Assembly: GCA_009711765.1 (NCBI GenBank) | Contig: VEND01000090.1 | Span: 1,065 to 65,064, forward strand | Source of the DNA: Bacillota bacterium | Lineage (GTDB): Bacteria > Bacillota > Clostridia > Tissierellales > MES13 | Reading direction: 5' to 3' | Length of the DNA: 64,000 nt | In this document: in pieces, positions 1 to 64,000 of the stretch | How the letters are laid out: each line of letters opens with the position of its first letter | Numbering within the stretch: position 1 is the first letter of the stretch | Translations under genes and position numbers: made by a program | The notes under the pieces: generated by a model | Database searches by the model: none | Seen by the model: the letters and a program-made list of their open reading frames with translations, nothing else | Told to the model about the DNA's origin: nothing

Positions 1-920
1 ATAAAACTACCAATGGAATCCTTAAACAAATCGATGAGATACAAAAAGGGGCATGGATAAATTTAACTGACCCCACTGAATCTGAATTAAACCTATTACA
101 TGAAAAGTTAGAAATAGACTTAGATTTTTTAAAAGCACCCTTAGATGATGAAGAAAGTTCAAGAATTGAAACCGAGAACGGACAAGTTTTTATATTATTA
201 GACATACCAATAACAGAGGAAGAGGATGGATCCCAGATATACTACACATTACCCTTAGGTATAATTATAGCTGGGAAAAACATAATTACAATATGCTTAA
301 AGGAAAATACAGTAATAAATCAATTTTTAGAAAAAAAGGTAAAATCCTTTTACACATTCAAAAAAACAAGATTTTTATTACAGATACTTTTTAGAATATC
401 AGCTAGGTATTTAGTATATCTAAAACAAATAGACAAAATGAGTAATAGAATAGAAAAAGAACTTCATAAATCTATGAAAAATAAAGAACTTATTCAACTT
501 TTAGATTTAGAAAAAAGTTTGGTTTATTTTTCAACATCCCTTAAGGCTAATGAAATGGTGTTAGAAAAGATGTTAAAAAATCAAGCTGTAAAATTATATC
601 CAGAGGATGAAGAGTTATTACAGGATGTTATTATAGAAAATAAACAGGCAATAGAAATGGCAAGTATTTATAGTAATATACTAAGTGGAATGATGGATGC
701 CTTTGCATCTGTAATTTCAAATAATGTAAATATAGTAATGAAATTTTTAGCATCAATAACAATAGTTATGTCAATACCAACTATGATAGCTAGTTTCTAT
801 GGAATGAATGTGGGGCTTCCTCTTCAAGATACTCCCTATGCATTTTTATTAGTAGTGGGACTTTCAGTTATACTTTCTGTATTAACAGTTGTTATATTAG
901 CAAAGAAAAGAATGTTTTAA
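1..920 (+). CDS. corA: CorA-family Mg2+/Co2+ transporter, 5'-truncated by window edge
   Basis: Frame 3 is open from base 3 (KTTNGILKQIDEIQKGAWINLTDP...) and continues into listed ORF 438..920. C-terminus has the FYGMNVGLP (GMN) signature and a final TM helix. Confidence 0.9.
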   Translation, partial: KTTNGILKQIDEIQKGAWINLTDPTESELNLLHEKLEIDLDFLKAPLDDEESSRIETENGQVFILLDIPITEEEDGSQIYYTLPLGIIIAGKNIITICLKENTVINQFLEKKVKSFYTFKKTRFLLQILFRISARYLVYLKQIDKMSNRIEKELHKSMKNKELIQLLDLEKSLVYFSTSLKANEMVLEKMLKNQAVKLYPEDEELLQDVIIENKQAIEMASIYSNILSGMMDAFASVISNNVNIVMKFLASITIVMSIPTMIASFYGMNVGLPLQDTPYAFLLVVGLSVILSVLTVVILAKKRMF

Positions 921-947
921 AAAAGCAGCCAATAATGGCTGCTTTCT
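921..947. terminator. Bidirectional hairpin between convergent corA and chemoreceptor genes
   Basis: AGCAGCC-aataat-GGCTGCT stem-loop (924..943) flanked by A-run and T-rich sequence. Confidence 0.7.
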
Positions 948-2749
948 TATATCCTATATTTTTTCAAATCATTACTAAAGTCTTCTGAAACCTTTTTAAA
1001 TTCCTTGATATTTTCCATCATCTTTTCAATTTCATTAGCATAGGTTGTTACATTAGCACTTACTTCTTCAGAGGATGCTGAATTTTCCTCTGCTATTGCA
1101 GCAAGGTTTTCTATATTTGAAGAAACTTTGTTTATAGATTCTGTTTCCCTATTTAAGTTATCAATCATTTCTATTAATGAATTAGATACATTCTCTATGG
1201 ATGAAACTGTATTTAAGTTTTCCTCAGCAACCATTGATAATTCTTTATTTTCACTATCTAAAACAGTATACTGAGTATCTATTTGATTAACTAAAGAATC
1301 AATATCATTTATAAAGGATAATAGGTTTTCATTAATATTAGTTACAGCTTCTTTAGATTCTTCAGCAAGCTCTCTTATCTCTTGGGCTACCACTGCAAAG
1401 CCTTTACCATATTCCCCTGCTCTAGAAGCTTCTATAGAAGCATTTAAAGCAAGTAGATTAGTTTGTTCTGCTATGGCTTCTACAGTTTCTACAATTTTAG
1501 TAACATCCTTTGCTTTATTTTGTAATGTAAGGCCATTTTCTTTAACTAATGAAAAATCATTAAGTATTTCTTTTAAACTAGAAGATGTATTTTTTAATTT
1601 CTCATAACCTTCATTAATATCATTTACAACCCTTTCAAGTTCATCTTTACTTTCATTTTCCTTATCAGTGATATCATTTAAACTTGATATGTTTTCATTT
1701 AATAAATGGGCTGCAGACTCTGTTTCATCTGCTTGACTAACTGCCCCTTCAGCAACTTGTTCGACAACCCCTGAAATATCCTTAGAGGTTCTATTCATAT
1801 TTTCAGATATTTCATTAAATGTCTCACCAAAAACATTTAATTCATCAGTTGTGCCTTTAAAACCTACAAAATCTGTTTTTAAACTAGACTTATATTCTGA
1901 TATAAGTTTATTTAACTCTTCAAAGAAATCATTTGTCGATATTTCATTTTCCTCAGCGAAGTTTTTCTCCTTTAAATCCTTTAAATGGGTTATTATTTTT
2001 TTCTTAGGTAAAAATAATAGTTTTGATACTATAAATGGAGCTAAGAAACTTAATCCTAAAGTAGTGATAGTAAGAATATTACCATCTAAAATATTGGATA
2101 GGGCTATATAGGGAGCACCTATTAATATAAGGGACGATATTCCTATTTTAAGATCTAGTCTTTTTATAAAACCAAAGGATAATAATTTATTTATCTTAAA
2201 GTTTTTATAATAATAAATAGCTTCTTTAAATTTAATATGTACCTTTGTGTAATCATTTTCTTTATCAATTGTCTTTATATCAATGTCTTCATCATAATAT
2301 TTACCTGCACCTATTAACAATCCATTAAAATAACCAAACATTCCCCTTGAACTTTTATAAGTCATTTCAGCAGTATATTTATCGATGGGTTTTATACCTA
2401 ATATAGGTGGTTTTGCCCCTGGTATTTTTTCTGTTATTACAACATGGACATCATACATCGATTTAAGAAATGAATATAAATTTTTATGATCAAAGAATGC
2501 TGGATAATCATTACTAAAGGTCTCGATATTATCAATCCCTATTTCTTTCCAAACTTCATATGTAGATTTATTTGATTTTTCTGATATAAAATTAATCATA
2601 TCCTTAGGTTTATCATCTTCAATATCTTCAGTTGGTTTAAATATTCTTTCTGGGTCTAAACCTGCATTACTCATTGCTTTATCTGTTATATCTTTACCAT
2701 AAATTTTTCTTGAGGTTTTTACCCAAGCAGATACTACAGTTCCTTTCAT
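947..2749 (-). CDS. Methyl-accepting chemotaxis protein with N-terminal H-NOX (heme NO/O2-binding) sensor domain
   Basis: N-terminal 180 aa align by eye with Caldanaerobacter Tt H-NOX/Tar4 (MKGT.V..W.KT; H102; Y131-x-S133-x-R135; P115). Two TM helices follow. C-terminal MCP signalling core is [38 protein letters not shown]. Confidence 0.88.
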
Positions 2750-3006
2750 ATCTTTAGTCCTCCTCCTTTTATAAAAATAATGCTACTTTTAATATTACAC
2801 AAAATACGACAGAATTCCTTCTTTTTAACAAACAAAAAACATAACTACATACATGCACACTGATATAAATAAAAACATATTATATACTATACAAAACTGC
2901 AAAATGACTGTAATTTAAATGAAAAAATATAAGTAAAATGGGTGAATATTTATCTATTACCCAATTTTTTTAACTTTAATTCCTTAAAATTAAGGAGGTA
3001 ATTATT

Positions 3007-4428
3007 TTGAATGATATATTTTATATAAGAGTTTTTAATAAAAGAAATAAAAAGGTATCTAGAGTACCTATTGAATATATAGTAACAATGGCTGTAGCAG
3101 CCCAGGCTCCTATTAAATTTCATGAAGAATTTTTAAAAGTGCAATCAATTATAGCTAGAACAATCCTTATTAAAAAGATAAAAGCCCTAGGGGGAAAAGG
3201 ATGCACTAAATATGATAGATGCGATATATGTGATGAAGGACACTGTATAAATATGGCCAGTGAAAAGTCACTAAAAGAAAAGTGGAAAGAAGACTATAAT
3301 AAAAATATGGAAATTATAAAAAGGGCAGTAAAATCCACTGAGGATTTAATTATAACTATGGATAATAAACCAATAGATGCAAGGTTTCATAATAGTTGTG
3401 GTGGTTCTACTGAAAATGCTGAGAATGTATTAGGTAATAAAGTATTATATTTAAGAAAGGTTTTATGTGATAATTGTGTGGATTCCCCTGATTGGGATAA
3501 AGAGAAGGTAATAAATATAAAAGATCTACAAGAGAAGTTAGGAGTTAAATTTCCTAAGTTAAATTACAAATTAGATGTAGATATCAAAGGTTTTATAGAA
3601 GATATAAAAAGGGATGAGCAAGGTAGAATCCAAAGTATGAAAATAGGTGATAAAGTTTTTAAAGGTATAGAGATAATGGATATTTTAAATCTTAAATCCA
3701 CAAAATTTAGTATGTCCCCTTTAACTATTAAAGTTAAATCTAGAGGAAGGGGAGATGGCTTAGGTTTATGTCAATGTGGGGCTAATGAAATGGCTAAAGA
3801 AGGCTTTTTATATGAGGATATAATAAATTATTACTATACAGGGGTTGAAATTAAAAAGGTTGAAAAGCCATGCATAAATAAGCCACTTCAGGGTAAGATA
3901 TTTATATTAGACCCAGGACATGGAGGAAGCGTTACAACCGATAATGTTGGAGTTAATGGTTTAAGAGAAAAGGATGTTGTACTTAAAATATGTAAGTTAC
4001 TGAAAAAATCATTAACTAAATTAGGAGCGACTATACATCTAACCCGGGATAGTGATATATACATTCCATTAAATAAAAGAGTTAATCTCGTAAATGATAT
4101 TAGGCCTGATTTTTTATTATCTATTCATCTTAACTACTTTCCTAATAGTTCCATAAAGGGTTGTGAGATTTATCATTTTAAAAATGATACTGACAGTTTT
4201 GCCCTAGGAAAATTTATAATAAACAATATAAAGGATTTAGATATTATAGCTAAGGGAGTTAGAAGTGCAGAATTTTTTATGCTCCGAGAATGCGGGGTAA
4301 GTAGTCTTCATATTGAGGTTGATTATTTAAGTAATCCTTTAGTGGAAGAAAAATTAAGAAGTGATGATTATTTAACTAAGATAACAAGTAAAATAACTGA
4401 AGGAATCCTAGAATTTTACGAATATTAA
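3007..4428 (+). CDS. SpoIID/LytB-like domain fused to N-acetylmuramoyl-L-alanine amidase (Amidase_3)
   Basis: TTG start after TAAGGAGG. SpoIID-type block: KVQSIIARTI...GHC...DARFHNSCGGSTENAENV. C-terminal Amidase_3 block: ILDPGHGG...REKDVVL...LLSIHLN...GCEIYH. Confidence 0.8.
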   Translation: MNDIFYIRVFNKRNKKVSRVPIEYIVTMAVAAQAPIKFHEEFLKVQSIIARTILIKKIKALGGKGCTKYDRCDICDEGHCINMASEKSLKEKWKEDYNKNMEIIKRAVKSTEDLIITMDNKPIDARFHNSCGGSTENAENVLGNKVLYLRKVLCDNCVDSPDWDKEKVINIKDLQEKLGVKFPKLNYKLDVDIKGFIEDIKRDEQGRIQSMKIGDKVFKGIEIMDILNLKSTKFSMSPLTIKVKSRGRGDGLGLCQCGANEMAKEGFLYEDIINYYYTGVEIKKVEKPCINKPLQGKIFILDPGHGGSVTTDNVGVNGLREKDVVLKICKLLKKSLTKLGATIHLTRDSDIYIPLNKRVNLVNDIRPDFLLSIHLNYFPNSSIKGCEIYHFKNDTDSFALGKFIINNIKDLDIIAKGVRSAEFFMLRECGVSSLHIEVDYLSNPLVEEKLRSDDYLTKITSKITEGILEFYEY

Positions 4429-4469
4429 AGAAATTCTTTGAAAATAGATTATTTTAAAGGGTTTAACAT

Positions 4470-4541
4470 TTGACAAGTTATACAATAAAGTAGTATAATA
4501 AATAGTTACCACTTGACAATTGACTATTATTATGATATTAT
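4470..4541 (+). promoter_or_regulatory. Tandem sigma-A type promoters upstream of veg
   Basis: P1: TTGACA (4470..4475), 18 nt, TATAAT (4494..4499). P2: TTGACA (4513..4518), 17 nt, TATTAT (4536..4541) with TG two nt upstream (extended -10). Confidence 0.6.
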
Positions 4542-4583
4542 TATATATGTTGATTTACGTATAAAATTAAAGAAGGTGATTGT

Positions 4584-4850
4584 TTGAATCCAAAGAACAC
4601 TCTTGAAAAAATCAAGGAAAATGTTGAGAGCTATGTGGGTGAAAAAGTTAGACTTAAAGCTAATAAAGGTAGAAAGAAGACCACAATAAGAGAAGGGGTT
4701 TTAGAAAATGCTTACCCTAGTATCTTTGTAGTAAAAATCGAGGGAGGATATAATTCGGTAAGAAGAGTATCCTACAGTTATTCAGATATCTTAACAGAAA
4801 CAGTAGAAGTTACTGTATGCAACGAAGAAACAAAGATTCAAATAAGCTAA
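4584..4850 (+). CDS. veg: Veg (biofilm/sporulation-associated small protein)
   Basis: 88 aa with TTG start after GAAGGTG. Close match to B. subtilis Veg core (RL.LKAN.GR.K...G.L...YPS.FV......RVSYSY.DILTETVE). Confidence 0.92.
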   Translation: MNPKNTLEKIKENVESYVGEKVRLKANKGRKKTTIREGVLENAYPSIFVVKIEGGYNSVRRVSYSYSDILTETVEVTVCNEETKIQIS

Positions 4851-4860
4851 TTCTAGCATA

Positions 4861-4895
4861 AATGAACTGCCCTAATAGGGCAGTTCATTTTTTTG
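4861..4895 (+). terminator. Rho-independent terminator of veg
   Basis: AATGAACTGCCCT-aat-AGGGCAGTTCATT perfect 13-bp stem followed by a T-run. Confidence 0.9.
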
Positions 4896-4987
4896 ATATA
4901 CTACTAATTATTACAAATAAACTAATCTTAAAGAATAGGTTAAAGTCTGATATAATTAGATTATACTTAATACGAGGGGGACTTTCT

Positions 4988-5815
4988 TTGAAAAAACTAA
5001 TGATATTACTTTTTATATTAACATTTCTTTTCTCTGGATGCGCTAAAAGTAAACCAAACAAGCCAGAGGATGTAAAAGCAGATGAAAATATAGATGAAAA
5101 TAATGAAGTTAAAGACGATAAAGATAAAAAGGAAAAAAAGGAAGAAAAGATATATGAAGGTGAAGCCCTAGATACATTAGATAAGGATGGAATAATAGAA
5201 GTCTATAGTGAAAGGGTAGAAAATGTAAGGGATAATGAAACTAAGGAAAAAGCAATATATAAGTTAAAAGATTTTGAAAAAGTAAAACTACTAGAAACAC
5301 TACCCTATGGATGGTTTTTAGTTGAACTTAAGGATGGAACTAAAGGATATGTGGATTCAAGATATATAAGAACAAAGGAAATTCCGCCCCATGATTTTAA
5401 TGTAAAGGATAAAGGATATACCCTAATATTTACCCATGAAGATCAAACCCTTAAGATATATAAAGATGGAAAACTTATAAAAGAAACCATAGGTTCAAGT
5501 GGTCTTTGGGATCATTTCACTCCTAGGGGAATATTTAGAGTTCAGGATAAAATTAAGCTTTATGGTAAACTTAGACCAAGTAGAGGAAAGTGGTTTTATA
5601 CGCCTAGGATAAAACAAGGCGGTAAATACTGGGTAAGATTCAGTGGAGTTTATTTATTTCATTCAGTACCCTTTACTGAGGAGGGTAAGTTAATTAAAAA
5701 AGAAGCTCAAAAACTTGGACAACCTGCAAGTCATGGTTGTATTAGACTTCCTGTTGAGGATGCTAAATATATATATGAAAATATAAAACCAGGAGCATTG
5801 GTTTTAATATATTAA
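4988..5815 (+). CDS. L,D-transpeptidase (YkuD domain) lipoprotein with SH3-like domain
   Basis: Listed ORF 4862 begins inside the veg terminator. The likely start is TTG 4988 (or ATG 5000) after GAGGGGGA. Lipobox LFSGC. YkuD catalytic block is GQPASHGCIRLP. Confidence 0.85.
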   Translation: MKKLMILLFILTFLFSGCAKSKPNKPEDVKADENIDENNEVKDDKDKKEKKEEKIYEGEALDTLDKDGIIEVYSERVENVRDNETKEKAIYKLKDFEKVKLLETLPYGWFLVELKDGTKGYVDSRYIRTKEIPPHDFNVKDKGYTLIFTHEDQTLKIYKDGKLIKETIGSSGLWDHFTPRGIFRVQDKIKLYGKLRPSRGKWFYTPRIKQGGKYWVRFSGVYLFHSVPFTEEGKLIKKEAQKLGQPASHGCIRLPVEDAKYIYENIKPGALVLIY

Positions 5816-6147
5816 CAAATTAGGTAATAGACAGTTAATAACTGTTTAAATAGATAATTAAATAATAAAAAATAAAAACAGTCTTAGTTCTATAAAATTT
5901 AGAACTAAGGCTGCTTTTATTTTTTTGTAGTTGCTTGTTTATTAAAGTAAAATTTTTTAAAAAATAAATAGACAAGCAAACATGTTTTGTAATTAGCGAA
6001 TATATATTTAAAAAGAAATAGAAATTAATGTATAGAACAAGAAATCAGTGGAAATAATTAACTATGAATATAAATTAAAGGGAGACAAGGAAATACATTC
6101 CATACATGGGCACCTGGAATGTAGGGAGTCAATGGTGCAACCGACCC
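5747..6147 (+). repeat. Copy A of duplicated segment (ldt 3' end + intergenic + structured leader)
   Basis: Aligns by eye with 10539..10856. Copy A carries about 90 extra nt around the ldt terminator. Confidence 0.85.
5876..5927 (+). terminator. Rho-independent terminator of the L,D-transpeptidase gene
   Basis: CAGTCTTAGTTCTA...TAGAACTAAGGCTG 14-bp stem (one G-U) followed by TTTTATTTTTTT. Confidence 0.8.
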
Positions 6148-6178
6148 GAGGCCTAGAAAGATTTAGGTTGTATTTTTA
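6078..6178 (+). promoter_or_regulatory. c-di-GMP-II (GEMM-II)-like riboswitch, copy A, leader of sipW
   Basis: Ordered blocks GGAAAUAC, AUGGGCACC and GGUGCAACCGACC, as I recall them from the C. acetobutylicum c-di-GMP-II aptamer (..UGGGCAC..GUGCAACCGACC..). Stem ACAUUCCA/UGGAAUGU. Weak hairpin 6150..6169 plus U-run lies before the sipW RBS. Confidence 0.68.
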
Positions 6179-6198
6179 TGTTAAAAAAGGGGGAGCAC

Positions 6199-6747
6199 AT
6201 GAAAAAAGTGTTTAAATGGCTAAGTAATATCATACTTGGAATTTTAATTATTTTAGTTTTATTTTCTGTATTTTCTATGTTTCAAAGTAGAAAAAATCCA
6301 GATAAAGTACAATCAATATTTGGGTATAAACCAATGTCAGTTTTAACTGGAAGTATGAGACCAAAGCTTCAACCTGGGGATATGATAGTAGCTAAGGATA
6401 TACTTCCAAAAGAAGTTAAATTAAAAGATATCATAACTTTTAAAATAGGTAGTAATACTTTAGTTACCCATAGAGTTGTAGATATTGTTACTAAAGATAA
6501 TAAACTATATTTTAAAACTAAAGGTGATGCAAATAATGTGAAAGACCAAGATTTAGTATCATCAGACCAACTTATAGGAGTTTTAGCTTTTAATATACCT
6601 AAAGGCGGATATATAGCTAATTTTATAAGAAGTCCTAAAGGTTTTTTATTATTAATTATAGTGCCAATAATTCTCCTTTTAGGAGGGGAATTAAAAAGCA
6701 TATTATCAGATGTGGATGAATGCGATAACAAAGTCAAAAAATTCTAA
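6199..6747 (+). CDS. sipW: Signal peptidase I, SipW (archaeal/ER) type
   Basis: ATG 6199 after AAGGGGGAG. N-terminal TM, then LTGSMRPKLQPGDMIV (Ser box), VTHRVVD (His box) and TKGDANNVKD, plus a C-terminal TM as in B. subtilis SipW. Confidence 0.88.
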   Translation: MKKVFKWLSNIILGILIILVLFSVFSMFQSRKNPDKVQSIFGYKPMSVLTGSMRPKLQPGDMIVAKDILPKEVKLKDIITFKIGSNTLVTHRVVDIVTKDNKLYFKTKGDANNVKDQDLVSSDQLIGVLAFNIPKGGYIANFIRSPKGFLLLIIVPIILLLGGELKSILSDVDECDNKVKKF

Positions 6748-6844
6748 TGATAATATGTAATATAAAAACAAAATAATTAACATAGTTTAAGGTTTACTAG
6801 GGGATAAAAGATTACTTTAGGAGGTGACTTGTAACTAAAGAGAA

Positions 6845-6885
6845 AAAAATGGGCATCTGTGAGAGAGATAACCCATTTTTAAAAA
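6845..6885 (+). terminator. Hairpin plus T-run between sipW and first TasA-like gene (possible attenuator or terminator)
   Basis: AAAAATGGG (6845..6853) pairs with CCCATTTTT (6872..6880), with an inner ATCT/AGAT extension. Confidence 0.45.
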
Positions 6886-6964
6886 AAGAAAATATAATAA
6901 AACTTTCTACTATAGTATATGTAAAAAATAGAAAATTAAAATAGTTCTTAAGGAGGATTTTTAA

Positions 6965-7924
6965 ATGAAAAAGAAAGTATTATTAAGTGTTTTATTGGTA
7001 GGTTTATTAGCCTTTGGTGCAGGAATGGGAACTTTAGCTTATTTTCAAAGTCAATTTAAAAGTGTAGGTTCAGTTATTCAAGCTGCTGAATGGGATATTG
7101 AGATGGATGATTTAATTGAAAATACGAATGGCACAGTTACAAGTGAATTTGACGTACCTTATTTTGCACCAGGTATGAGTAATGAAATGTCGTTATTTAT
7201 TAGAAGTGGGGCTACAAATGTAGATAGAAAGATTACAGTGAAAGTTGAACCTAAGGGTGATTTATTTACAAATATTAACTATCCATTTATTTTTAATGTA
7301 AATCATAGTAATGGACCAGGCGCTCCAACTTTAGTAGAAGATAATAAAGTTTATACCTATGAGTTCTATAGAACAAAAGAAGAAATTATAGGTACCGAAT
7401 ATATTTCTGTAGAGTATGAATGGCCATTTGATAGTTCTCCAGCAGTTGACAAAAGTTTAGAAGGGTTAGCAGGTACAATGGATGTCACAGTAACAGTTAC
7501 TCAAGTTAAGCCAGAAGATATGCCAGCTAGTTATACACAACTTTCAGGAGATGCAAGAGTTAATGCACCAGTTGATGGAGTAAAAAGAAATTGGTCACCT
7601 TTCCAAGGTAAAATAGATGAAAATAATGTACCTATTGAAATGAAAATTGAGGATCCAAATCTTGGTACTATAGAATTTGAATTAGAATATAATAAAGCTG
7701 TTAATGAATATAATTTAGCTAAATTTGAAGCTAATACTCCTGTAGGTCAAAATTATTTAGACAAAATTGTTCATCTTAGATTTATGCCTGATAACGAAAC
7801 ACCTGGACCACAAGTAAACCTTAGAAATGGATTTTCTTTAGAAGGTATTGATATAACTTCAGCAACACATTTTTACTTTTGTGATGTAAGCGGAAATAAT
7901 CAAAAGATTGAGATAGACAAATAA
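6965..7924 (+). CDS. TasA/camelysin-superfamily secreted protein with extra C-terminal domain
   Basis: SipW-cognate-style signal (LLAFGAGMGTLAYFQSQ). PG strand FAPGMSNEMSLFIRSG. C-terminal strand of the fold is LAGTMDVTVTVTQ at about aa 170-185. About 130 aa of unassigned domain follow. Confidence 0.75.
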   Translation: MKKKVLLSVLLVGLLAFGAGMGTLAYFQSQFKSVGSVIQAAEWDIEMDDLIENTNGTVTSEFDVPYFAPGMSNEMSLFIRSGATNVDRKITVKVEPKGDLFTNINYPFIFNVNHSNGPGAPTLVEDNKVYTYEFYRTKEEIIGTEYISVEYEWPFDSSPAVDKSLEGLAGTMDVTVTVTQVKPEDMPASYTQLSGDARVNAPVDGVKRNWSPFQGKIDENNVPIEMKIEDPNLGTIEFELEYNKAVNEYNLAKFEANTPVGQNYLDKIVHLRFMPDNETPGPQVNLRNGFSLEGIDITSATHFYFCDVSGNNQKIEIDK

Positions 7925-7930
7925 ACAATG

Positions 7931-7970
7931 AAACAAACAGGTGAGTAGTTATACTCATCTGTTTGTATAT
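7931..7970 (+). terminator. Hairpin after TasA-like gene (weak terminator)
   Basis: ACAAACAGGTGAGTA / TACTCATCTGTTTGT 15-bp stem (one G-U). No strong T-run follows. Confidence 0.4.
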
Positions 7971-8101
7971 AACTAGACACAGTACCTTAATAATAAACTT
8001 TGTAATAGTTTTATGAAATTAATAAGGCTATAAAAATATTATAATTTTATTAATTTTATAGAAATTTTCAATTTAAATTCTTGTGAGTAAAGGAGATGGA
8101 A

Positions 8102-9229
8102 ATGGTGAAAAAGACTTATTATTTTCTGGTTATAATAGCAATAATAATTGTTATATTTTTATTACCCAAAAATATGTTTACAGAAGATAATATTCCAACA
8201 ATATTAATTGGTAATAATGACATAGAAGTTGAACCTATATTTAAAAGTAAAGGAATAGGTAGTAGTGGGCCTTGGTACCCTGGATATTCAGCTGAGAATA
8301 CACTAAAAATATTAAATAATACTAATTCTAAAGTGAAGGTAAATAATTTAGGAATAGATATATCCTTATTTAGAAATGATATAAAGTTAGAAACTGACAA
8401 TAAAGATGTTATGGATTATTTAGATAATATGTTAATAAAAATAGATTATAGAAATCCTTTAACGAGAACATTTAAGGGAAATATTTTTGAAGGTACATTT
8501 AAAGAATTTTTAAATGGAGTAGATACAAATTTAGTATTAGGAAAGAAAGATAGTATAAATTTAATTTATACTATAAAAATGGATGAAAAAGCAGAGTCTA
8601 ATATAGCAGGAATAGTTGGAAAAACAGATTTCACGGTTAATATACAAGGTGATAATAAAACTAGTACTACTAAAAGAAAAAAAGAAGAAAAATATGATGA
8701 TATAGATAATCACTGGGCCCATGATTGTATAAAAACCTTACTGAAACATGAAATTATAAAGGGGTATCCTGATGGGACTATAAAACCAAATAATTATATT
8801 ACAAGGGCAGAGACGGCTGTTTTAGTAGGAAATGCATTAGATTTAGAAGAAAATAATAAATTCTTTTCAGGATATTTTGATATTTTACCACTTTGGGCAA
8901 GGGGTCATATAATCTCAACTACTGAAGCAGATGTTTTTAAAGGTTATCCAGGAAGATTATTTAAAGCTTATAAAAATATATCAAGAGAAGAAATGACTTC
9001 AGTACTTATAAGGGCATTTATAGAAAAAGAAAAAACAGATATAGATATTAAATTTGTAGATAAGAAAGATATTAGTGATTGGGCAATTGAAGATATAAAA
9101 ATAGCAGTAGACGAAAAAGTGATTGAAGGTTATCCAGATAATACATTCAAGCCTAAAGAAAATATAACAAGGGCAGAGGCATTTACAATCATTTGTAAGT
9201 TATTAGGATATCATGATGAACATAAATAA
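8102..9229 (+). CDS. TasA-like N-terminal domain fused to three SLH (S-layer homology) cell-wall anchoring repeats
   Basis: ATG 8102 is 6 nt after GGAG. N-terminal TM. PIFKSKGIGSSGPWYPGYSAENTLKILNNTNS...MDEKAESNIAGIVGKTDFTVNIQ. SLH repeats: HWAHDCIKTLLKHEIIKGYPDGT.KP...ITRAE, three times. Paralog of 18309..19448. Confidence 0.8.
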   Translation: MVKKTYYFLVIIAIIIVIFLLPKNMFTEDNIPTILIGNNDIEVEPIFKSKGIGSSGPWYPGYSAENTLKILNNTNSKVKVNNLGIDISLFRNDIKLETDNKDVMDYLDNMLIKIDYRNPLTRTFKGNIFEGTFKEFLNGVDTNLVLGKKDSINLIYTIKMDEKAESNIAGIVGKTDFTVNIQGDNKTSTTKRKKEEKYDDIDNHWAHDCIKTLLKHEIIKGYPDGTIKPNNYITRAETAVLVGNALDLEENNKFFSGYFDILPLWARGHIISTTEADVFKGYPGRLFKAYKNISREEMTSVLIRAFIEKEKTDIDIKFVDKKDISDWAIEDIKIAVDEKVIEGYPDNTFKPKENITRAEAFTIICKLLGYHDEHK

Positions 9230-9249
9230 GGATTTAGGAGGTGAATATA

Positions 9250-10476
9250 GTGAAAATGAATAAGAAAAAGATTGTAATAAAATCAGTTACTTTTTTAGTA
9301 TCTGGATTTATAATTAGTACAGCCTTTTTAATGAATTATGACACTTTTTCCTTCTACACTGAAAAGCTAACAGGGGAGGTAGGTGTTTCAGCTGCTAATG
9401 AAAAAGATATTATTAAAGATATAAATTTAGAAACTGATAGGTTTGGTAATACAGAGACCTTAGTATTACAAAAAGGAGAAGGATATGAAGGGGTACCAGT
9501 TATATATTTTTCAATTGATGGAGAGATAGAGGATTATATATTAAATATAAATCCTTTAGTTTTAAATTCATCTCAATCTAAAATATATATTAAAGCGAAA
9601 TCTAATATAACTTTAGAACAGTTTATTAAATTATTGGCAAGCGATAAAGATAAAATAACAGGGACAATAAATATAAGGTCTTTAAATGATTTTGTATATA
9701 ATAAAGACTATACATTAGAATTCAGTAAAAACTATCTTATTGATAAATTTAAATCTCAAATTCCGACAGAAGATAGAAAAGTTATAGAAATTGCAGAAAA
9801 AATATTACAAAGTAATCAGATAAGTTTAAGTGAAGAAAGATTAGTGGATTTTGCTATTTATTCTTTTAAAGAAAATGAAATGAATTCTATCAAGATAGTT
9901 AAAAAACTACTACAACATATTTTTTCTAAAAATAGTACTGAGGTTGATTCGTTAAAGGTTAGTAAAGAACATAGTTTATCCTTACAAAAAGAGCAGATAG
10001 AGTTGATAGATATAATACAGCCTAAATTTGTAGATTATATGAAGGATTTAGAAGGGACAGTTAAAAATTTAAATAAAGTAATAGATGATAATATATTAAA
10101 AATCGAAAAACTTAATGGTGAGAAAGGGATATTAGAAAGAAAAGCAAAAGAATTAGAAGAAACAAAAGAAGTTAAAAATCAAGAAATTGAAAAGCTAAAT
10201 AAAAAAATAGAAGAGATTAATAATGATATTGAAGTACTAAAGGATAATAATAATAAATTAGACAAAAGAATATCATATCTTAAAGAAGATAAAAATGATT
10301 TAGAAAAATCTATTAGAAAATTAAGAAAAGAAAAAGAATCATTGTTAAAGAAAAATGAAAGATTAATAAAGGAAAATAAAGAGCTTAAAAAAGAGATAGA
10401 AGAACTTAAAGATAAGCTTTCAACAGATAACGATGACAACACTACAGTCTCAGGGGATGTTTATGGAAGTAATTAG
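9250..10476 (+). CDS. Membrane-anchored or secreted protein with long C-terminal coiled coil
   Basis: GTG 9250 or ATG 9256 after AGGAGGTG. N-terminal hydrophobic segment is followed by TFSFYTEK. The last ~150 aa are a heptad-like K/E/L/N-rich coiled coil. Confidence 0.6.
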   Translation: MKMNKKKIVIKSVTFLVSGFIISTAFLMNYDTFSFYTEKLTGEVGVSAANEKDIIKDINLETDRFGNTETLVLQKGEGYEGVPVIYFSIDGEIEDYILNINPLVLNSSQSKIYIKAKSNITLEQFIKLLASDKDKITGTINIRSLNDFVYNKDYTLEFSKNYLIDKFKSQIPTEDRKVIEIAEKILQSNQISLSEERLVDFAIYSFKENEMNSIKIVKKLLQHIFSKNSTEVDSLKVSKEHSLSLQKEQIELIDIIQPKFVDYMKDLEGTVKNLNKVIDDNILKIEKLNGEKGILERKAKELEETKEVKNQEIEKLNKKIEEINNDIEVLKDNNNKLDKRISYLKEDKNDLEKSIRKLRKEKESLLKKNERLIKENKELKKEIEELKDKLSTDNDDNTTVSGDVYGSN

Positions 10477-10538
10477 TGAAAATATTAAAAACAAAAGGGA
10501 GTTTTGCATGAATACAATATCAAAGGAAATTTTACAAA

Positions 10539-10608
10539 CTGCAAAGTGTTGAGGATGTTAAACATATATGAAAATATAAAACTTGGATCATTTGTTTTAA
10601 TATATTAA
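10539..10608 (+). pseudogene. Dead 3' fragment of an L,D-transpeptidase gene (duplicate of 5747..5815)
   Basis: Translates LQSVEDVKHI, compared with LPVEDAKYIY in the intact gene. A 2-nt deletion shifts the frame. The equivalent stop context TATATTAA is retained. Confidence 0.75.
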
Positions 10609-10856
10609 TAAATTAGGTAATAGACAGTTAAAACTGTTTGTTACCTTTTTATTTTTTTGTATAAATTAAAAGACAAGCATACATATTTTTTTTATTAGTG
10701 AATATATATTTATAAGGATATAAAAGGAGTAAATTTATATATATAAAACGAAATGTTTTGGAAATAGTTAGAGACAAATGATTATAAAAGGGAGACTAGG
10801 AAATACATTCCATATATGGGCACCTGGAATGTATGGAGTCAATGGTACAACCGATC
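10539..10856 (+). repeat. Copy B of duplicated segment (ldt remnant + intergenic + structured leader)
   Basis: Collinear with 5747..6147. The leader core 10791..10856 matches 6081..6146 at 61 of 66 positions (manual alignment). Confidence 0.85.
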
Positions 10857-10886
10857 TTTATTTTAGTAAAAGGTCTTTTTATTTAT
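10788..10886 (+). promoter_or_regulatory. c-di-GMP-II-like riboswitch, copy B, with intrinsic terminator; leader of two-component system
   Basis: Same blocks as copy A, except GGUACAACCGAUC replaces GGUGCAACCGACC. Terminator stem GATCTTT (10853..10859) / AAAGGTC (10869..10875) plus TTTTTATTTATT. The 5' half of that stem overlaps the aptamer 3' end. Confidence 0.65.
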
Positions 10887-10906
10887 TATACGGGGGGGAG
10901 TAATTT

Positions 10907-12574
10907 TTGAACAGTATTTATAGGATAAAATCTTTTTTAAAAAAACAGTCAGAAGAAGTAAAAATAATGTTTTTTTATAGATACATATCTTTAATAGTTA
11001 CTTCATTTTTTTATTTTGTTGGAGATTCCCATCATAATATTCAAAGAAGACTATTTATAATAATATGTCTTAGTATATCGTCTATTATACTTAGTTACTT
11101 ATATATAATAAATGAAAAAAACCCTTCGAAAATAAAATTACTAGTGTTAATAGAAACTTTAGGTAATTGCTCAATTTTAATACCTTCTGGTGGGCTTAAT
11201 AGTCCCTATGTTTGGTATTCAATAAATACTATATTAATGACTTCAATGGCTTTAAAAGGAAAATATTCTTGGATTAATACATTTATATATTTAAGTGCTT
11301 CTACTTGGATATCCTATCTAGTTACTGATTTTAATAATTATAGCTTTATAGATTTAATAGAGGAAGAATCAAATATAATACTTAGTTTAATTTTGATTAC
11401 TTCAATAATAAGATTACTGTCAAAATACATAAAAAAGATGGAAATAAAAGGTAAGAAGGTTAAAGAAGCCAACAGAAAATTAAAAGAATCAATGACTCAT
11501 ATAATGGAACTTTATCAGGCAGTACATTTATTTACAACACAAAATAGTAAAGATAGTCTGATAGAAATTATAATTAATCATACTAAAAAAATAACAAAGG
11601 CAAATACAGTTATATTTTATAATATATCAAATGAAGAAGATAAATTAATCTGTAAAGGTAGTAAGTTATCTAATGATATAAAGGAAAAATTAAAAATAAA
11701 AATATCAGATTTAAGGAATAATATTCTAGATTCACAAATAACAATAGAATTAGGAATAGAAGGAGAAAATTTCGTTTTAATTGCTTTAAAGTCAAATTAT
11801 AAGACATATGGGATATTAGGGATTAAGTTAAATTATAAAGAAAATATAGAACAATTACAGTTTTTATCTGAGTTAAGCTCTATTGTATTAGAGAAATTCG
11901 AGCTTGAACAGGTTAATGAAAAACTATTGATTACTGAAGAACAAAATAGAATAGCAAATGAAATTCACGATAGTGTCCTGCAGAGACTATTTAGCATATC
12001 ATGTGGAATATTTGCTTTAATTAAAAAAGAAAAAATGACATCTGATGAGATGAATAATGAATTAAATATGATAAGAAGTTCCATAAACAGTACTATGAAG
12101 GAATTAAGATCAACAATATATGGACTGAGCTGGAAAAAAGAAGGTTTAGATTATTTTGTAGATAATATTTCAAATTATATTAATGAAGTTAAAAAATTAA
12201 ATAATGTAGATATAAGTTTCAATATAAAAGGAGATCATGAATTATTATCATCACTACAAAAGAAGTCAGTACATAGAATAATTTGTGAAGGTATAGGAAA
12301 TGCAGTTAATCATGGAAAGGCTAATAATATTGAAGTAAAGCTTAATATTAAAAAATATATAACTTTACTTAAAATAGCTGATAATGGTAAAGGATTTGAT
12401 TTAAATAAGGTAAGAAATAAAAAGGATGTAGGATTAGGTATTAAAAATATTCATTATTTAACTCAGTTACTTAATGGTGAAATTAATTTTAATACTAGAA
12501 ATGAAAAAGGAACTAAAATTAAAATCACCATTCCAAATAATATTAATAATTTTAAAAAGGAGGAAGTAATATGA
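10907..12574 (+). CDS. Sensor histidine kinase, HisKA_3 (NarX/LiaS/DegS-like) family, polytopic N-terminus plus GAF-like middle region
   Basis: TTG start after GGGGGGAG. About 5 TM helices. H-box EEQNRIANEIHDSVLQRLF. HATPase_c blocks NAVNHGKA, DNGKGF and GLGIKNI. Confidence 0.85.
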   Translation: MNSIYRIKSFLKKQSEEVKIMFFYRYISLIVTSFFYFVGDSHHNIQRRLFIIICLSISSIILSYLYIINEKNPSKIKLLVLIETLGNCSILIPSGGLNSPYVWYSINTILMTSMALKGKYSWINTFIYLSASTWISYLVTDFNNYSFIDLIEEESNIILSLILITSIIRLLSKYIKKMEIKGKKVKEANRKLKESMTHIMELYQAVHLFTTQNSKDSLIEIIINHTKKITKANTVIFYNISNEEDKLICKGSKLSNDIKEKLKIKISDLRNNILDSQITIELGIEGENFVLIALKSNYKTYGILGIKLNYKENIEQLQFLSELSSIVLEKFELEQVNEKLLITEEQNRIANEIHDSVLQRLFSISCGIFALIKKEKMTSDEMNNELNMIRSSINSTMKELRSTIYGLSWKKEGLDYFVDNISNYINEVKKLNNVDISFNIKGDHELLSSLQKKSVHRIICEGIGNAVNHGKANNIEVKLNIKKYITLLKIADNGKGFDLNKVRNKKDVGLGIKNIHYLTQLLNGEINFNTRNEKGTKIKITIPNNINNFKKEEVI

Positions 12575-13191
12575 AGATACTTGTAGTTGATGACCATCCA
12601 TTAGTAAGAAAGGGGATATCATCAACCCTCTCCTTTGAAGATGATATTGAAAAAGTACATGAAGCATCTAGTGTAGAAGAAGCAATGAAGGGATTACGTA
12701 GATATAATCCTGAAATTGCTATGATCGATTTAAAACTTGGTAAAGAAGATGGTCTAGACATTGTAAAAAAAGCTAAGAAAGAGAGATTATTTACTAAATA
12801 CATAATATTAACTTCATCTTCTAATAGGGATGACTTTTTAAGGGCACAAAGGGTAGGAGTAGATGGATACGTACTAAAGGAAGCTTTTACAGAGGATGTA
12901 ATATATGCATTTCATGTAGTTAGAAGGGGTAAAAAGTTTTTTGATCAAGAAATTTTACAATATCAGATGGATGAATCTAATGATGATAAATATGATGAAT
13001 TAACACCTAGAGAAAGGGATGTCTTAGTTGAGTTAGGGAAAGGTTTAAGTAACATACAAATAGCAAGAAAATTATATATATCAGAAAATACAGTTAAAAA
13101 ACATGTTAGTAATATATTTTCAAAATTATGTTTAAGTCATAGAACAGAGGCAGCACTTTATATTAATAATTCAGTTAAATTTGGAACTTAA
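12571..13191 (+). CDS. Response regulator, NarL/LuxR family
   Basis: 4-nt overlap with the kinase gene. REC domain (KILVVDDHPLVRKG, MIDLKLG). C-terminal LuxR HTH (LTPRERDVL..L.KGLSNIQIARKLYISENTVKKHVSNIF). Confidence 0.92.
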   Translation: MKILVVDDHPLVRKGISSTLSFEDDIEKVHEASSVEEAMKGLRRYNPEIAMIDLKLGKEDGLDIVKKAKKERLFTKYIILTSSSNRDDFLRAQRVGVDGYVLKEAFTEDVIYAFHVVRRGKKFFDQEILQYQMDESNDDKYDELTPRERDVLVELGKGLSNIQIARKLYISENTVKKHVSNIFSKLCLSHRTEAALYINNSVKFGT

Positions 13192-13223
13192 ATAAATACT
13201 CTTAAAGTAAAAGAGGTGTTTAA

Positions 13224-13721
13224 ATGGTAAGAAAAAGAAAGAAAAAAATATTTAAAGGTAAGAAATTAATGTTAATTAGCTCTATTGCAATGTTAAATTT
13301 TGTAGGAGTAAGTTATGCATCTTGGAATGATAACATAGAAATATTTACTTCTCTTTCCACTGGGGAAATGAATATATCCTTTATAGATAGTCATAATATT
13401 CAAAAGGTAAGGGGAAAAGGAACTTTAGAAGTAAAACATATCGGTGAAAATACAATAGAAATTAGTGGAGAGGTAGATAAAGATTATAAAGCATTTTTAC
13501 ATTACGGTGTAGTAAATAAAGGTAGTATCCCTGTTAAATTTAGAGGACATCCATCCCATGATAAAGCTGGATTGAAACTACGATTAAATAATCAATCTAA
13601 AATGATAGGACCTAAGGAAGTCATTTATAAAAATGGGAATCCTAAATTACATATTGAAGCAAGGGAAGTAGGTACTTGTAATTTTACAATAAAATTACCC
13701 TTTAAACAATGGAATCGTTAG
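13224..13721 (+). CDS. Minimal TasA-superfamily secreted protein (165 aa)
   Basis: Signal plus N-terminal strand FVGVSYASWNDNIEIFTSLSTGEMNISF, compared with TasA WAAFNDIKSKDATFASGTLDLS. Also VVNKGSIPVKF. C-terminal NFTIKLPFKQWN, compared with TasA FSFEATQWN. Confidence 0.7.
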   Translation: MVRKRKKKIFKGKKLMLISSIAMLNFVGVSYASWNDNIEIFTSLSTGEMNISFIDSHNIQKVRGKGTLEVKHIGENTIEISGEVDKDYKAFLHYGVVNKGSIPVKFRGHPSHDKAGLKLRLNNQSKMIGPKEVIYKNGNPKLHIEAREVGTCNFTIKLPFKQWNR

Positions 13722-13768
13722 CTAGATAGAGTCTACTTTTTAATATAGGTTTTAATGGAGGTATAAAT

Positions 13769-14005
13769 GTGAAAAAAGGATCGGTTATTTTATTAAGTAC
13801 AATAGGTGGATTTATCTTAATGTCAGGGGGATATGGCCTTTGGAGAGATAGTTTAACTATTAAAGGTAATATAACAGTTATTGAAGAGGTATATCCTGAA
13901 GAGACAATGGATGCTTTATCCTTTGAACAACCTAATTTAGACTTAGAAAATGTTACAGATATAGAGGATGAAAAAACGGTTACTGAAGATGTGTACAGTG
14001 AATAA
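13769..14005 (+). CDS. 78-aa secreted mini-protein: signal peptide, TasA-type N-terminal strand and acidic tail only
   Basis: GTG start after GGAGG. LSTIGGFILMSGGYGLWRDSLTIKGNITV resembles GAGYAYWSETLTINNTVKTG of the downstream subunits. The rest is D/E-rich, and there is no globular domain. Confidence 0.55.
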   Translation: MKKGSVILLSTIGGFILMSGGYGLWRDSLTIKGNITVIEEVYPEETMDALSFEQPNLDLENVTDIEDEKTVTEDVYSE

Positions 14006-14036
14006 ATAATAAAGAAAAGTAAATGGGGGACAAAGG

Positions 14037-15248
14037 ATGATAAATAATTATTTACCAACAAAAGCATCTAAAAAAAGATGCTTTTTACTTATCGGCTTAT
14101 TACTTAGTTTATATTTGGTTGAAAACTCACCCATAACTAAATATCTTGATAATCAAATTTTAAATTACATTTTAAAACCTATGTTATGGGGAAGTATGGC
14201 TTTAATAGTATGGATATTTCCTAAAATCAGATCTAAGGGTTTATTAAAATTAAAGGGACTTATAAATATATGGGCTTTTAATTTTTCTATAATTTTTATT
14301 GTTATATCAGTAATAGCAGGAGTTATTGATGGCTTAGGGAAAAGTCCTTACGATCACTCTTTAAGGGGTATGTTACTTAATATTTTACTAGTTGGTTCTA
14401 TGTTAATTGGTAGGGAGTTTGTAAGAAGTTATATAGTAAATAGTTTAACTAAGGAAGAAAATTATGTTGTATTTGTATTAGTTGCTTTATTTATGACTTT
14501 TATTAGTATATCTTTAAATAGGTATTTTAAAATAGATGGATATGTAAGTGGAGTTAAATTTACAGCCCAATACTTTGCTCCTGAATTTTCAAAAAATCTT
14601 TTTGCATCCTATTTAGTATTTTTAGGAGGGCCAATAGCTTCAATAATTTATTTAGGAGTATTAGAAGCATTTCATTGGCTTTCACCTATACTTCCGGATT
14701 TAAAATGGATTATAACTGCACTAATAGGTGTTTTATGTCCTATTTTTTCACTCCTTGCAATGCAAAGTATATATCTAAATCAATCTAAGGAAATAAAAGT
14801 GAGTGATAAAGAGGAAGATAGTCCTATAAGTTGGATGATAACTAGTATAGTATCCATAGGAATCATATGGTTTGCAGTGGGTGTATTTCCAGTTTATCCT
14901 TCTGTTATAGCAACAGGTAGTATGGAGCCTATGATAAAACCTGGGGATGTAATATTAGTTAAAAAAATAGTAGATATAGAAGGTGTTAAAAAGTTAGATA
15001 TAGACGATGTGATTCAGTTTAAACGAGGTAATATACTAATATCCCATCGAATAAAAGAAATAGTAGAGAAAGAAAAAGAGGGAATTCAATATAAAACAAA
15101 GGGAGATAATAACTCAGTTTCAGACAGTAAGTTAGTAAAGCCAGAACAGATAAAGGGAAAGATTGTAAAGGTTGTACCAAAAATAGGATGGCCTACATTA
15201 CTTATTAAAAGTAAAGACGATATTCCATTAGATCAAATAGAATTTTAA
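14037..15248 (+). CDS. Polytopic membrane domain (~280 aa) fused to SipW-type signal peptidase I
   Basis: The N-terminus has about 7-8 predicted TM helices of unassigned family. C-terminal peptidase blocks: ATGSMEPMIKPGDVILV, ISHRIKEIV, YKTKGDNNSVSD. Confidence 0.8.
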   Translation: MINNYLPTKASKKRCFLLIGLLLSLYLVENSPITKYLDNQILNYILKPMLWGSMALIVWIFPKIRSKGLLKLKGLINIWAFNFSIIFIVISVIAGVIDGLGKSPYDHSLRGMLLNILLVGSMLIGREFVRSYIVNSLTKEENYVVFVLVALFMTFISISLNRYFKIDGYVSGVKFTAQYFAPEFSKNLFASYLVFLGGPIASIIYLGVLEAFHWLSPILPDLKWIITALIGVLCPIFSLLAMQSIYLNQSKEIKVSDKEEDSPISWMITSIVSIGIIWFAVGVFPVYPSVIATGSMEPMIKPGDVILVKKIVDIEGVKKLDIDDVIQFKRGNILISHRIKEIVEKEKEGIQYKTKGDNNSVSDSKLVKPEQIKGKIVKVVPKIGWPTLLIKSKDDIPLDQIEF

Positions 15249-15280
15249 AAAAATCACAGGATACAGTCCTGTGATTTTTC
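15248..15280 (+). terminator. Rho-independent terminator after the SipW fusion gene
   Basis: AAATCACAGGA-tacag-TCCTGTGATTT stem followed by a T-run. Confidence 0.85.
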
Positions 15281-15453
15281 TATGTAGATAAATATTAGTT
15301 CAGCGACGTAATACTAAAGTAGTATATCTATAACTAATAAGTATTAGTAAATATACATCTAAAATAGGATAAATAACTATCCTTACGTACGATGTTAAAT
15401 ATATGAATAAATACTATAATTAGTATTGTAAGAAATATGAAAGCTAGCTAATA

Positions 15454-15475
15454 TTACTTAATGGCCATTAAGTAA
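15454..15475. promoter_or_regulatory. Perfect 22-bp palindrome upstream of first BsaA/TasA-like subunit gene (candidate operator)
   Basis: TTACTTAATGG|CCATTAAGTAA, ending 46 nt before ATG 15522. Confidence 0.4.
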
Positions 15476-15521
15476 AACCTATCAAATTTATTAAATTAAA
15501 AAAATAAGGGAGAGATTTTTA

Positions 15522-16124
15522 ATGAAGAGAACTAAATTTTTAGCATTAGCATTAGTAGCAGCAATTATGGTAATGGGTGCTGGATATGCATATTGGTCAG
15601 AAACTATAACAATTAGCAATACAGTTAAAACTGGGGAATTAGATTTTACATTTAATGACGCAGCAATAGTAAGTGTTGATGAGTATATGGATTATGATGC
15701 TACTTCTACTTGTGGTGTAAATAGTGATGATAATAATCAAGTTGATATTGTATTAGAAGATATGTACCCAGGAGCAGAAGCCACAGTAAAATTTGATTTA
15801 GAAAACACAGGTACTATGAAAGCTAAACTAAAGAATTTTGCTATACCAACAGCACAAGAGAATGAATATGTTCATGTAACTTCAGTTAAATTAGGTGATG
15901 CCGAATTACTTACTGAAACTATAAATATTGCTGATTTAGACTCAACGTTAGAAGCTCAGAATATTACTATTGAACCAGATGCTGAGCAATATTTTGAGAT
16001 TACTTTCGAAATAGATCCAAATGCTGATGAAGATCAAGTAGCTGAAAATCTTGGAGATAATGATGATGCTATTGAGTTTACTTTAACTGCAGATGGACTT
16101 CAATATAACGATGATGAAAACTAA
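15522..16124 (+). CDS. BsaA/TasA-family SipW-dependent matrix or fibre subunit (acidic, 200 aa)
   Basis: Signal plus strand VMGAGYAYWSETITISNTVKTGELDF. MYPGAEATVKFDLENTGT. C-terminal AIEFTLTADGLQ. Strong RBS GGGAGAG. Confidence 0.8.
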   Translation: MKRTKFLALALVAAIMVMGAGYAYWSETITISNTVKTGELDFTFNDAAIVSVDEYMDYDATSTCGVNSDDNNQVDIVLEDMYPGAEATVKFDLENTGTMKAKLKNFAIPTAQENEYVHVTSVKLGDAELLTETINIADLDSTLEAQNITIEPDAEQYFEITFEIDPNADEDQVAENLGDNDDAIEFTLTADGLQYNDDEN

Positions 16125-16135
16125 GATTATTAAAA

Positions 16136-16163
16136 TTTATGCAGGGTAAGAACCCTGCATAAA
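16136..16163 (+). terminator. Hairpin after subunit gene 1
   Basis: ATGCAGGG-taagaa-CCCTGCAT. The trailing T-run is weak. Confidence 0.5.
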
Positions 16164-16259
16164 TTATCTTTAAAAATTCATTTAAAATAAAGTAATTATT
16201 GTTATGATAGTTTGAGAAAAATTATATTAGAAACACATTAAAAAATGAGGGGTGTTTTC

Positions 16260-16922
16260 ATGAAAAAATCAAGAGTGCTGGCCCTAACTTTAGTAGTTGC
16301 GGTTGTGTTAATGGGAGCTGGATATGCATATTGGAGTGAAACTTTAACAATTAATAATACAGTAAAAACAGGTGAATTGGATTTACAATTTGACTATCCT
16401 ACTTATGATGGTGACTATGATGATAAATATCCATATTCAGATGATTATATGAAAGTTGATTCTTATTTTGAAGATGAGAAACATAAATTAGTTTTTGAGT
16501 TAGAAGATGTTTATCCAGGTGGCGGCGGTTGGTTAAATTTTAAAATTAAAAATACGGGAACTGTACCAGCTAAGCTTACAAGTATAACTCCTTCAATCCT
16601 TTCAGATGAAGCTAATATGAAAGATGAATTTAATTATGCACTTCATTCAATAAAATTATATTATCCTATAAAGATTGGACAATGGGAATGGACATATGTA
16701 ATACCTGTAGATTTTCCTATGTATGCTACTACATTTAATGATTTTGTAGGAAAATTACAATCAAAACTTAGTCAATATACTTTAGAACCAGGTGCATACT
16801 TTGTAATAAATGCTGAAAGTGGAGGTTATGATATACAATTACCAAGTACAGTAACAAGTGATGACTTTGAAGATGAAACGTTCAAATTTGATTTATTATT
16901 AAACTTTGATCAAGCGCATTAA
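16260..16922 (+). CDS. BsaA/TasA-family SipW-dependent matrix or fibre subunit (paralog, ~220 aa)
   Basis: ATG 16260 after GAGGGGTG. LMGAGYAYWSETLTINNTVKTGELDLQF. VYPGGGGWLNFKIKNTGT. C-terminal TFKFDLLLNFDQA. Confidence 0.8.
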   Translation: MKKSRVLALTLVVAVVLMGAGYAYWSETLTINNTVKTGELDLQFDYPTYDGDYDDKYPYSDDYMKVDSYFEDEKHKLVFELEDVYPGGGGWLNFKIKNTGTVPAKLTSITPSILSDEANMKDEFNYALHSIKLYYPIKIGQWEWTYVIPVDFPMYATTFNDFVGKLQSKLSQYTLEPGAYFVINAESGGYDIQLPSTVTSDDFEDETFKFDLLLNFDQAH

Positions 16923-16962
16923 TACTAAAAAAGCTAGGAATATAGTCCTAGCTTTTTTAGTA
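16923..16962 (+). terminator. Rho-independent terminator after subunit gene 2
   Basis: TACTAAAAAAGCTAGGA / TCCTAGCTTTTTTAGTA 17-bp stem including a T-run. Confidence 0.85.
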
Positions 16963-17039
16963 TTAATGTACTATTCTAAAAAGGTAATTCATAAATTATG
17001 TAGAATATGTAATTAATACAAATTGGTGGGAGTGATGTC

Positions 17040-18146
17040 ATGAAGTTTAATATAAATAAGAACATCAGAAAAATTATAATGATAGCTAGTATAATTCTGA
17101 TTATGATTACCTCTTTTTTCTTATATCGTGAGTATAAAATTAAAGAATATGAAGAAAAGAAAATAAGTTTATATAGTTATAATAATAAATCTATTATTAA
17201 TTACGAAGTTTTTCTTAAACCTAATGTTTTGTATGAGACCGAAAGTATAGGAGAAAGGCACATATATATTACAGAGTTTGTTGATTATCTTAATACGATA
17301 TTTACTTATGATTTTAAAGGGGAAAAAGAAGCAGAAATTAAAGGAAATTATGAAATTGTAGCTGTAGTTGAAGGATATACAGGCGAAGGTGAAACATATA
17401 AAAGTATATGGAAGAAGGCTTTTACTTTAGTATCTAAAAAGAAATTCAATGTTAAAGATAAAAAGGTTTCTATAAATCAAGAAGTTCCAATAAAATTTCA
17501 TGAATATAATAATTTCGCTAAAAAGGTTATTGAAGACTCAAAAATTTATTCTAGTGTTAAATTAAATGTGTTTATGGATGTTAATCTAAAAGCTAATACT
17601 GACAAAGGACTGATAGAAGAAAAAATAACACCTGCTATAGAGATACCTCTTAATACAAATTATTTTGAAATTGCTGGAGAGCTATCTCAAGATAAAGAAG
17701 GAAGTATAGAAAAAACAGTTAAGGTTGAATTGCCTGTGGATAGAAAAAAAGTTATTTCATATTGTGTACTTATAGGTATATTTTTAATAGTATTATTATT
17801 TGTATTGATATTTACTAAAGGGATTTTAGATATAAATCCTTTAGAAAAGAAATTGAAAAAAATATTTAAAAGCCATGGAGATAGATTAGTAGCATTAAAG
17901 GATGAAGTTATATATGATTATGAAAAAATAAATACTGTAAATTCTATAGATGATTTAGTAAGAATTTCTGATGAGATAGGGAAACCTATAATGTATAAGT
18001 ATAGTGAAAATCTTTTAGATATAACTAAATTTTATGTTTATGATGAGACTACTATATATGTTTTAAATTTAGATAAACTTATAGGAAAAAATGAAGTAGA
18101 GGAAACTGTAAAAAATATGATTTCAAATGATAGTGCTGATAGTTAG
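17040..18146 (+). CDS. Bitopic membrane protein of unknown function (possibly DUF5305-like)
   Basis: TM1 at about aa 12-28, a ~210-aa beta-rich outside domain, TM2 at about aa 240-258, and a ~110-aa cytoplasmic tail. The family assignment is from memory only. Confidence 0.6.
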   Translation: MKFNINKNIRKIIMIASIILIMITSFFLYREYKIKEYEEKKISLYSYNNKSIINYEVFLKPNVLYETESIGERHIYITEFVDYLNTIFTYDFKGEKEAEIKGNYEIVAVVEGYTGEGETYKSIWKKAFTLVSKKKFNVKDKKVSINQEVPIKFHEYNNFAKKVIEDSKIYSSVKLNVFMDVNLKANTDKGLIEEKITPAIEIPLNTNYFEIAGELSQDKEGSIEKTVKVELPVDRKKVISYCVLIGIFLIVLLFVLIFTKGILDINPLEKKLKKIFKSHGDRLVALKDEVIYDYEKINTVNSIDDLVRISDEIGKPIMYKYSENLLDITKFYVYDETTIYVLNLDKLIGKNEVEETVKNMISNDSADS

Positions 18147-18308
18147 TTGATAAAAACTACTCAAAAGTAGTATAAGAAATTAATCTAAAGTATTATATAA
18201 AAATATAAAATATTAAATAAGATAATAGTAAGTATTTAAAAAAATATACATATGCAAAGGATAAGTAATTTAAGTTTTAAGAGTATTGAAATCATAGAGG
18301 TGAATTTT

Positions 18309-19448
18309 ATGTGTAAATCGTTTAAGTATTTTAAATACATAACTATATCCCTAGTAATGCTTTGTCTTATTTTTACTAGTTCTTTATCCTATGCATATGA
18401 CACACCAGTTACTGAAGTAACCATAGGTAGTAATAATGAAAACATAGATCCTATTTTTAAAAGTGATGGTTTAAATGGACAAGGAACATGGTATCCTGGA
18501 TATTCATCAAGTGGAATTTTAAGGCTTAAAAATGGACGTAATAAAAGTATTAAGATAAAAAATATAGGTATGGATGCTTCATTAGAGAAAAATGGGACCA
18601 CCCTTGATTTTGAAAATGAATCTGCAATGGCTTATATGAGTAAAATGAAAATAAAAGTTCAGTATAAAAGTCTATTTAGTAAAATAATTAAGGGTACTAT
18701 TTATGATGGTAGTTTTTATGAGTTTATAAATGGTGTAAATACTTCTATAAAAATAGGTAAAGATGATACGGTTGATTTAGTATATACAATTAAAATGGAT
18801 GAAAGTGCAGGAAATAATACTGAAGGTATTAAAGGGAATATAGATTTTACTGTAAGTCTTAAAGAAAATACTTCTAATACTAATACTAATACCGATACAG
18901 GAGGTACTACTAGAAAGAAAAAGCCTGTTAAACATTGGGCCCATGATTGTATAGAAACCCTTTTAGAAAAGGGTATAATTAAAGGGTATCCCGATGGAAC
19001 GATAAGACCAGATAATCATATAACAAGGGCAGAAGCATCAGCTTTAGTATGTAGGGCACTTAAATTAGAAGTAAAAAAACAGTGGCTTCCTAAGTATTTA
19101 GATATTAGTGGGCATTGGGCTCAAGGCTATATAACATCTACAACGAATGAAAAGGTATTTAAAGGATATCCTGGATTTGTATTTAGACCAGAGAGAAATA
19201 TTATAAGAGAAGAGATGTCTGCAGTTTTATTTAGGGCATTTGATAGAGAACTTCAAAAAGATTTAGAGTTAGAGTTTACAGATAATGATAAAATATCTGA
19301 TTGGGCTAAGAGTCATGTAAAGATAGGTGTGGAACATAAAATTATAGTAGGTTATCCAGATAATACATTTAAACCAAGAAATGATATAACAAGAGCAGAA
19401 GCCTTTACTATGATATGTAAGTTATTAGGATATCACAGTGAACATTAA
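18309..19448 (+). CDS. TasA-like N-terminal domain fused to three SLH repeats (paralog of 8102..9229)
   Basis: ATG 18309 after AGAGGTG. Signal peptide ends SLSYA-YD. PIFKSDGLNGQGTWYPGYSSSG...MDESAGNNTEGIKGNIDFTVSLK. SLH repeats: HWAHDCIETLLEKGIIKGYPDGT...ITRAEA. Confidence 0.8.
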   Translation: MCKSFKYFKYITISLVMLCLIFTSSLSYAYDTPVTEVTIGSNNENIDPIFKSDGLNGQGTWYPGYSSSGILRLKNGRNKSIKIKNIGMDASLEKNGTTLDFENESAMAYMSKMKIKVQYKSLFSKIIKGTIYDGSFYEFINGVNTSIKIGKDDTVDLVYTIKMDESAGNNTEGIKGNIDFTVSLKENTSNTNTNTDTGGTTRKKKPVKHWAHDCIETLLEKGIIKGYPDGTIRPDNHITRAEASALVCRALKLEVKKQWLPKYLDISGHWAQGYITSTTNEKVFKGYPGFVFRPERNIIREEMSAVLFRAFDRELQKDLELEFTDNDKISDWAKSHVKIGVEHKIIVGYPDNTFKPRNDITRAEAFTMICKLLGYHSEH

Positions 19449-19482
19449 ATTAGCGGCCAAGTACTTGGCCGCTAATTTAATG
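19443..19482. terminator. Bidirectional terminator between SLH gene and NhaC-family gene
   Basis: Perfect long palindrome CATTAAATTAGCGGCCAAGTACTTGGCCGCTAATTTAATG. Confidence 0.85.
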
Positions 19483-19483
19483 T

Positions 19484-21037
19484 TTAGTTTTCTACACTTA
19501 ATTTTTCTTCTTTACTAACTTTTTTTCCAAATACTTTTAAGAAAGTAAATAGTATTATAATACCTATTACTAGGGATATCCATGGATTAAATCCAAAACC
19601 TACAGGGATAAATCCTACTAAAATAGATACTAAACCAACAGTTAAAGCATAAGGCATTTGAGTTTTAACATGGGCTATATGATCACAGGCACTGGCCATA
19701 GAAGACATTATAGTTGTATCAGATATAGGAGAACAGTGATCTCCTAAAACTGCACCGGTTAAAACTGAACCTATTGTTGGTACTAATATATCTATACCAC
19801 CTAGTTTAAATGCAAGGGGAATAGCAAGTGGCATTACTATGGAATTAGCTCCCCATGATGAACCTGTTGAAAATGCAACTATAGCTGGTAGTAAAAACAT
19901 TATTAAAGGAAGTAAAAAGGTAGGTAAAGAACCCTTTGTTATACTTACTATAAATTCAGCTGTACCTAAATCACCATTCACATTTCCTAAAGACCAAGCA
20001 AGTACTAATATTAATGATGCAGTAGTCATTGATTTAATACCTGAAGTCCAAGATTCCATTATCTCTTTTATACTTAAAATTCTTTGGGATAGACTTAATA
20101 ACGCAGCTATTATAGTTCCACCAAAGGATGACCATAATAAAACTATACTAGCATCAGCTTCGCCAAAGGCATCCTTTATAGAAGCACCTTCAAGGCCTCC
20201 ACCATTTATATAAAGACCTATTATTGTAATAATTATTACAGAAGCAATCGGAATAATAGCATTATACCAACGTTCCTTATCAGTGTTTGATTCCATTTCA
20301 TCTAATTCACTTGAAACAGTAGGTTTAGCATCATCATCCATTAATTTGCCTGTTAAATAAGTTCTTTTTTCTGCTTTATACATAGGTCCAAAATCTTTCT
20401 TTGTAAGTATTATCATTAATACAAAGACTAAAGCAAGTAAACTATAAAATCTATAGGGAATAGATTGCATAAATATAGAGTAGGCATTTAAATCAAGATC
20501 TATACCTGCTAAACCATCCTTAATAAGTCCTGTTTCAAAGCCAACCCATGTTGATATAAAAGCTATACTTGAAACAGGGGCAGCTGTTGAATCTATTATA
20601 TAAGAAAGTTTCTCTCTAGATATTTTCATTTTATCTGTTATGCTCCTCATAGTATTACCAACTATTAAAGAGTTTGCATAGTCATCGAAAAATATTAATA
20701 TACCCATAAGATATGTTGTAATTAGTGTTGATTTAGAACTTTTTGCTTTTTTAACGATTATATTAGCAATACCATTAGTTCCTCCATTTTTACTTAGTAT
20801 ACCTATTAATCCTCCTATTGATAAACAGAAAATAAGTATAGATACATTCCATGAATCTGTTAGTGCACCTACTATATAATCATTTAATGTAGCTGTAAAA
20901 CCTATAAGGGGGTCACCATTAACTATGGTTGCTCCTACTAATACTGCGACAAATATTGATAATAAAACTTCTTGAGTAATAAATGATAAAATAATTGCTA
21001 TCATTGGTGGTATGATTGATAACCATCCATAATCCAT
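19484..21037 (-). CDS. NhaC-family transporter, candidate lysine transporter (LysW-type) based on L-box leader
   Basis: 517-aa polytopic protein with NhaC-like repeats. It lies directly downstream of a lysine riboswitch on the same strand. Confidence 0.75.
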   Translation of the reverse strand: MDYGWLSIIPPMIAIILSFITQEVLLSIFVAVLVGATIVNGDPLIGFTATLNDYIVGALTDSWNVSILIFCLSIGGLIGILSKNGGTNGIANIIVKKAKSSKSTLITTYLMGILIFFDDYANSLIVGNTMRSITDKMKISREKLSYIIDSTAAPVSSIAFISTWVGFETGLIKDGLAGIDLDLNAYSIFMQSIPYRFYSLLALVFVLMIILTKKDFGPMYKAEKRTYLTGKLMDDDAKPTVSSELDEMESNTDKERWYNAIIPIASVIIITIIGLYINGGGLEGASIKDAFGEADASIVLLWSSFGGTIIAALLSLSQRILSIKEIMESWTSGIKSMTTASLILVLAWSLGNVNGDLGTAEFIVSITKGSLPTFLLPLIMFLLPAIVAFSTGSSWGANSIVMPLAIPLAFKLGGIDILVPTIGSVLTGAVLGDHCSPISDTTIMSSMASACDHIAHVKTQMPYALTVGLVSILVGFIPVGFGFNPWISLVIGIIILFTFLKVFGKKVSKEEKLSVEN

Positions 21038-21068
21038 AATAAAAATCCTCCTTTAAATTTTTTTGCAA

Positions 21069-21330
21069 TAAAAAAACACCTAACAGGTTGTCAGGTGTAA
21101 ATAACTTTGACTAACCTATCCCTTCTTTTATAACCCAATGTGAGATAGCACTCCAATAAGATAACGGGTATTTATCCTATTGACAGTCCTACATTTATTA
21201 AATGCAGACCCAGCTTTAGATTTTGGTATCTAAGGCTTCGGCAATGGCTCCTTTTGTTATACTTCATAGGCTTCCAACCTTCATATAACTACTTTTAGAC
21301 ATTGCACCTCTACCCCATCTTGAAGAGATG
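21069..21330 (-). promoter_or_regulatory. Lysine riboswitch (L-box) with intrinsic terminator
   Basis: Minus-strand RNA contains GGUAGAGGUGCAAU, GGAGCCAUUGCCGAAGCC, GCUGGGUCUGCAUUUAAUAAAUGUAGGACUGUCA and UUGGAGUGCUAUCUC. These match the B. subtilis lysC leader blocks. Terminator is ACACCTGACAACCTGTTAGGTGT plus T7 (21069..21099). Confidence 0.88.
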
Positions 21331-21567
21331 AGGTAATCTATTCATTTGTATCTTTTAATACTTTAACATAATAAAAATTTTAAGTCAAATAATTTGTTCT
21401 AAATTATTTTTTTTAGGAATATGTATATTATATGGCTTATAAATTGTTAAGATTTATATAAAAATTATTTTTTTGGACATTTTATAAACTTAAGTTGCAT
21501 AGGTATATATTAATAGATAAATAGCCTGTCATAGGAAGCTTTAAAAAAATTTAAGGAGGGAGTTATT

Positions 21568-23139
21568 ATGTCAGTTGAGTTAATTAAAGACTTACTTAAG
21601 ATAGACCAAACCATAGGCAAAGATCAAATCCAAGCCTTGGTGGAAGGGGAAATAACGGTACCAGATTCTAAGCCTAAGATAAATAAAGTATTAAATATAG
21701 ATGGGTCTGCAGAAGTTTTAGAAAAAAGAATAGTTAAGGATAAAGTCGTAGTAAGTGGTATTGTTAATTTCAAAGTATTATATAGTGCAAAGGATGATAA
21801 TCAGCCAATACATAGTCTAGATTCAAAAGCAGATTTCAGTGAAGAGATAGAAATAAAAGGTGTTACAGACCAAATGATGGGTGATGTTAAGGCAGATATA
21901 GAACATATCGATTATTCAATGACAGATGAAGATAAAATAGGTGTTAAAACTGTATTATCTATTGAGGGTAAAGTTCAAGCTGAAGACAATATAGATATAG
22001 TAAAAGAAATTCAAGGAACTAAGGGTTTACAGGTTAAAAAGGAAAAAATAAAGTATAATAATACAGTTGGTTTTAATAATACAACAACTATAGTAAATGA
22101 AGCCTTTGAATTAGAAGAAGAAATGCCAGATATAATAGATATATTAAGGGTAGATTCTAAGGCTTTTGAAAGGGAAACTAAAATAGTTGATGATAAAGCC
22201 ATTGTAGCCGGGACAGTTGAGGTTTCTATAATGTATTTTGGAGATGATAGTGAAAATAGAATTAATCAATTTACTAGAGAAATACCCTTTACCCATTTTG
22301 TAGAAATACCAGGAGCTTTAAAGGATATGGATTATATAACAGAGATTAAAGCTACTGATCCGGTATATAATACAAGGGATGATATTAATGGTAATGTAAG
22401 GGTTATGGACTTTGAAGCAATAGTTAAAATAAATGCTAAAGTATTTGAACAAAGAGAAAAGGAAGTTACAGTTGATACTTATTCAACTAATAAAAAATTT
22501 GATATTACTAAAAAAGAAATTGATGTAACTGAAAATATAGGAACTTTAACAAAAAAAGAAGATGTTAAAGGAGTTATTGATGTTTCTGAGGCTAATGAAA
22601 TAATACAAAATATATATAATGTTAATGCTAAACCAATACTAACAGATTATAGAATAATAGAAGGAAAAGTTGTTATAGAAGGTTTAGTAAATACAAATAT
22701 GTTATATTTAGAAGAAGAAAGTGAAGAAATAAAAGATATATCAAAGGAAATTCCTTTTAAAGTATATGCAGATATAGATAATGTTAAAGAGGGAATGGAA
22801 AGTGAAGTTAATGTATCATTAGATAATCTTAAATTTAATAAGAAAAATTCAAGGGAAGTAGAAGTTGATATATCAGTTAAAAATAATATATCAGTTAATA
22901 GAACTAAAAAAATTAATATAATAACAGAAGCATTAGAACTTGAAGAAGATATAGATAAAAGAAATAGACCAAGTATCACAATATATATAGCCCAGGAAAA
23001 TGATACTTTATGGGATATAGCTAAAAGATTTAATACAACAGTAGAAGAGTTAATAAGTACAAATGAAATAATGACTCCTAATAACATTATGCCTGGTGAA
23101 AAAATAATTATTGAAAAGCATTTAGATATGGATTTTTAA
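21568..23139 (+). CDS. DUF3794-repeat protein with C-terminal LysM domain; SipL/SpoVID-like spore coat morphogenetic candidate
   Basis: 523 aa. C-terminal LysM is ITIYIAQENDTLWDIAKRFNTTVEELISTNEI...PGEKIII. It sits immediately upstream of ispE, as I recall for C. difficile sipL. Confidence 0.6.
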   Translation: MSVELIKDLLKIDQTIGKDQIQALVEGEITVPDSKPKINKVLNIDGSAEVLEKRIVKDKVVVSGIVNFKVLYSAKDDNQPIHSLDSKADFSEEIEIKGVTDQMMGDVKADIEHIDYSMTDEDKIGVKTVLSIEGKVQAEDNIDIVKEIQGTKGLQVKKEKIKYNNTVGFNNTTTIVNEAFELEEEMPDIIDILRVDSKAFERETKIVDDKAIVAGTVEVSIMYFGDDSENRINQFTREIPFTHFVEIPGALKDMDYITEIKATDPVYNTRDDINGNVRVMDFEAIVKINAKVFEQREKEVTVDTYSTNKKFDITKKEIDVTENIGTLTKKEDVKGVIDVSEANEIIQNIYNVNAKPILTDYRIIEGKVVIEGLVNTNMLYLEEESEEIKDISKEIPFKVYADIDNVKEGMESEVNVSLDNLKFNKKNSREVEVDISVKNNISVNRTKKINIITEALELEEDIDKRNRPSITIYIAQENDTLWDIAKRFNTTVEELISTNEIMTPNNIMPGEKIIIEKHLDMDF

Positions 23140-23142
23140 TTT

Positions 23143-23178
23143 TAAACCCCTAAGAAAATTTCTTAGGGGTTTGTTATT
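23143..23178 (+). terminator. Rho-independent terminator
   Basis: AAACCCCTAAGAAA / TTTCTTAGGGGTTT stem followed by T-rich sequence. Confidence 0.8.
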
Positions 23179-23269
23179 GGAAAGAATCCTAAATTATTGT
23201 TATAATATATACAAAGGTAATATTGTTTAATGTATGCAGTATAGAATATATAGTATAGGAGTGAAAAAT

Positions 23270-24121
23270 TTGAGAGAAATCGTTTTAGATGCTTACGCTA
23301 AAATAAATCTTGCATTGGATGTAATAGGAAAAAGAAATGATGGTTACCACGAACTAAGAATGATTATGCAGCAAGTTAATCTTAAAGATAAAATAACTAT
23401 TAAAGAAAGAAAAAAAGATATAGTTATTAAATGTGATAATCCATTAGTCCCTACCGATGAAAGTAATCTTGTTTATAAAGCATATGAAATATTAAAAAAT
23501 AAATTTAATATAGATAAAGGCATCTATATAGAAATTGAAAAAAACATACCTGTAGCAGCTGGATTAGCAGGGGGAAGTTCTAATGCAGCAGCTGTATTAA
23601 AGGGATTAAATAAGATTTGGAATTTAAATTTAACTGATAAAGAATTAATGGATATAGCAGTTAATATAGGAGCGGATGTTCCCTATTGTATTATGGGTAA
23701 AACAGCCCTAGCAGAAGGTATAGGAGAAAGGCTAACTAAATTACCTAGCTTTTCTGATAAGCTTATTTTATTAACAAAACCTAATATTGAAGTTTCTACT
23801 GCATATGTATATAAAAACTTAAACTTTAAAGAAATTGATAAAAGACCTGATGTTTTTAGTATTATAGAAGCTATGAATAATAATGATCTTAATTTTGTTG
23901 CTAATAATATGATAAATGTTTTAGAGAATGTAACTACAAAGGAATATAGTATAATTAATGAAATAAAACAGACTATGGTTAAATATAATGCATTAGGGAG
24001 TTTAATGAGTGGCAGTGGCCCTACTGTTTTTGGTATTTTTGATAATGAAAAAGATATAAAAGAATGTAGAGATAAATTAAAAGAAAAATTTAAAGAGGTT
24101 TTCATAGCCAAAACCCTTTAA
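23270..24121 (+). CDS. ispE: 4-diphosphocytidyl-2-C-methyl-D-erythritol kinase
   Basis: The ORF is open from 23234. The likely start is TTG 23270, 9 nt after GGAG. AYAKINLALDV, GHMP-kinase motif PVAAGLAGGSSNAAAVL, and MSGSGPTVFG. Confidence 0.9.
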   Translation: MREIVLDAYAKINLALDVIGKRNDGYHELRMIMQQVNLKDKITIKERKKDIVIKCDNPLVPTDESNLVYKAYEILKNKFNIDKGIYIEIEKNIPVAAGLAGGSSNAAAVLKGLNKIWNLNLTDKELMDIAVNIGADVPYCIMGKTALAEGIGERLTKLPSFSDKLILLTKPNIEVSTAYVYKNLNFKEIDKRPDVFSIIEAMNNNDLNFVANNMINVLENVTTKEYSIINEIKQTMVKYNALGSLMSGSGPTVFGIFDNEKDIKECRDKLKEKFKEVFIAKTL

Positions 24122-24136
24122 AAAGGAGGCGTTTAA

Positions 24137-24841
24137 ATGGAAAATAATTTAAATAAGCTAAATTTACACAATTATAAACCACTTAGAGATATAGTTTTTG
24201 ATTCTTTAAGAAAGGCTATAATAGAAGGTGACTTAAAGCCAGGAGAAAGACTAATGGAGGTACAATTAGCTGAAAGATTAGGAGTTAGTAGAACTCCTGT
24301 AAGGGAAGCTATAAGAAAATTAGAACTTGAAGGTTTAGTTGTTATGGCTCCTAGAAAGGGTGCCCATGTGGCAGATGTTTCTATTGATGATATATTAAAT
24401 GTATTAGAAATAAGAGCATCTTTAGAAGGATTAGCATCTTTCTTAGCAGCAGAAAGAATTAAAGATGAGGAATTAGCTAACTTAAAAATTAAATTTAAAG
24501 AGTTTAATAAATGCTTAGAAAGAGAAGATATCGAATGTATTATACAAAAGGATATTGAAATACATGATATTATTTTTAAAGCAGCAAGAAATGAAAGGTT
24601 AATAGCCCTTGTTGATAACTTAAGGGAACAAGTTCAAAGATTTAGATTAATATATATGAAAAACTTTGGAAAATCCACAAGTCTTTATGAAGAGCATAAA
24701 AATATAATACAGGCTATATCACAAGGAAATCCAAAAGAAGCTAGAAAATATGCTGAAGCCCATATAAAATCAGCCCATAAATTTATGTTAAAGAATATAA
24801 AGGATAAAAAAAGATTAGAAAATAAAATGAAAAATAGTTAA
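24137..24841 (+). CDS. GntR-family transcriptional regulator (FadR/FCD subfamily)
   Basis: wHTH block LMEVQLAERLGVSRTPVREAIRKLELEGLV, followed by a helical FCD-like C-terminal domain. Confidence 0.88.
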   Translation: MENNLNKLNLHNYKPLRDIVFDSLRKAIIEGDLKPGERLMEVQLAERLGVSRTPVREAIRKLELEGLVVMAPRKGAHVADVSIDDILNVLEIRASLEGLASFLAAERIKDEELANLKIKFKEFNKCLEREDIECIIQKDIEIHDIIFKAARNERLIALVDNLREQVQRFRLIYMKNFGKSTSLYEEHKNIIQAISQGNPKEARKYAEAHIKSAHKFMLKNIKDKKRLENKMKNS

Positions 24842-24853
24842 AATTATTAATTT

Positions 24854-24881
24854 TAAACAGCCATTAAGGCTGTTTTTTTTG
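24854..24881 (+). terminator. Rho-independent terminator
   Basis: CAGCC-attaa-GGCTG stem plus T8. Confidence 0.75.
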
Positions 24882-24935
24882 ATGTATAACAAAGAGCTTT
24901 ATTGTAAATATTAAACATAAGTAAATATAAAAAAG

Positions 24936-25151
24936 GTGATGATTTTGGATTATTTAATGACTCAATTTAAAAGTATAATAAATTTATATTTTGTATTTTT
25001 AGTAATAGCTATTGGGCTATTTACTTTTTTTGTAGATGGAGCAGAACTAAAGAATAAAAAACTTAAAAAAGAAGCAATAATTGCAAAAATAATAGGTGCT
25101 ATTTATGTAATAGTTGGGCCTGCTTTTTATATACTTATTAAGTTTATGTAA
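24936..25151 (+). CDS. Small two-TM membrane protein, unknown function
   Basis: 71 aa with a GTG start after AAAGGTG and two hydrophobic helices. No recognisable family. Confidence 0.45.
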   Translation: MMILDYLMTQFKSIINLYFVFLVIAIGLFTFFVDGAELKNKKLKKEAIIAKIIGAIYVIVGPAFYILIKFM

Positions 25152-25171
25152 CTGTTAAGGAGGTGTGGGAT

Positions 25172-26785
25172 ATGAAAAGATATAATAGACGTCCGTGGAG
25201 AAAGAAAGAAAAAAAAGAAAATGAAAAGAATGATAAAAAGGAAGAAAAAATAGAAATTCCGGTATCTAAGGATATAGATGTAAACTTAGAAAAAATGAAA
25301 GAAATACTAGTTGATTGTGATGATATCATCTATAGAGAAATTAATGGAGGAGAAGATTTAGAACATAGATTTGCAATTGTATATACAGATGGTTTAACTG
25401 ATAAGGAATTAATAAGTGACTATGCATTAGAATCTTTAATGCATCAATCAAGAATGAAGCCTACCACTGATAATTTTAAACATAACTTATATGAACTTGC
25501 TAAGAAAGGAAATGTAGCTGTTACAGAAGTTTCTGAGGTTAAATCTTTAGAAAAGGCTATAGATTTTGTTTTAATAGGTGAGACAATTTTATTAGTAGAT
25601 GGGTTTAAAAAAATAATGATTCTTTCCTCTAGGGGATGGCCTATGAGGGGATTATCAGAACCTCAGACAGAAACAGTGATTAGAGGTCCTAGGGATGGCT
25701 TTGTAGAGACTTCAAAAATAAATACTAGTTTAATAAGAAGAAGGATAAGAGATCCTAAATTAAAGCTTAAATATATGCAAATAGGAAAAAGATCAAAGAC
25801 AGATGTGGCAGTAATGTATATAGAGGATATAGTAAATGATTCTATATTAAAAGAAGTTAAAACTAGGCTTAAAAAAATAAAAATAGATGCAATACTTGAA
25901 AGTTCCTATATAGAACAATTAATAGAGGATAATTGGTTATCACCATTTCCTCAATTAGAAAGTACTGAAAGACCTGATGCAGTAGCGGCTGCATTATATG
26001 AAGGAAGGGTTGCTTTAGTAATAGATAATACACCCTTTACATTACTTGCACCTGCTACTTTTTCAATATTTATGCAATCTTCAGAGGATTATTATGACAG
26101 ATGGCCTATAGTATCAATAATAAGATTAATTAGGTATTTATCATTACCACTAGCTTTATTATTACCATCTTTATATATAGCAATAACTTCTTATCATCCA
26201 GGTATGCTTCCTACAGCTTTAGCATTATATGTAGCATCCACAAGGATGGGAGTTCCCTTTCCAGCTTTTATAGAAGCTTTTATAATGGAGCTTACATTAG
26301 AAATACTTAGAGAAGCTGGAACAAGACTTTCTGGACCTATAGGTACAACAATTGGTATTGTTGGTGGTTTAGTTATAGGGCAGGCAGCTGTTGAAGCTGG
26401 CATAGTTAGTCCACTTATGGTTATTATTGTCGCTGTTACTACTATAGCTTCATTTGCTTTACCTTCTAATAGTTTTGCAGCAGGATTTAGACTTGCTAGA
26501 TTCTTTTTTATGTTATTAGCTGCAGTATTAGGTTTATATGGGATAATGCTTGGCTTAGTATTATTAGGGACTCATCTTGTTAGTCTTAAAAGTTTTGGAA
26601 TACCTTATTTTGCCCCTTATTCCAGTGCAGTTGATATGGCCAGTGATCTAAAGGATAGCTTCATTAGAGTTCCTGTAAATTTTATGAGGAAAAGACCTGT
26701 ATATATGAAACTTAAAGATAAAAATAGAATGAAAGCAAGTAAAGAAATTTATAATGAGAAGGATGAAGATAATGATAGGAAGTAA
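25172..26785 (+). CDS. Spore germination protein, GerA/GerKA (A subunit) family
   Basis: ATG 25172 is 8 nt after AAGGAGG. GerA-family blocks include ESTERPDAVAAALYEGRVALVIDNTPFTLLAP, followed by a C-terminal TM bundle. Confidence 0.88.
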   Translation: MKRYNRRPWRKKEKKENEKNDKKEEKIEIPVSKDIDVNLEKMKEILVDCDDIIYREINGGEDLEHRFAIVYTDGLTDKELISDYALESLMHQSRMKPTTDNFKHNLYELAKKGNVAVTEVSEVKSLEKAIDFVLIGETILLVDGFKKIMILSSRGWPMRGLSEPQTETVIRGPRDGFVETSKINTSLIRRRIRDPKLKLKYMQIGKRSKTDVAVMYIEDIVNDSILKEVKTRLKKIKIDAILESSYIEQLIEDNWLSPFPQLESTERPDAVAAALYEGRVALVIDNTPFTLLAPATFSIFMQSSEDYYDRWPIVSIIRLIRYLSLPLALLLPSLYIAITSYHPGMLPTALALYVASTRMGVPFPAFIEAFIMELTLEILREAGTRLSGPIGTTIGIVGGLVIGQAAVEAGIVSPLMVIIVAVTTIASFALPSNSFAAGFRLARFFFMLLAAVLGLYGIMLGLVLLGTHLVSLKSFGIPYFAPYSSAVDMASDLKDSFIRVPVNFMRKRPVYMKLKDKNRMKASKEIYNEKDEDNDRK

Positions 26786-27878
26786 CGATAAAATTACTAG
26801 AGCTCAAAATTCAGGGATGATTATAACACAAACTATTGGGGTAGGGATACTTTCCTTACCTAGGTTACTTGCTGAAGATTTTGCTTCCGATGGTTTTTTA
26901 CTAATTTTGATAGGAGGATTAGTAGCAGCTTTATTTTTAACTATACTAACTAAACTATTAGAAAAATATAAAGGAAAGACTGTTGATGAGATATCAGAAA
27001 GACTTTTAGGTAAGTTTTTTAAGGAGATAATATTAATTATCTTTGTAATATATTATGTAGTAGTTATTAGTTATATAGTTAGAATATTTGCAGAGGTTGT
27101 TAAAATGTTTTTATTACTAAATACTCCAACAGAAGTAATAATTATGGCTATGCTTTTATCAATAACTTATCTTGTTAGAAAGGGAATTGAATGTATATCA
27201 AGGGTAGTTCAAATAGTAATCCCCCTTGTTACAATACCTGTAGCGTTACTTATGTTAACAATTTTAAAGGATGCAAAACTTGATAATTTACTTCCCTTTT
27301 TTCAAATAGGAATAGGAGATATTATAAAAGGTATACCCTTAGTTTTATTTAGTTTTTTAGGGTATGAACTAATATTTTTTACAACAGCATTTGTAGATAA
27401 TAATAAGAAAATGTTACGTTATAATCTATCTGCAATATCATTTATTACAACATCTTATATACTTGTATATTTTACAACCTATGTTCAATTTGGTAAAGAA
27501 GAAGTAAAACATTTATTATGGCCTACATTATCCCTTATGAAAACTGTTGATATTCCGGGGGCATTTTTAGAAAATATAGAGGGTGTTGTAATGGGCCTGT
27601 GGGTTTTAGTTGTTTTTGCTAATATATCCCCAGCTCTTTTTAATGGATCATTAGCACTAAGTAGAATAACTAGAAATAAAGAGTATAAGCAGTTTGTATT
27701 ACCCCTAATACCAATTATATATATACTTTCTTTAATGCCTGATAATTTAGCTGAAGTGTATGAATATATAGATATATTTACTAAGTATTTTGGTCCTAGT
27801 GTAGCTATTTTTCTTCCTGTATTTTTATTTATAGTTTCATTATTTAAAGGAAAGAAAGGGGAGGGTGAAAATGCATAA
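26772..27878 (+). CDS. Spore germination protein, GerAB-type permease (B subunit)
   Basis: 10-TM APC-like spore permease that overlaps the A subunit gene. The start is ambiguous (26754, 26763 or 26772). Confidence 0.82.
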   Translation: MIGSNDKITRAQNSGMIITQTIGVGILSLPRLLAEDFASDGFLLILIGGLVAALFLTILTKLLEKYKGKTVDEISERLLGKFFKEIILIIFVIYYVVVISYIVRIFAEVVKMFLLLNTPTEVIIMAMLLSITYLVRKGIECISRVVQIVIPLVTIPVALLMLTILKDAKLDNLLPFFQIGIGDIIKGIPLVLFSFLGYELIFFTTAFVDNNKKMLRYNLSAISFITTSYILVYFTTYVQFGKEEVKHLLWPTLSLMKTVDIPGAFLENIEGVVMGLWVLVVFANISPALFNGSLALSRITRNKEYKQFVLPLIPIIYILSLMPDNLAEVYEYIDIFTKYFGPSVAIFLPVFLFIVSLFKGKKGEGENA

Positions 27879-28989
27879 ACTAAAAATAGTAATAATACTT
27901 TTACTAACTATTTTTTTATCAGGTTGTTGGGATAAAATAGAAATAAATAATAGGGCTTTCATTACAGCTATAGGAATTGATAAATATATTGAAGAAGAAT
28001 TAGGTCATAAAATACTAGCAACATATGAATACCCTAATTTAAAAAGTATAGGTAAAGACGCTTCAGGACCACCGAAATTTGTACTTAGTAGTATCGGAAG
28101 GACTATGCCTCAAATAACAAATCAAATAACTACAAGAACTAATAGAGCTCTTACATTAGCCCATACCAAGGCCATAATCATAGGAGAAGACCTTGCTAAG
28201 GATAGAGAGCTATTTATGGAAGTTTTAGATGGTATGGAAAGGGATACTAATATAGGTAGAAAAATAAATGTATTAATAACCAGTGGAAAGGCTCAGGAAA
28301 TAATAAATATAAAACCAAAAACAGAACCTATTGTGGGAAGTTATACTTCTCAGTTATTAGAAGGACAAATTAGTGCAAGGTTTAACTCACAAACATCAGG
28401 AGAGTTACTAACTACTTTGCATAGTAATAAAAATGCATTAATGCCTAGGATAATACCAGCTAAAGAGGAACTTAAAATAGCTGGCTCAGCAGTTGTTAAG
28501 AATTATATGTTAATAGGTTATTTAGGAGAATTAGAAACAAAGGCTATAATGATTTTAAAAAATAAATTTGAGCATGATGAAATAACTATAGTATTAGAAC
28601 CTGAAGGTATAGGCACTTCCTATGTTATGTCATATGCAAAAACGGAAAAGGAAGCAAAAGTGGATGATAGAATTAAATTTATATATAATATAAAAGTTGA
28701 AGGTTATTTAGATAATTATAAGCAAGAAGAGGGAAATTTATTAGATAGTAAATTTATTGAAAAATTAGAAAAGAAATTTGAAAAAAAATTAGAAGATGAA
28801 ATAATTGTAACACTAGAAAAACTACAAAAGGATTTTAGTGTTGATATTATAGGGGTAGATGATTATTTAAGTAAATATAAACCAAAGTTTTGGAATGATA
28901 TAAAGGATGATTGGGATAAGGAATTTAAAGGAGTAGAATTTAGTGTTAATGTAGATGCAAAGATAAGAAGAATTGGAATGACTAGGTAA
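27871..28989 (+). CDS. Spore germination protein, Ger(x)C lipoprotein (C subunit)
   Basis: Lipobox FLSGCWD. Third gene of a gerA-type tricistronic operon. Confidence 0.82.
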   Translation: MHKLKIVIILLLTIFLSGCWDKIEINNRAFITAIGIDKYIEEELGHKILATYEYPNLKSIGKDASGPPKFVLSSIGRTMPQITNQITTRTNRALTLAHTKAIIIGEDLAKDRELFMEVLDGMERDTNIGRKINVLITSGKAQEIINIKPKTEPIVGSYTSQLLEGQISARFNSQTSGELLTTLHSNKNALMPRIIPAKEELKIAGSAVVKNYMLIGYLGELETKAIMILKNKFEHDEITIVLEPEGIGTSYVMSYAKTEKEAKVDDRIKFIYNIKVEGYLDNYKQEEGNLLDSKFIEKLEKKFEKKLEDEIIVTLEKLQKDFSVDIIGVDDYLSKYKPKFWNDIKDDWDKEFKGVEFSVNVDAKIRRIGMTR

Positions 28990-29084
28990 AATATTTGGAA
29001 ACTATAAGTAACTTAGTTTAAAAATTTCACTTGTTGGTAATACTTAAAATATAGGGGAAAAAAGTATAACAATGGGGTGAGATT

Positions 29085-29768
29085 ATGAACTTTATTAAAA
29101 GGCATATGAAAAAAATAGTATTTATTATAGTAACAACTTTTGTTTTTACAACAATGATAGGCTATATTTATATTAAGGATGTATATGCAAATAGAAACAG
29201 TTACAAAGAGAATTTAATTAGATTTCATGTTATTGCAAATAGCGATTCAAAGGCTGATCAAGATTTAAAATTAAGGGTTAGAGATAGAGTTATTAAAGAA
29301 ATGACTAATAAATTAGAGTCATCTGAATCTATTGAAGAAACAAGATTAATAGTTAAAAAAAGTTTAGATGAAATAAAATACATAGCAAAAAATGAATTAA
29401 TGAAAAATGATAGTAAATATGATGTGAATGTATATTTTGGAGATTATGATTTTCCGACTAAATCCTATGGTAGTTTCACATTGCCTGCAGGGGAATATGA
29501 AGCTGTTAGAATAGTAATAGGTAAAGGCTATGGAAAAAATTGGTGGTGTGTTATGTTTCCACCGTTATGCTTTATAGATATAAACCATGGATTAACTGAT
29601 AAAACAACAAAGAAAGAATTAGAAAATGTTTTATCAGAAGAAGAATTTAATATGATATCCAGTGCTAAAAAAGATAAAGAAATACCGATAAAATTAAAAT
29701 TTAAAATAGTTGAAGTTATAGAAAAAAATAAAATGAGGTTTGCTAATCTTTTAGTAGGCCAAAATTAA
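29085..29768 (+). CDS. spoIIR: Stage II sporulation protein R
   Basis: N-terminal TM, then IRFHVIANSDSKADQDLKLRVRDRV and WWCVMFPPLCF, both typical of SpoIIR. Confidence 0.88.
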   Translation: MNFIKRHMKKIVFIIVTTFVFTTMIGYIYIKDVYANRNSYKENLIRFHVIANSDSKADQDLKLRVRDRVIKEMTNKLESSESIEETRLIVKKSLDEIKYIAKNELMKNDSKYDVNVYFGDYDFPTKSYGSFTLPAGEYEAVRIVIGKGYGKNWWCVMFPPLCFIDINHGLTDKTTKKELENVLSEEEFNMISSAKKDKEIPIKLKFKIVEVIEKNKMRFANLLVGQN

Positions 29769-29792
29769 AGAAGGGGTGACCCTTCTTTTTTC
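29766..29792 (+). terminator. Rho-independent terminator
   Basis: AAGAAGGG-gtga-CCCTTCTT stem plus a T-run. Confidence 0.8.
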
Positions 29793-29878
29793 ATGTAAAA
29801 GTTTCTTTTATTGAATAATAATATATAGTTTTACAGAAAATACTATTATCAAAATAAACTTTAGAAAGGAGGACATAA

Positions 29879-30616
29879 ATGAAAAGAAAAATAATTTTAT
29901 TAGTATCCATAGTTACAATAATTGTATTTTCATCAGTTGCTTTGTATTCTCAAATTTATTTAAAGCCTGAAGAAACTGCTAATAAAGAGGAAAAAACAAG
30001 TGAAGTTTTAACTAAGGCTCCGATATCAAAGGTTTTGTATTGGGGTGCAAGGGGTCAAGATGTAATAGATGTACAATCAAAGCTATACAGATGGGGTTAT
30101 TATGATGGTATAGTAGATGGAATATATGGAGCTGGAACTTATAGAGCTGTTAGAAGATTTCAAAGGAAAAATGGATTAACAGTTGATGGTATAGTTGGTC
30201 CTAAGACTGCAGAAGCTTTAGGTTTAAGTTTTAAAACTAAAACTAGTAATAGAAGTGTAAGTAGAAATGATAATGTTTACCTATTAGCAAGGGCTATACA
30301 TGGTGAATCTAGAGGGGAACCATATATAGGAAAAGTAGCTGTTGCTGCAGTTGTTTTAAATAGGGTTGAGCACCCTTCATTTCCTAATTCAATAGCAAGT
30401 GTTGTTTATCAACCAGGGGCTTTTACTGCAGTAAGTGATGGTCAAATTAATTTACCACCGGATGATGAATCTGTAAAGGCTGCTAGGGATGCTTTAAATG
30501 GGTGGGATCCAACCTATGGATGTAGATATTATTGGAACCCAGCTACTGCAACCAGTAAGTGGATATGGTCAAGAAAAGTTGTTATAAAGATAGGAAAACA
30601 TTGGTTTGGGAATTAA
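29879..30616 (+). CDS. sleB: Spore cortex-lytic enzyme SleB
   Basis: PG_binding_1 (GAGTYRAVRRFQRKNGLTVDGIVGPKT) plus Hydrolase_2 (LLARAIHGESRGEPYIGKVAVAAVVLNRV). Confidence 0.9.
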   Translation: MKRKIILLVSIVTIIVFSSVALYSQIYLKPEETANKEEKTSEVLTKAPISKVLYWGARGQDVIDVQSKLYRWGYYDGIVDGIYGAGTYRAVRRFQRKNGLTVDGIVGPKTAEALGLSFKTKTSNRSVSRNDNVYLLARAIHGESRGEPYIGKVAVAAVVLNRVEHPSFPNSIASVVYQPGAFTAVSDGQINLPPDDESVKAARDALNGWDPTYGCRYYWNPATATSKWIWSRKVVIKIGKHWFGN

Positions 30617-30630
30617 TGGAGGTGATTTGA

Positions 30631-32007
30631 TTGAAACATAAATATAGAAAGGGTTTAATTCCTACCCTTTTAATAGTAGCTTTAGTTTTTACTGGAGCTT
30701 GGGGTTTTACTCAATATAAAATAAAAAGAGATTATAGAACTAGATTAAATAGTCAATATCAAAGAATGTTTTATGATATGAAAGATAATATAGAAACAGT
30801 ACAAACTAGCTTAGGAAAAGCATTATTATCAAAATCAAAGGAAAGTAATATTCTTTTATTAACTCAAATATATCAACAGGCATATTTTGCTCAAGAAAAA
30901 CTTTCTCAGATGCCTGTTAAACATAAGGATTTAGAAAAGACATCTAAGTTTTTAAACCAAGTTGCAGATTATAGTTTTGCTATGATACAAAATCATGTAA
31001 ATGGAAAGGATTTAAGTGATAAGCAAAGACAAAATTTATTTAAGTTAAAGGATTATACACAAAATTTTTCCAGTGAACTTCAAGATATACACGATAAAAT
31101 AATGAAGGGTAGACTTAATTTTAATATCGTTAGAAGAAGGGAAGATAATAAACTTAAAAAAGCTAATGAAGATATGTTAAATACAGGGTTAAGTAAATAT
31201 GAAGAAGATCAAATGACTCAATATCCAGAACTTATATATGATGGTCCTTTCTCAGATAAGGTTTTAAATATAAAACCAAAGGGATTAGGGGATAAAGAGG
31301 TTAGTAAAGAAGAAGCTATAGGGATTGTTAAAGACTTTTTAGGAGATAAAAAGGTAACAAAGGTAACAGCCTTTGAAGAAGGAGAAAATAAAAAGGGCGC
31401 TAATATAAGTGCATATACCTTTAGTGTAAGTCCAAAGAATAAAGAAAAGGAACAGGCCATTTATATAGGAGTAAGTAAAATAGGTGGAAAAGTTATATGG
31501 ATGGAGAATCCAAGGAAAATAAAAAAGAAAGAGTTATCCGAAAAAGAAGCACAAAAGAAGGCATCGAAATTTTTAAAAGAAAAGGGTTATGAAAATATGG
31601 AGCCTAATTATTCATTAAAATATGGTGATGCTAATTTATTTAATTATGCCTATAAAGATGGAGATGTAACTGTTTATACTGACCTTATAAAGGTTAAGGT
31701 TGCTTTAGATGATGGAGAGGTTATAGGATATGATGCAAGTAAATATTTAAAAAGTCATCATAAAAGAGATATTCCTAAACCAAAACTTACTAAAGAAGAG
31801 GCAAGAGAAAGTGTAAGACAGGATTTTGATATAGAAAATGTAAGACTTTCAATTATCCCTTCTAGGGGAAGTAAGGAAGTATTATGCTATGAATTTAGTG
31901 GAAAATATATGGGATCAGATTATATTGTATATATTAATGCATTAAATGGAAGAGAAGAACAGATACTTCAAATTATAAAAGATGAAGATGGAACGTTGAT
32001 GATTTAA
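30631..32007 (+). CDS. ypeB: Germination protein YpeB
   Basis: TTG start after GGAGGTG. N-terminal TM. Directly downstream of sleB. PepSY-like repeats in the C-terminal half. Confidence 0.82.
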   Translation: MKHKYRKGLIPTLLIVALVFTGAWGFTQYKIKRDYRTRLNSQYQRMFYDMKDNIETVQTSLGKALLSKSKESNILLLTQIYQQAYFAQEKLSQMPVKHKDLEKTSKFLNQVADYSFAMIQNHVNGKDLSDKQRQNLFKLKDYTQNFSSELQDIHDKIMKGRLNFNIVRRREDNKLKKANEDMLNTGLSKYEEDQMTQYPELIYDGPFSDKVLNIKPKGLGDKEVSKEEAIGIVKDFLGDKKVTKVTAFEEGENKKGANISAYTFSVSPKNKEKEQAIYIGVSKIGGKVIWMENPRKIKKKELSEKEAQKKASKFLKEKGYENMEPNYSLKYGDANLFNYAYKDGDVTVYTDLIKVKVALDDGEVIGYDASKYLKSHHKRDIPKPKLTKEEARESVRQDFDIENVRLSIIPSRGSKEVLCYEFSGKYMGSDYIVYINALNGREEQILQIIKDEDGTLMI

Positions 32008-32036
32008 AATACTCCCTTTTAGGGGGTATTTTTTGT
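32007..32036 (+). terminator. Rho-independent terminator
   Basis: AATACTCCCT / AGGGGGTATT stem plus a T-run. Confidence 0.8.
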
Positions 32037-32200
32037 GTTTAAATATACATTTCAAAAAACTTAGGATTGTAGCTAAAATAAGGGCAAGCTCTTAGTAATT
32101 ATTTTAAATACTTGTGAATAAATATAAATAAGAACGATTAAAAGCTTTATTGAATAGAATAAAAGTAAGTTTTTTATTATAAAAAATGGGGTGGGTGATA

Positions 32201-32848
32201 ATGAATGATATGACATCAGAAAGAAATGAGTTAAGCGATAAAGTTTTTAGTCTGTCTTATGTTTTTGATTTAAAGTTTAGGATTTTAAAAAGGATAATGG
32301 ATATAGTTTTTTCTTTAATAGGGTTAATAGTTACCTTTCCTTTAGTTATAGTTATAGTAGTATTAATAAAATTAGAAACGAAGGGACCATGGCTTTATAA
32401 ACAGGATAGGGTAGGGTTTAACGGGAGGAAGTTTACCATATATAAGTTAAGGTCGATGTTTAAAGATGCTGAAAAAGATGGAATTCATTGGACAAAAGAA
32501 AATGATCCTAGGGTTACAAAAATAGGTAAATTTATTAGAAAAACTAGGATGGATGAAATACCCCAGCTTTTTAATATTTTAATAGGGGATATGAGTATTG
32601 TAGGACCAAGACCAGAAAGGCCATTCTTTATTAAAATATTTAATAAAGAATTACCGATGTATAAAGAAAGATTGACTATTAAGCCAGGGTTAACAGGCTT
32701 AGCCCAGGTAAATGGAGGCTATAATTTAACTCCTAAAGAAAAGCTTCATTTAGACTTATATTATATAAAAAATAAAAATCTTTTAGTTGATATTAAAATT
32801 ATTATTAAAACTATAAAAGTTATTTTCACTTTGGAGGGAGCTAGGTGA
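32201..32848 (+). CDS. Polyprenyl-phosphate sugar phosphotransferase (Bac_transf; initiating enzyme)
   Basis: One TM, then GFNGRKFTIYKLRSM...DEIPQLFNILIGDMSIVGPRPERP...KPGLTGLAQV. Confidence 0.88.
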   Translation: MNDMTSERNELSDKVFSLSYVFDLKFRILKRIMDIVFSLIGLIVTFPLVIVIVVLIKLETKGPWLYKQDRVGFNGRKFTIYKLRSMFKDAEKDGIHWTKENDPRVTKIGKFIRKTRMDEIPQLFNILIGDMSIVGPRPERPFFIKIFNKELPMYKERLTIKPGLTGLAQVNGGYNLTPKEKLHLDLYYIKNKNLLVDIKIIIKTIKVIFTLEGAR

Positions 32849-32867
32849 GAAAGGAAAAGGTAATTAA

Positions 32868-34175
32868 ATGAATATATATGAAGAATTAATAAATAAAAAG
32901 GATAAATTATCAGTTATAGGTTTAGGATATGTTGGTATTCCCTTAGCAGTAGCCTTTGATAAAAGAATAGATGTTATAGGTTTTGATATAGATAAAGAAA
33001 AGATTAATTTATTTAAAAAGGGATTAGATATAACAAAGGAAGTAGGAGATAAAAAAATTTATGATTCTAATATATACTTTACTTCAAATGAAGAAAAATT
33101 AAAAAATGCTAAATTTCATATAGTAGCGGTTCCCACACCGATAAGTGAAGATAAGACACCTAATTTAGAGCCTTTAATTAAAGCAAGTGAAATTGTAGGT
33201 AATAATCTAAAAGAGGGGTCTTTTGTAGTATATGAATCCACAGTATATCCAGGGGTAACAGAGGAGGTATGTATCCCTGTATTAGAAAAAAGATCAAATC
33301 TTAAATGCAGTAAAGATTTTAAAGTTGGATATTCACCGGAAAGGATTAATCCAGGGGATAAAATACATTCTTTAGAAAACATAAAAAAGGTAGTTTCTTC
33401 AGTTGATAGTAAATCCTTAGATATTTTAGCTAATGTTTATAAACTTATTATAAAAAAAGGTGTATATAAAGCAGAAAGTATTAAAATAGCCGAGGCTGCA
33501 AAGATAATAGAAAACTCCCAAAGGGATATAAACATAGCCTTTATGAATGAGTTATCAATTATATTTAATAAACTTAATATCGATAATAAGAAAGTACTTA
33601 AGGCAGCTAAAACAAAATGGAATTTTTTAAATTTTGAACCTGGATTAGTTGGAGGTCATTGTATAGGAGTGGATCCTTATTATTTAACATATAAATGTGA
33701 AAAGGAAGGATATCACTCTAAAATAATATTAGCAGGAAGACAAATTAATGATTATATGGCTAAATATGTAGCTGAAAATACTGTAAAAAATCTAATAAAA
33801 GCAAATACATCAATGAAAAAATTTAAGGTAGCTATAATGGGTTTAACTTTTAAAAAAAATTGTCCTGATATTAGAAATACTAAAGTTTTAGATATTATTA
33901 AGGAATTAAAAGAATATAATATAGAAATTTTAGTTACAGACCCAATAGCAGATAAAAATGAGGTTTATAAAGAATATAATATAAAACTTTTAGATTTTGA
34001 AGATATTTCAGGTATTGATGCATTAATTATTGCAGTAAAACATGACACATTTAAAAGTATTAATTTAGAAGATATTAAAGATAAATTTAATGAAAGTAAA
34101 GTTTTAATAGATGTTAAGGGTTTATTTGATAGATTTGAAGCTTTAAATAGGGGTTTTATATATTGGGGGCTTTAA
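32868..34175 (+). CDS. UDP-N-acetyl-hexosamine 6-dehydrogenase (TviB/WbpO/CapL-like nucleotide-sugar dehydrogenase)
   Basis: Rossmann fold VIGLGYVGIPLAVAF. Catalytic block GGHCIGVDPYYL. Confidence 0.82.
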   Translation: MNIYEELINKKDKLSVIGLGYVGIPLAVAFDKRIDVIGFDIDKEKINLFKKGLDITKEVGDKKIYDSNIYFTSNEEKLKNAKFHIVAVPTPISEDKTPNLEPLIKASEIVGNNLKEGSFVVYESTVYPGVTEEVCIPVLEKRSNLKCSKDFKVGYSPERINPGDKIHSLENIKKVVSSVDSKSLDILANVYKLIIKKGVYKAESIKIAEAAKIIENSQRDINIAFMNELSIIFNKLNIDNKKVLKAAKTKWNFLNFEPGLVGGHCIGVDPYYLTYKCEKEGYHSKIILAGRQINDYMAKYVAENTVKNLIKANTSMKKFKVAIMGLTFKKNCPDIRNTKVLDIIKELKEYNIEILVTDPIADKNEVYKEYNIKLLDFEDISGIDALIIAVKHDTFKSINLEDIKDKFNESKVLIDVKGLFDRFEALNRGFIYWGL

Positions 34176-34176
34176 T

Positions 34177-35139
34177 ATGGATTATGATTTTAAAAATTCA
34201 AAGTTTTTAGTTACTGGGGGAGCAGGTTTTATAGGCTCTAATATAGTTGAGAAGATATTAAATCTAAAACAAAGGGTTGTAGTTTTAGATAATTTTTCTA
34301 CTGGTAAAAAAGAAAATATTTTAAAATTTTTAGATAATCCAAATTTTTCTTTAATCAAAGGGGATATACGTAATTTGGATGTTTGTAAAAAAGCTTGTAA
34401 AGGTATAGATTATATTCTTCACAATGCAGCTCTAGGTTCAGTAGAAAGGTCAGTTAAAGATCCTTTAACTACTAATGATGTAAATATAAAGGGCACATTA
34501 AATATGTTAATAGCTGCAAGGGATACAAAAGTTAAAAGGTTTGTATATGCATCATCCTCTTCAGTTTATGGAGATTATATACATTTACCTAAAAAAGAGG
34601 ATAAATTAGGCAGTCCCTTATCTCCCTATGCAATAACAAAGCTTGTAAATGAATTATATGCAATAAATTTTCATTCTCTTTTTAAATTGCCTACCATAGG
34701 TTTAAGATATTTTAATGTTTTTGGAGAAAAACAAAATCCTAATTCTTTATATGCTGCAGTAATTCCAATATTTATAAAACAGCTATTAAATGAAAAATCA
34801 CCTACTATTTATGGTGATGGAGAGCAATCAAGGGATTTTACCTACGTAGGAAATGTGGTTGATGCAAATTTAAAGGCATGTTTAGCTGATAAAAAAGCCT
34901 TTGGAGAAGTATTTAATATAGCTTTAGGAAATAAAATTACTATTAATGAACTTTTATATAAAATATCTAGGATATTAAAGGTAAAAAGTAATCCTAAATA
35001 CGCCCCTAAAAGATTAGGGGATATAAAGGAATCTATGGCTGATATATCTAAAGCAGAAAAAATTTTAAATTATAAACCTTTATATGATTTTGATGAGGGT
35101 TTAAAAATCACCTGTACTTGGTATAGTGATAGGCTATGA
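34177..35139 (+). CDS. NAD-dependent nucleotide-sugar 4-epimerase (TviC/WbpP-like SDR)
   Basis: TGGAGFIGSN, SSSSVYG and SPYAITK (YxxxK). Confidence 0.85.
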   Translation: MDYDFKNSKFLVTGGAGFIGSNIVEKILNLKQRVVVLDNFSTGKKENILKFLDNPNFSLIKGDIRNLDVCKKACKGIDYILHNAALGSVERSVKDPLTTNDVNIKGTLNMLIAARDTKVKRFVYASSSSVYGDYIHLPKKEDKLGSPLSPYAITKLVNELYAINFHSLFKLPTIGLRYFNVFGEKQNPNSLYAAVIPIFIKQLLNEKSPTIYGDGEQSRDFTYVGNVVDANLKACLADKKAFGEVFNIALGNKITINELLYKISRILKVKSNPKYAPKRLGDIKESMADISKAEKILNYKPLYDFDEGLKITCTWYSDRL

Positions 35140-36275
35140 AAATAGTTGAGCTTTGTGCTATAGACCAAACCATGGATATATTTTTAGATAGATTAAATAA
35201 AGGATTAGTTAAGGAAGGTTTTAAAGTTACCTTAGTTTGTTCAAAGGGCCCTTTTACTGAGAAACTAAAATCTAAAGGGTTTAATGTAGTAAATATAAAA
35301 ATAGATAGAAAAATTTCTTTAGTATCTAATATTAAAAGTATTTATAGATTATATAAATTATTTAAAGATGAAAAAATAGATATAGTACATGTACATACTC
35401 CCATAGCTTCTGTGTTAGGAAGAATTGCAGCAAGATTTGCTAAAGTTAAATTAATTATATATACGTCCCATGGATTTTATTTTCATGAAAATATGAACAG
35501 CTTAAAATATAAAATATTTTTAAATATAGAAAAATATATAGGAAGATTTTTTACAGATTTAATATTTACCCAAAGTAAAGAGGATAGATTAACTGCAATA
35601 AAAAATAACTTCCTTAAAAAAGAAAGGATTATATATATAGGTAATGGTGTTGATACCAAAGATAAATTTAATACTAAAAATATAGACCTTAAAAAAATAT
35701 ATAACCTTTATAAAGATTTTAAAATAAATGAAAAGGATATAGTTATTACCTTTATCGGTCGTTTAGTTAAAGAAAAGGGGATACTAGATTTACTTAAAGC
35801 AATGAAATTAATTACTAAAAAAAATATAAAATTACTAGTTATTGGGGATATAGACCAGGGCTCTAGGGATAAAGAAACAAAGGATATTTTAATTGATAAA
35901 TATAAAAAGGATGAAAGAATTATATTTACAGGTTTTAGAGAGGATATAAAAGATTTTTTATTTTTAACAGATATATTTATACTTCCATCCTATAGAGAGG
36001 GTATGCCAAGGTCAATAATTGAAGCAATGGCTATGGAATGTGCTGTAATAGCCACTGATATAAGGGGATGTAGAGAGGAAGTTATTGATGGAAAAACAGG
36101 TTTTTTAGTAAATGTTAATTCACCTAAAGAAATTAAAGAAAAGATTATTTTTCTAAGTGAAAATACTTATCTTTTAAAGGCAATGAAAAATAGAGCTAGG
36201 GTGAGGGCAGAAACTCACTTTAATGAAGAAAAAATAGTGAAAAAACAAATTGATATAATAAAATCATTCTTATAA
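35136..36275 (+). CDS. Glycosyltransferase family 4
   Basis: GT-B fold. C-terminal EGMPRSIIEAMAMECAVIATDIRGCREEV (E-x7-E). Confidence 0.85.
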   Translation: MKIVELCAIDQTMDIFLDRLNKGLVKEGFKVTLVCSKGPFTEKLKSKGFNVVNIKIDRKISLVSNIKSIYRLYKLFKDEKIDIVHVHTPIASVLGRIAARFAKVKLIIYTSHGFYFHENMNSLKYKIFLNIEKYIGRFFTDLIFTQSKEDRLTAIKNNFLKKERIIYIGNGVDTKDKFNTKNIDLKKIYNLYKDFKINEKDIVITFIGRLVKEKGILDLLKAMKLITKKNIKLLVIGDIDQGSRDKETKDILIDKYKKDERIIFTGFREDIKDFLFLTDIFILPSYREGMPRSIIEAMAMECAVIATDIRGCREEVIDGKTGFLVNVNSPKEIKEKIIFLSENTYLLKAMKNRARVRAETHFNEEKIVKKQIDIIKSFL

Positions 36276-36293
36276 CTTTTGGGGGATAAATTT

Positions 36294-37217
36294 ATGGTAT
36301 TAAAAAAGGGTGTTTTCACATTGAGTTTAGATACTGAGCTATCATGGGGAACAGTGGATAAATCTAATAAAAGAATAAAGAACAAATTTTATTATGAAAA
36401 TACAAGGGAAGTTATTTATAGTTTGTTAAATTTAATGGAGAAATATAATATATCAGCTACTTGGGCTATAGTAGGACACTTATTTTTAGAAAGGGAGGAA
36501 TTAATTAATAGTTTAAATGAAAATGATATAAGGTTTAAAAATATTTCATTATGGTATGGAAGGAATATTATTAAAAAAATTAAAAGCAGTAAAGTTTATC
36601 AAGAAATAGGATGTCATAGTTTTTCCCATATGCTTTTTACAGATAAGGATATTAAAAAAGATATATTAACAAAAGAAATTAAAAGATGTATAGATGAAGC
36701 TAATAAAATGGGGATAAAACTAGAAAGCTTTATATTTCCTAGAAATAAAGTAGGATATATTAATGAATTAATAAAAGGAGGTTTTGAGACTTTTAGAGGG
36801 ATAGAACCTAATTGGTATAGTAGTTACAACCCCCTTTTGAAAAAAGGATTACATATAATAGATCAGGTTTTAGCAATAAGTCCTCCTGTTAATACTCCAA
36901 AACAACAAGGGGGAATCTTAAATATACCTGCTTCAATGCTTTATTTACCAATGAATGGGTTTAGAAGATATGTTCCATTAAAATCTAGAATATTAAAGTC
37001 TAAAAAGGGGATTAAGAGAGCTATATCAGAAAAGAAAGTATTTCATTTATGGTTTCATCCTTATAATATAGCTACAAATAAAGAAAAACTTTTATATGGA
37101 TTAGAAGTTATATTTAAAGAAGTTGATAAAGAGAGAAAAAAAGGAAATATTGAGGTAAAAACCATGGGGGAAGTTAATAAACTTTTTAAAAAAAGGATTG
37201 GTTTATATGAAAATTAA
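36294..37217 (+). CDS. Polysaccharide deacetylase-like (CE4) protein
   Basis: ATG 36294 after GGGGGA. FTLSLDTE, ISATWAIVGH and GCHSFSH are metal/His motifs typical of CE4. Confidence 0.65.
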   Translation: MVLKKGVFTLSLDTELSWGTVDKSNKRIKNKFYYENTREVIYSLLNLMEKYNISATWAIVGHLFLEREELINSLNENDIRFKNISLWYGRNIIKKIKSSKVYQEIGCHSFSHMLFTDKDIKKDILTKEIKRCIDEANKMGIKLESFIFPRNKVGYINELIKGGFETFRGIEPNWYSSYNPLLKKGLHIIDQVLAISPPVNTPKQQGGILNIPASMLYLPMNGFRRYVPLKSRILKSKKGIKRAISEKKVFHLWFHPYNIATNKEKLLYGLEVIFKEVDKERKKGNIEVKTMGEVNKLFKKRIGLYEN

Positions 37218-38874
37218 TATTATTAGAGATTTAGATAAACTTCTAATGTATAAAAAAGAATGGAATTTATTACTGAAAGAAAATGACAATAATATAGCTT
37301 TTCTAGAACTAGATTGGATTAAATTATGGTGGAGTTTTTTTAATGATAGTCATAAAATGCTTGTATATGTGTTTAAAAAGGATGAAAAAGTAATAGGATT
37401 TGCACCACTTATGGAAACTGATAAAAGTTATTATAAAATAATTAACTTTATAGGTCATAAAGAGGCAAGTTATATGGACCTTTTGTGTTTAAATGGATAT
37501 AGAAAAGAAATAATTGAAAGGTTAATAAAAGAGTTAAGAGATATTAAAGGAAGGTATATTATTAATCTACATGGATTTTCTATAAACTCGAGTAATTATA
37601 AGTTACTTACTAAATATTTAAAAGAAAAAGAGATTTCTACATATATTACGGGAGGAGATTGTTTTTATATCTATACTAAAAATAAAGATTATGATGAGTA
37701 TATTAAAAAAAGATTTAAAAGCAGTACACGGCAAACGATGAGAAGAAAGGAAAGAAGGCTTAAAAGATTAGGAAATTTATCATTTGAGAGCTTTAAAGAT
37801 ATCCATATAGATCAAATATTTAAAATCCACGATAAACGTTGGAAAAGAAAAGTAGGAAATAAAAGCTTCTCAGAGGGAAAAACTGAAGAATTTTTTAAAC
37901 AATTAGCCAATAAAAATAATTTTACATTCAACACTACTATAGATGTATTATGTTTAAATGATAAAGTTATAAGTTTTATTTATGGTTTTACAACACGCAA
38001 TAGATATACTTTCTATAGGATCGCCCATGATGATGATTTTTCTATATTTAGTCCAGGAGAAATTGTTTTAAAGAAAAAGCTAGAAAAATGTTTAGAAAAT
38101 GATATAGAATATTTTGATTTTGGTATTGGTTATGAACCATATAAAGTTAAATGGAGTGATAGTAAAGTAAATATTAAATCTGTAACATTTCCTACAAAGG
38201 GGATATTTAGTAAAGGAGTTTATATAAAAAAAATCATTAGAAATAAAGTAAGAAAATATTTAAAATCTAACAAGGTATTGTATAATTTTAAAAAGTATAA
38301 ACTAGGAAAAATTAAATATAAATTTACAAAAGAAAACCTATATAATCTATATTTAAAAATTAAAAAGAATTTAAGAGAAAAAGAATTAATAAAATTAAAT
38401 GATAATTATATGTTATATGAAAAAGATTTACATGATATTAATTATAACAAAACCAGTGATATTATTGTAAGAATAGCAGATGTGGAGGACTTAGAATTAA
38501 TAAAAGATATTACATTAGAAAGAAAAAAAGAAATAGTTAGAAAACTTGCTAGAAAAGATATTTGTTTTATAGCACAAAAGGGTAATGAAATAATACATTA
38601 CACATGGATAAGTACAAGAAATATTCTTAAAATCCCTAAATCGAATGAAAAAATTAATATTAATAAAAAGGAAGTATCTATCTATGAAAGCTATACTAAT
38701 AAAAATTATAATACATTAAATAATAATAAAAGTATTTTACAAGCTATCTTAATGATATTGAAAAAAAATGGTTTTACTAGGTGTTATAAAATGGAAAATG
38801 TAAAGAAGAATACTTTCGATAGTAAAACTATTAGTGATGAATTTACGATTATAGATGCTAATAAGTTGATGTAA
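37207..38874 (+). CDS. CelD/FemAB-like GNAT acyltransferase with additional C-terminal GNAT-like domain
   Basis: The N-terminal ~340 aa resemble the BioF2/CelD-like acetyltransferase family (FSPGEIVLKKKLE...YFDFGIG). The C-terminal ~150 aa form a second small acyltransferase-like domain. Confidence 0.55.
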   Translation: MKINIIRDLDKLLMYKKEWNLLLKENDNNIAFLELDWIKLWWSFFNDSHKMLVYVFKKDEKVIGFAPLMETDKSYYKIINFIGHKEASYMDLLCLNGYRKEIIERLIKELRDIKGRYIINLHGFSINSSNYKLLTKYLKEKEISTYITGGDCFYIYTKNKDYDEYIKKRFKSSTRQTMRRKERRLKRLGNLSFESFKDIHIDQIFKIHDKRWKRKVGNKSFSEGKTEEFFKQLANKNNFTFNTTIDVLCLNDKVISFIYGFTTRNRYTFYRIAHDDDFSIFSPGEIVLKKKLEKCLENDIEYFDFGIGYEPYKVKWSDSKVNIKSVTFPTKGIFSKGVYIKKIIRNKVRKYLKSNKVLYNFKKYKLGKIKYKFTKENLYNLYLKIKKNLREKELIKLNDNYMLYEKDLHDINYNKTSDIIVRIADVEDLELIKDITLERKKEIVRKLARKDICFIAQKGNEIIHYTWISTRNILKIPKSNEKININKKEVSIYESYTNKNYNTLNNNKSILQAILMILKKNGFTRCYKMENVKKNTFDSKTISDEFTIIDANKLM

Positions 38875-38875
38875 A

Positions 38876-40411
38876 ATGAATAAAGAAATTAAAAGTATAG
38901 TAATAGTATCATTAATAACTATATTATCAAGGTTATCAGGTTTTATTAGGGAAATGACATTGGCATCTTTCTATGGTGTTACCTTCTTTACTGATGCTTA
39001 CTTACTTTCAAATGCTATACCTTCAGTAATTTTTTCTGGTATAGCTATAGCATTAGGAACTATTTTTATACCAGTATACTCGAATATAGTAGAAAATGAA
39101 AGTAAAAATAAAGCTTTAGATTTTACTAATACTATAATAAATATTGTTATATTAATTTCAGTACTTATGAGTGTATTAACAATAATGTTTACAAAACCAA
39201 TAGTTATGATTTTTGCTTCTGGATTTGAAGGAGAAATACTAAAATTGACTATAAAGTTTTCAAAAGTATTACTTTTAAGCATAGTTTTCATAGGGATAAA
39301 CTATATCTTAATTGCATTTTTAGAGGCAAATAAAAAATACTATATACCTGTTTTTTCAAGGATACCTGTTAACGCTTTTATAATAATATCAATAATACTA
39401 AGCTATATAATAAATATAAACATATTAATATATGGAACACTTTTAAGTATGTTTCTTCAAACAATAATATTAGTTTCTTTTGTTTACAAGGTAGGATATA
39501 GATATAAAGTATTTATAAATATAAAAGATGAGAATATAAAAAAGATGTTTGTTTTAGTTATACCTGTTTTTTTATCTACAGCGGTAGGGAAACTAAATGT
39601 TTTAATAGATAAATCTTTAGCATCCACTTTAGAAGAAGGTAGCATATCTGCATTAAATTTTGGAGATAAAATAAATTTGATGATATATGGGATTGTTATA
39701 GCATCGATGATAACTGTTATATATCCTAATATGATAAAAGTTGCTTTAAAGGATAATATAATAATTTTTAAAAGATATATAATCAAAATAATAAATATAA
39801 TAATATTATTAGTAATACCTTTATCAGTTCTTACTATGTGTTTAAGTACTCCAATAGTAAAAATATTATTTCAAAGGGGGCACTTTAATTATAGGGCTAC
39901 TTTTCTTACTTCTGAGACATTATTTTATTATTCTATAGGTCTTATAGGTATTAGCATTATTGGTTTTTTAACAAGGGTATTTTACTCTTTAGAGGACTCT
40001 AAAACACCGGTAATTATAGGAGTTTTAACTATGATAGTTAATATAATATTAAATTTTCTTCTAGTTAATTATCTAAAGCATAAAGGCTTAGCTTTAGCTA
40101 CAAGTATATCTTCATTATTTGGAGCAATATTATTACTTTTTTATTTAAGAAAAAAGTTAGGATCTATAGGAGAAATTAAAATAATATTCTTAACAATAAA
40201 GGTAAGTATATCTTCGCTTTTTATGTTTATGGGAGTTAAGTTGTTTTATAAAATTTCTAATTTTTTAAACAATAATACTATCACTGAGCTTATGCTTTTA
40301 TTGTTTTCTATAATAATTGGCGGTCTAATATACTTATTATTAATAAAGTTAATGAAAGTAAAAGAATTTAAATTAGTAAGTAAAGAGGTTAAAACTTTTT
40401 TAAAATTATAG
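38876..40411 (+). CDS. MurJ/MviN-family (MOP) flippase
   Basis: 14-TM protein. The N-terminus ILSRLSGFIREMTLASFYG..F.TDAY is typical of MurJ. Confidence 0.82.
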   Translation: MNKEIKSIVIVSLITILSRLSGFIREMTLASFYGVTFFTDAYLLSNAIPSVIFSGIAIALGTIFIPVYSNIVENESKNKALDFTNTIINIVILISVLMSVLTIMFTKPIVMIFASGFEGEILKLTIKFSKVLLLSIVFIGINYILIAFLEANKKYYIPVFSRIPVNAFIIISIILSYIININILIYGTLLSMFLQTIILVSFVYKVGYRYKVFINIKDENIKKMFVLVIPVFLSTAVGKLNVLIDKSLASTLEEGSISALNFGDKINLMIYGIVIASMITVIYPNMIKVALKDNIIIFKRYIIKIINIIILLVIPLSVLTMCLSTPIVKILFQRGHFNYRATFLTSETLFYYSIGLIGISIIGFLTRVFYSLEDSKTPVIIGVLTMIVNIILNFLLVNYLKHKGLALATSISSLFGAILLLFYLRKKLGSIGEIKIIFLTIKVSISSLFMFMGVKLFYKISNFLNNNTITELMLLLFSIIIGGLIYLLLIKLMKVKEFKLVSKEVKTFLKL

Positions 40412-40435
40412 ATAAAAGTAAATAGCAGTTGAGTC

Positions 40436-41566
40436 TTGGGGGAGATTAAAATCAAGGAAAAAAAAATAAAAATCATATATTTCATCCCATGTATTGCCAT
40501 AGGAGGAGCTGAAGGACAATTACAATTATTAATAAAAAAACTAAATAAAAAAAAATATGATATTACTCTTTGTACAATTAAATCTAATGATGAATTTTTC
40601 TTAAAAGGTATTAGAGGTACTGCTAAAATTTTAGAGTTAAATATAAATAGAATCAGTGACTTTTTTAATATAAAAAAAATGGTTAAATTATTTAAAATAT
40701 ATAAAGAGTTAAAAGAAATTAACTTTCATATTATACAAGGCTATTTATTCTATGGTAAGATATTTGCTTTTTTTCTTAAATTATTATCAAGTAACTCTGT
40801 GTTTATTTCTGCAGAAAGAAATACCGGTTATTGGAGAAAGAGATACCATATTATTATAGAAAATATTTTAAACAGATATATAGACTTATATATAGTTATC
40901 TCTAATGCCGTTAAAAAAGCTTTAATAAAGCAATTAAATATAAATTTTAACAAAGTAAAAGTGGTGTATAATGGTATAGATGAAAAAAAATTTTATGTTA
41001 ATAAAAATAAGAGAAGTAAAGATAGGAAAATAGCTATTATAGGAAGGTTTCATCCAGTTAAAGGGCATAAATTCTTTTTTCATTTAGCTAAAGAATTAAT
41101 TAATGAATATGATGATAAACTTAAATTTTTAGTAGTTGGAGAGGGGGATTATGAAGAAAATATAATTTCTTGTAGTAAGGAATTAAACGTTTATAATAAT
41201 ACTTCTTTCATAAAGGGTAAAACTGATTTATTAGATATCTATAATGAAATCAAATTACTTTTAATATGTTCTTATTCAGAAGGTTTTTCTAATGTTGCAG
41301 CAGAGGCTATGATGTGTGGAGTTCCTATAGTTGCTTTTTCAGTGGGGAGTTTAATAGAAGTTATAAGTAGTGGAGAAACTGGTTATTTAGTCGAATTTGG
41401 GAACATAAAAGAAATGAAAGAAAAGGTTATAATTCTTTTAGAAGATGATATAACTTATAATAAAATGTCCCAAAATGCAATAAAAAAAGCTAAATTAAAA
41501 TTCACTTTAAACAGATTAGTATATGAAACAGAACAAATATATGAAAATATATGTAAGGATAAATAA
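40436..41566 (+). CDS. Glycosyltransferase family 4
   Basis: TTG start (uncertain). IGGAEGQ N-terminal motif. EGFSNVAAEAMMCGVPIVAFSVGSLIEVI. Confidence 0.8.
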   Translation: MGEIKIKEKKIKIIYFIPCIAIGGAEGQLQLLIKKLNKKKYDITLCTIKSNDEFFLKGIRGTAKILELNINRISDFFNIKKMVKLFKIYKELKEINFHIIQGYLFYGKIFAFFLKLLSSNSVFISAERNTGYWRKRYHIIIENILNRYIDLYIVISNAVKKALIKQLNINFNKVKVVYNGIDEKKFYVNKNKRSKDRKIAIIGRFHPVKGHKFFFHLAKELINEYDDKLKFLVVGEGDYEENIISCSKELNVYNNTSFIKGKTDLLDIYNEIKLLLICSYSEGFSNVAAEAMMCGVPIVAFSVGSLIEVISSGETGYLVEFGNIKEMKEKVIILLEDDITYNKMSQNAIKKAKLKFTLNRLVYETEQIYENICKDK

Positions 41567-41598
41567 AAATAATAAAAAACTCTAAAGGGAGTTTGAGT

Positions 41599-42780
41599 AT
41601 GGGGAAATTTTATGTTTTTATCATAATTATAGTAACCTTTGTATTAGTATTATCAGGAACATTCTATTTAACAGTTAATTTAAATAATTTACAAAAGGGC
41701 ATGCTTATAGGATCTATATTTAGTATTTTATATTTATTTGTATTTTCAAAATTAATAATACAAATAAATGTTAAGATATTTATTATATATTCATTTTTTT
41801 TTGTAATATGTTTATTATCATCACTTATTAATCAAGATGAAGAATTATTTAAGGGGATATTAATTTTATATTTAATGTATGTATCATTAGGTATCATATA
41901 TCCATCGATGTTTCCTTATAATATAAATATTAATAAACTACTATTTTTAATATTTATATTTAGTCATACTCCTTTAATTTTAGTATCTATTTTATTAAGA
42001 GGAATAAATATACCCTATAGTGGAATATTTTATAATTCTAATGCATTTGGTTCTGTTATTACTATAATATGTATCATGTTATTTTCTAGATTATCATCTA
42101 TAATAGATGATTTTGTGTTTTTTAATAAAAACCATCTATTTAAAGGGCTATTGCTTTTAAGTTTGCTATTTTTAAGTTTTATCTTAATACTTATATCAAA
42201 TAGTAGAACTAGTTTTTTTACAGTGTTTATAATAACTTTTATTTATTTAGTTAGTTTGTTTATAAAAACTATACTTAAAATGAGTAAGGATATAGAAAAA
42301 CTAATCAAAATGATGTTTATTATTAATTTACTTATAATATTTTGTTTATGTTTTGTATATATGGCAGATGTTAATCAGTTATTAAAAGAAACTATTATTG
42401 ATAAAACATTAAAAAAATCAAATGATCTATTGTCAGGCAGAGGAGAAATTTGGAAAATGACTATAAATGAAATGAAATTTTTCGGAAATGGAAGGGAGTA
42501 TTTCACATCGAAACATATAGCTCCCTATAGTACATATATAAGTTTGTTAGGACAATATGGTATATTAGCTTGTATAATTTATTGCTTATTCTTACTTATT
42601 ATGTGCTATTATTCCTATAATTACATACTTAAAAATAATAAAGATAGTTATAGATATACTCCTTTATATATTACCTTAGTTTTTATTATAATGTCCTTTG
42701 CTGAGGGAATGTTTTTTAAGACTCCAATGGTAATGACTTATTTAACTATAGGAATTACTTCTGTTAGTAAGGGACACTAA
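41599..42780 (+). CDS. O-antigen ligase/polymerase-like (Wzy-type) membrane protein
   Basis: ATG 41599 is 7 nt after AAGGGAG. About 10 TM helices with an SNSRTSFF loop motif of the Wzy_C/O-antigen ligase family. Confidence 0.7.
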   Translation: MGKFYVFIIIIVTFVLVLSGTFYLTVNLNNLQKGMLIGSIFSILYLFVFSKLIIQINVKIFIIYSFFFVICLLSSLINQDEELFKGILILYLMYVSLGIIYPSMFPYNININKLLFLIFIFSHTPLILVSILLRGINIPYSGIFYNSNAFGSVITIICIMLFSRLSSIIDDFVFFNKNHLFKGLLLLSLLFLSFILILISNSRTSFFTVFIITFIYLVSLFIKTILKMSKDIEKLIKMMFIINLLIIFCLCFVYMADVNQLLKETIIDKTLKKSNDLLSGRGEIWKMTINEMKFFGNGREYFTSKHIAPYSTYISLLGQYGILACIIYCLFLLIMCYYSYNYILKNNKDSYRYTPLYITLVFIIMSFAEGMFFKTPMVMTYLTIGITSVSKGH

Positions 42781-42781
42781 G

Positions 42782-43717
42782 TTAGTTTAGGGCATTAATA
42801 TGTTTTGTTAAATCATTATGGTCTATAATCTCATACCATATACCATTTTCTTTTTTAGAATGGGTTTTTAGGGTATGGGTTTTTATATTTAATGAATCAA
42901 TATTTTTTACTTTAAAAGCAACATTTAATAATAACTTCCAATCTAAATTTGATTTAACATTTTCTTTTACTATTTTTATAGCACTAGGGACTTTAAAAAT
43001 ATTTTTAGGATTTAAAATTTCCTTACCTATTGATAATATAACTTCCTGTTGTCTTTTAATTCTTCCAAAATCCCCTTCACTATCGTGTCTGAAACGGACA
43101 TATTTTAATGCCTTCTCACCATTTAGAGTATGGATACCCTTTTTTATTATTAATTTTTCATCATTATAATAAAAATCCTTCTTTGCATTAACTTTGACTC
43201 CACCTAAAGAATCTATTATTTTTATAAAACCATTAAAATTTACATGTAAATAGTAATCAATATTAATATCTAATAAATTTTTTATAGTTTCATTTTGAAG
43301 TTTAATACCACCATAGGCATGGGCTGCATTAATTTTAGTTATCCATTTTCCAGGGATTTTAACTTTGCTATCCCTAGGAATTGAAAGTATATAAAAATCT
43401 TTCTTAGGAGTATATTTAATAATCATTAAAACATCACTTCTTGATTTTTCTGTATTCCTTTCATCAGTACCATAAAGGGCTAGTATTAAAGGTTTGTTAT
43501 TTTTAGTATTTTTTATTTCTTTATTTTCTATTTTTTCTTTTTCTTTTCCTTTATAAGTACTTAGGGTTTTAACTTTACTTATTAAGTAATGAAGGTTATC
43601 ATTATCTAGGTAATTATTATTAAAGTCTTTAATATTATTATCTTTTTTATGGGTATATGGATAAAGTATAATCAAAAATGTAAATAGTAATATAAACAAA
43701 ACTTTTATTTTTTTCAT
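42782..43717 (-). CDS. LytR-CpsA-Psr (LCP) family glycopolymer ligase
   Basis: Likely start is the MKKIKVLF Met at 43717. TM anchor. RSDVLMIIKY...LSIPRDSKVKIPG...INAAHAYGG. Confidence 0.85.
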   Translation of the reverse strand: MKKIKVLFILLFTFLIILYPYTHKKDNNIKDFNNNYLDNDNLHYLISKVKTLSTYKGKEKEKIENKEIKNTKNNKPLILALYGTDERNTEKSRSDVLMIIKYTPKKDFYILSIPRDSKVKIPGKWITKINAAHAYGGIKLQNETIKNLLDINIDYYLHVNFNGFIKIIDSLGGVKVNAKKDFYYNDEKLIIKKGIHTLNGEKALKYVRFRHDSEGDFGRIKRQQEVILSIGKEILNPKNIFKVPSAIKIVKENVKSNLDWKLLLNVAFKVKNIDSLNIKTHTLKTHSKKENGIWYEIIDHNDLTKHINALN

Positions 43718-43809
43718 ATTATACGCCCCTAAAAGGTTTTCAAAATGATATATTATAGTATATGATTGTAATAGGGCCATATGTTAATATTTATTGAAAG
43801 GATGAAATT

Positions 43810-44100
43810 ATGAATATAATGGATTTGATAGATAAAAACAAAAAAAATATAATAAAAGTAGCGAAAAAATATAATATAGAAAAGGTTAAAGTATCTGCTT
43901 TAACTAAAAAGGGTAAAAAATTTAAAGATAAAGACATTAAGTTATTAATATCTTTTAATGGTGAAAACACTTTATATGACCTTTTATCATTTAAAAAAGA
44001 GATAAATGATATTTTAAAAAGGAATATTGATGTATCAACTATAGAATCTATTCATCCAGATTTAAGAAAGCATATTAATGAAACTATAGAGATTTTATAA
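43810..44100 (+). CDS. Small nucleotidyltransferase-fold-like protein (weak)
   Basis: 96 aa. The layout resembles minimal MNT/pol-beta NTases, but the GS...D.D catalytic motif is not evident. Confidence 0.35.
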   Translation: MNIMDLIDKNKKNIIKVAKKYNIEKVKVSALTKKGKKFKDKDIKLLISFNGENTLYDLLSFKKEINDILKRNIDVSTIESIHPDLRKHINETIEIL

Positions 44101-44124
44101 AATAAAGCTAGAAAGGATGTTTCT

Positions 44125-44550
44125 ATGATAGTTACAGTTAGGATAGACGGAGAACAGCAAACCCCTGAGGGAGAAAAAAATAATATAGAGTTAGTAACAG
44201 AGGGAAAGTTTTATAAAAAGAAGGGAATATACTATATTATATATGAAGAAACTGAAGTATCAGGGATGGAAGGTACTACTACTACCCTTAAAATTAGGGA
44301 TGGAAAAGTATCGATGAAAAGATATGGCACTAATCAATCAAAACTTATATTTGAAAAGGGAGTTAAGCATAATACTAAATATAAAACAGACTTTGGAGAA
44401 ATGTTAATGGAGGTTATGACAAGTAAAATAGATATAGATTTAGATGAAAAGGGCACAGGAAGTCTATATTTAGACTATAGGCTTAATATCTCTAATTCAG
44501 TAGAGAGTCGTAATAAATTAAATTTAAAAATAACTCCTAAAAACAAATAA
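44125..44550 (+). CDS. DUF1934 (YwiB-like) beta-barrel protein
   Basis: 141 aa. The pattern VTEGKFYKKKG.YYI.YEE...TTTLKI.DGKV...R.G is typical of YwiB/DUF1934. Confidence 0.7.
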   Translation: MIVTVRIDGEQQTPEGEKNNIELVTEGKFYKKKGIYYIIYEETEVSGMEGTTTTLKIRDGKVSMKRYGTNQSKLIFEKGVKHNTKYKTDFGEMLMEVMTSKIDIDLDEKGTGSLYLDYRLNISNSVESRNKLNLKITPKNK

Positions 44551-44557
44551 TAAATTT

Positions 44558-44590
44558 AAATCAACCTTTAATAGGGTTGATTTTTTATAT
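44558..44590 (+). terminator. Rho-independent terminator
   Basis: TCAACC...GGTTGA stem plus T6. Confidence 0.7.
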
Positions 44591-44662
44591 AAACTTTTAA
44601 TATTATTTTTATAAAATGATATAATAAAAATAATAAATTATACTAAAGGGGAAAAGATTTTA

Positions 44663-46258
44663 ATGAAAAAAATCCAACTTAAGTTAAGAACAAAGATTAC
44701 TTTACTAATAATTATCGTAGTATTAGTATCTTTATTCTTTGGTGCATTTTTTATAAGTCAGTGGACAATAAGAAATGTTCAAAAAGAAGAGGAAACTAAT
44801 ATTATGGACAAGGCTAAAATAATAGCAAGTATGCCGAGTATAAAAAAGGCCTTAAATGAAAAAGATCCAAATAAAGATATACAAAAAATAGTAGAAGATT
44901 TTTTAAAATTAACAGAGACAGTGGAAGTAATTGTTGTTGCAGATATGGAAAGTATTAGATATGGTCATCCTAAACGGGATAGACTTGGGAAAAAATTTGT
45001 AGGTGGGGATGAAAAAGAGGTAATTAATAAAGGAAAATCCTATGTTTCAGAGGCTACTGGAACCCTTGGAAGGGAAATAAGAGCATTTACACCTATATAT
45101 TATAATAATGAACAGATAGGTTTTGTAATGGCAGGGACATTTACACAAACTATAAATGATACTAAAAAAGAAAGTTTAATAATTATAAGTAAAGGAACAT
45201 TAATTGGTTTAATTATAGGAATAATAGGGGCTTTTTTATTAGCAACAAATATTAAACATACTTTATTAGGATTAGAACCTGAGGAAATTTCAAAACTATA
45301 TGTAGAAAAAAATGGTATGTTATATGCAATACATGAAGGAATTATAGCCATTAATGAAAATGAAGAGATAACTTTAGTAAACGATTCAGCAATTGAAATG
45401 CTTCATATTAAAGAAAAGGATGTTTTAGGAAGAAAGGTTAGGGATGTATTTCCCACTAGTAAATTACCAAATGTTTTAGAATCCGGTAAAGCAGAATTTG
45501 ATAGAGAACAATTAATAAATGATACTATTATTATGACAAATAGAGTTCCTGTAAAATCAAAACAAGAAATCATAGGTGCTATAGCTACCTTTAGGGATAA
45601 AACAAAAATTACTAAGTTAGCTGAAGAAGTTACAGGTGTTAAGCAAATAGTAGAAGCTTTAAGGTCTAATACCCATGAATTTATGAATAAACTACATGTA
45701 ATTTTAGGATTGTTACACATTGAAGATTATGAGCATGCTAAAAAGTTTATTATAAGTGAAACTAAAAAACAGCAACAAATTTTAAGTTTAGTAATGAATA
45801 ATATAGAAGATAGTGCAGTGGCTGGTTTAATAATAGGTAAGTTTAGTAGGGCTAAGGAACTTGATATTAATATGAAAATATCAAAGGAAAGTAAATTATC
45901 AAAGCTAACGGGTCAAATAAAAAGTAATACATTAATTACTGTAATAGGAAATCTTTTAGAAAATTCCATGGAAGCTTTATTAAAAAGTGATAAAGAGGAT
46001 AAAAATGTGGAGTTATTAATAAAAGAAACCCCTGAAATTTTAAAAATTATTGTTACAGACAATGGTTGTGGTATTGATAAAGGTTCTATCCCTTTGGTAT
46101 TTAAAAGGGGATATTCAACAAAGGAAGGTAGTAGAGGAATAGGTCTTGATAATGTAAAAAATGTAGTAGAAAATTTAGGAGGAAATATTAAGGTTGAGTC
46201 AATTAAAAATGTGTCTACTAAGTTTATTGTAACTATTCCAAAGAGGGAGTGGAGTTAA
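44663..46258 (+). CDS. Sensor histidine kinase, DcuS/CitA/MalK family
   Basis: Two TM helices flank a periplasmic-type sensor domain. PAS domain. SpoOB-type H-box LRSNTHEFMNKLHVILGLL. HATPase blocks DNGCGI and GSRGIGL. Confidence 0.88.
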   Translation: MKKIQLKLRTKITLLIIIVVLVSLFFGAFFISQWTIRNVQKEEETNIMDKAKIIASMPSIKKALNEKDPNKDIQKIVEDFLKLTETVEVIVVADMESIRYGHPKRDRLGKKFVGGDEKEVINKGKSYVSEATGTLGREIRAFTPIYYNNEQIGFVMAGTFTQTINDTKKESLIIISKGTLIGLIIGIIGAFLLATNIKHTLLGLEPEEISKLYVEKNGMLYAIHEGIIAINENEEITLVNDSAIEMLHIKEKDVLGRKVRDVFPTSKLPNVLESGKAEFDREQLINDTIIMTNRVPVKSKQEIIGAIATFRDKTKITKLAEEVTGVKQIVEALRSNTHEFMNKLHVILGLLHIEDYEHAKKFIISETKKQQQILSLVMNNIEDSAVAGLIIGKFSRAKELDINMKISKESKLSKLTGQIKSNTLITVIGNLLENSMEALLKSDKEDKNVELLIKETPEILKIIVTDNGCGIDKGSIPLVFKRGYSTKEGSRGIGLDNVKNVVENLGGNIKVESIKNVSTKFIVTIPKREWS

Positions 46259-46259
46259 T

Positions 46260-46937
46260 ATGATAAATGTTTTAATAGTTGAAGATGACCCAATGGTTTC
46301 AGAATTAAATAAAAGATATGTAGAAAGTATTGAAGGGTTTAAGGTTATAAAAAGTGTTAGTAATGGTCAAGATGCACTTAAAATTTTAAATAAAAAAAGA
46401 ATAGATTTAGTTATATTAGATATATATATGCCTAAAGTTGACGGGATTAGTTTATTAAAGGAAATGAGAAAAAGATCTATCATGAGTGATGTTATATTAG
46501 TAACTGCAGCAAAGGAGGCAAAAAATATAGATGCTGTATTAAAATTAGGGGCAGTGGATTATTTAATAAAACCCTTTGAATTTGAAAGATTACAAAACTC
46601 ATTAAAAAAATATCTACAAAGGCATAGGCTTTTAAATGATAAAGAGGCATTTAAACAGGAGGATATTGATAAACTAACTGTAAAATATAAGACAAATGGA
46701 AAAGAAGAAATTAAAAAAGGACTTCACAAACATACCCTTGATATGATTAGAAGGTATATGAGTAAAAATAAAGATATCTATTTATCCAGTGATGAAATAG
46801 CTGAAAAGTTAGATTTTTCTAAAGTAACTATTAGAAGATACCTTGAGTATTTAGAGGAGATTGGTGAAATAAAATTACAAATAAATTACGGTGGTATAGG
46901 AAGACCAGCACATCTATATAAGTATAACAAAAAATAG
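46260..46937 (+). CDS. Response regulator, CitB/DcuR/MalR family
   Basis: REC domain (VLIVEDDPMV, LVILDIYMPKVDG) plus a C-terminal wHTH. Confidence 0.88.
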   Translation: MINVLIVEDDPMVSELNKRYVESIEGFKVIKSVSNGQDALKILNKKRIDLVILDIYMPKVDGISLLKEMRKRSIMSDVILVTAAKEAKNIDAVLKLGAVDYLIKPFEFERLQNSLKKYLQRHRLLNDKEAFKQEDIDKLTVKYKTNGKEEIKKGLHKHTLDMIRRYMSKNKDIYLSSDEIAEKLDFSKVTIRRYLEYLEEIGEIKLQINYGGIGRPAHLYKYNKK

Positions 46938-46971
46938 TTGTTAAAAAAATGTCATAATTTATTTTAATTTA

Positions 46972-47008
46972 TAAACATTTAGAATATATTCTAAATGTTT
47001 ATTTTTTT
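46972..47008 (+). terminator. Rho-independent terminator
   Basis: AAACATTTAGAATA / TATTCTAAATGTTT perfect stem plus a T-run. Confidence 0.85.
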
Positions 47009-47061
47009 GGGGTTTAAGAATATTATTTAATTAAACATTAATACTTAGGAGATGATAAAAA

Positions 47062-48234
47062 ATGGATTATAAGGATTTGAGTTTAAAAATGCATAAAGAA
47101 AAGATAGGAAAGATAGAAATCAAATCTAAAGTCAAAGTAAAGGATAAAGATGATTTATCAACAGCTTATACACCAGGGGTAGCTGAACCCTGTAGAAAAA
47201 TCCATGAAGATAAAGAAAGCGTTTACAAATATACATCTAAAGGAAATTTAGTGGCTGTTGTAAGTGATGGAACTGCAGTATTAGGATTAGGGGATATTGG
47301 AGCTTTAGCCTCAATGCCTGTAATGGAGGGAAAGAGTATACTTTTTAAAGAGTTTGGTAATGTGGATGCTTTTCCTATTTGCCTAGATACAAAGGATGTT
47401 GATGAATTAGTAAAGACAATAAAATTAATGGCTCCAACCTTTGGAGGTATTAACTTAGAAGATATTTCAGCTCCAAGGTGTTTTGAAATTGAAGAAAGAT
47501 TAAAAAAGGAACTTGATATACCTGTTTTTCATGACGATCAACATGGAACAGCAATAGTTGTTTCAGCTGGACTTATTAATGCTTTAAAACTAGTAAATAA
47601 GGATTTTAAAGATACAAAAATTGTAGTAAATGGTGCAGGATCAGCCGGGGTTGCCATTACTAAAATGCTAATTAATCTAGGGGCAGGTGATATATTACTT
47701 TGTGATAAAACAGGAATAATTTATGAAGGGGCTTCAAATAATGATGAAATAAAAGAAGCTATGGCAAAGATAACTAATAAAGAAAATAAAAAGGGATCAT
47801 TAAAGGAGGCTTTAGTTGATGCAGATATTTTCATAGGAGTATCAGCAGGAAATATTGTTAGTAAAGAAATGGTTAAAAGCATGAAAAAAGATGCTATTGT
47901 ATTTGCAATGGCAAATCCTACACCAGAGATAATGCCAAGTTTAGCATTAGAAGCAGGAGCAAGGGTTGTTGGATCAGGTAGATCTGATTTTTCAAATCAA
48001 GTAAACAATGTATTAGCATTCCCTGGAGTATTTAGAGGAGCATTAGATGTACGGGCAACAGAAATTAATGAAGAAATGAAACTAGCAGCAGCCTATGCCA
48101 TTGCAAATAGTATTAAGAAAGAAGATTTAAAAGAAGATTATGTAATACCAGATCCATTTGATTTAAAAGTAGTATCAAGTATTTCTAAAGCAGTTTCTTT
48201 AGCTGCTAAAAAAACAAATGTAGCTAGAATTTAA
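47062..48234 (+). CDS. NAD(P)-dependent malic enzyme (short, ~390-aa type)
   Basis: LSTAYTPGVAEPC, DGTAVLGLGDIG, FHDDQHGTA and NGAGSAGVA. Confidence 0.9.
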   Translation: MDYKDLSLKMHKEKIGKIEIKSKVKVKDKDDLSTAYTPGVAEPCRKIHEDKESVYKYTSKGNLVAVVSDGTAVLGLGDIGALASMPVMEGKSILFKEFGNVDAFPICLDTKDVDELVKTIKLMAPTFGGINLEDISAPRCFEIEERLKKELDIPVFHDDQHGTAIVVSAGLINALKLVNKDFKDTKIVVNGAGSAGVAITKMLINLGAGDILLCDKTGIIYEGASNNDEIKEAMAKITNKENKKGSLKEALVDADIFIGVSAGNIVSKEMVKSMKKDAIVFAMANPTPEIMPSLALEAGARVVGSGRSDFSNQVNNVLAFPGVFRGALDVRATEINEEMKLAAAYAIANSIKKEDLKEDYVIPDPFDLKVVSSISKAVSLAAKKTNVARI

Positions 48235-48255
48235 AATTTTAAGGGGGAAAAAATT

Positions 48256-49551
48256 ATGTCAACTGAAACTTTGAAAAAGAATAGTTATAAAATTATGGGG
48301 CTTCCTATATCAATATTTATAATTTTAACTGCAGTTGTTTCAATAGCTGTGTATATGGGTGCACTTCCTACAGGAATGATAGGAGCTTTTCCACTTATGA
48401 TGATAATTGGTGCTATTTTAAATCAGTTAGGTAATAAGCTACCTATTATAAAGGATTATTTAGGTGGAGGACCTATTGTAGTTATATTTGGTTCAGCAGC
48501 TTTATTTACCTATGGAGTAATACCTAAGGCATCGGGAGAGATTGTTGTTAATTTTATGAAAAGTGAAGGTTTTTTAAGTTTTTATATCGCAGCACTTATA
48601 ACAGGTAGTATTTTAGGAATGGATAGAAAGTTATTAATAAAAGCAGCAGTAAGATATTTACCCGCTATAATTGGAGGAGTTATTGTAGCTTTAGGATTAA
48701 CTGGTTTAGTTGGAACATTTATAGGCTATGGAGCTAAGGAGGCAATTTTATATGTAGCACTTCCTATAATGGGAGGAGGCATGGGAGCAGGTGCAGTTCC
48801 TTTAAGCCAGATATTTGGGACAACCCTTAATGTTGACCCTTCTGTGATAATGTCAAAGATGGTACCTGCCCTTGCATTAGGAAATGCAATAGCAATAGTA
48901 GTAGCTGGAGCATTAAATAGGATAGGAAAGTCTAAAAAGAATTTAACAGGTGAAGGTAAATTACTAAAAAATCAAGAAAATTCTAAAGAAGAAGTAGAGG
49001 AAAAGGTAACTGAAGAAATTAAATATAACCTATTAGGTATGGGACTTTTATTTTCAACTACATTCTTTGTATGGGGGAAAATCTTAGCTAAATTTATTCC
49101 AATCCATTCCTATGCATTAATGATTATAACGGTGGCTATAGTAAAGGTATTAGGTATATTACCTAGAAAATATGAAGTCGGTGCTTATCAATGGTTTAGA
49201 TTTATAATGGTTAACTTAACACCAGCTTTATTAGTTGGTATAGGTGTAGCTTATACAAACTTAAATCAAGTTATAGATGCATTTACATTACAATATATAG
49301 TATTAGTTGCAACTGCAATAATAGGATCAGTTATTGGTTCAGGAATTATAGGAAGTTTACTTGGGTTTTATCCGATAGAGTCAGCAATAACAGCAGGATT
49401 ATGTATGGCTAATATGGGAGGTACTGGAGATGTAGCAGTATTATCTGCTTCAAAGAGAATGGAATTAATGCCATTTGCTCAAATTTCATCCCGTATAGGT
49501 GGAGCATTTATGCTGATATTAGCTACAGGATTATTAAAAATATTTATGTAA
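48256..49551 (+). CDS. 2-hydroxycarboxylate transporter family (MaeN/CitS/MleP-like malate or citrate symporter)
   Basis: 431-aa polytopic protein with a C-terminal MANMGGTGDVAVL loop. Sits with a malic enzyme and a CitA/CitB-type two-component system. Confidence 0.75.
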   Translation: MSTETLKKNSYKIMGLPISIFIILTAVVSIAVYMGALPTGMIGAFPLMMIIGAILNQLGNKLPIIKDYLGGGPIVVIFGSAALFTYGVIPKASGEIVVNFMKSEGFLSFYIAALITGSILGMDRKLLIKAAVRYLPAIIGGVIVALGLTGLVGTFIGYGAKEAILYVALPIMGGGMGAGAVPLSQIFGTTLNVDPSVIMSKMVPALALGNAIAIVVAGALNRIGKSKKNLTGEGKLLKNQENSKEEVEEKVTEEIKYNLLGMGLLFSTTFFVWGKILAKFIPIHSYALMIITVAIVKVLGILPRKYEVGAYQWFRFIMVNLTPALLVGIGVAYTNLNQVIDAFTLQYIVLVATAIIGSVIGSGIIGSLLGFYPIESAITAGLCMANMGGTGDVAVLSASKRMELMPFAQISSRIGGAFMLILATGLLKIFM

Positions 49552-49556
49552 GTTAT

Positions 49557-49590
49557 TAAGAGGGCAGATTTTCTGCTCTCTTATTTTTTA
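49557..49590 (+). terminator. Rho-independent terminator
   Basis: AAGAGGGCAG / CTGCTCTCTT stem plus ATTTTTT. Confidence 0.8.
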
Positions 49591-49596
49591 TAAAAA

Positions 49597-49625
49597 TTTT
49601 CTATTAAAATAAATTATGGTATAAT
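49597..49625 (+). promoter_or_regulatory. Candidate sigma-A promoter of the sigma-54 activator gene
   Basis: Extended -10 TGgTATAAT (49617..49625). Weak -35 TTTTCT (49597..49602). Confidence 0.45.
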
Positions 49626-49646
49626 TATGAAAAAGGCACTATCGGG

Positions 49647-49683
49647 TGCCTAAATTTAAGCACATGGTGCCAAAATTTAAGCA
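49647..49683 (+). promoter_or_regulatory. Two tandem copies of a 16-17 bp motif (candidate activator binding sites)
   Basis: TGCCTAAATTTAAGCA (49647..49662) and TGCCAAAATTTAAGCA (49668..49683), 21 bp centre to centre. A third, inverted copy lies at 51116..51132. Confidence 0.5.
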
Positions 49684-49696
49684 GTGGGGTGATGGG

Positions 49697-51079
49697 ATGA
49701 AGGATCTTTTTTTTAGAGAGAATATATTTGAGATACTTGATCATATAGATGAAGGGATACACATTATAGATAGTCAAGGTAAGATAGTATATTATAATAA
49801 GCTTGCCCAAAGTTTAGATGAAATTGAGGGTGAAAAGGCTGTAGGAAGACATATCCTAGAGATATATCCATCCCTTAGTTATAAGTCTAGTACATTACTT
49901 AAAGCAGTTAATTTAGGAAAGGCTATATTTAATAAAGAACAAACATTTACAAATTATAAAGGGGATAAAATAACTACAATAAATACATCTATTCCTATAA
50001 AGTCTAATGGAAAGATAAAAGGGGCTTTAGAAATATCAAAGGATATAACTAAAGTTAAAGAGCTTTCTGAAAGGATAGTAGATTTACAAAAAGAGCTTTA
50101 TAAAAGTGATAGTGAAAAACCAAAAAAGAATAAATCTTCAGCTAAATTTACCTTTGTAGATATCATAGGACAATCTAAAGAGATGCTTGATTTAAAATCA
50201 TTAGCTTTAAAGGCATCCCAAAGTCCATCACCAGTTCTTATATATGGAGAAACAGGAACAGGTAAGGAATTATTTGTTCAATCAATTCATAATTCGAGTA
50301 AAAGGAAAAATAAGCCCTTTATAGCCCAAAACTGTGCAGCCCTTCCTGCAAATCTTTTAGAAGGGATATTATTTGGTACAGTTAAAGGGGGATTTACAGG
50401 AGCAGAGGATAGATTAGGTCTATTTGAACTAGCAAATGGAGGGACTTTATTTTTAGATGAGATAAATTCTATGCCCTTAGAATTACAGGCAAAATTATTA
50501 AGGGTATTACAGGATGGTTCAATAAGAAGGATAGGCTCTACTAAAACAAGGGATGTTGATGTAAAAATAATAACTGCCCTTAATATATCCCCTGAAGAAG
50601 CTTTAAAAGAAAAGTTAATTAGAAGGGATCTTTATTTTAGATTAAATGTAATTAATTTAAGATTACCCCCATTAAGGGAAAGAAAGGATGATATCCCTTT
50701 ATTAGTCGATTATTTTTTAGATAAGTTTAATAAAAAATTTAAAATAAATGTTAAAAAAGTCTCTAAGGAAGTTATGAATGTATTTTTAAATTACCAATGG
50801 CCAGGTAATGTAAGGGAGTTAGAACATATCCTAGAGGGCATAGTTTCTATTTTAGATATTGATGAAATTAAGTTAAAGCATTTACCTAAACATTTATCTA
50901 ATACAACTAAATATAATTTAGATATTAAGCCTTTAAATGAGTCTATAACTGAACTTGAAAAGGATATTATAAAAAGGGCCCTAAGCTTAAGTAACTTTAA
51001 TATAACCCATGCAGCAGAACTTATAAAAATTCCTAGACAAACCCTTCAATATAAAATAAAAAAATATAATTTAAAGTAA
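49697..51079 (+). CDS. Sigma-54-dependent transcriptional activator (PAS - AAA+ - Fis HTH)
   Basis: Likely start is ATG 49697 (MKDLFF) after GGGGTGATGGG. Walker A GETGTGKE. GGFTGA loop. Walker B LFLDEI. WPGNVRELEH. C-terminal HTH HAAELIKIPRQTLQYKIKKY. Confidence 0.9.
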   Translation: MKDLFFRENIFEILDHIDEGIHIIDSQGKIVYYNKLAQSLDEIEGEKAVGRHILEIYPSLSYKSSTLLKAVNLGKAIFNKEQTFTNYKGDKITTINTSIPIKSNGKIKGALEISKDITKVKELSERIVDLQKELYKSDSEKPKKNKSSAKFTFVDIIGQSKEMLDLKSLALKASQSPSPVLIYGETGTGKELFVQSIHNSSKRKNKPFIAQNCAALPANLLEGILFGTVKGGFTGAEDRLGLFELANGGTLFLDEINSMPLELQAKLLRVLQDGSIRRIGSTKTRDVDVKIITALNISPEEALKEKLIRRDLYFRLNVINLRLPPLRERKDDIPLLVDYFLDKFNKKFKINVKKVSKEVMNVFLNYQWPGNVRELEHILEGIVSILDIDEIKLKHLPKHLSNTTKYNLDIKPLNESITELEKDIIKRALSLSNFNITHAAELIKIPRQTLQYKIKKYNLK

Positions 51080-51106
51080 AAGGGAAGTAAATCTTCCCTT
51101 TTATTA
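51078..51106 (+). terminator. Rho-independent terminator
   Basis: AAAGGGAAG-taaat-CTTCCCTTT stem followed by T-rich sequence. Confidence 0.8.
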
Positions 51107-51115
51107 TCATATTAC

Positions 51116-51132
51116 TGCTTAAAATTTGGCAC
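51116..51132 (+). promoter_or_regulatory. Inverted third copy of the TGCC-N-AAGCA motif; candidate upstream activating sequence
   Basis: TGCTTAAAATTTGGCAC. Its reverse complement GTGCCAAATTTTAAGCA differs at one central position from 49667..49683. It lies about 150 bp upstream of the -24/-12 element. Confidence 0.5.
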
Positions 51133-51283
51133 TTATAAGTTTTTTTATAAATAGAAACCTTCCCTTTAAATTGTTAATAACTTTTCATATTTAAATTTAA
51201 ATTTCTAAAATCCAGGTATTTACTGAATTTAAAACTATAAACATAAAGTTACATTAAATATAATTTTTCAACACAAACTATAG

Positions 51284-51300
51284 TGGTATGTAAGTTGCAT
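51284..51300 (+). promoter_or_regulatory. Sigma-54 (-24/-12) promoter of the lysine fermentation operon
   Basis: TGGTAT-gtaag-TTGCAT matches the TGGCAC-N5-TTGCW spacing. It lies about 80 nt upstream of the kdd ATG. Confidence 0.75.
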
Positions 51301-51380
51301 CTATATATAGGTGGATATTATCTGTTAGTATGTGCTAACAGTTATTTAAAAAATATATTTAATAAGGGGAGGCGTTTAAA

Positions 51381-52418
51381 ATGAAAAAAGGGTGTCCATT
51401 TGGAACTCACAGAGTAATTGAACCAAAGGGGAAGTTACCACAACCTGCAACAAAAATTGATAATGATATGGGAATCTATAGTAATGAAATTTTAATTGAT
51501 GTACAAACATTAAATATAGATTCTGCAAGTTTTACACAAATTAAGAATCAAGCAGGTGGAGATGTAGAAAAAATTAAAGAAATAATGAATTCTATAGTTG
51601 ATGAAAGGGGTAAACATCAAAATCCTGTAACAGGCTCAGGGGGAATGCTTATAGGAACTATAGAAAAAATAGGCCCAGATTTAAAGGGAAAAATAGATTT
51701 AAAAGAAGGAGATAAGATAGCTACATTAGTTTCTTTATCATTAACTCCTTTAAGAATAGATGAAATATTAGAAGTTAGAAAGGATATTGACCAGGTAGAT
51801 ATTAAAGGAAAAGCAATACTATTTGAAAGTGGTATATATGCAGTACTTCCTACAGACTTACCAGAAAATTTAGCACTATCAGTATTAGATGTAGCAGGAG
51901 CACCGGCACAGGCTGCTAAGTTAGTTAGTCCTGGAGATAATGTATTAGTAATAGGTGGTGCAGGTAAATCAGGAATGCTTTGTTTATATGAAGCTAGAAA
52001 AAGAGTTGGAGTTACAGGAAAGGTTATTTGTTTAGGACATAGTGAAAAGAGTCTTGAAAGGGTTAGAAAAGCAGACCTTGCAGATATCTACATAAAAGCA
52101 GATGCAACTAATGCAACAGAAGTTATGGAAAAGGTAAGTAAAGAAACAAACGGAGAAATGGCAGATGTAACAATTAATACTGTAAATGTTGATAATACTG
52201 AAATGTCTAGTATCTTAGCTACTAAGGATGATGGATTAATTTATTTCTTTAGTATGGCTACTAACTTTACAAAGGCAGCCTTAGGAGCTGAGGGGGTAGG
52301 AAGAGATACAAAAATGATTATAGGAAATGGATATACTAAAGACCATTCAGAAATAGCTTTACAAATAATGAGAGAAAGTAAAGAGTTAAGAAAGATATAT
52401 GAAGATCTTTATGCATAA
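51381..52418 (+). CDS. kdd: L-erythro-3,5-diaminohexanoate dehydrogenase
   Basis: 345 aa. N-terminal GCPFGTHRVIEPKG.LPQPA and LIDVQTLNIDSASFTQI, as I recall for Kdd. Rossmann fold VIGGAGKSG. Operon context with kamA/kamDE. Confidence 0.8.
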   Translation: MKKGCPFGTHRVIEPKGKLPQPATKIDNDMGIYSNEILIDVQTLNIDSASFTQIKNQAGGDVEKIKEIMNSIVDERGKHQNPVTGSGGMLIGTIEKIGPDLKGKIDLKEGDKIATLVSLSLTPLRIDEILEVRKDIDQVDIKGKAILFESGIYAVLPTDLPENLALSVLDVAGAPAQAAKLVSPGDNVLVIGGAGKSGMLCLYEARKRVGVTGKVICLGHSEKSLERVRKADLADIYIKADATNATEVMEKVSKETNGEMADVTINTVNVDNTEMSSILATKDDGLIYFFSMATNFTKAALGAEGVGRDTKMIIGNGYTKDHSEIALQIMRESKELRKIYEDLYA

Positions 52419-52454
52419 ATAGGTGTATATAAAAAAATTAGAGGAGGAGTCATT

Positions 52455-53702
52455 TTGAAATCTTTTAAAGACATTGACTTATGGAAGGATGTATCTGAAA
52501 GTGAGTGGAACGATTGGAAATGGCAATTAAAAAATAGAATTACAGATGTTAAAGAATTAGAAAGTATAATTAATTTAGATGATAAAGAGAAAAAAGAAAT
52601 ATCTGAAACCCTTAATAAATTTAGAATGGGTATAACACCCTATTATGCATCATTAATGGATAAAGATGATAAAAATTGTCCTATAAGAATGCAAGCTGTA
52701 CCAACTATAATGGAAACCCATTTAGGTTCTGCTGATATGGAAGATCCATTACATGAAGATGAAGATTCTCCAGTACCAGGTTTAACCCATAGATATCCAG
52801 ATAGAGTTTTACTACTTATAACAGATCAATGTTCAATGTATTGTAGACATTGTACAAGAAGAAGATTTGCAGGGGGCAAAGATTCAGAAATGCCCTTTGA
52901 TAGAATAGAAAAGGCTATAGAATATATAAAAAATACTCCTCAAGTAAGGGATGTTTTATTATCAGGAGGAGATGCATTATTAGTTTCTGATGAGAAGTTA
53001 GAAAGCATTATAAAAAGATTAAGAGAAATTGATCATGTTGAAGTAATTAGAATAGGTTCAAGAGTTCCTGTTGTAATGCCTCAAAGAATAACTGATAATT
53101 TAGTTAATATGCTTAAAAAATATCATCCAGTTTGGTTAAATACTCACTTTAATCATCCAAAGGAGATAACTGAAGAATCCGTTGAAGCTGTAAGAAAATT
53201 AGCTGATGCTGGTATTCCTTTAGGTAATCAATCAGTGCTTTTAAGGGGAGTAAATGATTGTGTTCATATAATGAGAAAACTTATGCATGAGCTTGTTAAG
53301 ATAAGAATTAGACCTTATTATATCTATCAGTGTGACTTATCAATGGGAATTGAACACTTTAGAACGAAAGTAGCTAAGGGTGTAGAAATAATAGAAGGAC
53401 TTAGAGGACATACATCAGGTTATGCAGTTCCAACCTTTGTTGTTGATGCTCCCGGTGGTGGAGGTAAAACACCAGTTGGTCCTAATTATGTAATATCTCA
53501 ATCACCAAATAAAATAGTTTTAAGAAACTATGAAGGAGTTATTACAACCTATGAAGAACCAAATAATACAGAACATGAATGTAGTTGTGAAGTTTGCAAA
53601 AGTGAAAGGGAAGATAAATTAAATGGAGTAGCAGGATTATTAGAGGGAAATAAAACTGCTATAGAGCCAAAGGACCTTGAAAGAAAGAAAAGAGGTAAGT
53701 AA
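52455..53702 (+). CDS. kamA: L-lysine 2,3-aminomutase (radical SAM/PLP)
   Basis: TTG start after GAGGAGGAG. CSMYCRHCTRR radical-SAM cluster motif, RDVLLSGGDAL and PYYIYQCDL. Confidence 0.93.
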   Translation: MKSFKDIDLWKDVSESEWNDWKWQLKNRITDVKELESIINLDDKEKKEISETLNKFRMGITPYYASLMDKDDKNCPIRMQAVPTIMETHLGSADMEDPLHEDEDSPVPGLTHRYPDRVLLLITDQCSMYCRHCTRRRFAGGKDSEMPFDRIEKAIEYIKNTPQVRDVLLSGGDALLVSDEKLESIIKRLREIDHVEVIRIGSRVPVVMPQRITDNLVNMLKKYHPVWLNTHFNHPKEITEESVEAVRKLADAGIPLGNQSVLLRGVNDCVHIMRKLMHELVKIRIRPYYIYQCDLSMGIEHFRTKVAKGVEIIEGLRGHTSGYAVPTFVVDAPGGGGKTPVGPNYVISQSPNKIVLRNYEGVITTYEEPNNTEHECSCEVCKSEREDKLNGVAGLLEGNKTAIEPKDLERKKRGK

Positions 53703-53723
53703 GTTTTCTGAAAGGAGTTTAAT

Positions 53724-54755
53724 ATGGCATTGATTGATTTAATATATGAAAATTATAAAAAAATATCAATAGTAGGAATGGCTAAAAACTCAGGTAAGAC
53801 AGTTACACTTAATCAAATTATAGAAGAGGCTTTTAATGAAGATATTATAATAGGTATAACATCCACAGGAAGAGACGGGGAAAGACAGGATGTTGTAACT
53901 AATACTGAAAAGCCAACTATATATGTCACAGAGGGCGTATTAATAGCAACAACAACTGAAAACCTTAGTATGGGGGATGCTAAGGTGGAGGTTATAAGTG
54001 TAACTGATTACAGGACTCCTTTAGGAAATATTGTTATTGGTCGTGTTAAAGATGATGGATATGTACAAATAGCAGGACCTCAGACTAATAAGGGGATAAA
54101 GGAAGTATCTGATTTAATGCTTGAATTAGGGGCAGAACTTGTAATTGTTGATGGTTCTTTAAATAGAATTTCATCAGCATCCCCTTTAGTAACTGAGGCA
54201 ACTATCCTTGCAACAGGGGCTGTTGTAAGTAGAAATATGAATAAAGTTATTAAAGAAACAATACATACAACTAACCTTTTTAGTTTAGAAGAAGTTAATA
54301 AAGCCCATAAATCTTTAATAGAAGATATAATGGATAATAAAAAGGTTGCTATAGTAAATAAGGATTTAACTGTTAAATATCTAGATATAAAAACAGCTAT
54401 AAATTCAGGAAGTATAATAGCATCTAATATAGATGATGATACTGAATATGTTGTTTTTCCTGGAGCTTTAGTTAAAAAAACAGTTGAAGATATTATTAAA
54501 AGTAATAAAAGGTATAAAGATATTAAGCTTATTGCAATGGATGGTACTAAAATTTTTATTAAATCTAAAGACTGGCTTAAATTTAGAAGATATGGTTTAG
54601 AGGTTAATGTTTTATATAGTATAAAAACAGTAGCAGTTACAATAAATCCTTACTCACCAACAGGGTATTATTTTAATCCAAAGGAATTTTTAGAAAAAAC
54701 AAGAAGCTTTTTAAAGGATGTTGATGTGTTTGATGTAATGCTAGGAGGTGAATAG
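53724..54755 (+). CDS. P-loop protein conserved in lysine-fermentation operons; putative 5,6-aminomutase reactivase subunit (KamB-like)
   Basis: N-terminal P-loop GMAKNSGKT. Located between kamA and the MutS-like ATPase. Confidence 0.55.
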   Translation: MALIDLIYENYKKISIVGMAKNSGKTVTLNQIIEEAFNEDIIIGITSTGRDGERQDVVTNTEKPTIYVTEGVLIATTTENLSMGDAKVEVISVTDYRTPLGNIVIGRVKDDGYVQIAGPQTNKGIKEVSDLMLELGAELVIVDGSLNRISSASPLVTEATILATGAVVSRNMNKVIKETIHTTNLFSLEEVNKAHKSLIEDIMDNKKVAIVNKDLTVKYLDIKTAINSGSIIASNIDDDTEYVVFPGALVKKTVEDIIKSNKRYKDIKLIAMDGTKIFIKSKDWLKFRRYGLEVNVLYSIKTVAVTINPYSPTGYYFNPKEFLEKTRSFLKDVDVFDVMLGGE

Positions 54756-54756
54756 T

Positions 54757-56430
54757 GTGAAATTTCTAGATAAAGATACTAAAAGTATAATAGGTTTTGA
54801 TTATGTCTTAGAAAATATTGAGGTTGTAACACCCTTTGGTAAGGAATATAAGGGTAAGTTAAAACCATTTATGCCTGGGGAAGAAAAGTTACTTAAAAAT
54901 GAGTTTGAAAGAATAGAAAAAATATTAAGGCTAATAGATGAAGATAAACTTACATTTCTTAAGCTAAATACATTATTCACCGATATAAAGGATTTAAGAA
55001 AATCCTTAAAAAGAACTGTTAATGGAGATACTTTAACAGTAGTAGAACTCTTTGAGATTAAAACATTTATATTACTTTTAAGAAAGATTAATGAAAAGAT
55101 AACTTCCCTTAATTGGGAGGTACCTAAAAGGCTAAAAGTAGAGCCAATAAATGAATTAGAAAAGTTATTTGATCCAAAAAATAGAGGGATTAAAACATTT
55201 TATATATACGATGAATACTCTAAAACCCTTAAAGAAATAAGGGATGATAAAAGAAAACTTTCTAAGGATATAAAAAGGGAAAACAAAAAGATTAAAGAAA
55301 AAATAAGGAAAGATTTAAAGTTAAACGTTAAACCTAATGGAGAAGTTATAATACCTAAGGATGAAAAAAACTTTATAGAAATGGTCGATAACTATTCCTT
55401 ACTTCAATATAGTTCTGAAACATATATGAATAAAAAATATATTATAAAGCCTACAGAACTTATAAGGATTTTAACTAAACAGCTTGAAAAGTTAAAGGAG
55501 ATGGAAGAAGAGGAAGAATATAAAGTAAGGACTTCCCTTAGTAAAAAAATAGCTTCCTTTAATGAGAGTATACTAAAAAACATGAAGGCTATAGGTAATT
55601 TAGATTTAACCATTGCAAAGGCTTATTTAGCACTAGATATAGATGGAATAAAACCAGATATAATAAGTGATAAGAAACTTAAAATTAAAGAGGGTAGGCA
55701 TATAGAAGTTGAAGATGCCTTAAAGGAAAGTGGGAGAGATTTTGTAGCTATAGATTTAGATTTAGAAAATGGAGTAACTTGTATTACAGGAGCAAACATG
55801 GGGGGAAAAACGGTTAGTTTAAAGCTTGTGGCTTTAAACGCTTCAATGGCGCAATATGGTTTATATGTGCCATGTAAGTATATGAGTACAGGATTATTTG
55901 ACTTTTTATCAGTTTCAATAGGGGACTATCAATCGACAGATATGGGACTTAGCACCTTCGGTGGGGAAATTAAAAAGGTCCAAAGGGCAATGAAAAGAAG
56001 TGATGAGTACGGACTTATATTAATAGATGAACTTGCCAATGGAACTAATCCCCAGGAAGGTAGTGCAATTTCCATGGCCATAGTTAATTTTCTAAAAAAG
56101 AAACCATCGATGAGTGTGATAACTACCCATTATGATAATGTATCGACTATACCGGGTATAAAACATCTACAGGTTATAGGACTTGAGAATGTCGATTATG
56201 AAAGCTTAGAAGAAAAACTTAAAAAAGAAAGTGACTATGGAATGGAAATGATAGCTAAATATATGGATTATAGACTTAAAGAGGTTCATAATCTAGGGCA
56301 GGTTCCAAGGGATGCTATAAATATAGCAAAGCTTATGGGACTTGATGAAGAAATTTTAGAAGATGCAGAAAAAATGCTTGAAAGCTTTTTTATAAATGAA
56401 TTATCCTTAGCAGGAAGTGAAAATCAGTAA
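54757..56430 (+). CDS. MutS-domain-V ATPase; putative 5,6-aminomutase reactivase ATPase (KamC-like)
   Basis: Likely GTG 54757 after AGGAGG (the ORF is open from 54748). MutS ATPase blocks: TGANMGGKTV, LILIDELANGTNP and TTHY. No mismatch-binding domains. Confidence 0.65.
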   Translation: MKFLDKDTKSIIGFDYVLENIEVVTPFGKEYKGKLKPFMPGEEKLLKNEFERIEKILRLIDEDKLTFLKLNTLFTDIKDLRKSLKRTVNGDTLTVVELFEIKTFILLLRKINEKITSLNWEVPKRLKVEPINELEKLFDPKNRGIKTFYIYDEYSKTLKEIRDDKRKLSKDIKRENKKIKEKIRKDLKLNVKPNGEVIIPKDEKNFIEMVDNYSLLQYSSETYMNKKYIIKPTELIRILTKQLEKLKEMEEEEEYKVRTSLSKKIASFNESILKNMKAIGNLDLTIAKAYLALDIDGIKPDIISDKKLKIKEGRHIEVEDALKESGRDFVAIDLDLENGVTCITGANMGGKTVSLKLVALNASMAQYGLYVPCKYMSTGLFDFLSVSIGDYQSTDMGLSTFGGEIKKVQRAMKRSDEYGLILIDELANGTNPQEGSAISMAIVNFLKKKPSMSVITTHYDNVSTIPGIKHLQVIGLENVDYESLEEKLKKESDYGMEMIAKYMDYRLKEVHNLGQVPRDAINIAKLMGLDEEILEDAEKMLESFFINELSLAGSENQ

Positions 56431-56451
56431 ATAATATAAGGAGGGATTAAT

Positions 56452-58008
56452 ATGGAAAGTAAGCTAAATCTTGATCCTAAGATTATAGATAGTGCAAGGG
56501 ATGCAGCAAGAAATATAGCAGAAGATGTTCAAGAATATATAGATAGACATACAACAGTATCTGTTGAAAGAACAGTGGCAAGATTATTAGGCATAGATGG
56601 TGTTGATGAAATAGAAAGACCCTTACCTAATATAGTAGTTGACAATGTTAAAGAAGGGGGAGGATTAAATTTAGGTGTTGCTTATTGGATAGGTAATGCA
56701 ATGCTTGAAACTAATGAAGATCCTCAAACTATCGCTGAAAAGGTAAGTATAGGAGAAATTGATTTAACTAAAGTACCTTTAAAGGAAGATGAAAAAATAA
56801 AATTAGAGGTAGAAAAAATAGCAAAGAAAACAGTTGAAACAATAAGAAAGAATAAAGAAAAAAGGGATGAATACATAAATACCCTTGGGGATGGAAATAA
56901 ACCTAATCTTTATGTAATAGTAGCAACTGGAAATATATATGAAGATATTATCCAAGCGAAAGCAGCGGCAAAGCAAGGGGCAGATATAATAGCAGTTATT
57001 AGAACTACTGCACAGAGTTTACTTGATTATGTTCCCTATGGTCCGACTACAGAAGGTTTTGGAGGAACATATGCAACCCAAGAAAACTTTAGATTAATGA
57101 GAGAAGCATTAGATGAGGTAGGTAAGGAAGTAGGAAGATATATTAAACTTTGTAATTATTGTTCAGGATTATGTATGCCTGAAATAGCAGCAATGGGAGC
57201 ATTAGAAAGACTTGATGTAATGCTTAATGATGCTTTATATGGAATATTATTTAGAGATATAAATATGAAAAGAACACTTATAGATCAATATTTTTCTAGG
57301 ATAATTAATGGATATGGTGGAGTAATTATAAATACAGGGGAAGATAATTATCTAACAACTGCAGATGCAATTGAAGAAGCCCATACTGTATTAGCTTCAC
57401 AACTTATGAATGAACAATTTGCCCTTATAGCGGGTATACCGGAAGAGCAAATGGGACTTGGCCATGCCTTTGAGATGGATCCTAAGATTGAAAATGGTTT
57501 CTTACTAGAACTTGCCCAAGCTCAAATGGCTAGAGAAATATTTCCTAATGCACCACTAAAATATATGCCTCCAACTAAATTTATGACAGGTAATATATTT
57601 AAAGGACATCTTCAGGATGCTTTATTTAATCTTATATCCATATGGACAAATCAAGGTGTTCAGTTATTAGGTATGCCTACAGAAGCAATCCATACACCCC
57701 ATTTACAGGATAGAATGCTTTCTATAGAAAATGCTAAGTATATATTTAATAATGCTAAAGATTTAGGTGAAGAGATAACATTTAAAAAGGATGGAATAAT
57801 TCAAACTAGAGCGAAGGAAGTATTAGATAATGCAGATGAATTACTTAAAGATATTGAAAAGGAAGGAATATTCTCTACAATAGAAAAGGGTAAATTTGCA
57901 GGAGTAAAAAGACCAAGAGATGGTGGAAAGGGTCTTGAAGGTGTTATAAGTAAGGATGATAAATATTATAATCCATTTATCAGATTGATGCTTGGAGGTG
58001 AAAAGTAA
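56452..58008 (+). CDS. kamD: D-lysine/beta-lysine 5,6-aminomutase alpha subunit
   Basis: 518-aa TIM-barrel-type subunit immediately upstream of, and overlapping, the B12-binding beta subunit. Lysine operon context. Confidence 0.85.
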   Translation: MESKLNLDPKIIDSARDAARNIAEDVQEYIDRHTTVSVERTVARLLGIDGVDEIERPLPNIVVDNVKEGGGLNLGVAYWIGNAMLETNEDPQTIAEKVSIGEIDLTKVPLKEDEKIKLEVEKIAKKTVETIRKNKEKRDEYINTLGDGNKPNLYVIVATGNIYEDIIQAKAAAKQGADIIAVIRTTAQSLLDYVPYGPTTEGFGGTYATQENFRLMREALDEVGKEVGRYIKLCNYCSGLCMPEIAAMGALERLDVMLNDALYGILFRDINMKRTLIDQYFSRIINGYGGVIINTGEDNYLTTADAIEEAHTVLASQLMNEQFALIAGIPEEQMGLGHAFEMDPKIENGFLLELAQAQMAREIFPNAPLKYMPPTKFMTGNIFKGHLQDALFNLISIWTNQGVQLLGMPTEAIHTPHLQDRMLSIENAKYIFNNAKDLGEEITFKKDGIIQTRAKEVLDNADELLKDIEKEGIFSTIEKGKFAGVKRPRDGGKGLEGVISKDDKYYNPFIRLMLGGEK

Positions 58009-58763
58009 TGGCATTAGAAAAGGTTGATTTAACAAAGGTTAAACCCTATGGTGATACTTTAAATGATGGTATGATGCAATTTTCTTTTACATTACCTATT
58101 CCCCATGGAGATGAAGCTTTAGAAGCTGCTAGGATACTTGCTAAAAAAATGGGACTTGAAGAACCAGAGGTTGTATATTCAGAGGACTTAGGTATAGATT
58201 ATACTTTCTTTGTAGTATATGGAAGATGTAAACATACAGTAGATTATACAAAGATAGAGGTACCTAAGGTTGATATAGAATCCATGGATAAATACGGGGT
58301 TGAAGATTATATTAAAGAAAATATAAAAAGAGAGATAACAATTATCGGAGCATGTACTGGGACTGATGCCCATACAGTTGGTATAGATGCCATTATGAAT
58401 ATGAAAGGCTTTGATGGTCATTATGGCCTTGAAAGATATAAAATGATTAATGCTATTAATATGGGAAGTCAGGTTCCAAATGAAGAGTTAGTTGCAAAGG
58501 CAATAGAGGAAGATGCCGATGCAATACTGATTTCTCAGATAGTAACCCAGAAAAATGTACACATTCCTAATATGACTGAGTTAGTTGAGCTTTTAGAAGC
58601 TGAGGGTATTAGAGAAAAAATAGTTCTTGCCTGTGGAGGACCAAGAATCTCCCATGAACTAGCTAAGGAACTTGGTTACGATGCTGGTTTTACATCGGGA
58701 AGCTATGCTAATGATGTAGCAAGTTTCATAGTAACTGAGATGGTAAAAAGAAGTTTAATATAA
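58008..58763 (+). CDS. kamE: D-lysine/beta-lysine 5,6-aminomutase beta subunit (B12-binding)
   Basis: Cobalamin DxHxxG motif GTDAHTVGID with a Rossmann-like B12 domain. Start overlaps the kamD stop (ATGA-type junction at 58008). Confidence 0.88.
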   Translation: MALEKVDLTKVKPYGDTLNDGMMQFSFTLPIPHGDEALEAARILAKKMGLEEPEVVYSEDLGIDYTFFVVYGRCKHTVDYTKIEVPKVDIESMDKYGVEDYIKENIKREITIIGACTGTDAHTVGIDAIMNMKGFDGHYGLERYKMINAINMGSQVPNEELVAKAIEEDADAILISQIVTQKNVHIPNMTELVELLEAEGIREKIVLACGGPRISHELAKELGYDAGFTSGSYANDVASFIVTEMVKRSLI

Positions 58764-58769
58764 AATAAT

Positions 58770-58809
58770 AAAAAAAGCATGACATCAAATTAGGTGTCAT
58801 GCTTTTTTA
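58770..58809. terminator. Bidirectional terminator between kamE and pstB
   Basis: AAAAAAGCATGACA...TGTCATGCTTTTTT. Confidence 0.85.
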
Positions 58810-58842
58810 TGTTTAAAACTTATTTTTATTTCTTTATTATAT

Positions 58843-59589
58843 TTATCCAAAAGCACCACTAATATATTCTTTAGTCTTCTCATCCTTTGGATTATTAAAA
58901 ATGTTATCTGTCTTATCATACTCGATAATTTTACCATCTAACATAAACAAAGTTTCATCAGCTATCCTCTTTGCTTGGGATAGATTATGGGTTACTATAA
59001 TAATAGTATAATCTTTTTTTAATTTTAGTAACATATTTTCTATATTATCTATGTTTTTTACATCCAGTGCAGAACATGGCTCATCTAATAACAAAATATC
59101 AGGCTCTATGGTTAATGATCTGGCTATGCATAGTCTTTGTTGTTGCCCACCTGAAAGTTTTAAAGCACTTTTATTTAATGAATCCTTAATCTCTTCATAT
59201 AATCCTGTTACCTTTAACTTTTTCGTTATAATTTCTTTTCTTTTTTTCTTTTTTTTACCATAATATTTAAGGGCATACTCCATATTTTTATATATTGAAA
59301 GTGGGAATGGTATAGGGTTTTGAAATACCATACCTATTTTTTCCCTTACCCTTTCAATATTATATTTAGATAAATTTTCTCCATTAAAAAATATATCTCC
59401 CTTTATTTTAGCTTCATTATTTTCATAAATCATAGCATTAAAGGTTTTTAATAATGTAGATTTACCACATCCAGAAGGTCCTATAATGGCGGTTATTTTA
59501 TTTTTATTAAATCCTATACTTATATTATTTAAAACTTTTTTTTCATTAAAACTTACATTTAAATTATTAACCTCTAGTATATAATTCAA
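58843..59589 (-). CDS. pstB: Phosphate ABC transporter ATP-binding protein
   Basis: GPSGCGKST Walker A, LSGGQQQRLCIARSL, and the PstB-typical C-terminus. Confidence 0.92.
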   Translation of the reverse strand: MNYILEVNNLNVSFNEKKVLNNISIGFNKNKITAIIGPSGCGKSTLLKTFNAMIYENNEAKIKGDIFFNGENLSKYNIERVREKIGMVFQNPIPFPLSIYKNMEYALKYYGKKKKKRKEIITKKLKVTGLYEEIKDSLNKSALKLSGGQQQRLCIARSLTIEPDILLLDEPCSALDVKNIDNIENMLLKLKKDYTIIIVTHNLSQAKRIADETLFMLDGKIIEYDKTDNIFNNPKDEKTKEYISGAFG

Positions 59590-59591
59590 AA

Positions 59592-60413
59592 TTAATCCTC
59601 CTTTCTAATTCTAAGGATAAGTGAAAAGCTATTTAAAATCATTAAAACTATAAGAAGTACCAGGGCTGTTGCGTATGCATTCTTTAAAGATATTCCCTCC
59701 CCTATAAGCATATAAAGATGTAGTGGTAAAGCCATTGCAGGGGAGAATATATCCTTAACCTTTGATGCATATATAACCCCACCAGTAAATAATATCGGTG
59801 CAGTTGCACCCATTGCAAAACACCCAGCTAAACTAATTGCCGATAACATATCTTTAAAGCATATTGGAAGTATCATATTTAAAATAGTATATAATTTATT
59901 TATTCCCATGGAATAAGAAGCTTCTATTACACTTTTATCAACTTCTAGAAAACTTTTTTCAAATCTAACTTCTATATATGGAAAAACCATTATCCCTAAA
60001 ACTATTCCACCGGTTATAACTGAAATTCCAAGATTTAGATATACCACTAAAAAGCTATATCCAAATAATCCTAACACTATAGATGGGATTCCGGCCATAG
60101 TGGTTGTTACAAAGCTAATAAAGCTTTTTTTCCATTTATCCCTACAATAAAACACAACATAAACAGACGTAGCAAATGCCAATATAGTTGAAATAGTTAT
60201 AGCTATCAATGTAAAATAAATACTTCCTATTATGGCAGGATATATACCCCCTTCAGTTCCTAATGGACTTCCCTTAGGTTTATCTATAATAAATTCAAAA
60301 CTTAAAGCATCCATTCCATTTAATATTATAAATCCAAATATATAAGTAACTAAAAATAAAACCATTAAGCCACTAACAATAGACCAAAACTTAAGAAAAA
60401 AGTGTTTTTTCAT
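59592..60413 (-). CDS. pstA: Phosphate ABC transporter permease PstA
   Basis: 6-TM BPD-transporter permease positioned between pstC and pstB. Confidence 0.85.
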   Translation of the reverse strand: MKKHFFLKFWSIVSGLMVLFLVTYIFGFIILNGMDALSFEFIIDKPKGSPLGTEGGIYPAIIGSIYFTLIAITISTILAFATSVYVVFYCRDKWKKSFISFVTTTMAGIPSIVLGLFGYSFLVVYLNLGISVITGGIVLGIMVFPYIEVRFEKSFLEVDKSVIEASYSMGINKLYTILNMILPICFKDMLSAISLAGCFAMGATAPILFTGGVIYASKVKDIFSPAMALPLHLYMLIGEGISLKNAYATALVLLIVLMILNSFSLILRIRKED

Positions 60414-60436
60414 AAAAATCTAACCTTTCTAAACTA

Positions 60437-61321
60437 TTAATCAATAAAACCCCTTTTTAAATAATAAAATAAAGTGTTTATAATAAAAAGAATTATCATA
60501 AGAACTAATCCAGCTGCAAATAATCCATGATAATGCATACTATCTATTTGAGCCCCACCCATTTCTAAGGCTATAAGGGAAGGTATAGTTTGAGCCTTTG
60601 AAAGAAGTCTAGGTAAAATAGGAGTATTCCCTATTACCATCATAACTGCCATTGTCTCGCCCATAGCTCTACTAAAAGCAAGTATAATAGCTGAAATGAT
60701 TGCCCTTTTAGAACTAGGTATAATTAAGTATCTTATCATATGCCACTTAGAAACACCCAATGACTTTGAACTTTCTTTATAATTATTTAATGCCTTCTCC
60801 ATAGACTCTTCGCAGGTTGAAATTATATAAGGTAGCACCATTATTGATAATAATATACTAGCAGCTAATACAGATTCTCCAGAAGGAAAATTAAAACTAA
60901 CTTCAAAATATTTAACTATTACTAGTAATCCAAAAAAACCATATATAACAGAAGGTATTCCTGCTAATAAATCTATAACGATACCTATTATATTCTTTAT
61001 CCTTTTATTTATAATACAACTTAAAAGTATAGCCGCTCCTAAGCCTATAGGTAAAGCAAATATTAATGAAAACATCGATACATAAATAGATCCTAAAACC
61101 ATAGGAAATATTCCTAATTTAAAAGGTGTGGATGTTGGTTTCCATCCCTTTAAGAATACAAACTTATATAAAGGAACTTCTTTAAAAACTATAAAAGCCT
61201 CTTTAATAATAAAAATAATTATAAATCCTAGTAATAATACAGAAATAAAGCTTAAAAGTTTTATAAAGAAACTAAATACTTTATCAGATACTTCATAAAA
61301 TTTTCTATTCAAGGTTTTCAC
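60437..61321 (-). CDS. pstC: Phosphate ABC transporter permease PstC
   Basis: 6-TM permease with the EAA-like loop SKSLGVSKWHMIRYLIIP. Operon order pstS-C-A-B. Confidence 0.85.
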   Translation of the reverse strand: MKTLNRKFYEVSDKVFSFFIKLLSFISVLLLGFIIIFIIKEAFIVFKEVPLYKFVFLKGWKPTSTPFKLGIFPMVLGSIYVSMFSLIFALPIGLGAAILLSCIINKRIKNIIGIVIDLLAGIPSVIYGFFGLLVIVKYFEVSFNFPSGESVLAASILLSIMVLPYIISTCEESMEKALNNYKESSKSLGVSKWHMIRYLIIPSSKRAIISAIILAFSRAMGETMAVMMVIGNTPILPRLLSKAQTIPSLIALEMGGAQIDSMHYHGLFAAGLVLMIILFIINTLFYYLKRGFID

Positions 61322-61332
61322 CCCTTTAAATA

Positions 61333-61359
61333 AACCAGAGGTTTACACCTCTGGTCTAA
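61333..61359 (-). promoter_or_regulatory. Intercistronic stem-loop between pstS and pstC
   Basis: ACCAGAGGT-ttaca-ACCTCTGGT perfect 9-bp stem. Confidence 0.55.
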
Positions 61360-61367
61360 TAATAATA

Positions 61368-62279
61368 TTATTTTTCAGCTACAAATCCTAACTCTTTAAC
61401 TACCTTCATTCCTTTTTCAGAAGTTATATAATCAATTAAAGCCTTTTCACACTCACTTAACTCTCCGCCAGTTATAACTAATAAAGGACGGGAGATTTTA
61501 TAATCACCACTTATAATATTTTCTGCTGTAGGTTCTATACCATCAATATTTAAAGGCATTACCTTTCCTTTATTTTGGTTTACAACGCCGAATGAGGCAT
61601 ATCCAATAGCATTTTTATTTTCTATTATTTTAGTAACTAATGCACCCATTGATGGAGATTGTATAACATTTTCACTAACTTCTACATCACCCATAACTTT
61701 TTTATTAAATACCTTATGGGCACCGCCACCTAAGTCTCTAGTAACTAAAACTATTTTTTCATGGTCTAATTTATCACTTACTTCATCCCAATACTTATAT
61801 TCTCCAGAAAATATCTTTCTTAATTCTTCAGTAGTAATACTTTTCTTTACTTCATATAGTTTATTCTCAGGATTTACAGATACAGTTAAAGCATCTGTTC
61901 CTAATTTAAACTCTTTATATCCATCAATTTTACCCTTTTCCTCATCACTTACAGGTCTTGAAGCCATTCCAAAGCTACTTGATTTATCTATTGCTGATTT
62001 AACTCCAGCTCCAGAACCTCCACCGGATATAGCAATATCAATTTCTTCACTTGCAAACTTAGAATCAACCTTATCCCATGTTTTATATTCCTTTGTAAAA
62101 TTCTCGGTTAATTTTGTAATGACAGGTGCTAAAGTACTAGAACCCTTAAATAGAATACTTTCTGTTGCCACCTTCTCTTCATTTTCTTTTGTTTCTTCAT
62201 TATTTGTTTTTTTACATCCTACAAATAATAAAGAAGCTAATAATGATAAAACTAATAATAAACTTAAACTCTTCTTCAT
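61368..62279 (-). CDS. pstS: Phosphate-binding lipoprotein PstS
   Basis: Lipobox LFVGC. PBP-like fold with GSSTLAP and SGGGSGAG phosphate-binding blocks. Confidence 0.9.
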   Translation of the reverse strand: MKKSLSLLLVLSLLASLLFVGCKKTNNEETKENEEKVATESILFKGSSTLAPVITKLTENFTKEYKTWDKVDSKFASEEIDIAISGGGSGAGVKSAIDKSSSFGMASRPVSDEEKGKIDGYKEFKLGTDALTVSVNPENKLYEVKKSITTEELRKIFSGEYKYWDEVSDKLDHEKIVLVTRDLGGGAHKVFNKKVMGDVEVSENVIQSPSMGALVTKIIENKNAIGYASFGVVNQNKGKVMPLNIDGIEPTAENIISGDYKISRPLLVITGGELSECEKALIDYITSEKGMKVVKELGFVAEK

Positions 62280-62317
62280 AATAAATCCTCCTCTTTTGTT
62301 AATTTTAATACCACTAG

Positions 62318-62366
62318 ATTATATCAGAGTCCTTAGTTAAATATTATGTATATAGAATATATTCAT
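62318..62366 (-). promoter_or_regulatory. Candidate pst promoter with Pho-box-like hexamers
   Basis: Minus strand: TATAAT (62318..62323). Upstream are TATACA-n5-TTTAAC hexamers that resemble TT(A/T/C)ACA PhoP boxes. Weak. Confidence 0.3.
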
Positions 62367-62731
62367 ATAAATAATAAAACCTATAGAGTTTATCTATAGA
62401 GATAAAGGAAGTATACCTTAAATTCAAAATTCTAAATAAAAATGGTAAAGGGAAGTTTAATATAAAAAAATAAAAAATAGTTCTAAATACCTAGGACAAG
62501 CATATATCTATAGTATGGGAGTAAAAAAACGCTTCTCTACAAACAAAAGTTAAAAGTTACAAAATTAGTACAAACACGACAAGCGATTTCGATAAAATTT
62601 TAAATTTATGTAATATATAATGTCTATGTAAAGAAACTATTAATTTAACTTTAAAAATATTCTTTTGAAGGGAGGGAAAAAGTTTTTAAGAAACAGATTT
62701 AAAATTTAAATTACGAAAGGGGTATTATTAA

Positions 62732-64000
62732 ATGGTAAAAAAACTGTTTTCTGTTGTATTAGTATTAGCTTTAGTATGTGGTATGTTAATGCCAGCATCG
62801 ACACCTGCCTTTGCAGCTACGGATGATTATGATGTAGAAAGATATGGGGATACATTAGATATTGGTACTAAATTAAGACATTTAGCTAAAGATGAAGACT
62901 ATAAAGAAGATGTTGAAAAGCAAATTAAAAAGTCAGCTTCTAATATCAATCCAGATGAGGAAGAAAATGATAATGAAGCTGCTAGTGGTACTGAAGGTAT
63001 CCATGAAGGCCAAGTTAAATATTTCTTAGCTAATGATGATGTTGAAGGTTATTATGTTAAGCCATATACATTAAGAGGTCTAGGAGAAAACGTTGAGATA
63101 TGGGTAGCTAACGATTTAACTTTCCCAGATGATAGACCTACTCCAGTAATAACTGATGAACAAGTGAACAAATTAAAAAATGAATTTGATAATAATATAT
63201 ATGAAAAAGACACAGAATTTTTTGGAAAACCAGAAGCACTTACAGGGGAAAATGCAACATTACCAGGTATACTTAAATTACCAGAAGATTATTATGTAGC
63301 TGAAGATGGAAAAGATAGAGTTATAATGTTAGTAGATAATGTTAGGGATGAAGCTTATTATGATCCTTCATATCCATTCTTTATAGCAGGTTTTTATTCA
63401 CCAACATATGAAGGATATATGGATAGAAATATAATAACTATAGATACAAATAATTGGGAAGAAAGACTTGAAACTACCTTCTTTGGAACAACAGCCCATG
63501 AATTCCAGCATTTAATCCATGATGATAATGATAGTATGGAAGAAACATGGATTAATGAAGGGATGTCAGACTTTGCAGAGTATCTTTGTGGATATGGACA
63601 TCCAATGGGTCATGTTAATTTCTTTTTAGACCATCCAGAAAACTCATTAGTACAGTGGGATGATCATTATAGTGCTGAAACTGGTCCTGAAACTCTAGCA
63701 GATTATGGTCAGGCATATTTAATGCAGTTATATTTAAATGATAAATATGGTCAAGATTTTATTCAAACATTAGCAAAGGATGAAGACCATGGATTTACAA
63801 GTGTAAATAAAGTATTAGATGAATTTGGTACAGATATAGACTTTGAAGAATTATTTAGAAGATTTACAATAGCTGTAGCTATAGACAGTCCAGAACCAGG
63901 AGAAGGAATATATAACTTTGATAGTATAGACTTAAAAATCAACTATGAATCAGCTCTTGAATATGACAAAGATGGAGTACCAGCATGGGGTGGAGATTAT
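62732..64000 (+). CDS. Immune inhibitor A (InhA)-type M6 metalloprotease, 3'-truncated by window edge
   Basis: Not in the ORF track because it has no stop codon. ATG 62732 after GAAAGGGG. Signal peptide ends PAFA-ATDD. Zinc motif TAHEFQHLIH, then EGMSDFAEY. Confidence 0.85.
   Translation, partial: MVKKLFSVVLVLALVCGMLMPASTPAFAATDDYDVERYGDTLDIGTKLRHLAKDEDYKEDVEKQIKKSASNINPDEEENDNEAASGTEGIHEGQVKYFLANDDVEGYYVKPYTLRGLGENVEIWVANDLTFPDDRPTPVITDEQVNKLKNEFDNNIYEKDTEFFGKPEALTGENATLPGILKLPEDYYVAEDGKDRVIMLVDNVRDEAYYDPSYPFFIAGFYSPTYEGYMDRNIITIDTNNWEERLETTFFGTTAHEFQHLIHDDNDSMEETWINEGMSDFAEYLCGYGHPMGHVNFFLDHPENSLVQWDDHYSAETGPETLADYGQAYLMQLYLNDKYGQDFIQTLAKDEDHGFTSVNKVLDEFGTDIDFEELFRRFTIAVAIDSPEPGEGIYNFDSIDLKINYESALEYDKDGVPAWGGDY

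Follow-up and report, generated by a model that had tools for sequence, protein, structure and literature searches.

Closest described fibre systems

AbpX-type fibres were described only recently from one archaeal protein, AbpX of Pyrodictium abyssi, and the bacterial abpX loci are known by bioinformatics alone (bioRxiv 10.64898/2026.01.04.697558). The window analysed here, a 64-kb stretch of DNA (64,000 nucleotides) from the MAG of an uncultured Bacillota bacterium of the class Clostridia, contains two tandem subunit genes, here called X1 and X2. P. abyssi is a hyperthermophilic archaeon with a minimal locus, whereas the window comes from a bacterial, mesophile-type genome and its locus holds nine genes. 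The window proteins share with AbpX and the bacterial abpX loci a donor-strand signature, a low pI with a high Asp/Glu content, and the YPGAE and ENxGT core motifs. The bacterial loci also share the accessory kit named in the preprint, which comprises an enlarged multi-TM SPase I, DUF5305, an SLH anchor, a histidine kinase and extra AbpX-like genes. X1 and X2 are probably paralogous subunits of an extracellular AbpX-type fibre of the TasA superfamily, encoded by a bacterial abpX locus and assembled and regulated as proposed below. This fibre probably helps the bacterium to build biofilm.

The TasA/TapA/SipW system of Bacillus subtilis (8aur, 5of1) has in common with the window a SipW-type signal, a dedicated signal peptidase encoded in the locus and, as predicted for X1 and X2, a beta-sandwich subunit and N-terminal donor-strand exchange. 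The likeness to TasA is limited, since only the first ~45 residues of X1 and X2 match the Pfam model and the profile E-value is 0.02. The window peptidase is a polytopic protein of 403 aa, against 190 aa for B. subtilis SipW. Unlike B. subtilis, the window locus lacks TapA and encodes DUF5305 and an SLH anchor instead.

The sipW-bsaABCRSD locus of Clostridium perfringens likewise has a two-component system, a dedicated signal peptidase and a subunit gene with a paralogue behind it, and in both systems a hairpin or terminator directly follows the first (major) subunit gene. The C. perfringens terminator after bsaA is leaky, giving a 1.4 kb sipW-bsaA transcript and a 7.3-kb read-through product, and short transcripts are abundant alongside the long read-through ones (PMC7395162). 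Heteropolymers of TasA-family paralogues have been proposed before (PMC11580942). The gene order differs, however: in the window locus the regulators come first and the subunit genes follow the peptidase terminator. This locus also lacks the von Willebrand factor A-domain protein BsaC and the link to type IV pili, and the N-E-K isopeptide triad of BsaA is not evident in X1 or X2.

Gene content of the locus

The nine genes, all on the forward strand, encode a histidine kinase, a response regulator, two small SipW-type proteins (s1 and s2), a 403-aa signal peptidase I, X1, X2, DUF5305 and an SLH anchor, in the same order as in the abpX locus of Natronincola peptidivorans (bioRxiv 10.64898/2026.01.04.697558). 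The locus type is therefore already known from a 2026 preprint, and the window is a good new example of it, clean, complete and with the full accessory kit. The sensor histidine kinase (10907..12574; HisKA_3 / HATPase_c, NarX/LiaS-like by Pfam and NCBIfam) is syntenic in 14 related loci. The NarL/LuxR-type response regulator (12571..13191; REC and GerE HTH domains by Pfam and NCBIfam) is 56-66% identical to its counterparts in loci with the window's gene order and 46% identical in the most divergent locus.

The basic protein s1 (13224..13721; pI 10) has a SipW-type signal and a donor-like strand, SWNDNIEI, and is found in every syntenic locus. By hhalign, it matches the X1 family profile with a probability of 94% (E 1.5e-7, 104 columns), which makes it a candidate AbpX/TasA-like minor or tip subunit. 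The short acidic s2 (13769..14005 in the ORF list; 78 aa) carries a signal and the donor-like strand GGYGLWRDSLTIKG. Because its counterparts in five other loci have 167-276 aa, the window copy looks truncated or reduced.

The long polytopic signal peptidase I (14037..15248) joins a multi-TM N-terminal extension of ~265 aa to an S26/SipW-like catalytic domain, and its residues 268-387 match Peptidase_S26 (24.3 bits, cut-off 22.9) and TIGR02228 (64 bits, cut-off 51.85). By a crude Kyte-Doolittle scan it has at least 6 hydrophobic segments; the preprint gives 10 TM for this peptidase type (bioRxiv 10.64898/2026.01.04.697558). Downstream of X2, the DUF5305 membrane protein (17040..18146; PF17231, 145 bits) has two hydrophobic segments, in line with 2 TM, and such proteins are proposed to be SPase I accessory subunits (bioRxiv 10.64898/2026.01.04.697558).

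The last gene (18252..19448) encodes a cell-wall anchor candidate with an N-terminal beta-rich domain bearing a WYPGYS motif and three SLH domains (128 bits across the 3 repeats), and it is syntenic in most related loci. A TasA-like nature of its N-domain is unsupported, because hhalign detects no similarity to the X1 profile (prob 6%). A terminator shared with a convergent antiporter gene closes the locus (19437..19487, forward strand; -32.5 kcal/mol, z -9.0) and is called by the terminator scan. Next to the locus lies another SipW module, of the classical kind, which has a c-di-GMP-II riboswitch of its own as well as a paralogous SLH anchor.

X1 and X2 are AbpX-type proteins

The ORF list contains X1 (15522..16124, 200 aa) and X2 (16260..16922, 220 aa) exactly as first annotated. 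An in-frame ATG at 16245 was ruled out as the X2 start: the SD sequence GAGGGGTG lies 5-12 nt before 16260, homologues begin with MKK, and one database sequence matches the 220-aa form exactly. The strong RBS annotated earlier is seen before X1 as GGAGAG, 8-9 nt from the start and invariant in four loci. The two proteins indeed have nearly identical signals and N-terminal strands, with 22 of 24 residues the same at positions 18-41 (MGAGYAYWSETITISNTVKTGELD and MGAGYAYWSETLTINNTVKTGELD). In BLASTP their first ~105 aa align at 46% identity (E 2e-29), with no detectable similarity past that point. The family profiles nonetheless align from end to end by hhalign (prob 100%, E 3.4e-50). The divergence of the C-terminal parts reported in the first-pass annotation therefore consists of sequence change plus an insertion within the same domain, not a different domain.

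Composition also agrees with the earlier description. Mature X1 is strongly acidic (pI 4.05, 23.7% D+E), with 29% D+E in its C-terminal half, and mature X2 has a pI of 4.21, 17.3% D+E and 17.3% aromatic residues. The aromatic-rich segment QWEWTYVIPVDFPMYATTF of X2 is an insertion relative to X1, forming a predicted loop at residues 141-159. X2 retains the donor strand and the core motifs YPG, NxGT and C-terminal F..Q, and has, in addition to its family-specific insertion, a conserved GYDIxxP motif that X1 lacks.

The label "BsaA/TasA-like" holds for the TasA superfamily, given the predicted beta-sandwich and the SipW-type signal, but not for the BsaA family. Both proteins score above the cut-off of the SipW-dependent signal class TIGR04088 (19 bits), X1 with 20.7 and X2 with 22.8 bits. 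The BsaA model TIGR04090 yields only 24.8 bits for X1 and 22.0 bits for X2 against a cut-off of 60, and its match is confined to the first ~40 residues (5-45). The closest solved relative of both is AbpX of P. abyssi (PDB 9sj2, 9rhp), with single-sequence E-values of 1.1e-11 for X1 and 3.1e-7 for X2. Family profiles reach 1.2e-18 and 3e-15 against the AbpX PDB sequences, and 0.024 and 0.023 against TasA. By sequence, X1 and X2 fall into the TasA superfamily's AbpX clade.

The predicted mature N-termini support this placement. Cleavage after G-Y-A (GYA|YW in X1) would leave Y1-W2-S3-E4-T5-I/L6-T7-I8, which aligns residue for residue with W2-S-E4-T-L6-S-L8 of AbpX. Two AbpX hallmarks of the preprint are present in both mature proteins, namely an aromatic residue at position 2 with an acidic one at position 4 (W25 and E27), and a pI of ~4 with at least 15% D+E. 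Equivalents of the AbpX Ca2+ ligands E4 and D18 are kept (E27, D41). Ligands D46, D48 and E52 are not kept position for position: they align to V66, S68 and N72 of X1, where D69 and D70 adjoin, and the same loop of X2 reads E71-D72-E73. The ligand E142 is unmapped.

The AF2 model of X1 (pLDDT 81) has the TasA fibre 8aur as its best Foldseek match (E 3.9e-4, prob 1.0). AbpX is absent among the Foldseek matches of this model, so the AbpX link comes from sequence and profile searches. The X2 model has no significant Foldseek match in the PDB, and its jelly-roll-like matches (best E 5.6e-3, phaseolin) were set aside as weak. In both models, residues ~22-40 after the signal helix are without regular structure and of low confidence, as should be the case for an unpaired donor strand. 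With the SipW-type signal, the predicted TasA-superfamily beta-sandwich and the predicted free N-terminal donor strand, the original proposal that both proteins are fibre subunits is plausible.

A riboswitch heads the locus

A c-di-GMP-II riboswitch aptamer (Rfam RF01786) lies ahead of the kinase gene at 10782..10865 on the forward strand, where it covers model positions 1-84 of 84 and scores 68.8 bits (gathering score 53.5). It is present in four of the six loci checked, standing before the kinase gene also in L003, L005 and L006, and L001 and L004 show no riboswitch at this position, even at E <= 1. A terminator-like hairpin, GAUCUUU...AAAGGUC followed by UUUUUAUUU, was read from the sequence at 10853..10888 on the same strand and is present in the MFE fold. 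Its 5' arm lies inside the 3' end of the aptamer. The hairpin is likely to be the expression platform of the riboswitch, and its overlap with the aptamer points to ON-with-ligand logic.

Upstream of X1, a palindromic, operator-like element (TACTAAAGTAGTA, 15312..15324, no strand assigned) is the sole exact match in the 64-kb window. Allowing at most one mismatch, 14 of 17 loci have the palindrome TACWAAAGTAGTA ahead of X1 and 8 loci have it ahead of the SLH-anchor gene; it does not occur upstream of X2. It is a candidate binding site for the response regulator of the locus. It lies ~95 nt upstream of a conserved TATAAT (15415..15420, forward strand), which is far for a simple activator site. 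This -10-like hexamer, without a good -35, sits ~100 nt before the X1 start in a long upstream region, within 'TTATAATT', which is invariant in a four-locus alignment, and would serve as the X1 promoter. When positions 9000-20000 were scanned against Rfam by E-value, neither the 5' region of X1 nor the spacer between X1 and X2 matched a known RNA family, and weak miRNA/sRNA matches at 16913-16994 were discarded as the terminator hairpin only.

The preprint mentions no riboswitches, terminators or upstream palindrome (bioRxiv 10.64898/2026.01.04.697558). The riboswitch, a 13-nt palindrome kept across very divergent loci before the major subunit and anchor genes, and a graded pattern of terminators are regulatory anatomy that the window adds for such loci, and provide handles for testing how c-di-GMP is coupled to matrix fibres in Gram-positive anaerobes.

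Graded terminators around X1 and X2

Folding energies compared with shuffled sequences show that the three hairpins of the first-pass annotation are real, all being far more stable than the shuffles. The strong terminator placed at 15248..15280, ending the gene before X1, is an intrinsic terminator at 15249..15279 on the forward strand, with a 14-bp stem followed by UUUUUCU (-17.0 kcal/mol, z -4.9). An equivalent hairpin with a GC core and a U-rich tail follows the peptidase gene in L001, L003, L004 and L005. After X2, a bidirectional-type terminator occupies 16916..16969 on the forward strand, with the core GCUAGGA...UCCUAGC and A6/U6 flanks (-33.2 kcal/mol, z -10.9). Its equivalent is found in 11 of 12 tandem loci, and after the single subunit gene in all five loci that have only one. 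In both of these hairpins the core stem is followed by 5-6 U.

The stem-loop after X1 (16134..16165, forward strand; -20.1 kcal/mol, z -6.5) has no U tract, its tail being AUCUUUAA, and probably acts either as a leaky terminator or as an element that stabilises the mRNA at its 3' end. The consensus terminator scan calls neither this hairpin nor the one after X2. Among the tandem loci, 7 of 12 have a hairpin after X1 and 5 of 12 lack it. Spacers between the two genes are as short as 25-49 nt, with Alkaliphilus at 49 nt and without a hairpin. The missing hairpins and short spacers imply co-transcription in these tandem loci. Since only 7 of 12 loci have the hairpin, and the one in the window lacks a U tract, read-through probably accounts for at least part of the X2 made.

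X2 may also have a promoter of its own. A TG-extended, -10-like TATGAT precedes it at 16203-16208, and its position is roughly kept in L001 and L003. A sigma-70 scan finds 57 consensus matches against 75.6 expected in AT-rich DNA, with promoter-like matches before X2 at chance, and no X2 promoter is claimed from it. The earlier view of two independent transcription units thus holds in part. The palindrome and TATAAT conserved before X1, the terminator-like hairpins and their recurring positions in related loci agree with it, while the post-X1 hairpin without a U tract, its loss in five tandem loci and the chance-level X2 promoter do not.

The X1/X2 pair in related loci

X1 followed by X2 in tandem occurs in 12 of 19 related loci. 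The two form separate clades in a neighbour-joining tree, and by sequence they are full-length homologues from an old duplication. The second subunit gene is therefore an old and widely kept trait of abpX loci. Five related loci have a single subunit gene, so X2 is dispensable to the system; by profile score, the type retained is X1 in three of the five.

The donor strands of X1 and X2 co-vary within genomes, with 17 identities out of 21 at positions 3-5 where 9.3 are expected (P 0.005 by permutation), in a statistic that ignores kinship and a signal with ~2-3 independent changes behind it. Recent gene conversion was rejected as the source of the identical N-termini and of this co-variation, because 29-41% of the codons for identical residues differ synonymously; the longest shared exact runs are 10-20 nt. 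The pair offers a handle for testing heteropolymer formation by TasA-superfamily fibres, and the general picture of such systems is unchanged by the finding.

Assembly model and alternatives

In the proposed mechanism, the enlarged polytopic signal peptidase I of the locus, probably aided by DUF5305, would cleave the exported pre-proteins after GYA. Cleavage would free the N-terminal donor strand Y-W-S-E-T-(I/L)-T-I-x-N-T-V, which would complete the open beta-sandwich of the next subunit by donor-strand complementation. Ca2+ held by acidic residues probably stabilises this step in AbpX, and the same may apply here. The product would be a highly acidic fibre tied to the cell wall by the SLH protein. 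The c-di-GMP-II riboswitch would gate the operon of kinase, regulator, s1, s2 and peptidase, and the NarL-type regulator probably acts at the palindrome before X1 and before the anchor gene. The post-X1 hairpin without a U tract probably passes some transcripts on to X2, leaving more X1 than X2.

X1 is the probable bulk subunit, because it is more acidic, is closer to AbpX and is the type that, by profile score, three of the five single-gene loci have kept. X2 is most likely a conserved second subunit, a minor or adaptor component added by the same strand exchange. The initial claim of two major subunits is not borne out, and the preprint names such paralogues 'AbpX-like minor filament components' (bioRxiv 10.64898/2026.01.04.697558).

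Alternatively, X2 could be an assembly factor, cap or nucleator, as TapA is for TasA, which starts, stops or anchors X1 polymers, for example as an SLH adaptor. This role is possible, if somewhat unlikely. It would suit a protein that keeps the donor strand and core motifs, adds an insertion and the GYDIxxP motif missing from X1, is dispensable in five loci and, encoded downstream of a hairpin, is probably less abundant than X1. AF3 models in the preprint also have minor components and anchors co-assembling with AbpX by strand exchange (bioRxiv 10.64898/2026.01.04.697558). However, the locus already holds other tip or adaptor candidates (s1, s2 and the N-domain of the SLH protein), nothing in the X2 sequence indicates a blocked or missing groove, and the AF2 monomer of X2 resembles a complete subunit with its N-terminal strand free.

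The first-pass annotation had taken X1 and X2 as independently transcribed major subunits of two homopolymeric fibres, each with its own promoter and terminator and used under different conditions. We consider this unlikely. The stable hairpin after each gene, the TATGAT before X2 and the contrast between an acidic X1 and an aromatic-rich X2 surface would fit such fibres, as would the C. perfringens paralogue BsaB, which does not enter long BsaA oligomers (PMC11580942). Against them stand the palindrome before X1 and the anchor gene but not before X2, the five tandem loci without an intergenic hairpin, the short spacers and the promoter-like matches at or below chance. The near-identical, co-varying donor strands are also more easily explained by a common partner.

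A further reading, which we judge doubtful, is an obligate, Ca2+-gated X1/X2 heteropolymer. Its donor strands would co-evolve because each fits the groove of the other, and the hairpin would set the X1:X2 ratio. A feed-forward c-di-GMP chain would lead from the riboswitch through kinase and regulator to the palindromic operator before the fibre genes and the SLH anchor gene, and the neighbouring SipW module would make a second fibre. One cell would then build two differently constructed fibres in response to one signal.

It is very improbable that X1 and X2 are BsaA-family members in which an Asn-Lys isopeptide bond between subunits locks the exchanged strand, the arrangement proposed for BsaA of C. 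perfringens. In its favour are a weak N-terminal match to TIGR04090 and the nearly invariant donor-strand residue N33, which faces inward between the hydrophobic I31 and V35, like BsaA N35 between V33 and F37. Against it, the TIGR04090 scores are 24.8 and 22 bits for a cut-off of 60, with residues 5-45 alone matching, and no Lys or Glu that could complete the N-E-K triad is invariant or nearly so in either family alignment. The AbpX residue aligned to N33 is Ala (A10), so a donor-strand Asn is not needed for AbpX-type strand exchange.

Two database names were rejected for these predicted 200-aa beta-sandwich proteins: "ribosomally synthesized peptide", the JGI name of one homologue, and "camelysin metalloprotease", the Pfam name. 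The latter stems from PF12389 Peptidase_M73 (gathering threshold 22.5), which X1 passes with 35.1 bits and X2 with 26.6 bits. The match spans residues 9-55 of X1 and 9-47 of X2 (profile ~11-58/196), that is, the signal and donor strand, and CalY itself was probably misidentified as a peptidase (PMC11580942).

The subunit pair and its family

The two ORFs proposed by the first-pass annotation are both real in the ORF list: X1, the first subunit gene, spans 15522..16124 on the + strand (200 aa), and its downstream paralogue X2 spans 16260..16922 on the + strand (220 aa). An X2 start at the upstream ATG at 16245 is unlikely, because a Shine-Dalgarno sequence (GAGGGGTG) lies directly 5' of 16260, X2 homologues start with MKK, and the 220-aa form is identical to a database protein. 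The near-identical N-termini with later divergence are confirmed, residues 18-41 being identical at 22 of 24 positions. BLASTP aligns the first ~105 residues at 46% identity (E 2e-29) and detects no similarity beyond them; profile-profile comparison shows that the two families are homologous end to end (probability 100%, E 3.4e-50), with the QWEWTYVIPVDFPMYATTF stretch of X2, previously described as an aromatic-rich insert, indeed behaving as an insertion relative to X1. Mature X1 is as acidic as described, with a pI of 4.05 and an Asp+Glu content of 23.7%, rising to 29% in the C-terminal half. Mature X2 contains 17.3% Asp+Glu and 17.3% aromatic residues.

The interpretation as TasA-superfamily fibre subunits stands, but the BsaA label does not, as X1 and X2 reach 24.8 and 22 bits on the BsaA family model (NCBIfam), whose cut-off is 60. 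Both carry the SipW-type signal of TIGR04088 (NCBIfam), and they exceed the 22.5-bit threshold of PF12389 (camelysin/TasA, Pfam) with 35.1 and 26.6 bits, through the signal peptide and first strand only. A single-sequence search against all PDB sequences identifies AbpX (9sj2, 9rhp), the 'archaeal bundling protein X' of Pyrodictium abyssi, as the best match of X1 (E 1.1e-11) and X2 (E 3.1e-7). Family profiles of 22-23 homologues each reach AbpX at E 1.2e-18 (X1) and 3e-15 (X2), versus only ~0.02 for TasA (8aur, 5of1). With the predicted cleavage after G-Y-A, both mature proteins begin Y-W-S-E-T, which aligns residue for residue with W2-S-E4-T of AbpX. Reported AbpX hallmarks are aromatic and acidic residues at mature positions 2 and 4, respectively, a pI of ~4 and ~15% Asp/Glu (10.64898/2026.01.04.697558). 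Sequence, donor-strand signature, composition and locus kit thus assign X1 and X2 to the AbpX clade rather than to BsaA. An exhaustive search finds 1463 cluster representatives of the wider family at E <= 1e-3 and 285 at <= 1e-10, and few close relatives of X1 (12 at <= 1e-30).

The pair resembles TasA, AbpX and BsaA in combining secreted beta-sandwich subunits with a dedicated signal peptidase. By analogy, X1 and X2 would be cut by this peptidase and then joined by N-terminal strand exchange. Of the AbpX Ca2+ ligands, E4 and D18 are kept; at the positions of D46, D48 and E52, X1 has V66, S68 and N72, next to D69 and D70. An isopeptide N-E-K triad has been proposed for BsaA (PMC11580942); the conserved donor-strand Asn (N33) is present in X1 and X2, with no conserved Lys or Glu partner seen in either family alignment.

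Locus organization and conservation

The locus lies in a MAG annotated as 'Firmicutes bacterium' (locus tag FH753_09950). It is headed by a c-di-GMP-II riboswitch (10782-10865, 68.8 bits). Genes for a HisKA_3 kinase and a regulator of the NarL/LuxR type come first, followed by those for s1 and s2, both small proteins carrying SipW-type signals, and for a signal peptidase I of 403 aa that includes a long multi-TM extension. After these lie X1 and X2, and then the genes for a DUF5305 membrane protein and for a protein with three SLH domains. The same kit has been described for 'bacterial abpX loci', which combine an SPase I enlarged to ten TM segments, an accessory protein with DUF5305, histidine kinases, AbpX-like minor subunits, tip proteins, and SLH or LPXTG anchors (10.64898/2026.01.04.697558). 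Natronincola peptidivorans is the SLH-anchored bacterial example of that preprint, with nine proteins in its Table S3; the locus in that genome has the same nine genes in an order identical to the window's, which identifies the window locus as an orthologue of an already described type. The type is known, from a recent description, and the added value here is modest: it lies in the conserved operator-like element and the riboswitch, together with the gradient of terminators and the co-variation of the donor strands. The window's s2 (13769-14005) has only 78 aa, compared with 167-276 aa in five other loci, and could reflect truncation or decay of the gene, or be a reduced variant.

The order from kinase to anchor also occurs in two metagenome contigs and in Alkaliphilus metalliredigens QYMF, as well as in N. 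peptidivorans. In a neighbour-joining tree, the X1 and X2 sequences of these syntenic loci form separate clades, so the duplication predates the divergence of the loci. A wider survey of 19 loci, with subunit genes classed by HMMs of the two families, found X1 then X2 in tandem in 12, in some of which the opposite strand now carries the peptidase and DUF5305 genes. One locus has three tandem subunit genes, one has two less clear genes, and five have a single gene, including Tissierella sp. Yu-01 and Anaeromonas frigoriresistens. By these counts, X2 is a frequent but dispensable component. Single-gene loci can encode a longer subunit: that of Tissierella sp. Yu-01 (L006 8001-8921) has 306 aa with a ~100-aa C-terminal extension, and another (L010 8001-8759) has 252 aa. 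The added domain may replace X2 function.

Transcription and regulation of the pair

The three hairpins reported earlier all fold far better than shuffled controls. Those after the peptidase gene (15249-15279, -17.0 kcal/mol, z -4.9) and after X2 (16916-16969, -33.2 kcal/mol, z -10.9) each combine a GC core with a downstream run of 5-6 U. After X1, the hairpin (16134-16165, -20.1 kcal/mol, z -6.5) has the tail AUCUUUAA without a U tract, a feature overlooked in the first-pass annotation and shared by the two nearest relatives. Conservation forms a gradient: the hairpin after the peptidase gene is present in 5/5 closest syntenic loci (window counted), that after a lone subunit gene in 5/5 single-gene loci, and that after X2 in 11/12 tandem loci, compared with only 7/12 for the one between X1 and X2. 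Alkaliphilus (49-nt spacer), N. peptidivorans, L008, L009 and L019 (25-nt spacer) lack this last hairpin. A TATAAT ~100 nt before the X1 start is invariant in four loci and lacks a good -35, suggesting an activator-dependent promoter. A promoter consensus scan 5' of X2 gave matches no commoner than chance in AT-rich DNA.

The earlier proposal of two independent, highly expressed transcription units therefore survives in part. X1 would have its own regulated promoter, and hairpins follow both genes, but the less conserved, U-less hairpin between them and the chance-level promoter matches speak against a separate X2 unit. Instead, X1 and X2 would essentially share one unit that ends at the strong terminator 3' of X2, with the internal stem-loop attenuating transcription or stabilizing the X1 message to give more X1 than X2. 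High expression fits X1, which is probably strongly expressed, but two equal units are not supported. In C. perfringens, the terminator after bsaA proved leaky on Northern blots, which showed a short mRNA of sipW-bsaA and a long one produced by read-through (PMC7395162).

The spacer 5' of X1 (270-360 nt) contains a 13-nt palindrome, TACWAAAGTAGTA, present at 15312-15324 as the sole exact copy in the 64-kb window. Allowing one mismatch, it occurs 5' of X1 in 14/17 loci and 5' of the SLH anchor gene in eight, and it is kept although proteins of some loci fall to about 30-40% identity. The same scan did not find it 5' of X2. The NarL-type regulator, 56-66% identical among loci with the window's gene order, is the obvious candidate binder. 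In relatives, the copy before the anchor gene is inverted (L001 10833, L003 11109, L004 10951, L006 10462 and 10488), and in the window a variant whose centre is 5 nt long, TACTCAAAAGTAGTA, lies just 3' of the DUF5305 stop (18156-18172). Separately, a perfect palindrome with 11-bp arms (TTACTTAATGG/CCATTAAGTAA) at 15449-15475 sits in a ~40-nt insertion absent from the three aligned relatives and might fold into a 5' stem-loop within the X1 leader.

Of six loci checked, four (the window, L003, N. peptidivorans and Tissierella) have the c-di-GMP-II aptamer ahead of the kinase gene; it was not found there in L001 or L004, and a GGDEF/HD-domain gene adjoins the L001 locus. In the window, a small hairpin at 10853-10888, trailed by UUUUUAUUU, has a 5' arm that overlaps the last bases of the aptamer, so ligand binding should prevent termination, and we infer an ON switch. 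The AbpX preprint mentions c-di-GMP enzymes near bacterial abpX loci, with no mention of riboswitches, terminators or operators (10.64898/2026.01.04.697558). L003, the closest metagenomic relative, also carries tandem c-di-GMP-I riboswitches (1198-1517, 81 and 87.5 bits) 5' of a transglutaminase-like gene, itself just 5' of that locus's c-di-GMP-II riboswitch and kinase gene.

Donor-strand co-variation and the role of X2

In a set of seven genomes, the donor strand of X1 is more similar to that of X2 from the same genome than to that from other genomes. At positions 3-5 the pairs are SET/SET, QED/QED, QED/QED, TQD/SQD, TQD/TQD, TET/SET and AEE/QED (X1/X2), giving 17/21 identities versus 9.3 expected (permutation P 0.005, with kinship ignored and few independent changes); the whole 18-residue strand gives P 0.01, kinship again ignored. 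Recent gene conversion is ruled out as the cause by synonymous differences in 29-41% of the codons for identical residues and by a longest common exact run of 10-20 nt. The co-variation fits selection by a partner common to X1 and X2, which could be an acceptor groove (in co-polymerization), the peptidase or a Ca2+ site. Given the uncorrected phylogeny and few independent changes, this is a lead rather than proof. Heteropolymers of several TasA-family paralogues from one operon have already been proposed (PMC11580942), and paralogues in bacterial abpX loci have been labelled minor filament components (10.64898/2026.01.04.697558). X2 itself may be a co-polymer subunit, form a separate fibre or act as an adaptor.

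Neighbouring genes

A second SipW-type module lies directly 5' of the abpX-type locus (6072-10646). It begins with a c-di-GMP-II riboswitch (61.9 bits, 6072-6155) and a short SipW of the classical type (189 aa, 6178-6747). Next come a protein of 319 aa (6965-7924) that has a SipW-like signal (GAGMGTLAYFQSQ) and no Pfam, NCBIfam or PDB match, and an SLH protein (8096-9229) that aligns over its full length with the anchor at 18252-19448 at 46% identity (E 6e-127). The last parts are a coiled-coil protein of 411 aa whose N-terminus includes a hydrophobic segment (9241-10476) and a terminator (10615-10646). With its own riboswitch and a paralogous anchor, this module raises the possibility that the window carries two fibre systems under one second messenger. 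A lysine riboswitch (21138-21320, - strand, 116 bits) precedes an Na+/H+ antiporter-family (NhaC-like) gene (19484-21037, minus strand), a known association that has no connection with the fibre locus. On either side of the region lie sporulation-related genes, encoding a SipL (SPOCS) and LysM protein and a SpoIID and amidase_3 protein (21568-23139 and 3007-4428), and they mark the source as a spore-forming Bacillota organism.

Follow-up and report, generated by a model that had tools for sequence, protein, structure and literature searches.

The closest characterised relative of the system described here is KamR/PkamA of Bacillus thuringiensis (HD73_2539 and HD73_2540). In strain HD73, according to the summary in PMC4428206 of the work of Zhang et al. 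(2014, J Bacteriol 196:2934), the PAS-containing protein KamR, encoded next to kamA, activates the -24/-12 promoter of kamA in a sigL-dependent manner. The -24/-12 element of PkamA, TTGGCATAACTATTGCT, is placed by that summary 38 bp 5' of the start codon and needs both sigL and KamR, and the summary describes no binding site for KamR. The locus analysed here, which lies in a 64-kb stretch of DNA (the window), resembles this arrangement, in which the gene for a PAS-containing sigma-54 activator is directly upstream of, and co-directional with, kamA; the order in the window is activator gene, -24/-12 promoter and kdd-kamA. It differs from the system as summarised in that the target is the full anaerobic operon kdd-kamABCDE, whereas the target in B. 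thuringiensis is kamA-yokU-yozE, and in that no input from the sporulation factor sigma-K is expected in the window. The Bacillaceae loci in which an activator gene precedes kamA encode proteins with 48-53% identity to the window protein over the full length, used here as a proxy for orthology with HD73_2539; most of these kamA-linked loci have the dyad described below before the activator gene, and about half have it also after the gene.

RocR, the activator of arginine and ornithine catabolism in Bacillus subtilis, shares with the window protein the PAS/AAA+/Fis-HTH architecture and the control of an amino-acid catabolic sigma-54 (SigL) operon. Its enhancers are palindromic and A/T-centred, and it has been reported to repress its own gene, which are further points of likeness. 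The targets in the window, however, are lysine genes and not roc, and the half-sites are TGCC/GGCA. In several sources the relatives found for the window protein carry the name 'arginine utilization regulatory protein'; their 'RocR' label comes from automatic annotation and not from functional tests. NtrC (glnAp1, glnLp), PspF and XylR (Pr) are autoregulating enhancer-binding proteins with sites that overlap their own sigma-70 promoters; the same protein activates a distant sigma-54 promoter and acts as a repressor at a sigma-70 promoter if its sites overlap the -10 element or lie past it, and the repressing sites usually double as the enhancer of the neighbouring promoter. The window differs in that it has a separate pair of sites for the activator gene, 1.45 kb from the candidate enhancer. 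PrdR likewise belongs to the sigma-54 activators and serves an amino-acid fermentation pathway of Clostridia.

Nie, Dong and Yang (2019, PMC6615313) catalogued activators of amino-acid catabolism in Clostridiales, including OrdR, in 39 groups. As in the window, the activator genes of this catalogue adjoin Stickland or fermentation operons, with the enhancer 100-250 bp upstream of TTGGCAT-N5-TTGCT, and the OrdR site GAGCAAAATATTTTGCTC is also an A/T-centred dyad (PMC6615313). The half-sites in the window are nevertheless unlike every motif class of the catalogue, the 39 groups hold no kam, kdd or lysine entry, and Table S3 of PMC6615313 lists no TGCC...GGCA site, the sole match being an unrelated AorR site. 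In the literature we found no description of a TGCC-N8-GGCA operator and, beyond kamA of B. thuringiensis, none of the transcriptional control of anaerobic lysine fermentation, a pathway through which Bacillota of gut and sediment contribute to the production of butyrate and ammonia. Here we present a concrete candidate operator (TGCC-N8-GGCA) and promoter layout for a regulator of this pathway.

Activator gene and kdd-kam operon

The gene at 49697..51079 (+ strand) encodes a protein of 460 aa, which a sequence-only reading of the window had called a sigma-54 activator. The Pfam domains agree with this, namely PAS (PAS_4, residues 14-121), Sigma54_activat (PF00158, E = 1e-62, residues 156-321), AAA_lid_14 and HTH_8 (residues 417-457). 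The translation contains the Walker A motif GETGTGKE, LFLDEI (Walker B) and the loop GGFTGA, and the C-terminal Fis-type HTH carries the helix PRQTLQYK. GGFTGA corresponds to the sigma-54-contacting GAFTGA loop, which among 80 loci reads GSFTGA (40), GGFTGA (23) or GSYTGA (6), the F/Y-T-G-A core being kept among the orthologues. By its sequence the protein is an enhancer-binding protein of the NtrC/NifA class, with a predicted ATP-dependent opening of the sigma-54 complex. A GTG-started open reading frame from 49646 (MPKFKHMVPKFKQ...) is also present in the list of reading frames; it had been taken for a probable artefact and the ATG at 49697 for the likely start, and the deposited protein P0001 (460 aa, 100% identity, matching start at 49697) identifies the latter as the real start. 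NCBIfam holds no equivalog model for this activator. The best NCBIfam match was PrdR (NF041552), with 420.6 bits (cut-off 795) over profile positions 135-577 only, and membership in PrdR was rejected because the score is below the equivalog cut-off.

The target operon, kdd-kamA-kamB-kamC-kamD-kamE, spans 51381..58763 (+ strand). Its assignment to lysine catabolism, proposed earlier from the sequence, is borne out by scores above the NCBIfam equivalog cut-offs for kdd (51381-52418; KDD, 277.8 bits vs 200), kamB (53724-54755; KamB, 417 bits vs 210) and kamC (54748-56430; KamC, 627.5 bits vs 300), and by Pfam matches to aminomutases. The latter comprise LAM_C with Radical_SAM (lysine 2,3-aminomutase) for kamA (52455-53702), whereas kamD (56452-58008) and kamE (58008-58763) are 5,6-aminomutase subunits by Pfam, the operon matching Lys-AminoMut_A and OAM_dimer plus B12-binding. 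The genes kce and kal are not in the kdd-kam operon of the window.

The predicted sigma-54 promoter of the operon, TGGTAT-GTAAG-TTGCA (TGGTATGTAAGTTGCA; 51284..51299, + strand), has GG at -24 and, after an interval of 10 nt, GC at -12, the latter 83 bp 5' of the kdd ATG, and is the sole perfect match to TGGYAYNNNNNTTGCW (TGGYAY-N5-TTGCW) in the 64-kb window. The sequence-only reading had placed TGGTAT-N5-TTGCAT at 51284..51300 before kdd; the element is there, and it is conserved before kdd or kamA elsewhere. Considering TGGCAY-N5-TTGCW with at most one mismatch, it was found before kdd or kamA at 65 of the 67 loci with kdd, kamA or kamD, almost always with no mismatch and mostly 36-90 bp before the ATG. 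An RpoN box (ARRTVAKYR) was not found in the six-frame translation of the 64-kb window.

Dyads in the window and in related loci

The 16-bp dyad TGCC-N8-GGCA (consensus TGCC-N-AAWWTT-N-GGCA; generalised as TGCYNAAWWTTNRGCA) has three perfect matches in the window, all at the activator locus; as dyads they are given without strand. Site 1 (TGCCTAAATTTAAGCA, 49647..49662) lies in the leader/promoter region of the activator gene, with its centre 42 bp 5' of the ATG, and site 2 (TGCCAAAATTTAAGCA, 49668..49683) ends 13 bp 5' of the same ATG. The two sites are 21 bp apart, start to start, and would therefore lie on the same face of the helix. Site 3 (TGCTTAAAATTTGGCA, 51116..51131; taken as 51116-51132, TGCTTAAAATTTGGCAC, in the sequence-only reading) is a candidate upstream activating sequence (UAS) of the kdd-kam promoter and the single dyad there. 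All three copies that had been noticed by eye are present and were recovered independently by a repeat search, in which sites 1 and 2 form an 18-nt direct repeat (94% identity, 21 bp apart; D8), site 2 pairs with site 3 over 19 nt (95% complementarity; I5), site 1 pairs with site 3 over 17 nt (88%; I14) and site 1 is palindromic in itself (I24). Site 3 had been described as an inverted copy about 150 bp upstream of the -24/-12 element; the distance is right (152 bp from the end of the site and 160 bp from its centre to the -24 element), whereas 'inverted' says little because the motif is a dyad. The heptamer TTGGCAC within site 3 was rejected as a -24 element, since there is no GC at the -12 spacing.

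Regarding frequencies within the window, TGCYNAAWWTTNRGCA with at most one mismatch yielded 3 matches against 0.44 expected, and at least 3 were found in 2 of 100 shuffles, a post hoc statistic because these very sites were the source of the generalised pattern. The pattern originally proposed, with at most three mismatches, yielded 7 matches against 4.0 expected and is not distinctive.

The placement of sites 1 and 2 between a candidate extended -10 element and the activator ATG agrees with the sequence. The element, TGgTATAAT (49617..49625, + strand), is present and is predicted to belong to a sigma-70-type promoter of the activator gene with a poor -35 element; a simple two-hexamer sigma-70 scan does not list this promoter because there is no -35 hexamer with at least 4/6 matches. 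In the window the full site 1 begins 21 bp past the -10 hexamer; in related loci the usual distance is shorter, -10-like hexamers being most frequent 5-14 bp 5' of the first dyad.

The comparison set comprised 80 related loci and the window (81 in total), to which two closer relatives were later added. The same layout occurs in about 60 other Bacillota genomes, and the dyad tracks the activator gene in Tissierellia, Clostridia, Bacilli and Negativicutes at both of the positions named by the sequence-only reading. Over the 81 loci, dyads occurred at 11.8 per kb within the 110 bp 5' of the activator ATG and at 3.45 per kb within the 170 bp 3' of the stop codon, against 0.12 per kb elsewhere, which corresponds to an enrichment of about 95-fold and 28-fold, respectively. 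Orthologous upstream dyads were found in 66 of the 81 loci, and adjacent upstream sites had a modal spacing of 21 bp (19 of 39 pairs; 20-22 bp in 31 of 39). An orthologous dyad within 170 bp past the activator stop codon was found at 43 of 80 loci; at others it lies upstream of a divergent kdd. From the centre of the dyad to the -24 element downstream of it the distance is mostly 58-210 bp. An upstream dyad accompanies 60 of 67 kam-linked activators vs 6 of 14 unlinked homologues (Fisher p = 3e-4). The layout is kept in the closest relatives (Brassicibacter L081 and Caloranaerobacter L082, 70% protein identity). The same dyad, together with a sigma-54 promoter, was also found in Bacillus norwichensis and Siminovitchia fortis ahead of genes for an Orn/Lys/Arg decarboxylase and an amino-acid permease, a target consistent with a lysine-related signal.

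The upstream sites are found 20-70 bp before the activator ATG, even at loci with a divergent kdd at a distance of as much as about 1.5 kb, which ties them to the expression of the activator itself. Five such divergent loci (L015, L018, L020, L023 and L026) have two sites at the activator gene and one at kdd. No sigma-54 promoter was found within 300 bp upstream of the activator gene at any locus.

Proposed circuit and alternative explanations

With a probability of roughly three in four, we regard the dyads as DNA sites of the protein encoded at 49697-51079, site 3 being an enhancer of kdd-kam and sites 1 and 2 an operator on the activator gene. From the anatomy of the locus and its conservation across genomes we infer both binding by this activator and dependence on sigma-54. 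Conceptually this is a textbook enhancer-binding-protein circuit. A dimer on site 3 (51116-51131) would seed the active oligomer, which would reach by looping over about 160 bp the RNA polymerase-sigma-54 waiting on TGGTAT-N5-TTGCA (51284-51299); ATP hydrolysis would then open the promoter and kdd-kamABCDE would be transcribed. Sites 1 and 2 (49647-49683), with a half-site (49635-49639) upstream of them, sit between the extended -10 element and the predicted ribosome-binding site of the activator gene, and their occupancy would lower transcription of that gene, that is, act as negative autoregulation. By their position, sites 1 and 2 probably repress the sigma-70-type promoter of the activator gene. 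The PAS domain probably responds to lysine or to an intermediate of the pathway.

Activation of the operon from a UAS, as first proposed from the sequence, thus gains support from the conservation of dyad and promoter across loci. The accompanying proposal of autoregulation stands in so far as the upstream sites stay with the activator ATG across loci, its negative sign being read from position only. The motif may be used for mapping the regulon in genomes with this activator, including for example kce, kal, transporters and lysine decarboxylase, and the system might serve as a compact, probably lysine-responsive sigma-54 switch.

Sites 1 and 2 might instead be a remote part of the enhancer, with two upstream dimers joining the proximal dimer and the 1.4-kb gene looped out, or might stimulate the promoter of the activator gene, which we consider unlikely. 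Enhancers of this protein class can work over kilobases, and the count of two sites plus one recurs in co-directional and divergent layouts; in Sporomusa and Pelosinus (L062, L078), moreover, the activator gene is located within the operon and lacks sites of its own, and three dyads are clustered at each target promoter. Yet the upstream sites keep their position relative to the activator ATG and the -10 element and not to the kdd promoter, from which they are about 0.5 to 1.5 kb away, at times with another gene between. A single dyad is enough of an enhancer for NifA and others of the class, and a placement at or after the -10 element is typical of repression. Also quite unlikely, on the strength of the conserved count of two plus one, is an active hexamer formed from three DNA-bound dimers, two at the activator promoter and one at the target, with the activator gene (1.4 kb) looped out, or all three at the target in lineages with the activator gene within the operon; if this were true, the three-dimer complex would shut the activator promoter and fire the lysine operon together.

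It is improbable that the dyads belong to another regulator with its gene elsewhere (a lysine-responsive repressor, for instance) and are near the activator gene by coincidence. The link between protein and dyad is an indirect one, and at the positions examined the dyad is missing from four homologues that share the recognition helix (L029, L033, L061 and L076). The dyad nevertheless accompanies the activator gene across three gene layouts and four Bacillota classes, goes with it to another target in Bacilli (the decarboxylase-permease pair), and lies at enhancer distance from -24/-12 promoters; the homologues with divergent recognition helices (L049, L052, L057 and L080) lack it. In the alignment of the HTH domains no specificity residue tied to T or C at position 1 of the half-site emerged, because the helix PRQTLQYK is invariant in the kam-linked proteins.

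A role of the palindromes as RNA elements (leader hairpins, or a terminator of the activator gene) and not as protein-binding DNA is very improbable. It is suggested by loci of the Fusibacter and Acidaminobacter type (L041, L044, L059, L063, L066 and L071), where CGCC-N8-GGCG past the stop codon resembles a small intrinsic terminator because a T-run follows directly. The window, however, has a distinct hairpin (51077-51103) ahead of site 3, and L081 has a distinct terminator past the dyad. The centre is A/T-rich, the spacing is fixed at 8 bp and a 4-bp G-C stem would be weak, and identical sites upstream of divergent kdd genes lie in the 3' end of no transcript. The motif behaves as DNA and not as RNA, in that the letters of the half-sites are kept rather than their pairing; of the variable positions, 5 and 12 could pair in 55 sites vs 49 expected if independent.

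A chance likeness of A/T-rich sequence in an A/T-rich genome, as the 7 matches (4.0 expected) of the original three-mismatch pattern, no commoner than in shuffles, might suggest, is effectively refuted by the three perfect dyads (0.44 expected) and by the positional enrichment (about 95- and 28-fold) over the 81 loci.

Flanks of the activator gene

The gene upstream of the activator gene (48256-49551) matches the 2HCT family (2-hydroxycarboxylate transporter) and is followed by a predicted intrinsic terminator (49557..49583, + strand), a stem-loop and then TTTTTTAT, for which a terminator scan gave 12 pairs, 5 of them G-C, and a T-run. This terminator sets the activator gene apart as a transcription unit of its own. 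Directly 3' of the activator stop codon, the hairpin at 51077..51103 (+ strand; AAAAGGGAAG-TAAATC-TTCCCTTTT) is probably a weak terminator; the scan reports it as a minus-strand stem with 11 pairs, and its plus-strand T-run is below the scan threshold.

Two further elements were dropped. A hairpin in the 5' leader of kdd (51322-51341, then a T-rich run) was considered as an attenuator, but its fold is no better than that of shuffles (z = -0.68), and no conserved equivalent was found among the leaders examined at other loci. A cre-like motif (TGWAANCGNTNWCA) between enhancer and promoter is confined to 4 loci and absent from the window.

A degenerate third operator ('site 0') may tentatively be placed at 49623..49638 (AATTATGAAAAAGGCA; no strand given), where only the right half-site, GGCA, is kept. 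Together with the GTGCC at the beginning of site 1, the sequence GGCAC (49635-49639) makes up an inverted repeat, seen as the hairpin-like AGGCAC-TATCGG-GTGCCT at 49634-49651. The arrangement GGCAC-N-GTGCC is also found in the Brassicibacter and Caloranaerobacter loci (L081 and L082), and half-conserved third sites occur in L001 and L009, with a similar, unscored one in L010.

Activator gene and dyad sites

The activator gene (49697-51079, +) encodes a 460-aa enhancer-binding protein with PAS, Sigma54_activat, AAA_lid_14 and HTH_8 domains, whose translation contains the Walker A motif GETGTGKE and the loop GGFTGA. No NCBIfam equivalog was found for it, the best model being PrdR (420.6 bits vs. 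a cut-off of 795). The deposited protein P0001 is identical and likewise 460 aa long, and in many orthologues the alignment begins at residue 1; an extension that starts with GTG at 49646 and would translate sites 1 and 2 (below) is therefore an artefact, as the sequence-only reading had suspected. A clear terminator (49557-49583) ends the upstream transporter gene, so that the activator gene forms its own transcription unit. On its 3' side follow kdd, kamA, kamB, kamC, kamD and kamE (51381-58763, +), assigned by NCBIfam equivalogs and Pfam.

Three dyads of the form TGCC-N8-GGCA are real features of this locus: site 1, TGCCTAAATTTAAGCA (49647-49662), site 2, TGCCAAAATTTAAGCA (49668-49683, 21 bp beyond site 1), and site 3, TGCTTAAAATTTGGCA(C) (51116-51132). 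Together with the predicted extended -10 element of the activator promoter (TGgTATAAT, 49617-49625), the start ATG (49697) and the -24/-12 element TGGTAT-GTAAG-TTGCAT (51284-51300), they lie exactly where the sequence-only reading had placed them. An unguided repeat search of the window recovered sites 1 and 2 as an 18-nt direct repeat (94% identity, 21-bp spacing), sites 2 and 3 as complementary to 95% over 19 nt, and site 1 as palindromic by itself; given the dyad symmetry of the motif, calling site 3 'inverted' means little. The rarity of the motif in the 64-kb window was borne out for the generalized dyad TGCYNAAWWTTNRGCA (at most 1 mismatch), with 3 matches vs. 0.44 expected, all perfect and all at the activator locus, but not for the pattern originally proposed, which at 3 mismatches gave 7 matches vs. 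4.0 expected from shuffled sequence, i.e. no excess. The -24/-12 element before kdd is the only perfect match in the window.

A gap of 21 bp separates the -10 hexamer from site 1 and contains a GGCAC half-site, which the inverted repeat AGGCAC-TATCGG-GTGCCT (49634-49651) links with the left-hand end of site 1. The arrangement GGCAC-N-GTGCC also occurs in Brassicibacter mesophilus (L081, 2436-2453) and Caloranaerobacter azorensis (L082, 2438-2456), and the half-site may be a degenerate third operator (site 0, 49623-49638) overlapping the -10 and start region. Two further features were noted: AAATCTTCCCTTT (51089-51101), the 3' arm of a hairpin after the activator gene, recurs 66 bp downstream as AAACCTTCCCTTT (51155-51167), between enhancer and promoter, with no function suggested; and the predicted kdd leader contains CTGTTAG-TATGTG-CTAACAG followed by TTATTT (51322-51341), which appeared terminator-like in the scan and folds no better than shuffled sequence (z = -0.68).

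Conservation of the sites among related loci

A scan using one genome per species yielded 80 loci encoding relatives of the activator (47-64% identity) from Tissierellia, Clostridia, Peptostreptococcaceae, Bacilli and Negativicutes. According to tblastn, the activator precedes kdd-kamA-kamB in the majority, kdd is divergent from it in about ten (including Sedimentibacter MAGs), and kamA follows it in the Bacillaceae and two Brevibacillus loci. B. mesophilus and C. azorensis (70% protein identity) share the layout of the window.

With up to 2 mismatches allowed, a dyad was found 20-70 bp before the activator ATG in 66 of 81 loci, the window included (11.8 per kb vs. 0.12 per kb elsewhere). Such upstream dyads accompany 60/67 kam-linked activators vs. 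6/14 unlinked homologues (p = 3e-4); two are present in 33 of the 67 kam-linked loci, and the spacing of adjacent ones has its mode at 21 bp. On the other side of the activator, 43 of 80 loci have a dyad no more than 170 bp past the stop codon (3.45 per kb). Where kdd is divergent, one dyad lies upstream of it and two remain at the activator ATG, even with an intervening gene. A near-consensus TGGCAY-N5-TTGCW (at most 1 mismatch) precedes kdd, kamA or kamD in 65/67 loci, in most of them at a distance of 36-90 bp from the start codon, and the dyad centre mostly lies 58-210 bp further upstream.

In seven divergent loci from Sedimentibacter and related MAGs (L012, L015, L018, L020, L023, L024 and L026) the block ACGAACRTT is conserved immediately before the first upstream dyad and could reflect shared ancestry or another protein's site. 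In C. azorensis a ~190-bp repeat (~90% identity) occupies both intergenic regions flanking the activator (about 2205-2400 and 3985-4185) and puts ~470 bp between enhancer and sigma-54 promoter; the repeat may be a small intergenic element of a mobile or repetitive kind.

Proposed regulation and alternatives

The placement of site 3 is that of a sigma-54 enhancer. In none of the loci examined do the 300 bp preceding the activator gene contain a sigma-54 promoter, so that the activator must be expressed from another promoter type. Across loci, hexamers resembling a -10 element (in many cases TGnTATAAT or TATACT) are most frequent 5-14 bp before the first dyad; the dyads therefore coincide with the transcription start or closely follow it, where a repressing operator would sit. 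This strong phylogenetic footprinting supports the sequence-only proposal of an enhancer-binding protein with an upstream activating site and autoregulation. Bound at site 3, the activator would switch on kdd-kamABCDE through sigma-54; bound at sites 1 and 2, and perhaps at site 0, it would limit its own synthesis. We infer the binding itself, the dependence on sigma-54, the direction of autoregulation and the nature of the ligand. Autoregulation of this kind is known for NtrC, PspF, XylR and RocR, and the circuit is a standard enhancer-binding-protein circuit, ordinary in kind.

Regarding a role of the dyads in RNA, the half-sites (T/C)GCC and GGC(A/G) are kept as letters, and at the variable positions 5 and 12 complementary bases occur in 55 sites vs. 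49 expected if independent. A hairpin distinct from site 3 lies before it in the window, and in B. mesophilus a separate terminator lies after the equivalent site. In six Fusibacter-/Acidaminobacter-type loci (L041, L044, L059, L063, L066 and L071) CGCC-N8-GGCG just after the activator stop is immediately followed by a T-run, so that this dyad may double as activator terminator and operon enhancer; the overlap is lineage-specific, and the dyad as terminator was rejected as a general explanation. It is improbable that the recurring '2 + 1' dyad count reflects a hexamer assembled across a loop that holds the activator gene; in lineages with the activator inside the operon, three dyads cluster at the target instead.

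Known systems, variant loci and gene neighborhood

The nearest characterized system is KamR/PkamA of Bacillus thuringiensis, in which a PAS-containing activator adjoining kamA directs sigL-dependent activation of a -24/-12 promoter (PMC4428206). None of the 39 groups in the Clostridiales sigma-54 activator catalogue (PMC6615313) covers kam, kdd or lysine, and its Table S3 lists no TGCC...GGCA site. On this topic a 2025 survey reports only an enrichment of lysine 2,3-aminomutase among predicted sigma-54 targets in Bacilli. The dyad operator sequence appears to be new, as does the predicted control of the anaerobic lysine-fermentation operon by sigma-54 and a KamR-like activator across much of Bacillota.

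Sporomusa/Pelosinus loci (L062, L078) have the order kdd-kamB-activator-kamD-kamE-thioesterase-BKACE/kce, and their activator lacks sites of its own. Three dyads precede kdd (L062, 1530-1640; L078, 1542-1633) and three more follow kce (9131-9310 and 9203-9306, respectively), in L062 with a -24/-12 element beyond. This arrangement implies positive autoregulation there. In Bacillus norwichensis (L042, 5365-7141) and Siminovitchia fortis (L047, 5392-7167) the same dyad and a sigma-54 promoter precede not kam genes but an Orn/Lys/Arg decarboxylase and an amino-acid permease, identified by Pfam in the former and by near-identical N-terminal sequence in the latter. In these two Bacilli the activator family apparently regulates another lysine pathway, which fits a lysine-related signal.

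In the window, a sensor kinase and a response regulator (both assigned from sequence only), a malic enzyme and a 2-hydroxycarboxylate transporter (within 44125-49551) separate the activator from a 141-aa ORF (44125-44550), which, judging by its position, may be the counterpart of the relatives' DUF1934 gene. Since DUF1934 and argS-like genes lie directly upstream of the activator in B. mesophilus and C. azorensis, this malate-type cassette may be an insertion in the window lineage.
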